DNA of 64,000 nt from Yuukianura sp. NJ FZ-2021 (GCA_046563655.1 JAJCTO010000009.1:744001-808000), one strand, 5' to 3'. Shown: positions 1 through 64,000, counted from the stretch's first letter. The notes: generated from the letters alone by a model not told the origin. Program-made: numbers and translations.

Positions 1-3000
1 CGATCATAACCATGTTCATGAAACGCATCTAGTACCGGTCCACTTTGTCGTAGTGCATCAACGACTATTACACACGGTGAACCAATTGTTGTCAGCCTTC
101 ACATTTGAGCTCAAAGGAGAAGTGCCGGTGAAATGACAAGCTCGCCCTCACTACAAATACCAACCAGTACTCATTTTGACACCATGAATCACAATGACTC
201 CGACGGCAATTTAGCTTCAGGGGATCCCATTATTACATTTTCTAAATCAAAATCGAACATTCCGCATTATTTGTTTTTTTGATTAAAATTGTTAGGAAAG
301 ACATTTTTATGTCATACTACCACCTTGCACTTCCAATAAAGCACACCTGAATAACTGGTGTTCAACAATTATCTAGAATTATATTTTAGCCCAACTCCAC
401 TATGCAACAAGTGCATAAATCTAACCGTCATTTAGGTTTAACTAATGTGTGAACTATACAACGAAATTTTAAACATACTGAAAAATGGAATTTATGCCTT
501 GTTATTGCTTATAACGTCTTCATGGAACGCATCTAATACCGGTCCACTTTGTCGTAGTGCATCAACGACTATTACACACGGTGAACCACTTGTTGTCAGC
601 CTTCATCTTTGAGCTCAAAAGAGAAGTGCCGGTGAAATGACAAGCTCGCCCTCACTACAGATACCAACCAGTACTCATTTTGACACTATGAATCACAATG
701 ACTCAGACGGCAACTGAACTTCAGGGGAAATCACATTATTACATTTTCTAAATCAAAATCGAACATTCCGCAGTTTTTGTTATTTTGATTTAAATTGTTA
801 GGAAAGACTTTTTATGTCATACTACCACCTTGCACTTTCAATAAAGCACACCTCAGTAACTGATGTTCAACAATAATCTGGAATTATATTTTACCCCAAC
901 TCCACTATGCAACAAATGCATTAATCTAACCGTCATTTAGGTTTAACTAATGTGTGAACAATACAACGAAATTTTAAACATACTGAAAAATGGAATTTAT
1001 GCCTTGTTATCGATCATAACCATGTTCATGAAACGCATCTAGTACCGGTCCACTTTGTCGTAGTGCATCAACGACTATTACACACGGTGAACCAATTGTT
1101 GTCAGCCTTCACATTTGAGCTCAAAGGAGAAGTGCCGGTGAAATGACAAGCTCGCCCTCACTACAAATACCAACCAGTACTCATTTTGACACCATGAATC
1201 ACAATGACTCCGACGGCAATTTAGCTTCAGGGGATCCCATTATTACATTTTCTAAATCAAAATCGAACATTCCGCATTATTTGTTTTTTTGATTAAAATT
1301 GTTAGGAAAGACATTTTTATGTCATACTACCACCTTGCACTTCCAATAAAGCACACCTGAATAACTGGTGTTCAACAATTATCTAGAATTATATTTTAGC
1401 CCAACTCCACTATGCAACAAGTGCATAAATCTAACCGTCATTTAGGTTTAACTAATGTGTGAACTATACAACGAAATTTTAAACATACTGAAAAATGGAA
1501 TTTATGCCTTGTTATTGCTTATAACGTCTTCATGGAACGCATCTAATACCGGTCCACTTTGTCGTAGTGCATCAACGACTATTACACACGGTGAACCACT
1601 TGTTGTCAGCCTTCATCTTTGAGCTCAAAATAGAAGTGCCGGTGAAATGACAAGCTCGCCCTCACTACAGATACCAACCAGTACTCATTTTGACACTATG
1701 AATCACAATGACTCAGACGGCAACTGAACTTCAGGGAAATCACATTATTACATTTTCTAAATCAAAATCGAACATTCCGCAGTTTTTGTTATTTTGATTT
1801 AAATTGTTAGGAAAGACTTTTTATGTCATACTACCACCTTGCACTTTCAATAAAGCACACCTCAGTAACTGATGTTCAACAATAATCTGGAATTATATTT
1901 TACCCCAACTCCACTATGCAACAAATGCATTAATCTAACCGTCATTTAGGTTTAACTATTGTGTGAACAATACAACGAAATTTTAAACATACTGAAAAAT
2001 GGAATTTATGCCTTGTTATCGCTTATAACCATCTTCATGGAACGCATCTAATACCGGTCCACTTTGTCGTAGTGCATCAACGACTATTACACACGGTGAA
2101 CCACTTGTTGTCAGCCTTCATCTTTGAGCTCAAAGGAGAAGTGCCGGTGAAATGACAAGCTCGCCCTCACTACAAATACCAACCAGTACTCATTTTGACA
2201 CCATGATACACAATGACTCCGACGGCAATGGAACTTCAGGGGATCCCATTATTACATTTTCAAAATCAAAATCGAACATTCCGCATTATTTGTTATTTTG
2301 ATTAAAATTGTTAGGAAAGACTTTTTTATGTCATACTACCACCTTGCACTTCCTACAAAACACACCTGAATAACTGGTGTTCAACAATAATCTGGAATTA
2401 TATTTTAGCTCAGCTCCACTATGCAACAAGTGCATAAATCTAACTGTCATTTTGGTATAAACTAATGTAGGAACTATACAACGAAGTTTTAAACATACTG
2501 AAAAATGGAATTTATGCCTTGTTATCGCTTATAACCATCTTCATGGAACGCATCTAATACCGGTCCACTTTGTTGTAGTGCATCAACGACTAATACACAC
2601 GGTGAACCACTTGTTGTCAGCCTTCATCTTTGGGCACAAAGGAGAAGTGCCGGTGAAATGACAAGCTCGCCCTCACTGCAGATACCAACCAGTACTCATT
2701 TTGACACTATGAATCACAATGACTCAGACGGCAACTGAACTTCAGGGGAAATCACATTATTACATTTTCTAAATCAAAATCGAACATTCCGCAGTTTTTG
2801 TTATTTTGATTTAAATTGTTAGGAAAGACTTTTTATGTCATACTACCACCTTGCACTTTCAATAAAGCACACCTCAGTAACTGATGTTCAACAATAATCT
2901 GGAATTATATTTTACCCCAACTCCACTATGCAACAAATGCATTAATCTAACCGTCATTTAGGTTTAACTAATGTGTGAACAATACAACGAAATTTTAAAC

Positions 3001-6000
3001 ATACTGAAAAATGGAATTTATGCCTTGTTATCGCTTATAACCATCTTCATGGAACGCATCTAATACCGGTCCACTTTGTCGTAGTGCATCAACGACTATT
3101 ACACACGGTGAACCACTTGTTGTCAGCCTTCATCTTTGAGCTCAAAGGAGAAGTGCCGGTGAAATGACAAGCTCGCCCTCACTACAAATACCAGCCAGTA
3201 CTCATTTTGACACCATGATACACAATGACTCCGACGGCAATGGAACTTCAGGGGATCCCATTATTACATTTTCAAAATCAAAATCGAACATTCCGCATTA
3301 TTTGTTATTTTGATTAAAATTGTTAGGAAAGACTTTTTTATGTCATACTACCACCTTGCACTTCCTACAAAACACACCTGAATAACTGGTGTTCAACAAT
3401 AATCTGGAATTATATTTTAGCTCAGCTCCACTATGCAACAAGTGCATAAATCTAACTGTCATTTTGGTATAAACTAATGTAGGAACTATACAACGAAGTT
3501 TTAAACATACTGAAAAATGGAATTTATGCCTTGTTATCGCTTATAACCATCTTCATGGAACGCATCTAATACCGGTCCACTTTGTTGTAGTGCATCAACG
3601 ACTAATACACACGGTGAACCACTTGTTGTCAGCCTTCATCTTTGGGCACAAAGGAGAAGTGCCGGTGAAATGACAAGCTCGCCCCCACTGCAGATACCAA
3701 CCAGTACTCATTTTGACACTATGAATCACAATGACTCAGACGGCAACTGAACTTCAGGGGAAATCACATTATTACATTTTCTAAATCAAAATCGAACATT
3801 CCGCAGTGTTTGTTATTTTGATTAAAATTGTTGGGTAAGACTTTTTTATGTCATACTACCACCTTGCACTTTCAATAAAGCACACCTGAGTAACTGATGT
3901 TCAACAATAATCAAGAATTATATTTTAGCCCAACTCCACTATGCAACAAATGCATTAATCTAACCGTCATTTTGGTATAAACTAATGTGGGAACTATACA
4001 ACGAAATTTTAAACATACTGAAAAATGGAATTTATGCCTTGTTATCGCTCATAACCATGTTCATGAAACGCATCTAGTACCGGTCCACTTTGTCGTAGTG
4101 CATCAACGACTATTACACACGGTGAACCACTTGTTGTCAGCCTTCATCTTTGGGCACAAAGGAGAAGTGCCGGTGAAATGACAAGCTCGCCCTCACTGCA
4201 GATACCAACCAGTACTCATTTTGACACTATGAATCACAATGACTCAGACGGCAACTGAACTTCAGGGGAAATCCCATTATTAAGTTTTCTAAATCAAAAT
4301 CGAACATTTAGCATTATTTGTTATTTTGATTAAAATTTTTAGAAAATACTTTTTTATGTCATACTACCACCTTGCACTTCCAATAAAGCACACCTGAAAA
4401 ACTGGTGTTCAACACTAATCTGGAATTATATTTTAGCCCAACTCCACTATGCAACAAGTGCATAAATCTGACTGTCATTTTGGTATAAACTAATGTGGGA
4501 ACTATACAACGAAGTTTTAAACATACCGAAAAATGGAATTTATGCCTTGTTATCGCTTATAACCATCTTCATGGAACGCATCTAATACCGGTCCACTTTG
4601 TCGTAGTGCATCAACGACTATTACATACGGTGAACCACTTGTTGTCAGCCTTCATCTTTGAGCTCAAAGGAGAAGTGCCGGTGAAATGACAAGCGCGACC
4701 TCACTACAAATACCAACCAGTACTCATTTTGACACCATGATACACAATGACTCCGACGGCAATGGAACTTCAGGGGATCCCATTATTACATTTTCTAAAT
4801 CAAAATCGAACGTTCCGCATTATTTGTTATTTTGATTAAAATTGTTAGGAAAGACTTTTTTATGTCATACTACCACCTTGCACTTCCTACAAAACACACC
4901 TGAATAACTGGTGTTCAACAATAATCTGGAATTATATTTTAGCTCAGCTCCACTATGCAACAAGTGCATAAATCTAACTGTCATTTTGGTATAAACTAAT
5001 GTAGGAACTATACAACGAAGTTTTAAACATACTGAAAAATGGAATTTATGCCTTGTTATCGCTTATAACCATCTTCATGGAACGCATCTAATACCGGTCC
5101 ACTTTGTTGTAGTGCATCAACGACTAATACACACGGTGAACCACTTGTTGTCAGCCTTCATCTTTGGGCACAAAGGAGAAGTGCCGGTGAAATGACAAGC
5201 TCGCCCTCACTGCAGATACCAACCAGTACTCATTTTGACACTATGAATCACAATGACTCAGACGGCAACTGAACTTCAGGGGAAATCACATTATTACATT
5301 TTCTAAATCAAAATCGAACATTCCGCAGTGTTTGTTATTTTGATTAAAATTGTTGGGTAAGACTTTTTTATGTCATACTACCACCTTGCACTTTCAATAA
5401 AGCACACCTGAGTAACTGATGTTCAACAATAATCAAGAATTATATTTTAGCCCAACTCCACTATGCAACAAATGCATTAATCTAACCGTCATTTTGGTAT
5501 AAACTAATGTGGGAACTATACAACGAAATCTTAAACATACTGAAAAATGGAATTTATGCCTTGTTATCGCTCATAACCATGTTCATGAAACGCATCTAGT
5601 ACCGGTCCACTTTGTCGTAGTGCATCAACGACTATTACACACGGTGAACCACTTGTTGTCAGCCTTCATCTTTGGGCACAAAGGAGAAGTGCCGGTGAAA
5701 TGACAAGCTCGCCCTCACTGCAGATACCAACCAGTACTCATTTTGACACTATGAATCACAATGACTCAGACGGCAACTGAACTTCAGGGGAAATCCCATT
5801 ATTAAGTTTTCTAAATCAAAATCGAACATTTAGCATTATTTGTTATTTTGATTAAAATTTTTAGAAAATACTTTTTTATGTCATACTACCACCTTGCACT
5901 TCCAATAAAGCACACCTGAAAAACTGGTGTTCAACACTAATCTGGAATTATATTTTAGCCCAACTCCACTATGCAACAAGTGCATAAATCTGACTGTCAT

Positions 6001-9000
6001 TTTGGTATAAACTAATGTGGGAACTATACAACGAAGTTTTAAACATACCGAAAAATGGAATTTATGCCTTGTTATCGCTTATAACCATCTTCATGGAACG
6101 CATCTAATACCGGTCCACTTTGTCGTAGTGCATCAACGACTATTACATACGGTGAACCACTTGTTGTCAGCCTTCATCTTTGAGCTCAAAGGAGAAGTGC
6201 CGGTGAAATGACAAGCGCGACCTCACTACAAATACCGACCAGTACTCATTTTGACACCATGATACACAATGACTCCGACGGCAATGGAACTTCAGGGGAT
6301 CCCATTATTACATTTTCTAAATCAAAATCGAACGTTCCGCATTATTTGTTATTTTGATTAAAATTGTTAGGAAAGACTTTTTTATGTCATACTACCACCT
6401 TGCACTTCCTACAAAACACACCTGAATAACTGGTGTTCAACAATAATCTGGAATTATATTTTAGCTCAGCTCCACTATGCAACAAGTGCATAAATCTAAC
6501 TGTCATTTTGGTATAAACTAATGTAGGAACTATACAACGAAGTTTTAAACATACTGAAAAATGGAATTTATGCCTTGTTATCGCTTATAACCATCTTCAT
6601 GGAACGCATCTAATACCGGTCCACTTTGTTGTAGTGCATCAACGACTAATACACACGGTGAACCACTTGTTGTCAGCCTTCATCTTTGGGCACAAAGGAG
6701 AAGTGCCGGTGAAATGACAAGCTCGCCCTCACTGCAGATACCAACCAGTACTCATTTTGACACTATGAATCACAATGACTCAGACGGCAACTGAACTTCA
6801 GGGGAAATCACATTATTACATTTTCTAAATCAAAATCGAACATTCCGCAGTGTTTGTTATTTTGATTAAAATTGTTGGGTAAGACTTTTTTATGTCATAC
6901 TACCACCTTGCACTTTCAATAAAGCACACCTGAGTAACTGGTGTTCAACACTAATCTGGAATTATATTTTAGCCCAACTCCACTATGCAACAAGTGCATA
7001 AATCTGACTGTCATTTTGGTATAAACTAATGTGGGAACTATACAACGAAGTTTTAAACATACCGAAAAATGGAATTTATGCCTTGTTATCGCTTATAACC
7101 ATCTTCATGGAACGCATCTAATACCGGTCCACTTTGTCGTAGTGCATCAACGACTATTACATACGGTGAACCACTTGTTGTCAGCCTTCATCTTTGGGCA
7201 CAAAGGAGAAGTGCCGGTGAAATGACAAGCTCGCCCTCACTGCAGATACCAACCAGTACTCATTTTGACACTATGAATCACAATGACTCAGACGGCAACT
7301 GAACTTCAGGGGAAATCACATTATTACATTTTCTAAATCAAAATCGAACATTCCGCAGTGTTTGTTATTTTGATTAAAATTGTTGGGTAAGACTTTTTTA
7401 TGTCATACTACCACCTTGCACTTTCAATAAAGCACACCTGAGTAACTGATGTTCAACAATAATCAAGAATTATATTTTAGCCCAACTCCACTATGCAACA
7501 AATGCATTAATCTAACCGTCATTTTGGTATAAACTAATGTGGGAACTATACAACGAAATCTTAAACATACTGAAAAATGGAATTTATGCCTTGTTATCGC
7601 TCATAACCATGTTCATGAAACGCATCTAGTACCGGTCCACTTTGTCGTAGTGCATCAACGACTATTACACACGGTGAACCACTTGTTGTCAGCCTTCATC
7701 TTTGGGCACAAAGGAGAAGTGCCGGTGAAATGACAAGCTCGCCCTCACTGCAGATACCAACCAGTACTCATTTTGACACTATGAATCACAATGACTCAGA
7801 CGGCAACTGAACTTCAGGGGAAATCCCATTATTAAGTTTTCTAAATCAAAATCGAACATTTAGCATTATTTGTTATTTTGATTAAAATTTTTAGAAAATA
7901 CTTTTTTATGTCATACTACCACCTTGCACTTCCAATAAAGCACACCTGAAAAACTGGTGTTCAACACTAATCTGGAATTATATTTTAGCCCAACTCCACT
8001 ATGCAACAAGTGCATAAATCTGACTGTCATTTTGGTATAAACTAATGTGGGAACTATACAACGAAGTTTTAAACATACCGAAAAATGGAATTTATGCCTT
8101 GTTATCGCTTATAACCATCTTCATGGAACGCATCTAATACCGGTCCACTTTGTCGTAGTGCATCAACGACTATTACATACGGTGAACCACTTGTTGTCAG
8201 CCTTCATCTTTGAGCTCAAAGGAGAAGTGCCGGTGAAATGACAAGCGCGACCTCACTACAAATACCGACCAGTACTCATTTTGACACCATGATACACAAT
8301 GACTCCGACGGCAATGGAACTTCAGGGGATCCCATTATTACATTTTCTAAATCAAAATCGAACGTTCCGCATTATTTGTTATTTTGATTAAAATTGTTAG
8401 GAAAGACTTTTTTATGTCATACTACCACCTTGCACTTCCTACAAAACACACCTGAATAACTGGTGTTCAACAATAATCTGGAATTATATTTTAGCTCAGC
8501 TCCACTATGCAACAAGTGCATAAATCTAACTGTCATTTTGGTATAAACTAATGTAGGAACTATACAACGAAGTTTTAAACATACTGAAAAATGGAATTTA
8601 TGCCTTGTTATCGCTTATAACCATCTTCATGGAACGCATCTAATACCGGTCCACTTTGTTGTAGTGCATCAACGACTAATACACACGGTGAACCACTTGT
8701 TGTCAGCCTTCATCTTTGGGCACAAAGGAGAAGTGCCGGTGAAATGACAAGCTCGCCCTCACTGCAGATACCAACCAGTACTCATTTTGACACTATGAAT
8801 CACAATGACTCAGACGGCAACTGAACTTCAGGGAAAATCCCATTATTACATTTTCTAAATCAAAATCGAACATTCCGCAGTGTTTGTTATTTTGATTAAA
8901 ATTGTTGGGTAAGACTTTTTTATGTCATACTACCACCTTGCACTTTCAATAAAGCACACCTGAGTAACTGGTGTTCAACACTAATCTGGAATTATATTTT

Positions 9001-12000
9001 AGCCCAACTCCACTATGCAACAAGTGCATAAATCTGACTGTCATTTTGGTATAAACTAATGTGGGAACTATACAACGAAGTTTTAAACATACCGAAAAAT
9101 GGAATTTATGCCTTGTTATCGCTTATAACCATCTTCATGGAACGCATCTAATACCGGTCCACTTTGTCGTAGTGCATCAACGACTATTACATACGGTGAA
9201 CCACTTGTTGTCAGCCTTCATCTTTGAGCTCAAAGGAGAAGTGCCGGTGAAATGACAAGCGCGACCTCACTACAAATACCGAACCAGTACTCATTTTGAC
9301 ACCATGATACACAATGACTCCGACGGCAATGGAACTTCAGGGGATCCCATTATTACATTTTCTAAATCAAAATCGAACGTTCCGCATTATTTGTTATTTT
9401 GATTAAAATTGTTAGGAAAGACTTTTTTATGTCATACTACCACCTTGCACTTCCAACAAAACACACCTGAATAACTAACTGGTGCTCAACACTAATCTGG
9501 AATTATGTTTTAGCCCAACTCCACTATGCAACAAGTGCATAATTCTAACTGTCATTTTGGTATAAACTAATGTGGGAACTATACAACGAAGTTTTAAGCA
9601 TACCGAAAAATGGAATTTATGCCTTGTTATCTGTTATAACCATGTTCATGGAACGCATCTAATACCGGTCCACTTTGTCGTTGTGCATCAAAGACTATTA
9701 CACACGGTGAACCACTTGTTGTCAGCCTTCATCTTTGAGCTCAAAGGAGAAGTGCCGGTGAAATGACAAGCTCGCCCTCACTACAAATAACAACTAGTAC
9801 TCATTTTGACACCATGATACACAATAACTCCGACGGCAATGGAGCTTCAGGGGATCCTATCATTACATTTTCAAAATCAAAATCGAACATTCCGCATTAT
9901 TTGTTATTTTGATTAAAATTGTTAGGAAAGACTTTTTTATGTCATACTACCACCTTGCACTTCCAACAAAACACACCTGAATAACTGGTGTTCAACAATA
10001 ATCTGGAATTATATTTTAGCTCAGCTCCACTATGCAACAAGTGCATAAATCTAACTGTCATTTTGGTATAAACTAATGTAGGAACTATACAACGAAGTTT
10101 TAAACATACTGAAAAATGGAATTTATGCCTTGTTATCGCTTATAACCATCTTCATGGAACGCATCTAATACCGGTCCACTTTGTTGTAGTGCATCAACGA
10201 CTATTACACACGGTGAACCACTTGTTGTCAGCCTTCATCTTTGGGCACAAAGGAGAAGTGCCGGTGAAATGACAAGCTCGCCCTCACTGCAGATACCAAC
10301 CAGTACTCATTTTGACACTATGAATCACAATGACTCAGACGGCAACTGAACTTCAGGGGAAATCCCATTATTAAGTTTTCTAAATCAAAATCGAACATTC
10401 AGCATTATTTGTTATTTTGATTAAAATTTTTAGAAAATACTTTTTTATGTCATACTACCACCTTGCACTTCCAATAAAGCACACCTGAAAAACTGGTGTT
10501 CAACACTAATCTGGAATTATATTTTAGCCCAACTCCACTATGCAACAAGTGCATAAATCTGACTGTCATTTTGGTATAAACTAATGTGGGAACTATACAA
10601 CGAAGTTTTAAACATACCGAAAAATGGAATTTATGCCTTGTTATCGCTTATAACCATCTTCATGGAACGCATCTAATACCGGTCCACTTTGTCGTAGTGC
10701 ATCAACGACTATTACATACGGTGAACCACTTGTTGTCAGCCTTCATCTTTGAGCTCAAAGGAGAAGTGCCGGTGAAATGACAAGCGCGACCTCACTACAA
10801 ATACCAACCAGTACTCATTTTGACACCATGATACACAATGACTCCGACGGCAAGGGAACTTCAGGGGATCCCATTATTACATTTTCTAAATCAAAATCGA
10901 ACATTCCGCATTATTTGTTATTTTGATTAAAATTGTTAGGAAAGACTTTTTTATGTCATACTACCACCTTGCACTTCCAACAAAACACACCTGAATAACT
11001 AACTGGTGCTCAACACTAATCTGGAATTATGTTTTAGCCCAACTCCACTATGCAACAAGTGCATAAATCTAACTGTCATTTTGGTATAAACTAATGTGGG
11101 AACTATACAACGAAGTTTTAAGCATACCGAAAAATGGAATTTATGCCTTGTTATCGCTTATAACCATGTTCATGGAACGCATCTAATACCGGTCCACTTT
11201 GTCGTTGTGCATCAAAGACTATTACACACGGTGAACCACTTGTTGTCAGCCTTCATCTTTGAGCTCAAAGGAGAAGTGCCGGTGAAATGACAAGCTCGCC
11301 CTCACTACAAATAACAACCAGTACTCATTTTGACACCATGATACACAATAACTCCGACGGCAATGGAGCTTCAGGGGATCCCATCATTACATTTTCTAAA
11401 TCAAAATCGAACATTCCGCATTATTTGTTATTTTGATTAAAATTGTTAGGAAAGACTTTTTTATGTCATACTACCACCTTGCACTTCCAACAAAACACAC
11501 CTGAATAACTGGTGTTCAACAATAATCTGGAATTATATTTTAGCTCAGCTCCACTATGCAACAAGTGCATAAATCTAACTGTCATTTTGGTATAAACTAA
11601 TGTAGGAACTATACAACGAAGTTTTAAACATACTGAAAAATGGAATTTATGCCTTGTTATCGCTTATAACCATCTTCATGGAACGCATCTAATACCGGTC
11701 CACTTTGTTGTAGTGCATCAACGACTATTACACACGGTGAACCACTTGTTGTCAGCCTTCATCTTTGGGCACAAAGGAGAAGTGCCGGTGAAATGACAAG
11801 CTCGCCCTCACTGCAGATACCAACCAGTACTCATTTTGACACTATGAATCACAATGACTCAGACGGCAACTGAACTTCAGGGGATCCCATTATTACATTT
11901 TCTAAATCAAAATCGAACATTTAGCATTATTTGTTATTTTGATTAAAATTTTTAGAAAATACTTTTTTATGTCATACTACCACCTTGCACTTCCAATAAA

Positions 12001-15000
12001 GCACACCTGAAAAACTGGTGTTCAACACTAATCTGGAATTATATTTTAGCCCAACTCCACTATGCAACAAGTGCATAAATCTGACTGTCATTTTGGTATA
12101 AACTAATGTGGGAACTATACAACGAAGTTTTAAACATACCGAAAAATGGAATTTATGCCTTGTTATCGCTTATAACCATCTTCATGGAACGCATCTAATA
12201 CCGGTCCACTTTGTCGTAGTGCATCAACGACTATTACATACGGTGAACCACTTGTTGTCAGCCTTCATCTTTGAGCTCAAAGGAGAAGTGCCGGTGAAAT
12301 GACAAGCGCGACCTCACTACAAATACCAACCAGTACTCATTTTGACACCATGATACACAATGACTCCGACGGCAAGGGAACTTCAGGGGATCCCATTATT
12401 ACATTTTCTAAATCAAAATCGAACATTCCGCATTATTTGTTATTTTGATTAAAATTGTTAGGAAAGACTTTTTTATGTCATACTACCACCTTGCACTTCC
12501 AACAAAACACACCTGAATAACTGGTGTTCAACAATAATCTGGAATTATATTTTAGCTCAGCTCCACTATGCAACAAGTGCATAAATCTAACTGTCATTTT
12601 GGTATAAACTAATGTAGGAACTATACAACGAAGTTTTAAACATACTGAAAAATGGAATTTATGCCTTGTTATCGCTTATAACCATCTTCATGGAACGCAT
12701 CTAATACCGGTCCACTTTGTTGTAGTGCATCAACGACTATTACACACGGTGAACCACTTGTTGTCAGCCTTCATCTTTGGGCACAAAGGAGAGGTGCCGG
12801 TGAAATGACAAGCTCGCCCTCACTGCAGATACCAACCAGTACTCATTTTGACACTATGAATCACAATGACTCAGACGGCAACTGAACTTCAGGGGAAATC
12901 CCATTATTAAGTTTTCTAAATCAAAATCGAACATTCAGCATTGTTTGTTATTTTGATTAAAATTTTTAGAAAATACTTTTTTATGTCATACTACCACCTT
13001 GCACTTCCAATAAAGCACACCTGAAAAACTGGTGTTCAACACTAATCTGGAATTATATTTTAGCCCAACTCCACTATGCAACAAGTGCATAAATCTGACT
13101 GTCATTTTGGTATAAACTAATGTGGGAACTATACAACGAAGTTTTAAACATACCGAAAAATGGAATTTATGCCTTGTTATCGCTTATAACCATCTTCATG
13201 GAACGCATCTAATACCGGTCCACTTTGTCGTAGTGCATCAACGACTATTACATACGGTGAACCACTTGTTGTCAGCCTTCATCTTTGAGCTCAAAGGAGA
13301 AGTGCCGGTGAAATGACAAGCGCGACCTCACTACAAATACCAACCAGTACTCATTTTGACACCATGATACACAATGACTCCGACGGCAAGGGAACTTCAG
13401 GGGATCCCATTATTACATTTTCTAAATCAAAATCGAACATTCCGCATTATTTGTTATTTTGATTAAAATTGTTAGGAAAGACTTTTTTATGTCATACTAC
13501 CACCTTGCACTTCCAACAAAACACACCTGAATAACTAACTGGTGCTCAACACTAATCTGGAATTATGTTTTAGCCCAACTCCACTATGCAACAAGTGCAT
13601 AAATCTAACTGTCATTTTGGTATAAACTAATGTGGGAACTATACAACGAAGTTTTAAGCATACCGAAAAATGGAATTTATGCCTTGTTATCGCTTATAAC
13701 CATGTTCATGGAACGCATCTAATACCGGTCCACTTTGTCGTTGTGCATCAAAGACTATTACACACGGTGAACCACTTGTTGTCAGCCTTCATCTTTGAGC
13801 TCAAAGGAGAAGTGCCGGTGAAATGACAAGCTCGCCCTCACTACAAATAACAACCAGTACTCATTTTGACACCATGATACACAATAACTCCGACGGCAAT
13901 GGAGCTTCAGGGGATCCCATCATTACATTTTCTAAATCAAAATCGAACATTCCGCATTATTTGTTATTTTGATTAAAATTGTTAGGAAAGACTTTTTTAT
14001 GTCATACTACCACCTTGCACTTCCAACAAAACACACCTGAATAACTGGTGTTCAACAATAATCTGGAATTATATTTTAGCTCAGCTCCACTATGCAACAA
14101 GTGCATAAATCTAACTGTCATTTTGGTATAAACTAATGTAGGAACTATACAACGAAGTTTTAAACATACTGAAAAATGGAATTTATGCCTTGTTATCGCT
14201 TATAACCATCTTCATGGAACGCATCTAATACCGGTCCACTTTGTTGTAGTGCATCAACGACTATTACACACGGTGAACCACTTGTTGTCAGCCTTCATCT
14301 TTGGGCACAAAGGAGAAGTGCCTGTGAAATGACAAGCTCGCCCTCACTGCAGATACCAACCAGTACTCATTTTGACACTATGAATCACAATGACTCAGAC
14401 GGCAACTGAACTTCAGGGAAATCCCATTATTAAGTTTTCTAAATCAAAATCGAACATTTAGCATTATTTGTTATTTTGATTAAAATTTTTAGAAAATACT
14501 TTTTTATGTCATACTACCACCTTGCACTTCCAATAAAGCACACCTGAAAAACTGGTGTTCAACACTAATCTGGAATTATATTTTAGCCCAACTCCACTAT
14601 GCAACAAGTGCATAAATCTGACTGTCATTTTGGTATAAACTAATGTGGGAACTATACAACGAAGTTTTAAACATACCGAAAAATGGAATTTATGCCTTGT
14701 TATCGCTTATAACCATCTTCATGGAACGCATCTAATACCGGTCCACTTTGTCGTAGTGCATCAACGACTATTACATACGGTGAACCACTTGTTGTCAGCC
14801 TTCATCTTTGAGCTCAAAGGAGAAGTGCCGGTGAAATGACAAGCTCGCCCTCACTACAAATAACAACCAGTACTCATTTTGACACCATGATACACAATAA
14901 CTCCGACGGCAATGGAGCTTCAGGGGATCCCATCATTACATTTTCTAAATCAAAATCGAACATTCCGCATTATTTGTTATTTTGATTAAAATTGTTAGGA

Positions 15001-16178
15001 AAGACTTTTTTATGTCATACTACCACCTTGCACTTCCAACAAAACACACCTGAATAACTGGTGTTCAACAATAATCTGGAATTATATTTTAGCTCAGCTC
15101 CACTATGCAACAAGTGCATAAATCTAACTGTCATTTTGGTATAAACTAATGTAGGAACTATACAACGAAGTTTTAAACATACTGAAAAATGGAATTTATG
15201 CCTTGTTATCGCTTATAACCATCTTCATGGAACGCATCTAATACCGGTCCACTTTGTTGTAGTGCATCAACGACTATTACACACGGTGAACCACTTGTTG
15301 TCAGCCTTCATCTTTGGGCACAAAGGAGAAGTGCCTGTGAAATGACAAGCTCGCCCTCACTGCAGATACCAACCAGTACTCATTTTGACACTATGAATCA
15401 CAATGACTCAGACGGCAACTGAACTTCAGGGGAAATCCCATTATTAAGTTTTCTAAATCAAAATCGAACATTTAGCATTATTTGTTATTTTGATTAAAAT
15501 TTTTAGAAAATACTTTTTTATGTCATACTACCACCTTGCACTTCCAATAAAGCACACCTGAAAAACTGGTGTTCAACACTAATCTGGAATTATATTTTAG
15601 CCCAACTCCACTATGCAACAAGTGCATAAATCTGACTGTCATTTTGGTATAAACTAATGTGGGAACTATACAACGAAGTTTTAAACATACCGAAAAATGG
15701 AATTTATGCCTTGTTATCGCTTATAACCATCTTCATGGAACGCATCTAATACCGGTCCACTTTGTCGTAGTGCATCAACGACTATTACATACGGTGAACC
15801 ACTTGTTGTCAGCCTTCATCTTTGAGCTCAAAGGAGAAGTGCCGGTGAAATGACAAGCGCGACCTCACTACAAATACCAACCAGTACTCATTTTGACACC
15901 ATGATACACAATGACTCCGACGGCAAGGGAACTTCAGGGGATCCCATTATTACATTTTCTAAATCAAAATCGAACATTCCGCATTATTTGTTATTTTGAT
16001 TAAAATTGTTAGGAAAGACTTTTTTATGTCATACTACCACCTTGCACTTCCAACAAAACACACCTGAATAACTAACTGGTGCTCAACACTAATCTGGAAT
16101 TATGTTTTAGCCCAACTCCACTATGCAACAAGTGCATAAATCTAACTGTCATTTTGGTATAAACTAATGTGGGAACTA
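1..16178. repeat. Tandem satellite array, ~507-bp monomer (~32 copies), block 1
   Basis: Head-to-tail near-identical monomers. Marker motifs (e.g. GGAGAAGTGCCGGTGAAATGACAAG) and the spurious 64-aa ORF recur every ~505-511 bp (3987, 4495, 5509, 6017...). The array runs off the left edge. Confidence 0.99.
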
Positions 16179-16425
16179 TGAGACGGAAGTGACGGATGAT
16201 AGGTCTTCGCTAGACTACGGCGATGACCTGACGATGTGTGACCTCGATGCCACAGAATGTGGATGCCAATAAATGAATGCTACAAATCTGAACTGAAGAT
16301 TTGGTGGGGAGATGCTCTCCCTATGAATACCATTTATTGACTGAATGTATGAATCCTACCTATTCATATATGTGTGCTTAGCCTAGTCTTCCCGCGCTTC
16401 CTTGTGTGTGTCTCGTCCCGTCACA
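16179..16425 (-). repeat. 3' LTR of element 1 (247 bp)
   Basis: TGAGACGG...CCGTCACA, with a 7/8 terminal inverted repeat; identical to 25254-25500. Confidence 0.97.
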
Positions 16426-16572
16426 CCATACCACCGGGAAAAAGGGCCTCCGGGGGGGTACAGGGGGGGTTTGTAGTGTAAGGAAGGGGGTTTTGAAGTC
16501 TCCTGGAGTGGTGACTGGGTCCGTCCGTCATCGTCTTGAGTCATTATGGTTAGTAGTGACCTTTTGACACTA

Positions 16573-18612
16573 CTATTTCTTGTAAGGATGATGGCGGTTG
16601 TTTTTGGACTGATTTTGGGGCTGATTTTGGTTTTGATTTTTTTGTTGATTTTGATTTTGTTTTTCTTCTTGTATCCGAATTTGGGAACGTTGTCGCCGTT
16701 GCTTTCCAAGGTGATCTTGGAGTTTCTTTTTGTGTGATTCCGCAAAGAGAGGGTGATGCTTTCTTGCATGTTTTTTGCGTATTTCGCACTCTTTGCGAAA
16801 CTCTTCGTCTTTGCGGTCCTTAAATGTGCAGTTGACCTTAGTGTGACCTTGGAACCAGCATGCGAAGCAAAGTTGGTTTTGAACACTTGGTTCTGGAATT
16901 GCTTCCTGTACTTGTTTTTGAAGTTCAACAATTCTTTCGGAATTGTTAACTGTGACCATAATAATTTCTTTTTCCACAGAACTTGCAGTGACTTGAGCTG
17001 TGGATGGAGTTGGATTTTCAGTAACTTCAGTTTGTGTTTGTTCTGTAACCATGTTTTCTTGCATGGTTTGTGTGCTTGAATCGTCAGTTTGAATAGTTGA
17101 AGTTTGCGTTTGAATGCTTGAATTTTGAATTTGGGTTTGGATTGGCGTTTGAATTGGAGTTTGAAGAGGCTGTTCATTTAAGATTTCATTTGTAAATGAC
17201 TCAATGTCGCCGTCTGCCGTCATCTCTATGTCTTGTGGCTCTTCTGTATTTTGTGATTGTTGAATTCTGCCGTTACAGAATTCGACAAGTGAATCTACGG
17301 ATTCCACCGAGTCCCAGCGACATGGGTTTAGGTTGTAGGAAGGTGGTACAACAATTACTGATTTGAGTTTTTTCTTGGGATTTTTAGTTTGATCATCTGC
17401 CTCTTCCTGAGTAATGGGAATCTCCCATTGGTCCATTTTTTGTTCTAGATTTGCATAGTGTTCTTGGAGGATCTCGAGTACTTGCTTGCTCATGCGTCGT
17501 GCGAACATGCTGTCCTCACGAACTTTTGGCGAAAGTGCAATCAATTCTTGCACTGATTTGATTTTTGATTTTGCCTTGACAATTGCAATCATTTTTTCAG
17601 CTGAGCAGACGAAGATACTCGGTACATCGTTAAATTTTGCAATTTCCTCTCTGAGTTCAAATATTTTTCTGAGTATGGAATTTTGTATTCCAGTGAAGTT
17701 TTTCATCTTCTGAATATCTTCAACTGTTTCTTTGATTGGTAATCCGATTCCTGGAGTTCTGGCGGGAAATTTGAATGTCGCAGCAGTCCATTCTTTTTCG
17801 TAAAGTTTGTAGCATTTTCCGCCATATTGTTGCTTCATGTTGTTCCAAACTCTAAGTAAGAGATGAGAATCTGCCCTTGCGTATTCGATTAAGTCTTGGT
17901 GAAGTGGTCTTTTGCGGAAATCTGCTGCTCTTAAGTCTTTGTTGGTTTTTTCAACATTTGGTATGAACGTAGAAACTACGTTCCAGAATTTTTCTGTCTC
18001 TCTGCGTCTGCGCTCGTCTGGATTTTCGGGGAACTTGTGGAATGCAGTTTGAATGTCCACGATTCCGACTGGGAAAATGTTATAAAACAAATTCAATTTC
18101 CTGATGTCTTCTTTTGCATCGAATCCGATTTTCACAATTTCTGGATTTTCAAGTATTGGTTTCAAGTCTTGGATTTTCGGGCCGAATTCAAATGGACAAA
18201 CGATAAAGTCTTTTGCATGTGTTGATAATTGGAACAGTGCAGGATAAGTGTGTCCAAAGTATCCTTTGTCGTTTCCAGGTGAGAATTCAAGGTCAAAGGC
18301 AATTTCTTCTTGTATGTTAAGTTCATCAATCATCGATTGGAGTTCCTTTTCTGTTTTAGGACAGATGATTGGGGTAAGTTTTCTGTCATCGGTGATACTG
18401 TGGCCAGCTCTTAGAGTAGACATGTTTTGTGTAACATGAAATTTCGTCATCTCAGTTAGTTTTGGATTTTGAACGAATTGATATCCGTGTTTGTTTCGTG
18501 CAACGCAGAAGTTTCGAAATTTTGAGAATCTCCGATCAAAAAATGGTCGTCTTTCTGCTCTTCCATATTTCTCGTTCATGTCTTTCGTAAGTTGTAACCA
18601 ATTGGATGCCAT
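16573..18612 (-). CDS. ORF3: RRP6/EXOSC10 (RNase D family)-like DEDDy 3'-5' exonuclease + HRDC domain + Q/T-rich linker + CCHC zinc knuckle + basic/QN tail (679 aa)
   Basis: ExoI IAFDLEF; ALFQLSTHAKDFIV; LKPILENPEIVKIGFDAKEDI (ExoII); GIVDIQ; ADFRKRPLHQDLIEYARADSHLL (ExoIII; cf. RRP6 ADWRxRPLxxxMxxYARxDTHYL). HRDC-like ILRKIFELREEIAKFNDVPSIFVC follows. CFACWFQGHTKVNC fits C-X2-C-X4-H-X4-C. Confidence 0.9.
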   Translation of the reverse strand: MASNWLQLTKDMNEKYGRAERRPFFDRRFSKFRNFCVARNKHGYQFVQNPKLTEMTKFHVTQNMSTLRAGHSITDDRKLTPIICPKTEKELQSMIDELNIQEEIAFDLEFSPGNDKGYFGHTYPALFQLSTHAKDFIVCPFEFGPKIQDLKPILENPEIVKIGFDAKEDIRKLNLFYNIFPVGIVDIQTAFHKFPENPDERRRRETEKFWNVVSTFIPNVEKTNKDLRAADFRKRPLHQDLIEYARADSHLLLRVWNNMKQQYGGKCYKLYEKEWTAATFKFPARTPGIGLPIKETVEDIQKMKNFTGIQNSILRKIFELREEIAKFNDVPSIFVCSAEKMIAIVKAKSKIKSVQELIALSPKVREDSMFARRMSKQVLEILQEHYANLEQKMDQWEIPITQEEADDQTKNPKKKLKSVIVVPPSYNLNPCRWDSVESVDSLVEFCNGRIQQSQNTEEPQDIEMTADGDIESFTNEILNEQPLQTPIQTPIQTQIQNSSIQTQTSTIQTDDSSTQTMQENMVTEQTQTEVTENPTPSTAQVTASSVEKEIIMVTVNNSERIVELQKQVQEAIPEPSVQNQLCFACWFQGHTKVNCTFKDRKDEEFRKECEIRKKHARKHHPLFAESHKKKLQDHLGKQRRQRSQIRIQEEKQNQNQQKNQNQNQPQNQSKNNRHHPYKK

Positions 18613-18630
18613 TCTGAAATTTAAAATGAC
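18613..18630 (-). promoter_or_regulatory. Putative 3' splice acceptor for a subgenomic ORF3 mRNA
   Basis: Minus strand reads GTCATTTTAAATTTCAG|A-ATG. The acceptor AG (18615-18614) is one base before the ORF3 ATG (18612). Confidence 0.55.
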
Positions 18631-18704
18631 AATGTTATTTGGGTCTGATTTTAATTTTTGATTTTAGGTTTATAAATTTTTGTTTTTGCGCATTTTGTAT
18701 TTTT

Positions 18705-21700
18705 TTATTTCCGGTAGCCCGCTAATGTCCGGTAATTTACTCTAGTACGACGTCTCAATCTCGATTGAGGTTCGTTTTCCGTGTTCAACGTTTCCGAAAC
18801 GTTTGAACTTAATTTATTTGAGTTTGTTTTTATTTTCCGTTTAAAATATAATTTTATTTGAGATACGTGTCGTCTACCGACGTGAGAATTATCGTCAATT
18901 CTCAAAATCTCATAAGTTATTGGTGTGGCTTTCTTGCCAATTTTATAAGGACCTTCCCAACGATGGGATAATTTTTGTGCAATTCCTTCATCTTTATTGG
19001 AAAGAATGTGAGTTTTAATGAGGACGAAATCTCCCTCATTGAATGTCACTTGACGGTGTGCTTTGTCATAATGGATTTTGTTTTTCTCATGAGCTTTTGT
19101 CATATTTTCACGAACGTATTCGATTAATTCTTTTAATTGATCTGGAACTTTTTGAGCTTTTTCGTAATCGAATTTCGTTGGTCCTTCTTGTAAATTTCGA
19201 TCGAATGGAAGTGGAATTTCTCTTCCAAGGTTCAGCAATGCTGGAGTGACTTTTGTAGTTTCGTTTGTGACTGTGCGCAATGCCAGTGCAAATTTTTGAA
19301 GATTTTCGTCCCATTTGTGGTGACTGTCTTCAATGTAGGCTTGGATCATGGTTTTGATGCTTCTATTTGTTCTTTCTGAGTGATTTGCTTGTGGGTGGTA
19401 TTCCGCGACCATCCTATGTTTGATTTTCCATTTTTCACATAAATCTGCGATAATAGTTGAAGTGTATTGTGATCCATGATCTGAGATTATTGTATGCGGT
19501 GCTCCAAACCGGCAAAATATTTGATTTTCTAAGATTTCTTCTGTTTTCTTTGCTGTTGCTGCTGTCATCGGGAAAAGCTCAACCCATTTTGACAGTTCAT
19601 CTAAGACAACGAGTAAATACTTGCATTGTCTTCCGCCTGCGCTTGTAGGAAATGGACCTTGGTAGTCCACATGAATTGTTCCAAATACTTCAGATGGCGG
19701 TTTTGCAATTCCTAATTCTCCATGAGGTTTTTGATTTGAAATTTTTACTCTTTGACATTTGTCGCATGTTTTTACGAAATTTGCAATTTCTCTGTTCATG
19801 TTATTCCAATAACATCTTTGTTTGATTCTCTCTAGAGTTTTCGTTCTCCCGAAGTGTCCGGCTTCTGGGGAGTCGTGGAAAATTTCCATTATTTTTGTTT
19901 TCATATGTTCTGGAATTACTGGTACCATTGTTTTTTCTTCATTTTTGTAAGGATCCTTGTCGTTTTTGGTATTTTTTGAGTTGACGAACTGCGTCTGAGG
20001 TTCATGACTCCTCTCTTCAGCTGTCTTCTCTGGACTTAATTTTGATATTGTTGCCGTAATGACGGTCTTTGGATGAAGACAATTTGGTTTAAGACAAATT
20101 GCTTCTTGTTTGATTTTTGTTTTGACTTGAGTAGATTTTGGTAATGTTGTCGTAGTTCCTCTGAATGGTTTGATTTTTCTGAACAGAACGTTTCTGGTGA
20201 ATACATAGTTACTAGTTATGCTTGGCCGAGCATTCTTAGCAACTGTGAGTTCGTTGATGATTTTTGTAAGTTCGGGGTCCTTTTTCTGTTCTGCTGCTAT
20301 GTCCTCCATTGAAGGGGTACAGTAGACAAGCAAAAATGTTGGAACTAGAATATTGTCTCTGTCTTGGAGCATATCTGGATCGTTTGGTTGTTCTGGAAGA
20401 CTGGCACGTGAAAGTGCATCTGCAACTACATTTTCTGATCCTTTTCTGAATCGGAGTGTAGCGTCCCAGGATGTGATCTCGATTGCCCATTTTGTAAGTT
20501 TTGCTTTTTTGTTTTTCATTGAATTTAAGTAGCTGACTGCTTTGTTGTCAGTTTCAATTGTGAATGGATGTCCTTCGATAAATTCCCTGAATTTATCGTA
20601 TGCGAAAATTATTGCGTATAATTCTTTTTCGTGAATGTGAGCACTGCGTTCTGATTTTTTGAGTGATTTGCTTGCGAACATGATCGGTCTTTCTTTCCCG
20701 TCGACTTCTTGAAGTAGAACTGCTCCGAGTCCATTTTCAGATGCATCACATTGCATTATGATTGGTTTTGAATAGTCAATTGTTTTGAGAATGACTTCCT
20801 CAGCCATTGCTTTTTTCATTTCTTGAAAGGATTTTTCTTGTTCTGGTCCCCATTTCCATTTTGTATTTTTTCTAAGAAGTTGGTACATCGGTTCTGCTTT
20901 TTGACTGAAATTTCGGATGAATGTAGCGTACCATGCGCACATTCCATGAAATCTCAAAATGTCTTGTTTACACTGCGGTGTAGGAAATTCTGTGATCGCT
21001 TTGACTTTGGATGGTTGTTTTGTAATTCCTTCCGGTCCAGCGATGTGACCAATGTATTGTACTTCTTTCTGTGCCCAAACTGATTTGAGTCGATTTATGG
21101 TTAGTTTCGCCTCTTTGAGTCTCTCCAACGCCATTTCCAAATGTTTGTAGTGCTCTTCCAATGTTGGTGAGTAGATGAGAATGTCGTCAACGAAAATTTT
21201 AATGAAGACATCGACGTATCCTTGAAATACGATTCTCATCAGAGAGGTGAATGTTTTTGGAGAATTTTTGAGTCCCATCGGCATTACCAAAAATTCGTAA
21301 TGGCCGTCTTGAGTAATGAATGCTGTTTTTTCAATGCTGTTTTCGTGCATTGGAATTTGCCAAAATCCGGAGTTCATGTCGAGCACTGTGTACCAGTAGT
21401 TTGGCGGTATTGTTCGTAAGATGGAATTACAGTTGTCCATCGGACCTGCGTTTTTCTTCATACTTGCATTCAGTTTGATGTAGTTAATACAAAGCCTGTA
21501 TTTATCTGAATTTTTCTTTTTTTCTAACACCACCGGTGCTGAATATGGAGATCTTGAATGTCGTACCATTCCTTTCTTCATCAATTGCTCAATTTCTTCG
21601 TTCATTGCATTTCTGAGATTGGGTGGATATTTGTAAGGTCTGAGTTGAATTGGATTTCCCTCGGTTTCGATTTCATGTCGAGTGAGATCGGTTCTTCCGC

Positions 21701-22310
21701 TCAAGTTGTCGTTCCTTGCGACTTCGGGAAATTTTTGAATAATTTGAAGTATTCTTGCTTCTTTTTCATCGATTGGTGTTTTTCCGTCTGGTTGTTCATG
21801 AGTAATGCTGAAGACAACAGCATTTTGACGGTTATTGAGTGAGAATATTGTTGGAAGTTTGTCTTCTGGATTAGATTTAAACCAGAACTTTTCTCCTGAA
21901 ACGTCCAGGATAATTTCATGTTTCTTCATCACATCTTTGCCAATTATTAGAGGGAATGGAAGTTTCTCCATTACGTAGGCATTTGTGATAATAATTTTGT
22001 TTTGAATTTTGAATTGGAGTTGAATTGATCCAATTGGTTGAATTTTTTCATTGTTTGCAATAACTAGTCTCACATTATTGCTGGAGTTGAAGTTCTTTTG
22101 AATTTTCTTGGCTACTCTTTCGTGAATGAGAGTATAGTCGCTTCCAGTATCGAATATGGCTTCGATTTCGGGAGTTTTTGATAGAATTAAAGATGTTGCA
22201 CCTTGGTTTGTTTCGAATTTGAGAATTGGGAGTAGATAAGAAGGTGCTGGGAGCTTATCTTCCCTTAGCAGTTTGACTGCGAGTTTGATGGCTGGGGTTG
22301 GTGTTTTTGT
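18705..22310 (-). CDS. pol: Pol polyprotein (aspartic protease, reverse transcriptase, RNase H, integrase), -1 frame relative to gag
   Basis: The frame is open from 22310, upstream of the ORF-track start at 22073, and includes protease AIFDTGSDYTLI...IIGKD. RT: LDMNSGFWQIPM, YEFLVMPMGLKNSP, FVDD. RNase H: QCDASENGLGAVL, EKELYAI, TDNKA, NVVADALSR. Integrase: H-X6-H...CDKC, D-D-E (VDYQG, SDHGSQY, ERTNR) and GPY motif WEGPYKI. Confidence 0.97.
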   Translation of the reverse strand, partial: TKTPTPAIKLAVKLLREDKLPAPSYLLPILKFETNQGATSLILSKTPEIEAIFDTGSDYTLIHERVAKKIQKNFNSSNNVRLVIANNEKIQPIGSIQLQFKIQNKIIITNAYVMEKLPFPLIIGKDVMKKHEIILDVSGEKFWFKSNPEDKLPTIFSLNNRQNAVVFSITHEQPDGKTPIDEKEARILQIIQKFPEVARNDNLSGRTDLTRHEIETEGNPIQLRPYKYPPNLRNAMNEEIEQLMKKGMVRHSRSPYSAPVVLEKKKNSDKYRLCINYIKLNASMKKNAGPMDNCNSILRTIPPNYWYTVLDMNSGFWQIPMHENSIEKTAFITQDGHYEFLVMPMGLKNSPKTFTSLMRIVFQGYVDVFIKIFVDDILIYSPTLEEHYKHLEMALERLKEAKLTINRLKSVWAQKEVQYIGHIAGPEGITKQPSKVKAITEFPTPQCKQDILRFHGMCAWYATFIRNFSQKAEPMYQLLRKNTKWKWGPEQEKSFQEMKKAMAEEVILKTIDYSKPIIMQCDASENGLGAVLLQEVDGKERPIMFASKSLKKSERSAHIHEKELYAIIFAYDKFREFIEGHPFTIETDNKAVSYLNSMKNKKAKLTKWAIEITSWDATLRFRKGSENVVADALSRASLPEQPNDPDMLQDRDNILVPTFLLVYCTPSMEDIAAEQKKDPELTKIINELTVAKNARPSITSNYVFTRNVLFRKIKPFRGTTTTLPKSTQVKTKIKQEAICLKPNCLHPKTVITATISKLSPEKTAEERSHEPQTQFVNSKNTKNDKDPYKNEEKTMVPVIPEHMKTKIMEIFHDSPEAGHFGRTKTLERIKQRCYWNNMNREIANFVKTCDKCQRVKISNQKPHGELGIAKPPSEVFGTIHVDYQGPFPTSAGGRQCKYLLVVLDELSKWVELFPMTAATAKKTEEILENQIFCRFGAPHTIISDHGSQYTSTIIADLCEKWKIKHRMVAEYHPQANHSERTNRSIKTMIQAYIEDSHHKWDENLQKFALALRTVTNETTKVTPALLNLGREIPLPFDRNLQEGPTKFDYEKAQKVPDQLKELIEYVRENMTKAHEKNKIHYDKAHRQVTFNEGDFVLIKTHILSNKDEGIAQKLSHRWEGPYKIGKKATPITYEILRIDDNSHVGRRHVSQIKLYFKRKIKTNSNKLSSNVSETLNTENEPQSRLRRRTRVNYRTLAGYRK
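22234..22277 (-). promoter_or_regulatory. Putative -1 programmed ribosomal frameshift signal (gag-pol)
   Basis: G_UCA_AAC (22277-22271), a 6-nt spacer containing the gag stop, then a GGGA/UCCC stem whose loop AGAUAAG is complementary to downstream CUUAUCU (H-type pseudoknot). gag and pol overlap by ~15 codons in the -1 frame. Confidence 0.55.
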
Positions 22311-23935
22311 TCAGTATTTGTATTGTAATTTTCATACTCTTCAAAGTACTCCTCTTGAGTTACTAATGCTGTGCCTTGTTTACTGGGACATTGACGAGCA
22401 ATGTGTCCGTATCCCCGACATTTTCTGCACTGAACGCCATCTTGGTTGTTGGTTTGTTGTTCATTGTTTGAATTGTTTGGATACGGTCGGCTTTGGCTGG
22501 CTGGGTTGCCTCTTGAATTACCTCGAGTGTAATTCGAACGGTAATTTGGATCATAATTTCGTCCTTTGTAATTTGGATTGATGTTTTGGGTACTACTGTT
22601 GTTGCCTCCTCGGCCTCTGTTTGATCCACGATTACCACGGTTGCCACGACCTCTGTAATTTCCTCGTTGGGAATTTTCAGTTTGTTGATTTTCAGTTTGT
22701 TGGCCGTCAGTTTGATTTGTTTCTTGAGTTTCGGCATTTTGGGATCTAGTATTGTAGTAAGTACGGCCTCTTCCTTTGCCTCTGTAACCTCCTCGCCCAC
22801 GGGAATTTCTTCCACGTGAGTAGTAATTTGAGGACTGACTTTGATCTTCATTTTGATCATTTTGATTATTTTTGAATTTCTTTTCTTCAATGTTGCTCAA
22901 TGCTGGAGCTACGATTGGTGGGAGTTTGTCGTTGCTTTTGCTTGATTTGTCCAATGCTGCCAAATTGTCGTGTACGGCTCTGCAAGCGTCAAACAAATCT
23001 TGTGGCGAATCGTACTCGTTAGTTCCAAGCATGTTTCTGATTCTGGGGTGTAGTGAGGCTTGAACTCTAATGAGTGATTCTGAAGTTGGTTCATTTGTAT
23101 AGCAGAGTCTCGAAAGTCTGAGCATTTCGTAGATGTGTGTTTCAGTTGGCTCATGTATCAATTGGACTTTGTTGGTTAAATATTTGATTCTGTTTCTATG
23201 TTCCATTGGATTGTCGAATCTTCTCATAAATTCGTGTTTGAATCCTCTCCAAGTGTCTGTTTCTGTTCTGACATGTTCCCACCATGCCTGTGATTCTTGT
23301 GGTAAAATTGATTTGACCATGTATAACCACTGTTGGGGTGGATAGCCTTGACCTTTGAGGTATCGTTCTGCGTCTTTGAGGAACGATTCGGCTGTAGATT
23401 TTTTTGGATTAAATTTGGGAATTGGAATTTGAGCTTGGACAGTCGTTAGTCGCACTGTTTGTAGTGCTTCTGTGAGGGTTTCAATTGAAACTGTTTGATT
23501 TGCTCCTGATTGTGACATACTGGAATGTCTAGATGCATCTGGTTCTTCTGGGATACGAGGCAATTGTTTTGGCATTATCTTTTGAGTATTGCTTCTGGCT
23601 GTGTCAGCAATGTTGATCGCAACCTGAATCATTTTTGCTAGTTGGGCCATTTGTTCATCAGTAAAGGCTGAACTTTGCGCTTTTGTGCTGCTTGTTCCAG
23701 GTTTTTCTTTATGGCGGCCCATCCGTGTTTTGGTTTTCTTAGGTGGTGGGTCTTCAGCCTCTAAGTCACGAAAGACGTTCTCATCGTCATCTTCTTCTAG
23801 ATCGATTTGTTGTTGCTCCATTTCTTGTTGTTCTTCTGAAGTGGACATCGTACTTCCGCGTTTAAGCCCACTTCTAGTTGTGCTGACGTATTCTGGATCG
23901 AGCGGTTTCAAGTTTCTCAAGTCTCGAAAACTCAT
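22265..23935 (-). CDS. gag: Gag polyprotein (556 aa)
   Basis: Retrotransposon capsid-like region IPKFNPK...AESFL...QAWW...TWRGFKHEFMRRF...Q..E, an RGG-rich region and CCHC knuckle CRKCRGYGHIARQC. Lies upstream of pol. Confidence 0.95.
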   Translation of the reverse strand: MSFRDLRNLKPLDPEYVSTTRSGLKRGSTMSTSEEQQEMEQQQIDLEEDDDENVFRDLEAEDPPPKKTKTRMGRHKEKPGTSSTKAQSSAFTDEQMAQLAKMIQVAINIADTARSNTQKIMPKQLPRIPEEPDASRHSSMSQSGANQTVSIETLTEALQTVRLTTVQAQIPIPKFNPKKSTAESFLKDAERYLKGQGYPPQQWLYMVKSILPQESQAWWEHVRTETDTWRGFKHEFMRRFDNPMEHRNRIKYLTNKVQLIHEPTETHIYEMLRLSRLCYTNEPTSESLIRVQASLHPRIRNMLGTNEYDSPQDLFDACRAVHDNLAALDKSSKSNDKLPPIVAPALSNIEEKKFKNNQNDQNEDQSQSSNYYSRGRNSRGRGGYRGKGRGRTYYNTRSQNAETQETNQTDGQQTENQQTENSQRGNYRGRGNRGNRGSNRGRGGNNSSTQNINPNYKGRNYDPNYRSNYTRGNSRGNPASQSRPYPNNSNNEQQTNNQDGVQCRKCRGYGHIARQCPSKQGTALVTQEEYFEEYENYNTNTEQKHQPQPSNSQSNC

Positions 23936-23955
23936 TGGACTGTCATTTGCTCTCG

Positions 23956-24606
23956 GGTTACCTTAACCAGGTTACCCTGCGGATTACCTTAACCAGGTTA
24001 TCCTGTGGATTACTTTACCCAAGTTATCCTGTTTTCGTGGATTACTTTGACCAAGTTATCCTGTAGATTACTTTAACCAAGTTATCCTGTGGATTACCTT
24101 GACCAGGTTATCCTGTTTTTGGATTACTTTCACCAAGTTATCCTGTTTTTGGATTACTTTCACCAAGTTATCCTGTTTTTGGATTACTTTCACCAAGTTA
24201 TCTTGTGGATTACCTTGACCAGGTTATCCTGTTTTTGGATTACTTTCACCAAGTTATCCTGTTTTTGGATTACTTTCACCAAGTTATCCTGTTTTTGGAT
24301 TACTTTCACCAAGTTATCCTGTTTTTGGATTACTTTCACCAAGTTATCCTGTGGATTACCTTGACCAGGTTATCCTGTTTTTGGATTACTTTGACCAAGT
24401 TATCCTGTTTTTGGATTACTTTCACCAAGTTATCCCGTTTTTGGATTACTTTCACCAAGTTATCCTGTGGATTACCTTGACCAGGTTATCCTGTTTTTGG
24501 ATTACTTTCACCAAGTTATCCTGTTTTTGGATTACTTTCACCAAGTTATCCTGTGGATTACCTTGACCAGGTTATCCTATGGATTACCTTCACCAGGTTA
24601 TCCTGT
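23956..24606. repeat. Tandem array of 23 imperfect-palindromic ~26-30-bp units in the 5' leader of element 1
   Basis: Unit GGATTAC(T/C)TT(C/G)ACCA(A/G)GTTATCCTGT(TTTT); 23 copies counted. Ends ~20 bp before the gag ATG. Confidence 0.95.
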
Positions 24607-25253
24607 TAACTGTTAAATTTAATTTCAATGAATTTAATTTTAATCCGGTTACGAATTGAAATTTTTCGAAATTTGTGTCCTTAATGTGCCACCATAAGGA
24701 ACGTTAATTAGTTGTTTTTGTTTTTTGACTTTTGCAAAAAAAAACTTTAATTTTTGAGTTTTTGTGTCATTACTGGGCCTCCGTAGTAAACTTTACGGTA
24801 AGTTATTTTTGTAATTAGTCATCAATTGTTTTCCGTCTTTTTGAACTTTTTGCAATCGTATTTTGTTGTTTGTACGTTACTAGACTTTGTAGTAAGATTT
24901 GTGTTTTGTTTTCTTTCCGTGCGGCCGTTTGTAGAAAGATATGTAAATTATCTGTCGTTAACTGCCGTTATCTGTCGTGGGATTTGTGAAAAAGAAAAAA
25001 ATCTCTTCTTCTCTTTTTTTTTTCTGGACTTTTCGCCAAAATGGCGGCGATGTCACGCCGTGACCTTTTGCGTATCCCACGCGCACTGTGACCTCAGGGA
25101 TCAATCACCAATTGACAATTTGATCAATTTATGTGTGGTTGTACCTCTTTGGTTCTTAGAAGTTGACCTCTTCCTCCTTTTTTGGCTCTGTTTCTTCTTT
25201 TTCGTCTGACTGCTTTCCGGAAGTGAGATTCGGCTGGCTGTCGGATCGTCAGG

Positions 25254-25500
25254 TGAGACGGAAGTGACGGATGATAGGTCTTCGCTAGACTACGGCGATG
25301 ACCTGACGATGTGTGACCTCGATGCCACAGAATGTGGATGCCAATAAATGAATGCTACAAATCTGAACTGAAGATTTGGTGGGGAGATGCTCTCCCTATG
25401 AATACCATTTATTGACTGAATGTATGAATCCTACCTATTCATATATGTGTGCTTAGCCTAGTCTTCCCGCGCTTCCTTGTGTGTGTCTCGTCCCGTCACA
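25254..25500 (-). repeat. 5' LTR of element 1 (247 bp)
   Basis: Identical to 16179-16425; followed by the TSD ACTA. Confidence 0.97.
25408..25446 (-). promoter_or_regulatory. Candidate LTR core promoter and polyA signal of element 1
   Basis: On the minus strand, ATATAT (25446-25441) lies ~25-29 nt upstream of an arthropod-type initiator TCAGT (25419-25415), which is followed one base later by AATAAA (25413-25408). Confidence 0.45.
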
Positions 25501-27489
25501 ACTATACAACGAAGTTTTAAACATACCGAAAAATGGAATTTATGCCTTGTTATCGCTTATAACCATCTTCATGGAACGCATCTAATACCGGTCCACTTTG
25601 TCGTAGTGCATCAACGACTATTACATACGGTGAACCACTTGTTGTCAGCCTTCATCTTTGAGCTCAAAGGAGAAGTGCCGGTGAAATGACAAGCGCGACC
25701 TCACTACAAATACCAACCAGTACTCATTTTGACACCATGATACACAATGACTCCGACGGCAATGGAACTTCAGGGGATCCCATTATTACATTTTCTAAAT
25801 CAAAATCGAACATTCCGCATTATTTGTTATTTTGATTAAAATTGTTAGGAAAGACTTTTTTATGTCATACTACCACCTTGCACTTCCAACAAAACACACC
25901 TGAATAACTAACTGGTGCTCAACACTAATCTGGAATTATGTTTTAGCCCAACTCCACTATGCAACAAGTGCATAAATCTAACTGTCATTTTGGTATAAAC
26001 TAATGTGGGAACTATACAACGAAGTTTTAAGCATACCGAAAAATGGAATTTATGCCTTGTTATCTGTTATAACCATGTTCATGGAACGCATCTAATACCG
26101 GTCCACTTTGTTGTAGTGCATCAACGACTATTACACACGGTGAACCACTTGTTGTCAGCCTTCATCTTTGGGCACAAAGGAGAAGTGCCGGTGAAATGAC
26201 AAGCTCGCCCTCACTGCAGATACCAACCAGTACTCATTTTGACACTATGAATCACAATGACTCAGACGGCAACTGAACTTCAGGGAAATCCCATTATTAA
26301 GTTTTCTAAATCAAAATCGAACATTCAGCATTATTTGTTATTTTGATTAAAATTTTTAGAAAATACTTTTTTATGTCATACTACCACCTTGCACTTCCAA
26401 TAAAGCACACCTGAAAAACTGGTGTTCAACACTAATCTGGAATTATATTTTAGCCCAACTCCACTATGCAACAAGTGCATAAATCTGACTGTCATTTTGG
26501 TATAAACTAATGTGGGAACTATACAACGAAGTTTTAAACATACCGAAAAATGGAATTTATGCCTTGTTATCGCTTATAACCATCTTCATGGAACGCATCT
26601 AATACCGGTCCACTTTGTTGTAGTGCATCAACGACTATTACACACGGTGAACCACTTGTTGTCAGCCTTCATCTTTGGGCACAAAGGAGAAGTGCCGGTG
26701 AAATGACAAGCTCGCCCTCACTGCAGATACCAACCAGTACTCATTTTGACACTATGAATCACAATGACTCAGACGGCAACTGAACTTCAGGGAAATCCCA
26801 TTATTAAGTTTTCTAAATCAAAATCGAACATTCAGCATTATTTGTTATTTTGATTAAAATTTTTAGAAAATACTTTTTTATGTCATACTACCACCTTGCA
26901 CTTCCAATAAAGCACACCTGAAAAACTGGTGTTCAACACTAATCTGGAATTATATTTTAGCCCAACTCCACTATGCAACAAGTGCATAAATCTGACTGTC
27001 ATTTTGGTATAAACTAATGTGGGAACTATACAACGAAGTTTTAAACATACCGAAAAATGGAATTTATGCCTTGTTATCGCTTATAACCATCTTCATGGAA
27101 CGCATCTAATACCGGTCCACTTTGTCGTAGTGCATCAACGACTATTACATACGGTGAACCACTTGTTGTCAGCCTTCATCTTTGAGCTCAAAGGAGAAGT
27201 GCCGGTGAAATGACAAGCGCGACCTCACTACAAATACCAACCAGTACTCATTTTGACACCATGATACACAATGACTCCGACGGCAATGGAACTTCAGGGG
27301 ATCCCATTATTACATTTTCTAAATCAAAATCGAACATTCCGCATTATTTGTTATTTTGATTAAAATTGTTAGGAAAGACTTTTTTATGTCATACTACCAC
27401 CTTGCACTTCCAACAAAACACACCTGAATAACTAACTGGTGCTCAACACTAATCTGGAATTATGTTTTAGCCCAACTCCACTATGCAAC
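25501..27489. repeat. Tandem satellite array, ~507-bp monomer (~4 copies), block 2, between the two retrotransposons
   Basis: Same monomer, orientation and register as block 1. Confidence 0.98.
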
Positions 27490-27922
27490 TGTGACCTCCC
27501 AGCCAGGGTGAACCTGGACATGGGTCACACACGTCGCCGCTTGGTCGGCGGTCTACTGGTTCGTCGACCTCTGTGCCCAGGTCCGAACACCACCGAAGTG
27601 GCGCAGGCCCTGGGTGCCAGCTCTAAGAATCGTGGCTGAGGAATATGGCTGAACGCTGTCACAAGGAAAGTCGTAGACGAAGGCAAAGTGTGGCTACGTT
27701 CCTTTATTGTCTCTAGAACCTCCCTACTCCAGTGACTGGACTCCGCCGTGACTCTCGGTCGGAAGAGGAACCATCTGGAAGATAGTTCCTCCTCGACCAA
27801 GCGCTCATCACTCACTGACTGACCATCGGGATATGACTGAGAACCTAGCCTCATCCCGAGTGCCGTCACACACCTCTGCTTGGAGACAAAGTGAGGAATC
27901 CCGCCCGGCGGGGTTACTCACA
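27490..27922 (-). repeat. 3' LTR of element 2 (433 bp)
   Basis: TGTGACCTCCC...GGGTTACTCACA; direct repeat of 37912-38344. Confidence 0.97.
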
Positions 27923-27932
27923 TATTCCCCGG
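27923..27932 (-). other. Short polypurine-tract-like motif of element 2
   Basis: Minus strand CCGGGGAATA directly abuts the 3' LTR TG. Confidence 0.5.
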
Positions 27933-28869
27933 GTCACGGCGAAATTCCTGTCAAGGAATTTGAACAGAGTCTGTTTACAAATGTCATTGCTCAATATGCT
28001 AACATTTTGGTGTTTTTATGTGTTTTTTGACTATTTGCTATTAGACTAAGATTCGTACAACATTCAAATAATATATATGTCAATACAATGTTGGATTACA
28101 GGATATGTATGTTACTACATAGCTACTAATAGATTACGAACATAGAAGGAAAAAGTTTTAAAAGTTGTAAGCACATGCATACTACTGTCAAATGATGTTA
28201 TATTATATTGTATCGAGAATGTATGCATTAAAGAGAGAAAAAATAGATAACGTGAATAGGGTAAGTGTTAGTACTGACAATGAATTACTTAAACCGGACA
28301 GAGAAAAAACATTGTATAAGACGTAATAAAGAAAAGCAAAGTATTGTGAAACATGAAAGAAAAAATTCAAGGACTGGAAATAAATCTACACTAAATTAGA
28401 GCTATATGCGGGTGTTTTACTGTTCGAAAACTGTTTGTTTACGATTGATGGTTTTCTCGGTTATCATTAGGGTACCCACAAGTGTCCAAACCCACTTTTA
28501 AGTATGCTTTGTGGATTTGTTTTTGTATATTTGTTGAGCGGTTGATTGTGGATGGTTAGAACAAGGATAGAGCAGGTTAGGTTGTGTTCTTAAAAGAAAT
28601 TAGATGAAGAAATTGGTCGTTGGATGGATCCGCAGATCACGACAGAGCGGCGGTAGTGAGTTCTAGTTCTTGATATACCCGTTGCTACTTTGCTCAGTTA
28701 AATTCTGGAGGAAGGTTCCTTCCACTTGATATGACGAGGGATATGTGGAAGGATTGTGGTTTGGGAAACTGGTTCGGGGTCTTTGTATGTGAGACGAATT
28801 TGAGAGTTTGGGTTCAGAACGTTGGTCTTTCGTTAGGTGTCGGATCTGCGAAGATATGAACAGAGCGGC

Positions 28870-29302
28870 GTGCTGCATTTAACGGCAGTGTCAATCGTAT
28901 CCACCGTTGACTAATCAAGCTGCACGGTCTCTTCCATTGTAGACACGCCAAATAACTATTCCGATGGACGAATATCGCAGGTGACAGAATGACAGTGGGA
29001 TGGTAACTGTCTACAACCTGAAACAAAGCCAAGCGCTCAGAGAGGGACTATTGGTAATAGGTCCAAGTCGTGGACGCAATTCGAGTCGGAGTAACAAGTT
29101 CAGGCAATCAGCATGTATGCGTTGCTGGAAGTCGAAAAGTAAACGATCCAACGTAATAGTCACAGAGTTAGAATGTAGGTGGCTTCGGAGTTAAAGATGA
29201 AAAGTAGACACGATGTAAGGCTTCATCATCGGCGGAAGGAAACGCACAATTGATCATGGAGATGTCGAGAAGAAGGATTATCTCGACGAGTAGAAGTCGC
29301 AT
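28870..29302 (-). pseudogene. Possible decayed env-like/secreted-protein ORF of element 2
   Basis: ATG at 29302 in CAAC-ATG context gives MRLLLVEIILLLDISMINCAFP (signal-peptide-like). It continues through stops into Cys-containing segments (LCDYYVGSFTFRLPATHTC). It lies downstream of the pol end. Confidence 0.25.
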
Positions 29303-29438
29303 GTTGTTGACGCTGCCTTGCGATGATACAATTGTAAATGAAAAAGGTTTAGACTAAGTTGATAATTTTGACTTATGAACATTCACACTAGAGAGTGAGA
29401 TACGAGCTAAAACTAAAACCAAAATGCTTGTTGCCAAC

Positions 29439-31458
29439 TCAAAACTTGGAATAGGTAAGGCGATCTGTTGTTTTAGTGATCCTACGTGGTCGCGTTCTTT
29501 CTAACAACTCAGAAAACTCTGTTGCTCAGATTTACGAGGAGTGGAGCCCGGATATACACGAGGTAAGTTTAGGAGGAAGAGAAGGTAACTCTGGAAACAT
29601 TGGAAGGGCGTGCGACCATTTTTCTGACCATATTTCTGTGTGAAGGTCAAACTCAACAGGTTTCCGCTCAATACTGGGTAACGGAGCGTCTAATGGCGCC
29701 AATGCTGAGCAGCGTACCTCCTTCTGAAACCCACATTTCTCAGTTTGCAAAAAAGTTAAAATTCGGTCATAATGCTTTGATTGCGGCAAAATGTGAATCA
29801 GAACCGCAAAAATGGAAATGTACATTCGATGGTGCATCGAAGAAGGCAATACGGAGAAAGAAAACACTCCTCCCAGCCTTCCCCAATAATAGTAGCATCG
29901 GTAGACAATAAATTGCCTCGAGTATTTCCAGAGATTAACCTTGACTTGATAACAGATGAATAAAAGACACCTCCGACTGATTAATTGCGCCTAAGTGTCA
30001 TTAGATTTGTTAATATTTTACGTTATAGGGTTGACGGAATTAATCGGAATAATATCAGTAAATTTATGCGCCAAACAAATTGATTAAAATTTGTGCATCA
30101 GTACTTGGGCTCTTGCGGTATAGAATTGGTTTTTGCGTTGTTGCTCCGCAATCTCAGTCTGAATTTGCGACCCTAATGCTTGCAACGCTTCTTGTTTCGT
30201 TTCGGAAGTCCCGATTGTTAATCACCGCAACATAAATGTAATAAGCGAATCCAAATAAAAATAATCTACACAAAATCGATTTGGGACTAAATCTTTGTCT
30301 GAAAAGTAGAAGTACATGGTACCATTCATTGTGTTTTAGTAATTTTTTAATTTGTTATTATCGAATGACGGCATTTCCGTTGTTCGACGGGACGGTTGGC
30401 TTTGAAGGTATGGGCATTACTCTGAGGAATTACGTGGGCATAGTGTAATTAGTACTTAGGTTACATTGGTGAGAAGGATATAGTATAATTTCGCCAATGT
30501 GTCTCTTGTAGGCAAAAATATCGTTGAACTCAACCAAAAGTTCCTGTAACTGAGCCTTTGGTCTGGTTCCGACTCGGGATTTATTCTCAGTAATGTCCGA
30601 TTGCTGTGATAGTTCATTACGTTCTCATGTTAGGTTAAAAATACTAAAGTTGGTAAATTTTTTAATCTGCTTCTTGTTCTGCCGTACTTGGGTCGATTAC
30701 CTCCGATATGTGATGATGATTTATCAACGTGTGTAGACCGTGTGGATACTGTATTTCACTGGGGAGGTGAGGACCTTCGCGCCAGTGCTCCTTCGTACCA
30801 TGGCCACTGATACCGAAGAAGGTTTCATTGCATATCTCATTGCAATCTTCCCGGGGTTTAACTCTTCGCTATACTCTGACAAATCTGACTCAGGGACCCT
30901 TGTATGAATCAAATTCGGAGTTTCAGCGGGACTCTCGATTAACTCATTGAAATGCTCCATGTCATCGTTAGTGTATGTCATCATGCTCATGTTCGTTTCG
31001 AAAACGTGTAGGTTGGGCATTACAGGTCGACCAAGTCCTATTTCCGCCGAAACAAAACTTTGGGAACACCAACCCACACTATTTCGATTTGGCGCCGAGG
31101 GAGAACAAAAGCATGGGAGTAAGAGGGACAGCCTGGGCTGTGTAATCTTCTTTTGTGGTATCGTAAATGTATATACAGCACAACAGAATAAAATTCTACC
31201 ATCGTGTGTTGTGCCTTCCCAATTAATAGCTAAACGGTCGAAATCGATTATGCCACGTTGATTCCGAAGAAAATCGGCTCCCAAAAGTACTTGTAGAGCA
31301 AAATCTTGCAACATTATTGTATGATCTGGCGACTGAATATAGTTAGATTTAACGAAAGTGGAATTGACTAAGCTTATTCCCGCTCCTGTATTTAACCTAA
31401 TTTCCGGTGAGCGTTCTACGACATAACCACATACCTTCAAAAGACCATTTGTGCCCAT
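29439..31458 (-). pseudogene. pol: Degenerate, internally deleted pol of element 2
   Basis: Protease-like IRLNTGAGISLV...VLLGADFL with catalytic D replaced by N (ORF 30724-31458). Pre-RT motif KAQLQELLVEFNDIFAYKRHIG (30493-30558). RH-IN linker-like IQTEIAEQQRKNQFY (~30120-30164). Integrase-tail-like RPRRITKTTDRLTY before a stop at 29439. The span is only ~2 kb, too short for a full pol. Confidence 0.65.
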
Positions 31459-31546
31459 TTTTAAAACAAAAAGCGATGTCGGATAGAGATGTGTAAATGT
31501 GGGAATGGTGACATAATACGAGGCGAGTTGATTGTGATTGTGGTGG

Positions 31547-32804
31547 TTAAGGGGAGTAACTGGTGTTCAAGGATTCTACGACTGGATCGGATTGGCGGCT
31601 CGTCACTGATGTCAAGAACGGATGGGCGTTGGCCGCTGTCTCCATCCACTGACCGTTTTTTGGCTGAGCACGGCACTCTGCGTCGCCGTGTGTCGCGGAT
31701 TGATGCAATGAGCACCATACACCGGTTTCAGTTAGGTTGCGCCCAGAAGCTGCACTCTCTCCACAATTTTGCTGTTGTAATATGAATGTTTGCATTTGCT
31801 CGATGATTCGTCCGAATTTGTCTAATTGTTCTGTCTGTGCCACCAGAACAGCTGGAGCTTGGGTCATAACATTGACATCTTTTTGGTGTAAAAGTAATTC
31901 GTTCGTTTCTTCTATGGATTTTAACGCTTTTAAGAATTCGTCAATGGTTTTAGGTTTGTGGATGCCCAATGCAGTTAAGTTGGATGGTCGTAGGTTACGT
32001 ATTAACCAACGTACTTGGCGCGATTCAGGCATATCCGGATCCATCAGACGAAGAAGGTTGGTCAGATTGTAAGTGTATTCCGTAGCGGATTCATTCAAGT
32101 GTTGTCGTCGATTGATAACTTTTTGTTCAGCTGACATCGTACTGCTGTTTCCAAACGCTTTAATCAGAGCTTGTTCCACCATATTGTAGTCAACCAAAAG
32201 GGCCGAGGCCGGAGGCGATGTGGAACATCGGGTTGATTCCAAAAGAGAAAAGCCAATCTTCAGCCGTACCGGTCAAATGATTACTCAGCAAAATCGGCCA
32301 CTCCGACTTCGGGATGGAGTTCCCGGTCATGGCCAATTGAAACTTGGTCAGATAACGCACAACATCTTCTTCGGGTTTGCCGCTGAACGTTGGTACTTTA
32401 ATTTTATAGTATGTGGTTTTCGATTCGGACTTAGAACCGCCCGTCGGTGTTGCTTGGGACATATTGATGGGAAGACTGGCTGAAAATTTCAACGGTGTCG
32501 TAGGTAATTGTGAGGAAGTGGGGATGTGCGAAGGTAATTTACTACCGCTGATGGCAGATGGAGGGATCACTTGAGGGAGAGGTAGCGGTGAAGGGATATA
32601 TGGTGGTGGATTGGTGGGATTAAGCGACGCTTGTGACTTGGGTTTCGGGAGAGGTGGGGCGGTAGGAATGGAAGACGGCAGGACTACTCGAGGCTGTAAG
32701 TTCAGTTTCCCCTGGTGTTGTGAAAATCCGGGAGTTTGTAATTGCTCGGTTTCAGGATTAGGAGGAGGCGATTGGGCGGAGGACCGTGTTGTTATCTTTG
32801 GCAT
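31547..32804 (-). pseudogene. gag: Frameshifted gag of element 2
   Basis: Two overlapping ORFs (32190-32804 and 31547-32242). Pro-rich N-terminus, KVPTFSGKPEEDVVRYL...LTGTAEDW, RRQHLNESATEY...LIRNLRP, and a C-X2-H-X4-H-X4-C knuckle (CSLHQSATHGDAEC). Confidence 0.8.
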
Positions 32805-34317
32805 TATTGCTCAAACATAAGTAAACTTACTGTTCTACGGTACTGCAGGCGTTGAGTCTGAGGGTAGTTACTGGGCCTTCGGGTTGTGTGGACCAAAACT
32901 GACGAGGTGAGGTGTTATCTGTTGCTGTTCGTGGAGAGAGAAAGAAAAGACTGCGTGGACGTGCATTAGATTTACTTGAATTTATACTCTGGTCAATTGT
33001 GCGGTTACTTGTCCTCCTAGGAGTTCCGAAAGCTCAAGTGTATTACGCAACTATACCTCGGGCAAACACTGAGACAGTATATTCCAACGCTATGCCAAAA
33101 GTTTGAGTCTGGGGTTGAATAGGGTGGAATCGGTCACGCGCCAATCTCCACTCCCGGGGCTTGCTCTGACCAATGAGCCACCAGGACCCATCGTATATCT
33201 TACTGTATCGCAACTACTTGCCCAATCTTTCGTTCCGTCACAACTTGGAAAGAAGCTGGCTGCCAAATAGTTGTCAAGGCGATTTTCTACGTTTTCTCTA
33301 GACTAGACGGGAAATAAGGCTTGATTTCAACAAAATTTTTGCAACCATTTTCAAAGGGACGAAAACGGTTTTTTTCCCGCTGTGTAAAGTCGAGTTCACA
33401 CACCAACCGCTAATTTGAATTGAAACAATCGTTTATTTGTTTTTGCGTTCGGTGTGAAACTTGGTTAAGCGCCATTTTTTCTCTTGGTTACGGGAGATTT
33501 TTTGGTTTCAAAACACTCAGGCTTATTTCCCTTCTAAAAATAAAATTCTTGTAATCTTGTAACAAGATAGTGTGTATTTAGGACGCGACCACTTCCCTTA
33601 TGGTAAAGTATACGGATGGTGTGTATAGTTAGCGTGACTACTTTCCAATGCGAGTACGCGCTAAACAAAAGCAAGACGCTGCAGAAATAAAAAAATGTGA
33701 GGAGATTGATGCTAGAATAAAAAAAGAGTTAAGAGGTTAAGGCTAAAACCAGAAAAACATGTCAGGTTATGTTCTTCATCAGGATGGAATGCTGCGTTTG
33801 ATGATGCGGTTAGCGACGATTTAGGCTTTAACATAAGATCAAAATTCCGTCTCAAAGTCATAATAAATGGACAGAGCCTAGGAAAATTCTATACTAGAAA
33901 TTTGCACCGTGGGATACTGTAGAACCGTTGATGCATGTAATTAGGGGCAGTTGGCACGAGTCCGCACCGTTTTATGTTGGTAGTAAAGAGAGTGGGGCCA
34001 ACTTGGCACCAAGTGGGTGGAAATAATTTTAAATATTTTAAATAGCACGCAAACAGTTCAGAGCTCTATTTAGTTAGCATTTGGCAAAACTTCTTTTGCA
34101 ACAAGTCCGTTTCCAATAATCGCAGTAACAACATCACCACGCGTAAAACCAATACCCAACCCTTGAGCATCGATCTTCCGCGATTATCCACCGACAACAC
34201 GCCGGGACTGACGGACAGTTTAATTTCACAAATATGTACTATTATGTACATATTTGTACATTATGTACAAATATGTACGGATTCAAGCTTCCTTGGCAAC
34301 CTTGTGTCTTCTCTAAC

Positions 34318-34909
34318 AGGTTGCGTAATACCTCCGTTGTTCACCAAAAATAATGAGAATAACAAAAAATTTATTACCATTATGTCAATGCAAAAATAAC
34401 TTGGGACCAATAAAAAGAGTTTCGGTTCTCAAAACCGTTTCCGTTCAATTCACACGTTAAAAATCGAAGCTCCCAAAATTGTAACCTGTTGCTAACGGTA
34501 ACGTTTCTTAGTATAATTGTAAGTCCAGTATCAGTGTAGCATTTGAAGTTGGCATTGCAGAAACGTTACAGATTGTAACTGGTTCACAACAGAGTTTCCA
34601 AACGTCGAACCGGAAATAATTCAAAAATTCATTCGAGTATGGACGTTCATCAGGATCGGACACTTGAAATTTAAGGTTTAAAGCTGCAAAATCTAGACAT
34701 AACATGCTAAAAAAGTCAACCCTGTTCTATTAGCTCATATTGTTTCCGACTGGAAGCATTTATAAGCAAAAAAAAAATTGAGAAAGTTGGAATTGCTTCA
34801 TTTACCATTCATTTATATATTTCATATATGACAACGGATTCGTGAAGGTGTGAACTAAAAGTGAACTTTCTTTCAGAATTGGAAGAAAACATGAGGTATT
34901 ACGCAACCT
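34318..34909. mobile_element. Possible old MITE/non-autonomous DNA transposon with 17-bp inverted repeats
   Basis: AGGTTGCGTAATACCTC (34318-34334) and its exact reverse complement GAGGTATTACGCAACCT (34893-34909). No clear TSD and no coding capacity. Confidence 0.45.
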
Positions 34910-35685
34910 TGAAAGGCAAATTAAATTTATAAACCTTGTACTTGATGTGCAATATTTTGGGCCCAATCCAAAGCGGTTAGTGATTTCAGAGTTTGAAAGC
35001 TGATTAAAAGAAAATTTCCAACACCATTGTTATGAACCTCTGCGACAATTGAAAGCAAATAACAGGGTGCGAGTCAGAGTGGGCGGACTGAATTTGCAAC
35101 ATGAATTGAATCATAAGTTTCAAAAATCCTTTGATACTCAAAGTCAATGCGCGCTAAGTATTAGTTAAAAAAGTTCTTGTCTGAAAGAATACGTTTCACC
35201 ATTGGAAGAAATTAATGACCAGGAAAACCAGTTTTTTGCAAACTGCTGTATGCTACATGTGTGTTATTTTTGTTTTCTGCTTATTTTTTGTCCTCCCTAC
35301 AGCATCTGTGTCCGAAATCTTTCGTATGGTGGAAATTAATTGCGTAGAATTTGCGAAGTTGTAAAAACCCCTACTAATAATTACGCAGCAAAAAAGCAAG
35401 CAAAAAAGGTTGGACTGTGTGAAGAATAAAGATTACGTTTTTTACTTGATGCGACGAGAATGGGAGAGTGAGCTTCCTTGAGTAGGTTGGGGATGAGATT
35501 TACGCCCAAATTAACATGCTTTTTGTTGTGTCTGAAACTGGTTTTCGTGTTAAGGTGTGTCTACTAATCCCATCGTCATGCTTCTGCCGGAGTATGGACA
35601 TTGTAATGGGATTCAAAATCAAGTAAAATTATGCTTCCTGGACAGGACAACTAGCTGCGTCTTTAATAAGAAGAAGCAATAACTA

Positions 35686-37039
35686 GGGGAGACCGGGTAC
35701 GATTGAATCGGGGTGCGATTGAATCAGTCGCGTTAATTCGGTATTGACATGCGCAAAAAATACCAAAAAATTAACCTAGGCGGGGAACGATCATACCTTT
35801 CATTGGCAATTGAGTAAAACGCGCCAGCATTAGTTTGCACTTAGAAATAAATATTTGTTTATTTTTGATGTCAATTTTGAAACATTTCATGACCTACATA
35901 AAATCGCCTAGGGAAGTCAGTTTTGCGAAAATCGAGGTAAGTTATTTGCAAGCAGCTTACCATAAGTGGCTCGGTTACTGTTTATCATTGGCAATTTTTA
36001 TAAAAATAATTTACCATATCAACCACTTATTTGAAGATCATCGGGTAGATCGGGGACAATTGAATCACGGCATTCGGGTACAATTGAATCATTCTCTGAT
36101 GTTAGTCATATTCAATTATCTTATTTTATGCAGTTGTTTTTTTCAAGCAGAATGCATAGGCAGAGGATCAAAAAAACTTTAAGGGGCTCTGCTACCGATT
36201 GGGTAGTTCGTGGAAGCGAAATGTGCCTAAATAACTGGACAAACTATTCCACCGCATTTCGTGTTTCCTAGAAAGAAGTTTAAGCAGCATTTTGTAAACG
36301 ATGGTCCGGTTGGATTTATTGGGTCCTCAAATGGATCACGGTGGATTCAAGCCGAAGAATTTTTGGAGTTTGTTAAGTATTTTAAAATGCTTAATACTAG
36401 CAATAATACTAGCAATTGCTACTCATGCTCGTGCTTCAACTGTGAGTCAGTCATGAATTTAAGTTAACCAAAGTAAAGGGTTGTGTTATGTCTATGTGTA
36501 ATGTTTGTAACAATTTTGTTCAAATTTTCACAGAATAAGAAGGTTCCACTGATAATTGATAACCTCGAGTCACATATTTCTGTAGCAACCATAGATTTTT
36601 GCAAGAGTAGCGGCATCACGCTTTCACGCTCCTCACCTTTCCACCACACTGTTCTCACAAGTTGCAGCCGCTGGATAGAACAGTTTGGCCCTTTAAAAAA
36701 ATTTGTAAACGGAGCGTGCGATTCATTACTAATGCGATAACCTATGACTTATTTAAATAATAATATATTAGTTAAATCTTAATTAAAACGTACCTGATTC
36801 AATCGTACCCGAGTAGTGATTCAATCGTACCCGTGCATGGGTACAATTGACTCAAAAAAGTGAAGTTAATTAAACTTCGTTATCAGCAAGACTGATAAAA
36901 TATTCATCAATTAAAAAATTATTATAATGCTGTAATCGTATACCGGTAAGTGTGCCATCTTCACAAATTAAATTACTACAACGGCCTAGCCGGAAACAAA
37001 TCAAATGTAAAAAGTGATTCAATTGTACCCGGTCTCCCC
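35686..37039 (+). mobile_element. Defective pogo-like (Tc1/mariner superfamily) DNA transposon, 1354 bp, nested in the leader of element 2
   Basis: 24-bp TIRs GGGGAGACCGGGTAC(G/A)ATTGAATC (23/24 match). TA on both sides (35684-35685, 37040-37041). Internal copies of GTAC(G/A)ATTGAATC. Confidence 0.9.
36240..36720 (+). pseudogene. pogo-type DDE_1 transposase remnant
   Basis: Fragments IPPHFVFPRKKFKQHFVNDGPVG...SNGSRWIQAEEFLEFVKYF and KVPLIIDNLESHISVATIDFCKSSGITL...FGPLKK match the pogo/Fot1 pattern LxxDNHxSH...GIxL...PPH...FGPLK. Interrupted by stops and frameshifts. Confidence 0.8.
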
Positions 37040-37890
37040 TACTACAAAAAAAAACAGATTCAAGAATTTTTCCTCGACGCAGTTTTTCGTAAGTCTAGAA
37101 CCACAAAGGTCACGAAGTGGTCTCCTGAAATTTTTACGCTTTCACTCTCGCTTCTGCGTGATTTTCATGGTTCGTCGCAAGACGCAACAGCGGATCGTAC
37201 GCTGATATAACGCAGTAAAAAAAATGTGTGGGCAGGCTAACTATTGTTTCATTGAAAATAATGGCAAATTAATGGTGTAACTTAACCCGATACTTAAGTT
37301 GTGAATCCCTTACTCACACATTAAATTTCGATGGTAATTAACCCTAATACAGCTAACTGAAGAGCTTGGTTATGTTAGTCATGCTGGTAGGGTTGAGTGA
37401 AACAAGTGTAGGTCCCATTGTAACCATCCCCGCGATTGGAAGCAATTTATGTTAGGGCAATAGCTGGATCTGCTGTACAGACTTAATTGTAACCAAATTT
37501 GTTGTCTCGCAATATTATTTGAATTTAGTAAAATAAATTTGGAAATTTATATCGGAATAAACTATTGCGGACAGGCTATATGTGTAAAATCTGCATGAAT
37601 TTGCGTTCTGCCCTTAGCATGTCGGGTGTAAAACTTTGCGCGGATGTTATCAAAGTGCGCATAAGGTTTTATAACGTTGACGGCATGGAACCAAAGTTCT
37701 TGACCAATTTCTGAAAACACTATGGCTGAATAGGTTCTGCTATTTGAAATCTGCATGGAGTTGCCTTAAGGGGTTGGCTGCTTGTGGTTTTGGTTTTGTA
37801 GGTTGCGCAATGATAATTACTACTATAACGAAAAAAAAACGTACCCTACAGTACCTGTTGTTGCATTACCTTAACTGGGCAAGAAAGTCG

Positions 37891-37907
37891 ATCCGGTCGA
37901 AGGGCCA
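37891..37907 (-). other. Primer-binding site of element 2, tRNA-Tyr-like
   Basis: Minus strand TGGCCCTTCGACCGGAT, 4 nt downstream of the 5' LTR. It resembles the complement of the eukaryotic tRNA-Tyr 3' end (TGGTCCTTCGAGCCGGAT) with one mismatch and one deletion. Confidence 0.65.
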
Positions 37908-37911
37908 TTTA

Positions 37912-38344
37912 TGTGACCTCCCAGCCAGGGTGAACCTGGACATGGGTCACACACGTCGCCGCTTGGTCGGCGGTCTACTGGTTCGTCGACCTCTGTGCCC
38001 AGGTCCGAACACCACCGAAGTGGCGCAGGCCCTGGGTGCCAGCTCTAAGAATCGTGGCTGAGGAATATGGCTGAACGCTGTCAAAAGGAAAGTCGTAGAC
38101 GAAGGCAAAGTGTGGCTACGTTACTTTATTGTCTCTAGAATCTCCCTTCTCCAGTGACTGGACTCCGCCGTGACTCTCGGTCGGAAGAGGAACCATCTGG
38201 AAGATAGTTCCTCCTCGACCAAGCGCTCATCACTCACTGACTGACCATCGGGATATGACTGAGAACCTAGCCTCATCCCGAGTGCCGTCACACACCTCTG
38301 CTTGGAGACAAAGTGAGGAATCCCGCCCGGCGGGGTTACTCACA
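37912..38344 (-). repeat. 5' LTR of element 2 (433 bp)
   Basis: Direct repeat of 27490-27922. On the minus strand it has TCAGT initiator-like motifs (~38236-38244) and AATAAA (~38125-38130). Confidence 0.97.
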
Positions 38345-41300
38345 GCAACAAGTGCATAAATCTAACTGTCATTTTGGTATAAACTAATGTGGGAACTATA
38401 CAACGAAGTTTTAAGCATACCGAAAAATGGAATTTATGCCTTGTTATCGCTTATAACCATGTTCATGGAACGCATCTAATACCGGTCCACTTTGTCGTTG
38501 TGCATCAAAGACTATTACACACGGTGAACCACTTGTTGTCAGCCTTCATCTTTGAGCTCAAAGGAGAAGTGCCGGTGAAATGACAAGCTCGCCCTCACTA
38601 CAAATAACAACCAGTACTCATTTTGACACCATGATACACAATAACTCCGACGGCAATGGAGCTTCAGGGGATCCCATCATTACATTTTCTAAATCAAAAT
38701 CGAACATTCCGCATTATTTGTTATTTTGATTAAAATTGTTAGGAAAGACTTTTTTATGTCATACTACCACCTTGCACTTCCAACAAAACACACCTGAATA
38801 ACTGGTGTTCAACAATAATCTGGAATAATATTTTAGCTCAGCTCCACTATGCAACAAGTGCATAAATCTAACTGTCATTTTGGTATAAACTAATGTAGGA
38901 ACTATACAACGAAGTTTTAAACATACTGAAAAATGGAATTTATGCCTTGTTATCGCTTATAACCATCTTCATGGAACGCATCTAATACCGGTCCACTTTG
39001 TTGTAGTGCATCAACGACTATTACACACGGTGAACCACTTGTTGTCAACCTTCATCTTTGGGCACAAAGGAGAAGTGCCGGTGAAATGACAAGCTCGCCC
39101 TCACTGCAGATACCAACCAGTACTCATTTTGACACTATGAATCACAATGACTCAGACGGCAACTGAACTTCAGGGGAAATCCCATTATTAAGTTTTCTAA
39201 ATCAAAATCGAACATTCAGCATTAATTGTTATTTTGATTAAAAGCTTTAGGAAATACTTTTTTATGTCATACTTCCAATAAAGCACACCTGAGTAACTGG
39301 TGTTCAACAATAATCTGGAATTATATTTTAGCCCAACTCCACTATGCAACAAATGCATTAATCTAACCGTCATTTAGGTTTAACTAATGTGTGAACAATA
39401 CAACGAAATTTTAAACATACTGAAAAATGGAATTTATGCCTTGTTATCGCTTATAACCATCTTCATGGAACGCATCTAATACCGGTCCACTTTGTCGTAG
39501 TGCATCAACGACTATTACACACGGTGAACCACTTGTTGTCAGCCTTCATCTTTGAGCTCAAAGGAGAAGTGCCGGTGAAATGACAAGCTCGCCCTCACTA
39601 CAAATAACAACCAGTACTCATTTTGACACCATGATACACAATAACTCCGACGGCAATGGAGCTTCAGGGGATCCCATCATTACATTTTCTAAATCAAAAT
39701 CGAACATTCCGCATTATTTGTTATTTTGATTAAAATTGTTAGGAAAGACTTTTTTATGTCATACTACCACCTTGCACTTCCAACAAAACACACCTGAATA
39801 ACTGGTGTTCAACAATAATCTGGAATTATATTTTAGCTCAGCTCCACTATGCAACAAGTGCATAAATCTAACTGTCATTTTGGTATAAACTAATGTAGGA
39901 ACTATACAACGAAGTTTTAAACATACTGAAAAATGGAATTTATGCCTTGTTATCGCTTATAACCATCTTCATGGAACGCATCTAATACCGGTCCACTTTG
40001 TTGTAGTGCATCAACGACTATTACACACGGTGAACCACTTGTTGTCAACCTTCATCTTTGGGCACAAAGGAGAAGTGCCGGTGAAATGACAAGCTCGCCC
40101 TCACTGCAGATACCAACCAGTACTCATTTTGACACTATGAATCACAATGACTCAGACGGCAACTGAACTTCAGGGGAAATCCCATTATTAAGTTTTCTAA
40201 ATCAAAATCAAACATTCAGCATTAATTGTTATTTTGATTAAAAGTTTTAGGAAATACTTTTTTATGTCATACTTCCAATAAAGCACACCTGAGTAACTGG
40301 TGTTCAACAATAATCTGGAATTATATTTTAGCCCAACTCCACTATGCAACAAATGCATTAATCTAACCGTCATTTAGGTTTAACTAATGTGTGAACAATA
40401 CAACGAAATTTTAAACATACTGAAAAATGGAATTTATGCCTTGTTATCGCTTATAACCATCTTCATGGAACGCATCTAATACCGGTCCACTTTGTCGTAG
40501 TGCATCAACGACTATTACACACGGTGAACCACTTGTTGTCAGCCTTCATCTTTGAGCTCAAAGGAGAAGTGCCGGTGAAATGACAAGCTCGCCCTCACTA
40601 CAAATAACAACCAGTACTCATTTTGACACCATGATACACAATGACTCCGACGGCAATGGAGCTTCAGGGGATCCCATTATTACATTTTCTAAATCAAAAT
40701 CGAACATTCCGCATTATTTGTTATTTTGATTAAAATTGTTAGGAAACACTTTTTTATGTCATACTACCACCTTGCACTTCCAACAAAACACACCTGAATA
40801 ACTAACTGGTGCTCAACACTAATCTGGAATTATGTTTTAGCCCAACTCCACTATGCAACAAGTGCATAAATCTGACTGTCATTTTGGTATAAACTAATGT
40901 GGGAACTATACAACGAAGTTTTAAGCATACCGAAAAATGGAATTTATGCCTTGTTATCGCTTATAACCATGTTCATGGAACGCATCTAATACCGGTCCAC
41001 TTTGTCGTTGTGCATCAAAGACTATTACACACGGTGAACCACTTGTTGTCAGCCTTCATCTTTGAGCTCAAAGGAGAAGTGCCGGTGAAATGACAAGCTC
41101 GCCCTCACTACAAATAACAACCAGTACTCATTTTGACACCATGATACACAATAACTCCGACGGCAATGGAGCTTCAGGGGATCCCATCATTACATTTTCT
41201 AAATCAAAATCGAACATTCCGCATTATTTGTTATTTTGATTAAAATTGTTAGGAAAGACTTTTTTATGTCATACTACCACCTTGCACTTCCAACAAAACA

Positions 41301-44300
41301 CACCTGAATAACTGGTGTTCAACAATAATCTGGAATTATATTTTAGCTCAGCTCCACTATGCAACAAGTGCATAAATCTAACTGTCATTTTGGTATAAAC
41401 TAATGTAGGAACTATACAACGAAGTTTTAAACATACTGAAAAATGGAATTTATGCCTTGTTATCGCTTATAACCATCTTCATGGAACGCATCTAATACCG
41501 GTCCACTTTGTTGTAGTGCATCAACGACTATTACACACGGTGAACCACTTGTTGTCAACCTTCATCTTTGGGCACAAAGGAGAAGTGCCGGTGAAATGAC
41601 AAGCTCGCCCTCACTGCAGATACCAACCAGTACTCATTTTGACACTATGAATCACAATGACTCAGACGGCAACTGAACTTCAGGGGAAATCCCATTATTA
41701 AGTTTTCTAAATCAAAATCGAACATTCAGCATTAATTGTTATTTTGATTAAAAGTTTTAGGAAATACTTTTTTATGTCATACTTCCAATAAAGCACACCT
41801 GAGTAACTGGTGTTCAACAATAATCTGGAATTATATTTTAGCCCAACTCCACTATGCAACAAATGCATTAATCTAACCGTCATTTAGGTTTAACTAATGT
41901 GTGAACAATACAACGAAATTTTAAACATACTGAAAAATGGAATTTATGCCTTGTTATCGCTTATAACCATCTTCATGGAACGCATCTAATACCGGTCCAC
42001 TTTGTCGTAGTGCATCAACGACTATTACACACGGTGAACCACTTGTTGTCAGCCTTCATCTTTGAGCTCAAAGGAGAAGTGCCGGTGAAATGACAAGCTC
42101 GCCCTCACTACAAATAACCAACCAGTACTCATTTTGACACCATGATACACAATGACTCCGACGGCAATGGAGCTTCAGGGGATCCCATTATTACATTTTC
42201 TAAATCAAAATCGAACATTCCGCATTATTTGTTATTTTGATTAAAATTGTTAGGAAACACTTTTTTATGTCATACTACCACCTTGCACTTCCAACAAAAC
42301 ACACCTGAATAACTAACTGGTGCTCAACACTAATCTGGAATTATGTTTTAGCCCAACTCCACTATGCAACAAGTGCATAAATCTGACTGTCATTTTGGTA
42401 TAAACTAATGTGGGAACTATACAACGAAGTTTTAAGCATACCGAAAAATGGAATTTATGCCTTGTTATCGCTTATAACCATGTTCATGGAACGCATCTAA
42501 TACCGGTCCACTTTGTCGTTGTGCATCAAAGACTATTACACACGGTGAACCACTTGTTGTCAGCCTTCATCTTTGAGCTCAAAGGAGAAGTGCCGGTGAA
42601 ATGACAAGCTCGCCCTCACTACAAATAACAACCAGTACTCATTTTGACACCATGATACACAATAACTCCGACGGCAATGGAGCTTCAGGGGATCCCATCA
42701 TTACATTTTCTAAATCAAAATCGAACATTCCGCATTATTTGTTATTTTGATTAAAATTGTTAGGAAAGACTTTTTTATGTCATACTACCACCTTGCACTT
42801 CCAACAAAACACACCTGAATAACTGGTGTTCAACAATAATCTGGAATTATATGTTAGCTCAGCTCCACTATGCAACAAGTGCATAAATCTAACTGTCATT
42901 TTGGTATAAACTAATGTAGGAACTATACAACGAAGTTTTAAACATACTGAAAAATGGAATTTATGCCTTGTTATCGCTTATAACCATCTTCATGGAACGC
43001 ATCTAATACCGGTCCACTTTGTTGTAGTGCATCAACGACTATTACACACGGTGAACCACTTGTTGTCAGCCTTCATCTTTGGGCACAAAGGAGAAGTGCC
43101 GGTGAAATGACAAGCTCGCCCTCACTGCAGATACCAACCAGTACTCATTTTGACACTATGAATCACAATGACTCAGACGGCAACTGAACTTCAGGGGAAA
43201 TCCCATTATTAAGTTTTCTAAATCAAAATCGAACATTTAGCATTATTTGTTATTTTGATTAAAATTGTTAGGAAAGACTTTTTTATGTCATACTACCACC
43301 TTGCACTTCCAACAAAACACACCTGAATAACTGGTGTTCAACAATAATCTGGAATTATATTTTAGCTCAGCTCCACTATGCAACAAGTGCATAAATCTAA
43401 CTGTCATTTTGGTATAAACTAATGTGGGAACTATACAACGAAGTTTTAAGCATACCGAAAAATGGAATTTATGCCTTGTTATCGCTTATAACCATGTTCA
43501 TGGAACGCATCTAATACCGGTCCACTTTGTCGTTGTGCATCAAAGACTATTACACACGGTGAACCACTTGTTGTCAGCCTTCATCTTTGAGCTCAAAGGA
43601 GAAGTGCCGGTGAAATGACAAGCTCGCCCTCACTACAAATAACAACCAGTACTCATTTTGACACCATGATACACAATAACTCCGACGGCAATGGAGCTTC
43701 AGGGGATCCCATCATTACATTTTCTAAATCAAAATCGAACATTCCGCATTATTTGTTATTTTGATTAAAATTGTTAGGAAAGACTTTTTTATGTCATACT
43801 ACCACCTTGCACTTCCAACAAAACACACCTGAATAACTGGTGTTCAACAATAATCTGGAATTATATTTTAGCTCAGCTCCACTATGCAACAAGTGCATAA
43901 ATCTAACTGTCATTTTGGTATAAACTAATGTAGGAACTATACAACGAAGTTTTAAACATACTGAAAAATGGAATTTATGCCTTGTTATCGCTTATAACCA
44001 TCTTCATGGAACGCATCTAATACCGGTCCACTTTGTTGTAGTGCATCAACGACTATTACACACGGTGAACCACTTGTTGTCAACCTTCATCTTTGGGCAC
44101 AAAGGAGAAGTGCCGGTGAAATGACAAGCTCGCCCTCACTGCAGATACCAACCAGTACTCATTTTGACACTATGAATCACAATGACTCAGACGGCAACTG
44201 AACTTCAGGGGAAATCCCATTATTAAGTTTTCTAAATCAAAATCGAACATTCAGCATTAATTGTTATTTTGATTAAAAGTTTTAGGAAATACTTTTTTAT

Positions 44301-47300
44301 GTCATACTTCCAATAAAGCACACCTGAGTAACTGGTGTTCAACAATAATCTGGAATTATATTTTAGCCCAACTCCACTATGCAACAAATGCATTAATCTA
44401 ACCGTCATTTAGGTTTAACTAATGTGTGAACAATACAACGAAATTTTAAACATACTGAAAAATGGAATTTATGCCTTGTTATCGCTTATAACCATCTTCA
44501 TGGAACGCATCTAATACCGGTCCACTTTGTCGTAGTGCATCAACGACTATTACACACGGTGAACCACTTGTTGTCAGCCTTCATCTTTGAGCTCAAAGGA
44601 GAAGTGCCGGTGAAATGACAAGCTCGCCCTCACTACAAATAACAACCAGTACTCATTTTGACACCATGATACACAATGACTCCGACGGCAATGGAGCTTC
44701 AGGGGATCCCATTATTACATTTTCTAAATCAAAATCGAACATTCCGCATTATTTGTTATTTTGATTAAAATTGTTAGGAAACACTTTTTTATGTCATACT
44801 ACCACCTTGCACTTCCAACAAAACACACCTGAATAACTAACTGGTGCTCAACACTAATCTGGAATTATGTTTTAGCCCAACTCCACTATGCAACAAGTGC
44901 ATAAATCTGACTGTCATTTTGGTATAAACTAATGTGGGAACTATACAACGAAGTTTTAAACATACCGAAAAATGGAATTTATGCCTTGTTATCGCTTATA
45001 ACCATGTTCATGGAACGCATCTAATACCGGTCCACTTTGTCGTTGTGCATCAAAGACTATTACACACGGTGAACCACTTGTTGTCAGCCTTCATCTTTGA
45101 GCTCAAAGGAGAAGTGCCGGTGAAATGACAAGCTCGCCCTCACTACAAATAACAACCAGTACTCATTTTGACACAATGATACACAATAACTCCGACGGCA
45201 ATGGAACTTCAGGGGATCCCATTATTACATTTTCTAAATCAAAATCGAACATTCCGCATTATTTGTTATTTTGATTAAAATTGTTAGGAAAGACTTTTTT
45301 ATGTCATACTACCACCTTGCACTTCCAACAAAACACACCTGAATAACTGGTGTTCAACAATAATCTGGAATTATATTTTAGCTCAGCTCCACTATGCAAC
45401 AAGTGCATAAATCTAACTGTCATTTTGGTATAAACTAATGTAGGAACTATACAACGAAGTTTTAAACATACTGAAAAATGGAATTTATGCCTTGTTATCG
45501 CTTATAACCATCTTCATGGAACGCATCTAATACCGGTCCACTTTGTTGTAGTGCATCAACGACTATTACACACGGTGAACCACTTGTTGTCAGCCTTCAT
45601 CTTTGGGCACAAAGGAGAAGTGCCGGTGAAATGACAAGCTCGCCCTCACTACAGATACCAACCAGTACTCATTTTGACACTATGAATCACAATGACTCAG
45701 ACGGCAACTGAACTTCAGGGGAAATCCCATTATTACATTTTCTAAATCAAAATCGAACATTTAGCATTATTTGTTATTTTGATTAAAATTTTTAGAAAAT
45801 ACTTTTTTATGTCATACTACCACCTTGCACTTCCAATAAAGCACACCTGAAAAACTGGTGTTCAACACTAATCTGGAATTATATTTTAGCCCAACTCCAC
45901 TATGCAACAAGTGCATAAATCTAACTGTCATTTTGGTATAAACTAATGTGGGAACTATACAACGAAGTTTTAAACATACCGAAAAATGGAATTTATGCCT
46001 TGTTATCGCTTATAACCATGTTCATGGAACGCATCTAATACCGGTCCACTTTGTCGTTGTGCATCAAAGACTATTACACACGGTGAACCACTTGTTGTCA
46101 GCCTTCATCTTTGAGCTCAAAGGAGAAGTGCCGGTGAAATGACAAGCTCGCCCTCACTGCAGATACCAACCAGTACTCATTTTGACACTATGAATCACAA
46201 TGACTCAGACGGCAACTGAACTTCAGGGGAAATCCCATTATTAAGTTTTCTAAATCAAAATCGAACATTTAGCATTATTTGTTATTTTGATTAAAATTTT
46301 TAGAAAATACTTTTTTATGTCATACTACCACCTTGCACTTCCAACAAAACACACCTGAATAACTGGTGTTCAACAATAATCTGGAATTATATTTTAGCTC
46401 AGCTCCACTATGCAACAAGTGCATAAATCTAACTGTCATTTTGGTATAAACTAATGTAGGAACTATACAACGAAGTTTTAAACATACTGAAAAATGGAAT
46501 TTATGCCTTGTTATCGCTTATAACCATCTTCATGGAACGCACCTAATACCGGTCCACTTTGTTGTAGTGCATCAACGACTAATACACACGGTGAACCACT
46601 TGTTGTCAGCCTTCATCTTTGGGCACAAAGGAGAAGTGCCGGTGAAATGACAAGCTCGCCCTCACTGCAGATACCAACCAGTACTCATTTTGACACTATG
46701 AATCACAATGACTCAGACGGCAACTGAACTTCAGGGGAAATCACATTATTACATTTTCTAAATCAAAATCGAACATTCCGCAGTGTTTGTTATTTTGATT
46801 AAAATTGTTAGGAAAGACTTTTTTATGTCATACTACCACCTTGCACTTTCAATAAAGCACACCTGAGTAACTGGATGTTCAACAATAATCTGGAATTATA
46901 TTTTAGCCCAACTCCACTATGCAACAAATGCATTAATCTAACCGTCATTTTGGTATAAACTAATGTGGGAACTATACAACGAAATTTTAAACATACTGAA
47001 AAATGGAATTTATGCCTTGTTATCGCTCATAACCATGTTCATGAAACGCATCTAGTACCGGTCCACTTTGTCGTAGTGCATCAACGACTATTACACACGG
47101 TGAACCACTTGTTGTCAGCCTTCACATTTGAGCTCAAAGGAGAAGTGCCGGTGAAATGACAAGCTCGCCCTCACTACAAATACCAACCAGTACTCATTTT
47201 GACACCATGAATCACAATGACTCCGACGGCAATTTAACTTCAGGGGATCCCATTATTACATTTTCTAAATCAAAATCGAACATTCCGCATTATTTGTTTT

Positions 47301-50300
47301 TTTGATTAAAATTGTTAGGAAAGACATTTTTATGTCATACTACCACCTTGCACTTCCAATAAAGCACACCTGAATAACTGGTGTTCAACAATAATCTGGA
47401 ATTATATTTTAGCCTAACTCCACTATGCAACAAATGCATTAATCTAACCGTCATTTAGGTTTAACCAATGTGTGAACAATACAACGAAATTTTAAACATA
47501 CTGAAAAATGGAATTTATGCCTTGTTATCGCTTATAACCATCTTCATGGAACGCATCTAATACCGGTCCACTTTGTCGTAGTGCATCAACGACTATTACA
47601 CACGGTGAACCACTTGTTGTCAGCCTTCACATTTGAGCTCAAAGGAGACGTGCCGGTGAAATGACAAGCTCGCCCTCACTACAAATACCAACCAGTACTC
47701 ATTTTGACACCATGAATCACAATGACTCCGACGGCAATTTAACTTCAGAGGATCCCATTATTACATTTTCTAAATCAAAATCGAACATTCCGCATTATTT
47801 GTTTTTTTGATTAAAATTGTTAGGAAAGACATTTTTATGTCATACTACCACCTTGCACTTCCAATAAAGCACACCTGAATAACTGGTGTTCAACAATAAT
47901 CTGGAATTATATTTTAGCCCAACTCCACTATGCAACAAATGCATTAATCTAACCGTCATTTAGGTTTAACCAATGTGTGAACAATACAACGAAATTTTAA
48001 ACATACTGAAAAATGGAATTTATGCCTTGTTATCGCTTATAACCATCTTCATGGAACGCATCTAATACCGGTCCACTTTGTCGTAGTGCATCAACGACTA
48101 TTACACACGGTGAACCACTTGTTGTCAGCCTTCATCTTTGAGCACAAAGGAGAAGTGCCGGTGAAATGACAAGCTCGCCCTCACTACAGATACCAACCAG
48201 TACTCATTTTGACACTATGAATCACAATGACTCAGACGGCAACTGAACTTCAGGGGAAATCACATTATTACATTTTCTAAATCAAAATCGAACATTCCGC
48301 AGTGTTTGTTATTTTGATTAAAATTGTTAGGAAAGACTTTTTTATGTCATACTACCACCTTGCACTTTCAATAAAGCACACCTGAGTAACTGATGTTCAA
48401 CAATAATCTGGAATTATATTTTACCCCAACTCCACTATGCAACAAATGCATTAATCTAACCGTCATTTAGGTTTAACTAATGTGTGAACAATACAACGAA
48501 ATTTTAAACATACTGAAAAATGGAATTTATGCCTTGTTATCGTTTATAACCATCTTCATGGAACGCATCTAATACCGGTCCACTTTGTTGTAGTGCATCA
48601 ACGACTATTACACACGGTGAACCACTTGTTGTCAGCCTTCATCTTTGAGCTCAAAGGAGAAGTGCCGGTGAAATGACAAGCGCGACCTCACTACAGATAC
48701 CAACCAGTACTCATTTTGACACTATGAATCACAATGACTCAGACGGCAACTGAACTTCAGGGGAAATCACATTATTACATTTTCTAAATCAAAATCGAAC
48801 ATTCCGCATTATTTGTTATTTTGATTAAAATTGTTAGGAAAGACTTTTTTATGTCATACTACCACCTTGCACTTCCAACAAAACACACCTGAATAACTAA
48901 CTGGTGCTCAACACTAATCTGGAATTATGTTTTAGCCCAACTCCACTATGCAACAAGTGCATAAATCTAACTGTCATTTTGGTATAAACTAATGTGGGAA
49001 CTATACAACGAAGTTTTAAACATACCGAAAAATGGAATTTATGCCTTGTTATCGCTTATAACCATGTTCATGGAACGCATCTAATACCGGTCCACTTTGT
49101 CGTTGTGCATCAACGACTATTACACACGGTGAACCACTTGTTGTCAGCCTTCATCTTTGAGCTCAAAGGAGAAGTGCCGGTGAAATGACAAGCTCGCCCT
49201 CACTACAAATAACAACCAGTACTCATTTTGACACCATGATACACAATAACTCCGACGGCAATGGAGCTTCAGGGGATCCCATCATTACATTTTCTAAATG
49301 AAAATCGAACATTCAGCATTATTTGTTATTTTGATTAAAATTTTTAGAAAATACTTTTTTATGTCATACTACCACCTTGCACTTCCGATAAAGCACACCT
49401 GAATAACTGGTGCTCAACACTAATCTGGAATTATATTTTAGCCCAACTCCACTATGCAACAAGTGCTTAAATCTAACTGTCATTTTGGTATAAACTAATG
49501 TGGGAACTATACAACGAAGTTTTAAACATACCGAAAAATGGAATTTATGCCTTGTTATCGCTCATAACCATGTTCATGGAACGCCTCTAAGTACCGGTCC
49601 ACTTTGTCGTAGTGCATCAACGACTATTACACACGGTGAACCAATTGTTGTCAGCCTTCACATTTGAGCTCAAAGGAGAAGTGCCGGTGAAATGACAAGC
49701 TCGCCCTCACTACAAATACCAACCAGTACTCATTTTGACACCATGAATCACAATGACTCCGACGGCAATTTAGCTTCAGGGGATCCCATTATTACATTTT
49801 CTAAATCAAAATCGAACATTCCGCATTATTTGTTTTTTTGATTAAAATTGTTAGGAAAGACATTTTTATGTCATACTACCACCTTGCACTTCCAATAAAG
49901 CACACCTGAATAACTGTTGTTCAACAATTATCTGGAATTATATTTTAGCCCAACTCCACTATGCAACAAGTGCATAAATCTAACCGTCATTTAGGTTTAA
50001 CTAATGTGTGAACTATACAACGAAATTTTAAACATACTGAAAAATGGAATTTATGCCTTGTTATTGCTTATAACCATCTTCATGGAACGCATCTAATACC
50101 GGTCCACTTTGTCGTAGTGCATCAACGACTATTACACACGGTGAACCACTTGTTGTCAGCCTTCATCTTTGAGCTCAAAGGAGAAGTGCCGGTGAAATGA
50201 CAAGCTCGCCCTCACTACAGATACCAACCAGTACTCATTTTGACACTATGAATCACAATGACTCAGACGGCAACTGAACTTCAGGGGAAATCACATTATT

Positions 50301-53300
50301 ACATTTTCTAAATCAAAATCGAACATTCAGCATTATTTGTTATTTTGATTAAAATTTTTAGAAAATACTTTTTTATGTCATACTACCACCTTGCACTTCC
50401 GATAAAGCACACCTGAATAACTGGTGCTCAACAATAATCTGGAATTATATTTTAGCCCAACTCCACTATGCAACAAGTGCTTAAATCTAACTGTCATTTT
50501 GGTATAAACTAATGTGGGAACTATACAACGAAGTTTTAAACATACCGAAAAATGGAATTTATGCCTTGTTATCGCTCATAACCATGTTCATGAAACGCAT
50601 CTAGTACCGGTCCACTTTGTCGTAGTGCATCAACGAATATTATACACGGTGAACCACTTGTTGTCAGCCTTCATCTTTGAGCACAAAGGAGAAGTGCCGG
50701 TGAAATGACAAGCTCGCCCTCACTACAGATACCAACCAGTACTCATTTTGACACTATGAATCACAATGACTCAGACGGCAACTGAACTTCAGGGGAAATC
50801 ACATTATTACATTTTCTAAATCAAAATCGAACATTCCGCAGTTTTTGTTATTTTGATTTAAAATTGTTAGGAAAGACTTTTTATGTCATACTACCACCTT
50901 GCACTTTCAATAAAGCACACCTCAGTAACTGATGTTCAACAATAATCTGGAATTATATTTTACCCCAACTCCACTATGCAACAAATGCATTAATCTAACC
51001 GTCATTTAGGTTTAACTAATGTGTGAACAATACAACGAAATTTTAAACATACTGAAAAATGGAATTTATGCCTTGTTATCGCTTATAACCATCTTCATGG
51101 AACGCATCTAATACCGGTCCACTTTGTCGTAGTGCATCAACGACTATTACACACGGTGAACCACTTGTTGTCAGCCTTCATCTTTGAGCACAAAGGAGAA
51201 GTGCCGGTGAAATGACAAGCTCGCCCTCACTACAGATACCAACCAGTACTCATTTGGACACTATGAATCACAATGACTCAGACGGCAACTGAACTTCAGG
51301 GGAAATCACATTATTACATTTTCTAAATCAAAATCGAACATTCCGCAGTTTTTGTTATTTTGATTTAAAATTGTTAGGAAAGACTTTTTATGTCATACTA
51401 CCACCTTGCACTTTCAATAAAGCACACCTCAGTAACTGATGTTCAACAATAATCTGGAATTATATTTTACCCCAACTCCACTATGCAACAAATGCATTAA
51501 TCTAACCGTCATTTAGGTTTAACTAATGTGTGAACAATACAACGAAATTTTAAACATACTGAAAAATGGAATTTATGCCTTGTTATCGCTTATAACCATC
51601 TTCATGGAACGCATCTAATACCGGTCCACTTTGTCGTAGTGCATCAACGAATATTATACACGGTGAACCACTTGTTGTCAGCCTTCATCTTTGAGCACAA
51701 AGGAGAAGTGCCGGTGAAATGACAAGCTCGCCCTCACTACAGATACCAACCAGTACTCATTTTGACACTATGAATCACAATGACTCAGACGGCAACTGAA
51801 CTTCAGGGGAAATCACATTATTACATTTTCTAAATCAAAATCGAACATTCAGCATTATTTGTTATTTTGATTAAAATTTTTAGGAAATACTTTTTTATGT
51901 CATACTACCACCTTGCACTTCCAATAAAGCACACCTGAATAACTGGTGTTCAACAATAATCTGGAATTATATTTTAGCCCAACTCCACTATGCAACAAGT
52001 GCATAAATCTAACTGTCATTTTGGTATAAACTAATGTGGGAACTATACAACGAAGTTTTAAACATACTGAAAAATGGAATTTATGCCTTGTTATCGCTTA
52101 TAACCATCTTCATGGAACGCATCTAATACCGGTCCACTTTGTCGTAGTGCATCAACGACTATTACACACGTTGAACCACTTGTTGTCAGCCTTCATCTTT
52201 GAGCTCAAAGGAGAAGTGCCGGTGAAATGACAAGCTCGCCCTCACTACAAATACCAACCAGTACTCATTTTGACACCATGATACACAATGACTCCGACGG
52301 CAATGGAACTTCAGGGGATCCCATTATTACATTTTCTAAATCAAAATCGAACATTCCGCATTATTTGTTATTTTGATTAAAATTTTTAGGAAATACTTTT
52401 TTATGTCATACTACCACCTTGCACTTCCTACAAAACACACCTGAATAACTGGTGTTCAACAATAATCTGGAATTATATTTTAGCCCAACTCCACTATGCA
52501 ACAAGTGCATAAATCTAACTGTCATTTTGGTATAAACTAATGTAGGAACTATACAACGAAGTTTTAAACATACTGAAAAATGGAATTTATGCCTTGTTAT
52601 CGCTTATAACCATCTTCATGGAACGCATCTAATACCGGTCCACTTTGTCGTAGTGCATCAACGACTATTACATACCGTGAACCACTTGTTGTCAGCCTTC
52701 ATCTTTGAGCTCAAAGGAGAAGTGCCGGTGAAATGACAAGCTCGCCCTCACTACAAATACCAACCAGTACTCATTTTGACACCATGAATCACAATGACTC
52801 AGACGGCAACTGAACTTCAGGGGAAATCACATTATTACATTTTCTAAAGCAAAATCGAACATTCAGCATTATTTGTTATTTTGATTAAAATTTTTAGGAA
52901 ATACTTTTTTATGTCATACTACCACCTTGCACTTCCAATAAAGCACACCTGAATAACTGGTGTTCAACAATAATCTGGAATTATATTTTAGCCCAACTCC
53001 ACTATGCAACAAGTGCATAAATCTAACTGTCATTTTGGTATAAACTAATGTGGGAACTATACAACGAAGTTTTAAACATACTGAAAAATGGAATTTATGC
53101 CTTGTTATCGCTTATAACCATCTTCATGGAACGCATCTAATACCGGTCCACTTTGTCGTAGTGCATCAACGACTATTACACACGTTGAACCACTTGTTGT
53201 CAGCCTTCATCTTTGAGCTCAAAGGAGAAGTGCCGGTGAAATGACAAGCTCGCCCTCACTACAAATACCAACCAGTACTCATTTTGACACCATGATACAC

Positions 53301-56300
53301 AATGACTCCGACGGCAATGGAACTTCAGGGGATCCCATTATTACATTTTCTAAATCAAAATCGAACATTCCGCATTATTTGTTATTTTGATTAAAATTTT
53401 TAGGAAATACTTTTTTATGTCATACTACCACCTTGCACTTCCTACAAAACACACCTGAATAACTGGTGTTCAACAATAATCTGGAATTATATTTTAGCTC
53501 AGCTCCACTATGCAACAAGTGCATAAATCTAACTGTCATTTTGGTATAAACTAATGTAGGAACTATACAACGAAGTTTTAAACATACTGAAAAATGGAAT
53601 TTATGCCTTGTTATCGCTTATAACCATCTTCATGGAACGCATCTAATACCGGTCCACTTTGTCGTAGTGCATCAACGACTATTACACACGGTGAACCACT
53701 TGTTGTCAGCCTTCATCTTTGAGCTCAAAGGAGAAGTGCCGGTGAAATGACAAGCTCGCCCTCACTACAAATACCAACCAGTACTCATTTTGACACCATG
53801 AATCACAATGACTCCGACGGCAATTTAGCTTCAGGGGATCCCATTATTACATTTTCTAAATCAAAATCGAACATTCCGCATTATTTGTTATTTTGATTAA
53901 AATTGTTAGGAAAGACTTCTTTATGTCATACTACCACCTTGCACTTCCAATAAAGCACACCTGAATAACTGGTGTTCAACAATAATCTGGAATTATATTT
54001 TAGCCCAACTCCACTATGCAACAAGTGCATAAATCTAACTTTCATTTTAGTATAAACAAATGTGGGAACTATACAACGAAGTATTAAACATACTGAAAAA
54101 TGGAATTTATGCCTTGTTATCGCTTATAACCATCTTCATGGAACGCATCTAATACCGGTCCACTTTGTCGTAGTGCATCAACGACTATTACACACGGTGA
54201 ACCACTTGTTGTCAGCCTTCATCTTTGAGCTCAAAGGAGAAGTGCCGGTGAAATGACAAGCTCGCCCTCACTACAGATACCAACCAGTACTCATTTTGAC
54301 ACTATGAATCACAATGACTCAGACGGCAACTGAACTTCAGGGGAAATCACATTATTAAATTTTCTAAATCAAAATCGAACATTCCGCATTATTTGTTATT
54401 TTGATTAAAATTTTTAGGAAATACTTTTTTATGTCATACTACCACCTTGCACTTCCAATAAAGCACACCTGAATAACTGGTGTTCAACAATAATCTGGAA
54501 TTATATTTTAGCCCAACTCCACTATGCAACAAGTGCATAAATCTAACTGTCATTTTGGTATAAACTAATGTGGGAACTATACAACGAAGTTTTAAACATA
54601 CTGAAAAATGGAATTTATGCCTTGTTATCGCTTATAACCATCTTCATGGAACGCATCTAATACCGGTCCACTTTGTCGTAGTGCATCAACGACTATTACA
54701 CACGGTGAACCACTTGTTGTCAGCCTTCATCTTTGAGCACAAAGGAGAAGTGCCGGTGAAATGACAAGCTCGCCCTCACTACAGATACCAACCAGTACTC
54801 ATTTTGACACTATGAATCACAATGACTCAGACGGCAACTGAACTTCAGGGGAAATCACATTATTACATTTTCTAAATCAAAATCGAACATTCCGCAGTTT
54901 TTGTTATTTTGATTTAAATTGTTAGGAAAGACTTTTTATGTCATACTACCACCTTGCACTTTCAATAAAGCACACCTCAGTAACTGATGTTCAACAATAA
55001 TCTGGAATTATATTTTACCCCAACTCCACTATGCAACAAATGCATTAATCTAACCGTCATTTAGGTTTAAACTAATGTGTGAACAATACAACGAAATTTT
55101 AAACATACTGAAAAATGGAATTTATGCCTTGTTATCGCTTATAACCATCTTCATGGAACGCATCTAATACCGGTCCACTTTGTCGTAGTGCATCAACGAC
55201 TATTACACACGGTGAACCACTTGTTGTCAGCCTTCATCTTTGAGCACAAAGGAGAAGTGCCGGTGAAATGACAAGCTCGCCCTCACTACAGATACCAACC
55301 AGTACTCATTTTGACACTATGAATCACAATGACTCAGACGGCAACTGAACTTCAGGGGAAATCACATTATTACATTTTCTAAATCAAAATCGAACATTCC
55401 GCATTATTTGTTATTTTGATTAAAATTGTTAGGAAATACTTTTTTATGTCATACTACCACCTTGCACTTCCAATAAAGCACACCTGAATAACTGGTGTTC
55501 AACAATAATCTGGAATTATATTTTAGCCCAACTCCACTATGCAACAAGTGCATAAATCTAACTGTCATTTTGGTATAAACTAATGTGGGAACTATACAAC
55601 GAAGTTTTAAACATACTGAAAAATGGAATTTATGCCTTGTTATCGCTTATAACCATCTTCATGGAACGCATCTAATACCGGTCCACTTTGTCGTAGTGCA
55701 TCAACGACTATTACACACGGTGAACCACTTGTTGTCAGCCTTCATCTTTGAGCTCAAAGGAGAAGTGCCGGTGAAATGACAAGCTCGCCCTCACTACAAA
55801 TACCAACCAGTACTCATTTTGACACCATGATACACAATGACTCCGACGGCAATGGAACTTCAGGGGAAATCCCATCATTACATTTTCTAAATCAAAATCG
55901 AACATTCCGCATTATTTGTTATTTTGATTTAAATTGTTAGGAAAGACTTTTTATGTCATACTACCACCTTGCACTTTCAATAAAGCACACCTCAGTAACT
56001 GATGTTCAACAATAATCTGGAATTATATTTTACCCCAACTCCACTATGCAACAAATGCATTAATCTAACCGTCATTTAGGTTTAACTAATGTGTGAACAA
56101 TACAACGAAATTTTAAACATACTGAAAAATGGAATTTATGCCTTGTTATCGCTTATAACCATCTTCATGGAACGCATCTAATACCGGTCCACTTTGTCGT
56201 AGTGCATCAACGACTATTACACACGGTGAACCACTTGTTGTCAGCCTTCATCTTTGAGCTCAAAGGAGAAGTGCCGGTGAAATGACAAGCTCGCCCTCAC

Positions 56301-59300
56301 TACAAATACCAACCAGTACTCATTTTGACACCATGAATCACAATGACTCGGACGGCAACTGAACTTCAGGGGAAATCCCATTATTACATATTCTAAATCA
56401 AAATCGAACATTCCGCATTATTTGTTATTTTGATTAAAATTGTTAGGAAAGACTTTTTTATGTCATACTACCACCTTGCACTTCCAATAAAGCACACCTG
56501 AATAACTGGTGTTCAACAATAATCTGGAATTATATTTTAGCCCAACTCCACTATGCAACAAGTGCATAAATCTAACTGTCATTTTGGTATAAACTAATGT
56601 GGGAACTATACAACGAAGTTTTAAACATACTGAAAAATGGAATTTATGCCTTGTTATCGCTTATAACCATCTTCATGGAACGCATCTAATACCGGTCCAC
56701 TTTGTCGTAGTGCATCAACGACTATTACACACGGTGAACCACTTGTTGTCAGCCTTCATCTTTGAGCTCAAAGGAGAAGTGCCGGTGAAATGACAAGCTC
56801 GCCCTCACTACAAATACCAACCAGTACTCATTTTGACACCATGAATCACAATGACTCAGACGGCAATGGAACTTCGGGGGAAATACCATCATTAAATTTT
56901 CTAAATCAAAATCGAACATTCCGCATTATTTGTTATTTTGATTAAAATTTTTAGGAAATACTTTTTTATGTCATACTACCACCTTGCACTTCCAATAAAG
57001 CACACCTGAATAACTGGTGTTCAACAATAATCTGGAATTATATTTTAGCCCAACTCCACTATGCAACAAGTGCATAAATCTAACTGTCATTTTGGTATAA
57101 ACTAATGTGGGAACTATACAACGAAGTTTTAAACATACTGAAAAATGGAATTTATGCCTTGTTATCGCTTATAACCATCTTCATGGAACGCATCTAATAC
57201 CGGTCCACTTTGTCGTAGTGCATCAACGACTATTACACACGGTGAACCACTTGTTGTCAGCCTTCATCTTTGAGCTCAAAGGAGAAGTGCCGGTGAAATG
57301 ACAAGCTCGCCCTCACTACAAATACCAACCAGTACTCATTTTGACACCATGATACACAATGACTCCGACGGCAATGGAACTTCAGGGGATCCCATTATTA
57401 CATTTTCTAAATCAAAATCGAACATTCCGCATTATTTGTTATTTTGATTAAAATTGTTAGGAAAGACTTTTTTATGTCATACTACCACCTTGCACTTCCA
57501 ATAAAGCACACCTGAGTAACTGGTGTTCAACAATAATCTGGAATTATATTTTAGCCCAACTCCACTATGCAACAAGTGCATAAATCTAACTTTCATTTTA
57601 GTATAAACAAATGTGGGAACTATACAACGAAGTATTAAACATACTGAAAAATGGAATTTATGCCTTGTTATCGCTTATAACCATCTTCATGGAACGCATC
57701 TAATACCGGTCCACTTTGTCGTAGTGCATCAACGACTATTACACACGGTGAACCACTTGTTGTCAGCCTTCATCTTTGAGCACAAAGGAGAAGTGCCGGT
57801 GAAATGACAAGCTCGCCCTCACTACAGATACCAACCAGTACTCATTTTGACACTATGAATCACAATGACTCAGACGGCAACTGAACTTCAGGGGAAATCC
57901 CATTATTACATTTTCTAAATCAAAATCGAACATTCCGCATTATTTGTTATTTTGATTAAAATTGTTAGGAAAGACTTTTTATGTCATACTACCACCTTGC
58001 ACTTTCAATAAAGCACACCTCAGTAACTGATGTTCAACAATAATCTGGAATTATATTTTACCCCAACTCCACTATGCAACAAATGCATTAATCTAACCGT
58101 CATTTAGGTTTAACTAATGTGTGAACAATACAACGAAATTTTAAACATACTGAAAAATGGAATTTATGCCTTGTTATCGCTTATAACCATCTTCATGGAA
58201 CGCATCTAATACCGGTCCACTTTGTCGTAGTGCATCAACGACTATTACACACGGTGAACCACTTGTTGTCAGCCTTCATCTTTGAGCACAAAGGAGAAGT
58301 GCCGGTGAAATGACAAGCTCGCCCTCACTACAGATACCAACCAGTACTCATTTTGACACTATGAATCACAATGACTCAGACGGCAACTGAACTTCAGGGG
58401 AAATCCCATTATTACATTTTCTAAATCAAAATCGAACATTCAGCATTATTTGTTATTTTGATTAAAATTTTTAGGAAATACTTTTTTATGTCATACTACC
58501 ACCTTGCACTTCCAACAAAACACACCTGAATAACTAACTGGTGTTCAACAATAATCTGGAATTATATTTTAGCCCAACTCCACTATGCAACAAGTGCATA
58601 AATCTAACTGTCATTTTGGTATAAACTAATGTGGGAACTATACAACGAAGTTTTAAACATACTGAAAAATGGAATTTATGCCTTGTTATCGCTTATAACC
58701 ATCTTCATGGAACGCATCTAATACCGGTCCACTTTGTCGTAGTGCATCAACGACTATTACACACGGTGAACCACTTGTTGTCAGCCTTCATCTTTGAGCT
58801 CAAAGGAGAAGTGCCGGTGAAATGACAAGCTCGCCCTCACTACAAATACCAACCAGTACTCATTTTGACACCATGATACACAATGACTCCGACGGCAATG
58901 GAACTTCAGGGGATCCCATTATTACATTTTCTAAATCAAAATCGAACATTCCGCATTATTTGTTATTTTGATTAAAATTGTTAGGAAAGACTTTTTTATG
59001 TCATACTACCACCTTGCACTTCCAACAAAACACACCTGAATAACTGGTGTTCAACAATAATCTGGAATTATATTTTAGCTCAACTCCACTATGCAACAAG
59101 TGCATAAATCTAACTGTCATTTTGGTATAAACTAATGTAGGAACTATACAACGAAGTTTTAAACATACTGAAAAATGGAATTTATGCCTTGTTATCGCTT
59201 ATAACCATCTTCATGGAACGCATCTAATACCGGTCCACTTTGTCGTAGTGCATCAACGACTATTACACACGGTGAACCACTTGTTGTCAGCCTTCATCTT

Positions 59301-62300
59301 TGAGCACAAAGGAGAAGTGCCGGTGAAATGACAAGCTCGCCCTCACTACAGATACCAACCAGTACTCATTTTGACACTATGAATCACAATGACTCAGACG
59401 GCAACTGAACTTCAGGGGAAATCCCATTATTACATTTTCTAAATCAAAATCGAACATTCAGCATTATATGTTATTTTGATTAAAAATTTTAGGAAATACT
59501 TTTTTATGTCATACTACCACCTTGTACTTCCAATAAAGCACACCTGAGTAACTGGTGTTCAACAATAATCTGGAATTATATTTTAGCCCAACTCCACTAT
59601 GCAACAAGTGCATAAATCTAACCGTCATTTAGGTTTAACTAATGTGTGAACAATACAACGAAATTTTAAACATACTGAAAAATGGAATTTATGCCTTGTT
59701 ATCGCTTATAACCATCTTCATGGAACGCATCTAATACCGGTCCACTTTGTCGTAGTGCATCAACGACTATTACACACGGTGAACCACTTGTTGTCAGCCT
59801 TCATCTTTGAGCTCAAAGGAGAAGTGCCGGTGAAATGACAAGCTCGCCCTCACTACAGATACCAACCAGTACTCATTTTGACACTATGAATCACAATGAC
59901 TCAGACGGCAACTGAACTTCAGGGGAAATCCCATTATTACATTTTCTAAATCAAAATCGAACATTCCGCATTATTTGTTATTTTGATTAAAATTTTTAGG
60001 AAATACTTTTTTATGTCATACTACCACCTTGCACTTCCAATAAAGCACACCTGAATAACTGGTGTTCAACAGTAATCTGGAATTATATTATAGCCCAACT
60101 CCACTATGCAACAAGTGCATAAATCTAACTGTCATTTTGGTATAAACTAATGTGGGAACTATACAACGAAGTTTTAAACATACTGAAAAATGGAATTTAT
60201 GCCTTGTTATCGCTTATAACCATCTTCATGGAACGCATCTAATACCGGTCCACTTTGTCGTAGTGCATCAACGACTATTACACACGGTGAACCACTTGTT
60301 GTCAGCCTTCATCTTTGAGCTCAAAGGAGAAGTGCCGGTGAAATGACAAGCTCGCCCTCACTACAAATACCAACCAGTACTCATTTTGACACCATGAATC
60401 ACAATGACTCCGACGGCAATTTAGCTTCAGGGGATCCCATTATTACATTTTCTAAATCAAAATCGAACATTCCGCATTATTTGTTATTTTGATTAAAATT
60501 GTTAGGAAAGACATTTTTATGTCATACTACCACCCTGCACTTCCATTAAAGCACACCTGAATAACTGTTGTTCAACAATAATCTGGAATTATATTTTAGC
60601 CCAACTCCACTATGCAACAAGTGCATAAATCTAACCGTCATTTAGGTTTAACTAATGTGTGAACTATACAACGAAATTTTAAACATACTGAAAAATGGAA
60701 TTTATGCCTTGTTATCGCTTATAACTATCTTCATGGAACGCATCTAATACCGGTCCACTTTGTCGTAGTGCATCAACGACTATTACACACGGTGAACCAC
60801 TTGTTGTCAGCCTTCATCTTTGAGCTCAAAGGAGAAGTGCCGGTGAAATGACAAGCTCGCCCTCACTACAGATACCAACCAGTACTCATTTTGACACTAT
60901 GAATCACAATGACTCAGACGGCAACTGAACTTCAGGGGAAATCACATTATTACATTTTCTAAATCAAAATCGAACATTCAGCATTATTTGTTATTTTGAT
61001 TAAAATTTTTAGAAAATACTTTTTTATGTCATACTACCACCTTGCACTTCCGATAAAGCACACCTGAATAACTGGTGTTCAACAATAATCTGGAATTATA
61101 TTTTAGCCCAACTCCACTATGCAACAAGTGCTTAAATCTAACTGTCATTTTGGTATAAACTAATGTGGGAACTATACAACGAAGATTTAAACATACTGAA
61201 AAATGGAATTTATGCCTTGTTATCGCTTATAACCATGTTCATGGAACGCATCTAATACCGGTCCACTTTGTCGTAGTGCATCAACGACTATTACACACGG
61301 TGAACCACTTGTTGTCAGCCTTCATCTTTGAGCACAAAGGAGAAGTGCCGGTGAAATGACAAGCTCGCCCTCACAACAGATACCAACCAGTACTCATTTT
61401 GACACTATGAATCACAATGACTCAGACGGCAACTGAACTTCAGGGGAAATCACATTATTACATTTTCTAAATCAAAATCGAACATTCCGCAGTTTTTGTT
61501 ATTTTGATTTAAATTGTTAGGAAAGACTTTTTATGTCATACTACCACCTTGCACTTTCAATAAAGCACACCTCAGTAACTGATGTTCAACAATAATCTGG
61601 AATTATATTTTACCCCAACTCCACTATGCAACAAATGCATTAATCTAACCGTCATTTAGGTTTAACTAATGTGTGAACAATACAACGAAATTTTAAACAT
61701 ACTGAAAAATGGAATTTATGCCTTGTTATCGCTTATAACCATCTTCATGGAACGCATCTAATACCGGTCCACTTTGTCGTAGTGCATCAACGACTATTAC
61801 ACACGGTGAACCACTTGTTGTCAGCCTTCATCTTTGAGCACAAAGGAGAAGTGCCGGTGAAATGACAAGCTCGCCCTCACTACAGATACCAACCAGTACT
61901 CATTTTGACACTATGAATCACAATGACTCAGACGGCAACTGAACTTCAGGGGAAATCACATTATTACATTTTCTAAATCAAAATCGAACATTCCGCAGTT
62001 TTTGTTATTTTGATTTAAATTGTTAGGAAAGACTTTTTATGTCATACTACCACCTTGCACTTTCAATAAAGCACACCTCAGTAACTGATGTTCAACAATA
62101 ATCTGGAATTATATCTTACCCCAACTCCACTATGCAACAAATGCATTAATCTAACCGTCATTTAGGTTTAACTAATGTGTGAACAATACAACGAAATTTT
62201 AAACATACTGAAAAATGGAATTTATGCCTTGTTATCGCTTATAACCATCTTCATGGAACGCATCTAATACCGGTCCACTTTGTCGTAGTGCATCAACGAA

Positions 62301-64000
62301 TATTATACACGGTGAACCACTTGTTGTCAGCCTTCATCTTTGAGCACAAAGGAGAAGTGCCGGTGAAATGACAAGCTCGCCCTCACTACAGATACCAACC
62401 AGTACTCATTTTGACACTATGAATCACAATGACTCAGACGGCAACTGAACTTCAGGGGAAATCACATTATTACATTTTCTAAATCAAAATCGAACATTCA
62501 GCATTATTTGTTATTTTGATTAAAATTTTTAGGAAATACTTTTTTATGTCATACTACCACCTTGCACTTCCAATAAAGCACACCTGAATAACTGGTGTTC
62601 AACAATAATCTGGAATTATATTTTAGCCCAACTCCACCTTGCAACAAGTGCATAAATCTAACTGTCATTTTGGTATAAACTAATGTGGGAACTATACAAC
62701 GAAGTTTTAAACATACTGAAAAATGGAATTTATGCCTTGTTATCGCTTATAACCATCTTCATGGAACGCATCTAATACCGGTCCACTTTGTCGTAGTGCA
62801 TCAACGACTATTACACACGTTGAACCACTTGTTGTCAGCCTTCATCTTTGAGCTCAAAGGAGAAGTGCCGGTGAAATGACAAGCTCGCCCTCACTACAAA
62901 TACCAACCAGTACTCATTTTGACACCATGATACACAATGACTCCGACGGCAATGGAACTTCAGGGGATCCCATTATTACATTTTCAAAATCAAAATCGAA
63001 CATTCCGCATTATTTGTTATTTTGATTAAAATTTTTAGGAAATACTTTTTTATGTCATACTACCACCTTGCACTTCCTACAAAACACACCTGAATAACTG
63101 GTGTTCAACAATAATCTGGAATTATATTTTAGCCCAACTCCACTATGCAACAAGTGCATAAATCTAACTGTCATTTTGGTATAAACTAATGTAGGAACTA
63201 TACAACGAAGTTTTAAACATACTGAAAAATGGAATTTATGCCTTGTTATCGCTTATAACCATCTTCATGGAACGCATCTAATACCGGTCCACTTTGTCGT
63301 AGTGCATCAACGACTATTACACACGGTGAACCACTTGTTGTCAGCCTTCATCTTTGAGCTCAAAGGAGAAGTGCCGGTGAAATGACAAGCTCGCCCTCAC
63401 TACAAATACCAACCAGTACTCATTTTGACACCATGAATCACAATGACTCAGACGGCAACTGAACTTCAGGGGAAATCCCATTATTACATTTTCTAAATCA
63501 AAATCGAACATTCAGCATTATTTGTTATTTTGATTAAAATTTTTAGGAAATACTTTTTTATGTCATACTACCACCTTGCACTTCCAATAAAGCACACCTG
63601 AATAACTGGTGTTCAACAATAATCTGGAATTATATTTTAGCCCAACTCCACTATGCAACAAGTGCATAAATCTAACTGTCATTTTGGTATAAACTAATGT
63701 GGGAACTATACAACGAAGTTTTAAACATACTGAAAAATGGAATTTATGCCTTGTTATCGCTTATAACCATCTTCATGGAACGCATCTAATACCGGTCCAC
63801 TTTGTCGTAGTGCATCAACGACTATTACACACGTTGAACCACTTGTTGTCAGCCTTCATCTTTGAGCTCAAAGGAGAAGTGCCGGTGAAATGACAAGCTC
63901 GCCCTCACTACAAATACCAACCAGTACTCATTTTGACACCATGATACACAATGACTCCGACGGCAATGGAACTTCAGGGGATCCCATTATTACATTTTCA
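38345..64000. repeat. Tandem satellite array, ~507-bp monomer (~50 copies), block 3
   Basis: Same monomer and orientation as blocks 1-2; runs off the right edge. Confidence 0.99.

Follow-up and report, generated by a model that had tools for sequence, protein, structure and literature searches.

A Ty3/Gypsy retrotransposon lineage with a predicted Rrp6/EXOSC10-like exonuclease gene in the env position

Errantiviruses, the insect Gypsy elements that carry env, have three open reading frames (ORFs), a 4-bp target site duplication (TSD), a tandem array in the 5' leader and a spliced subgenomic RNA for ORF3. An element with the same three-ORF Gypsy layout, 4-bp TSD and leader array, and with an ORF3 apparently expressed from spliced RNA, is present in a 64,000-nt stretch of DNA from Yuukianura sp. 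NJ FZ-2021 (the window, to which all coordinates refer), but its ORF3 is predicted to encode a soluble nuclease rather than a membrane fusion glycoprotein. This raises the question of where such a gene belongs, whether it is maintained as a working part of the element, and what a retrotransposon might use it for. The element comprises the following features.

16175-16178, minus strand: TSD copy on the 3' side (TAGT on the element strand), read directly from the sequence; the same bases stand at 25501-25504.
16179-16425, minus strand: 3' long terminal repeat (LTR), 247 nt, TG..CA, from a repeat search with ends read from the sequence.
16573-18612, minus strand: ORF3, 679 aa plus stop, predicted Rrp6-like exonuclease with a zinc knuckle, from the ORF list, Pfam, a PDB sequence search, an AF2 model and Foldseek.
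18613-18704, minus strand: spacer between pol and ORF3, containing a pyrimidine-rich tract and a CAG acceptor that ends at 18614, from the sequence and a contig joint.
18705-22310, minus strand: pol, 1201 aa from stop to stop, with protease (PR), reverse transcriptase (RT), RNase H, integrase (IN) and a GPY/F-type C-terminus, from Pfam and the ORF list.
22265-23935, minus strand: gag, with a capsid-like region and one CCHC knuckle, first ATG at 23935, from Pfam and reading frames.
23958-24607, minus strand: 5' untranslated tandem array, ~22 copies of a 30-nt unit, from Tandem Repeats Finder and the repeat search.
25144-25145, minus strand: candidate splice donor AAAGAG|GTACAA, located 109 nt beyond the 5' LTR, from the contig joint and the sequence.
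25254-25500, minus strand: 5' LTR, 247 nt, TG..CA, from the repeat search and the sequence.
25501-25504, minus strand: TSD copy on the 5' side (TAGT), from the sequence.

The element (16179-25500, minus strand) is intact, with open gag and pol reading frames. Its LTRs are 100% identical over their 247 nt, as a preliminary description of the locus had stated, and the insertion is young. It sits in a satellite, and deleting the element together with a single TSD copy gives back the satellite period (9836-9322-4 = 510). The TG..CA LTRs with a TSD, the gag knuckle (Pfam zf-CCHC at 511-527) and the PR-RT-RNase H-IN order are those of Ty3/Gypsy (Metaviridae-type) elements. Pfam matches in pol run from Asp protease (48-126) through RVT_1 (265-423), RT_RNaseH (512-612) and Integrase_H2C2 (799-857) to rve (880-973), with dUTPase families absent from the matches at E ≤1, and in the Protein Atlas pol matches Gypsy pol clusters of many phyla, which gives no pointer to the insect host assumed in the preliminary description. 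gag and pol share 46 nt, pol being read in the -1 frame. A tRNA scan of the whole window returned zero tRNAs; the 18 nt behind the 5' LTR are not tRNA-like as judged by eye, and the primer-binding site lacks the initial TGG expected for a CCA-ended tRNA.

ORF3 is uninterrupted from its ATG, which follows the pol stop at a distance of 93 nt and puts the frame in the env position. The ORF list agrees with the earlier report of a 679-aa frame between pol and the 3' LTR on the same strand, and the reported lack of a signal peptide or transmembrane (TM) segment also stands (highest 19-residue Kyte-Doolittle mean, 1.16). An env function was ruled out for ORF3, which has no TM segment and encodes a predicted nuclease. 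The protein is laid out as follows.

18361-18612, minus strand: aa 1-84, conserved N-terminal region, from the family alignment, profile alignment and pLDDT.
17827-18360, minus strand: aa 85-262, DEDDy EXO domain, from PF01612 and residue alignment to Rrp6.
17431-17685, minus strand: aa 310-394, HRDC-like helical domain, from a sub-cut-off Pfam match, the Rrp6 alignment, the family alignment and the AF2 model.
16945-17394, minus strand: aa 407-556, disordered, T/Q/S/E-rich acidic linker, from pLDDT <50 and composition.
16828-16869, minus strand: aa 582-595, zinc knuckle CX2CX4HX4C, from a pattern match.
16576-16827, minus strand: aa 596-679, basic helical tail, net charge +14, from composition, the AF2 model and the family alignment.

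The EXO domain matches Pfam DNA_pol_A_exo1 (PF01612) at E 5.8e-23, with 82 bits against a cut-off of 23.6. Its catalytic set is intact, as had been proposed, with D107 and E109 (Exo I), D169 (Exo II), and Y244 and D248 (Exo III) all aligned with their yeast Rrp6 counterparts by phmmer; the motifs AFDLE (aa 105), AKED (aa 166), ADFRKRPL (aa 230, the ADxRxRPL signature of the original reading) and EYARAD (aa 243) are all in place. From about aa 34-50 on, the N-terminal region aligns with the pre-EXO linker of Rrp6/EXOSC10, and its G..RP, N40 and P50 are conserved throughout the ORF3 family alignment. The HRDC segment, originally placed at about 17580-17690, falls below the Pfam cut-off (aa 310-360, nt 17533-17685; E 0.003, 17.9 versus 23.8 bits), but it is indirectly confirmed by an Rrp6 alignment that extends to aa 393, by relatives whose HRDC exceeds the cut-off (e.g., P0014, 43.9 bits) and by a fold match to the Rrp6 core over ~350 columns. 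Two of its residues, R321 and D329, are invariant across the family alignment. The acidic linker (net charge -14) differs in length and sequence among relatives. Behind it, the knuckle CFACWFQGHTKVNC occupies exactly the place first assigned to it (nt 16828-16869); Pfam zf-CCHC does not report it at E ≤1, but CX2CX4HX4C recurs at the equivalent place in 20 of the 64 TE-like members of the best 150 relatives and in none of the other 86, and the P..K/R-rich motif that follows is likewise found again in relatives. In the AF2 model, the 10-residue block means of pLDDT are 88-98 for residues 11-190, 76 for 191-210 and 93-97 for 211-260, helices appear at 308-395, and confidence is again high over residues 581-660 (79-92), with values <50 in the linker.

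Sequence and fold comparisons both rank Rrp6/EXOSC10 first among the relatives of known structure. With ORF3 as the query, the top phmmer match in the PDB was yeast Rrp6 (E 2.5e-16, aa 85-393 aligned), and a family profile retrieved EXOSC10 (E 1.3e-80, 275 bits), T. brucei RRP6 (4.3e-75) and yeast Rrp6 (2.4e-74), followed by E. coli RNase D (1.8e-33, 119 bits) and, farther away, the mut-7 homologue/Nibbler (1.2e-23, 87 bits), WRN (1.5e-12) and DNA polymerase I exo domains (2.5e-8). Profile positions 26-383 align to the EXOSC10 core 3saf (E 3.6e-79). Rrp6 catalytic cores also headed the Foldseek results obtained with the AF2 model (4nlb: E 4.4e-18, TM 0.62, 351 columns), and the Protein Atlas, used as a lead only, placed ORF3 in Rrp6-like clusters only (score 0.87). 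ORF3 thus resembles Rrp6/EXOSC10 in its pre-EXO linker, DEDDy EXO domain, ADxRxRPL-type segment and HRDC. We consider it very probable that ORF3 is an accessory gene of an old Ty3/Gypsy lineage encoding this catalytic core, and its identity and biochemical type as a predicted nuclease, taken alone, are held with equally high confidence. In this respect, Pfam, PDB and Foldseek bear out the preliminary description, which had recognized an Rrp6/EXOSC10-type EXO+HRDC nuclease with a knuckle in the env position of an intact, recent Gypsy element.

Rrp6/EXOSC10 serves the nuclear RNA exosome as a distributive 3'-5' exoribonuclease, whereas ORF3 is encoded within a retrotransposon, belongs to a separate clan and differs from it at both ends. 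PMC2NT (PF08066), the domain that binds Rrp47 and via Rrp47 also Mtr4, is absent from ORF3 (Pfam E ≤1) and from all 64 TE-like relatives, but present in 42 of the 86 other relatives, and in place of an evident exosome-docking C-terminus there are the disordered acidic linker, the knuckle and the basic tail (profile alignments beyond the HRDC cross low-complexity sequence). These differences bear on the earlier suggestion that ORF3 is a decoy for the host exosome, that is, an Rrp6 mimic that titrates exosome cofactors or the core and spares element transcripts, with catalysis being secondary. The nuclear exosome does act on transposon RNA, which together with the descent of ORF3 from Rrp6/EXOSC10 would suit such a mimic. 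Nonetheless, a decoy is disfavoured because the cofactor-binding PMC2NT found in many cellular matches is missing, and neither a C-terminus without an evident docking region nor the catalytic residues, which would be dispensable for a pure decoy yet are retained by at least 90% of members, fit the idea; we regard it as extremely unlikely.

A DNA substrate can be weighed on the same comparisons. As DEDDy proteins include the DNA enzymes WRN and DNA polymerase I, ORF3 might work on cDNA, either by proofreading for RT, as had been proposed for this locus, or by trimming the 3' ends of linear DNA before integration. However, the proteins by far most similar to it, Rrp6/EXOSC10 and after them RNase D, act on RNA, ORF3 is not joined to RT, and integrase, which processes the 3' ends of retroelement DNA, already performs the latter step, making such a role highly unlikely. 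Among RNA enzymes, the RNase D of T. brucei trims the U-tails of guide RNAs. This protein (PDB 7C42-7C4C, "CCHC-type domain-containing protein"), solved with U12 RNA according to the PDB entry titles, combines a DEDDy exonuclease with a CCHC zinc finger as ORF3 does, but it is the product of a cellular gene, has no HRDC match and is a much weaker match to the profile (E 1.8e-16, 63 bits, versus 275 for EXOSC10). A Euglenozoa cluster in the Protein Atlas likewise combines PF01612 with zf-CCHC.

The relatives of ORF3 indicate how old the association with the retrotransposon is. Among the best 150 relatives, 64 have the TE-like shape, a class set by a Pfam score threshold of ≤115 bits that correlates with divergence. 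In a quick, unrooted tree made without bootstraps, a branch of SH-aLRT 100 divides 59 TE-like rows from all 44 cellular ones; as the tree is unrooted, the TE-like clan may be sister to cellular Rrp6, and since the class threshold correlates with divergence, the split may owe something to long-branch effects. Four relatives, 25-30% identical to the present ORF3, stand directly behind a Gypsy integrase. In three of them (P0013, P0033 and P0047), the nuclease is preceded by an integrase C-terminus homologous to that of the element's pol (E 2e-21 to 8e-23), and at L001, the single locus recovered by a related-locus search with alignment A3, an integrase end (49% identical, E 1e-69) is followed on the same strand by the ORF3 homologue P0006. 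Searches of viral contigs with ORF3 and with P0047, and of metagenome contigs with P0047, returned no related locus, and a separate homologous-protein search with ORF3 and with alignment A1 gave no match. Linkage to pol was seen only within a sub-clade of 25 rows containing the window's ORF3 (5 of 25 rows), and the TE-like clades outside it could be host genes. Because the clan is separated with SH-aLRT 100 and pol linkage recurs in relatives of 25-30% identity, ORF3 is, judged from sequence, a long-standing feature of a retroelement lineage that has diversified, rather than a one-off capture. The capture by the present element that had originally been envisaged does not hold, and a recent acquisition of a host gene by this copy was excluded, the gene being a family trait. 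This type of ORF3 marks a diversified Gypsy lineage that is present in several unrelated data sets.

A spliced subgenomic mRNA is the strategy by which env genes are expressed. A contig joint at 18613/25145, with GT..AG on the element strand, connects the 5' leader to the nucleotide immediately preceding the ORF3 ATG, predicting an ORF3 exon that starts at 18613, one base ahead of the ATG; it comes from one 298-nt contig (depth 4.1, run X5) whose run type was only guessed as DNA, and what was sequenced may for that reason have been spliced RNA already copied into DNA. The element was present in five sequencing runs from two studies, none recorded as RNA. Both donor and acceptor resemble consensus sites, no ATG occurs between 25253 and 25145, and L001 has the same pyrimidine tract-CAG-A-ATG-GC arrangement, at an ORF3 identity of just 28%. 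The GT..AG joint and the AG-A-ATG acceptor common to this distant relative suggest that ORF3 is expressed in an env-like manner, via spliced RNA. Depth in run X5 is about zero over gag-pol and 4-10 over ORF3, to which we attach no evidential weight, and a joint in run X1 (18198/25246) has a 28-nt side and non-canonical ends.

Conservation of the gene was assessed across the family and between copies. An alignment of 28 members with a mean identity of ~21% shows D107, E109, D169, Y244 and D248 each conserved in ≥90% of them. Among the listed differences between copies (40 of 665, from contigs, which lose rare variants), 30 lie in ORF3, of which 21 are synonymous against 8.5 expected, a number reached in 0 of 200,000 simulated runs, and the listed indels spare ORF3, being located in the pol-ORF3 spacer (2 nt each) and the leader. 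Two refuting conditions named in the preliminary description, a lack of profile matches and an ORF3 that is missing or decaying in sister elements, thus speak in favour of the reading: profile matches exist, ORF3 occurs in sister elements and, on the listed differences, is conserved there. Its catalytic residues and codons are, by these sequence measures, under purifying selection.

The closest published systems are the bdelloid rotifer LTR retrotransposons Juno and Vesta, whose ORF3 is a DEDDy exonuclease (Rodriguez, Kenefick and Arkhipova 2017, PMC5408684); Athena/Terminon Penelope-like elements carry an ORF of this type as well (PMC6431247). Among the matches listed in a search confined to published papers on DEDDy, HRDC or EXOSC10-type exonucleases in LTR elements, only this Arkhipova-group rotifer work was relevant. 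Juno and Vesta resemble the present element in being Gypsy-type, with gag, a PR-RT-RH-IN pol, a DEDDy 3'-5' exonuclease ORF3 downstream of pol that lacks membrane or coiled-coil segments, and near-identical TG..CA LTRs. Hence, the novelty claimed in the preliminary description is smaller than stated, since a DEDDy ORF3 in an LTR element had already been published, although the Rrp6-like variant differs. In PMC5408684, the rotifer ORFs are recognized only via HHpred, named RNase D-like and given DEED for DEDD, HRDC is never mentioned, and a dUTPase lies between PR and RT in all Juno, Vesta and TelKA elements. The present pol has no dUTPase, and its ORF3, compared with the published description of the rotifer proteins, has a direct Pfam match, DEDD-Y, an Rrp6/EXOSC10-like core with HRDC and a CX2CX4HX4C knuckle.

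The rotifer precedent also offers an argument that ORF3 is a passenger, a host nuclease carried without a role, the clades not linked to pol being an ordinary host gene family. The rotifer ORF3s did not deviate significantly from neutrality and had no clear relationship with copy number (PMC5408684), and in the present family linkage to pol was seen for only five members. In contrast, the ORF3 described here shows an excess of synonymous differences, retains its catalytic residues and knuckle at ~21% family identity, stays behind pol in relatives of 25-30% identity and has a conserved splice acceptor, and we give the passenger reading only a very slim chance.

If the gene is maintained, its role must still be placed within the life of the element. 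In the reading we prefer, splicing of the full-length transcript would join the GT donor, which lies 109 nt past the 5' LTR, with the CAG acceptor, yielding a subgenomic ORF3 mRNA. The conserved catalytic residues and the Rrp6 fold lead us to infer that its product would be an active, exosome-independent, two-metal 3'-to-5' exoribonuclease, which the knuckle and basic tail, by analogy with nucleocapsid, may deliver to RNA 3' ends by binding RNA. A substrate within the element's own ribonucleoprotein is a tentative proposal, with rather less than an even chance. There, the enzyme could trim an RNA primer back to the primer-binding site or, alternatively, remove 3' tails or RNase H leftovers; such trimming or clearing would aid reverse transcription and benefit mainly the encoding element. 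The whole chain, from spliced expression through an exosome-independent exoribonuclease to this role, we judge to fall just short of evenly balanced. RNA 3'-end processing is also the role discussed for the rotifer ORF3 in PMC5408684. As a side observation, deletion of rrp6 in yeast lowered Ty1 mobility 14-fold, which the authors explain by ribosome biogenesis (PMC4673737); this lends side support to a role in replication.

A host-directed role is the main competitor. As an active exoribonuclease guided by its knuckle, ORF3 might act in trans on host small-RNA pathways, degrading or over-trimming unmethylated siRNA or piRNA intermediates or precursors and thereby relieving silencing of the element, an anti-silencing role that the preliminary description had also raised. 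The DEDDy clade includes small-RNA trimmers (the mut-7 homologue/Nibbler match above; Foldseek 7jw2), and deep conservation over divergent elements would suit a universal host pathway. Retroviral accessory proteins that act against host defence are expressed apart from Gag-Pol. ORF3, too, is apparently expressed apart from Gag-Pol, and a separate accessory protein suits a host-directed role; a link to silencing was also raised for the rotifer ORFs by Rodriguez et al. (PMC5408684). However, a general suppressor would serve all transposons as a public good and therefore accounts poorly for purifying selection on each element's own copy. Moreover, while the small-RNA pathway proteins Nibbler/mut-7, EXD1 and EXD2 have the EXO fold in common with ORF3, similarity to Rrp6 far exceeds theirs (275 bits for EXOSC10 versus 87 for Nibbler, 33 for EXD2 and 21 for EXD1), and no HRDC appears in those matches. 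We consider counter-silencing unlikely. Less likely still is a broader scenario in which a widespread, ancient Gypsy clade swapped env for an exosome-independent Rrp6 nuclease that suppresses small-RNA silencing through a knuckle-guided 3'-5' attack on guides or precursors, with the spliced mRNA copied back as ORF3-only elements.

Accessory genes are rare in retrotransposons and indicate limiting steps of retroelement life. The only DEDDy-nuclease ORF3s known to date are those of bdelloid rotifers, where neither selection nor the mode of expression was apparent. The element described here adds another such nuclease, clearly of Rrp6 descent (EXO+HRDC) and joined to a knuckle of the nucleocapsid type, in a diversified lineage with purifying selection and, as the contig joint suggests, env-like spliced expression. 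Since the protein is defined and the element is both intact and young, the use of an RNA exosome nuclease by a retroelement becomes a testable question. Should the substrate be host small RNAs, this would be a new type of counter-defence, and such a suppressor would be the first counter-defence enzyme of its kind known for a retrotransposon; should it be the element's own RNA, ORF3 would bring to light a step of 3'-end processing that has gone unnoticed in LTR retrotransposition.

The window is mostly satellite of about 507 bp period, interrupted by two LTR-element insertions. Satellite copies (window positions 1-16178, 25501-27489, and 38212-64000) are 87-100% alike and of very even base composition, and because both LTR elements sit inside this array, the region resembles heterochromatin or an array of the centromere type. 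The Rrp6-like open reading frame (ORF3) is encoded on the minus strand and belongs to the first of these insertions.

Features of the first LTR element (window positions)
16179-16425 and 25254-25500, minus strand: LTR pair, 247-nt direct repeats, 100% identical
23958-24607, minus strand: tandem repeat of the 5' leader, ~22 copies of a 30-nt unit
23935 (ATG) to 22265 (stop), minus strand: gag, with a capsid-like region and one CCHC knuckle
22310-18705, minus strand: pol, in the -1 frame, with a 46-nt overlap with gag
92 nt between pol and ORF3, minus strand: spacer
18612-16573, minus strand: ORF3, 679 aa

The LTRs start with TG and end with CA, TAGT flanks the element on either side, and removal of the 9322-bp element together with one TAGT restores the satellite register (start-to-start spacing changes from 9836 to 510). 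The gag, pol, and ORF3 frames are all open, and pol encodes, in order, protease, RT, RNase H, integrase zinc-binding, integrase core, and SH3-like domains (Pfam). The element is an intact, very young Ty3/Gypsy retrotransposon. The second LTR element (27490-38211) is unrelated to it, with direct repeats of at least 300 nt (27490-27789 and 37912-38211, 99% identical), and its minus strand contains just short, broken frames (gag-like, 31547-32272; protease-like, 30724-31566); tBLASTn gave no match in this element to the gag, pol, or ORF3 of the first. In three sequencing runs in which the first element occurs (X1, X2, and X4), the summed contig depth of the 30-nt leader repeat is 7 to 35 times that of the rest of the element. 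Hence, the repeat probably also occurs elsewhere in these genomes, or its array length is highly variable. Several contig joints and loose ends also fall within it.

A preliminary description, made from the sequence alone, had identified ORF3 as an Rrp6-like nuclease, and correctly so. All of the sequence features it listed were found in place, including the motifs AFDLE, AKED, ADFRKRPL, and EYARAD and the zinc knuckle CFACWFQGHTKVNC at exactly 16828-16869. Pfam gave the expected match to DNA_pol_A_exo1 (E 5.8e-23, aa 85-262). No hydrophobic segment was found in ORF3. The HRDC domain, also claimed, falls under the curated Pfam cut-off (E 0.003). Nonetheless, the assignment is sound, because the phmmer alignment of ORF3 to yeast Rrp6 (E 2.5e-16) spans aa 85-393, HRDC included, relatives of ORF3 exceed the cut-off, and an AF2 model predicts confident helices at residues 308-395. 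ORF3 was combined with 27 relatives into a profile, and a search of PDB sequences with it gave the following matches.

Matches of the ORF3-family profile to PDB sequences
Human EXOSC10: E 1.3e-80, 275 bits
T. brucei RRP6: E 4.3e-75
Yeast Rrp6: E 2.4e-74
E. coli RNase D: E 1.8e-33, 119 bits
mut-7 homologue (Nibbler): E 1.2e-23
T. brucei RNase D: E 1.8e-16
WRN: E 1.5e-12
EXD2: E 2.7e-7
EXD1: E about 1e-3

The EXOSC10 match begins at profile position 26, and the conserved N-terminus of ORF3 therefore corresponds to the linker located ahead of the EXO domain in Rrp6. The AF2 model, computed from an alignment of ORF3 with its relatives, has a mean pLDDT of 72.5, with block means of 88-98 (residues 11-190), 76 (191-210), and 93-97 (211-260), mostly 83-92 over residues 311-390 (falling to 61 at 361-370), below 50 at 407-556, and 79-92 at 581-660. 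Foldseek placed Rrp6 catalytic cores on top (4nlb, E 4.4e-18, TM 0.62, 351 columns; then 3saf, 5c0y, and 2hbj), with RNase D at 2.6e-11. In Rrp6, docking on the exosome core is the task of the C-terminal region, and the PMC2NT domain binds Rrp47 and, through Rrp47, Mtr4. Pfam detected no PMC2NT domain in ORF3, and the ORF3 C-terminus is unlike that of Rrp6, consisting of a disordered, acidic T/Q/S/E-rich linker (net charge -14), the zinc knuckle, and a basic helical tail (+14). For these reasons, the predicted protein looks like an Rrp6 core freed from the exosome and equipped with its own nucleic-acid-binding module; that it serves as an exosome decoy is less likely.

In a HMMER search of 1.84 billion representatives, 1123 proteins passed a threshold of E<=0.001, and we examined the 150 best of them. 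According to Pfam, 64 of these 150, many of them fragments, are shaped like ORF3 (transposon-like), in that they lack PMC2NT, start the EXO domain near residue 75-125, and reach a score of at most 113 bits. The remaining 86, with scores of at least 119.5 bits and PMC2NT in 42 cases, are cellular Rrp6/EXOSC10. A strict CX2CX4HX4C near the C-terminus occurs in 20/64 transposon-like proteins versus 0/86 of the others, again among the best 150 of 1123. Four members of the transposon-like clan without the strict knuckle (P0015, P0016, P0027, and P0043) share a basic end, KLGLPKI..KK.KGKKW..R. For the linker-EXO-HRDC region, we computed a quick maximum-likelihood tree from 103 rows (the window ORF3, 58/64 transposon-like proteins, six short fragments being omitted, and 44/86 others). 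A branch with SH-aLRT 100 separates all 59 transposon-like rows from the others, which supports the split between transposon-like and cellular proteins, and the window ORF3 falls within a 25-row sub-clade (support 98); a single origin of the transposon-like clan is suggested rather than proven, because the grouping began from a score threshold and the tree is unrooted and without bootstraps.

Linkage to pol was seen four more times, in every case inside this 25-row sub-clade. In three gene predictions (P0013, P0033, and P0047), a part homologous to the last ~150 pol residues (36-40% identity, E 2e-21 to 8e-23) forms the N-terminus and directly precedes the nuclease. At the fourth, a metagenome contig locus (L001), the integrase C-terminus is 49% identical to that of the window element (E 1e-69), with the same RVNYRTLAGYR end, and an ORF3 homologue (P0006) lies on the same strand, 325 nt past the integrase end. 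These pol-linked relatives are only 25-30% identical to the window ORF3. The idea that this one element had privately captured the gene was thus wrong, as relatives share it, and the sequence comparisons indicate that the nuclease is a family trait of a diversified Gypsy lineage. The Gypsy integrase of L001 is cut off upstream, where two opposite-strand open frames of 125 and 236 aa occur (57-1145, minus strand); the latter, coiled-coil-like and basic, may be part of a further mobile-element insertion.

Residues D107, E109, D169, Y244, and D248 are kept in at least 90% of 28 family members, at a mean column identity of 21%, as are R235-P236-L237, Q128, R321 and D329 in HRDC, and positions near the N-terminus. 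Copies within the host were compared across two studies, through the contigs of four runs, and the whole element is covered in X1, X2, and X4. Many copies are diverged: X1 has 297 contig pieces (83, 131, 40, and 43 at identities of >=99, 95-99, 90-95, and <90%, respectively), and X4, under a second organism label, has 77. Among the best-supported 40 of 665 differences between copies, 30 lie in ORF3, and 21 of these are synonymous and 9 nonsynonymous. When the same substitution types were placed randomly in ORF3, 8.5 synonymous changes were expected, and 0 of 200,000 simulations reached 21. Within the EXO-HRDC core, 9/11 differences (among the same 40 of 665) are synonymous. Among 12 of 52 indels, three (2 nt each) lie in the pol-ORF3 spacer, nine in the leader or LTR, and none in ORF3. 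These data are a strong hint of purifying selection on ORF3, short of a dN/dS estimate because the sample is partial and taken from contigs, and it is less likely that ORF3 is a neutral passenger.

In run X5, positions 25145 and 18613 are joined in a single 298-nt contig (depth 4.1), which skips 6531 bases that start with GT and end with AG on the element strand. The putative donor (AAAGAG/GTACAA) is located 109 nt downstream of the 5' LTR, and the stretch from the LTR end to the donor contains no ATG. The putative acceptor (TTTTAAATTTCAG/A) is immediately followed by the ORF3 ATG. L001 has the same acceptor arrangement (TCTTGTCTAAATTACAG/A ATG GC), with an ORF3 only 28% identical. Together, the joint, the donor and acceptor sequences, and the L001 arrangement suggest the 25145-18613 splice and make it likely that ORF3 is expressed from a spliced subgenomic mRNA. 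Run X5 is guessed to be DNA, so the contig may represent retro-copied spliced RNA instead of RNA; in either case, the joint implies that the splice takes place. A second joint, in X1 (18198/25246), connects the ORF3 interior to a position 8 nt past the 5' LTR; its ends are non-canonical and one side measures only 28 nt. The small run X5 has contigs over ORF3 and the LTR (16179-18666) and hardly any over gag-pol (18667-25197). Both observations may reflect derivatives that are internally deleted or retain ORF3 alone.

The ORF3 protein, for which architecture, a conserved catalytic set, Rrp6 kinship, pol linkage, and a sign of purifying selection are established, would be an active 3'-5' exoribonuclease that works independently of the exosome and is recruited to RNA through its knuckle and basic tail. 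We tentatively favor action on the element's own ribonucleoprotein, since a benefit in cis would explain selection on each element's copy better than a public good. The nuclease could trim primers, an option considered because the stretch behind the 5' LTR (window 25145-25253; CCTGACGATCCGACAGCC...) starts without TGG, with which a primer-binding site complementary to a CCA-ended tRNA is expected to begin. It could also remove 3' tails or RNase H leftovers. The stretch preceding the 3' LTR is only weakly purine-rich. In yeast, host Rrp6 is described as a cofactor of Ty1 mobility, which drops 14-fold upon deletion, an effect that the authors ascribe to ribosome biogenesis (PMC4673737). The main rival, that the exonuclease counters silencing, is the more exciting reading and appears unlikely; a role at DNA ends is, like the decoy and passenger readings, less likely still.

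Rodriguez, Kenefick and Arkhipova (2017, PMC5408684) reported DEDDy exonuclease ORF3s from Juno and Vesta, two Gypsy clades of bdelloids, as well as from Athena Penelope-like elements, and PMC5718144, PMC6431247, and PMC6338049 later restate this. This kind of gene is therefore already known, and the novelty proposed in the preliminary description was overstated. Nonetheless, according to PMC5408684, all Juno and Vesta elements have a dUTPase between PR and RT as a defining feature, whereas Pfam found none in the window element, and the catalytic set is DEED in the rotifer ORFs versus DEDD-Y here. Moreover, the window ORF3 is recognized by a plain Pfam match as Rrp6-like with HRDC, while the paper terms the rotifer ORFs "RNase D-like", via HHpred, and leaves HRDC unmentioned; unlike the description given there, it also carries a canonical CX2CX4HX4C knuckle. 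An old common origin of the window and rotifer nucleases is possible, as the comparison covers the published description of the rotifer set. Judging from PDB entry titles, EXO and CCHC are also combined in trypanosome RNase D, as an independent occurrence. A search confined to published papers found none describing an LTR retrotransposon with an ORF of the Rrp6/EXOSC10 type or one that bears HRDC. What appears new here is a nuclease gene, derived from Rrp6 and equipped with a knuckle, that characterizes a diversified Gypsy lineage, appears to be under purifying selection, and is probably expressed by splicing.
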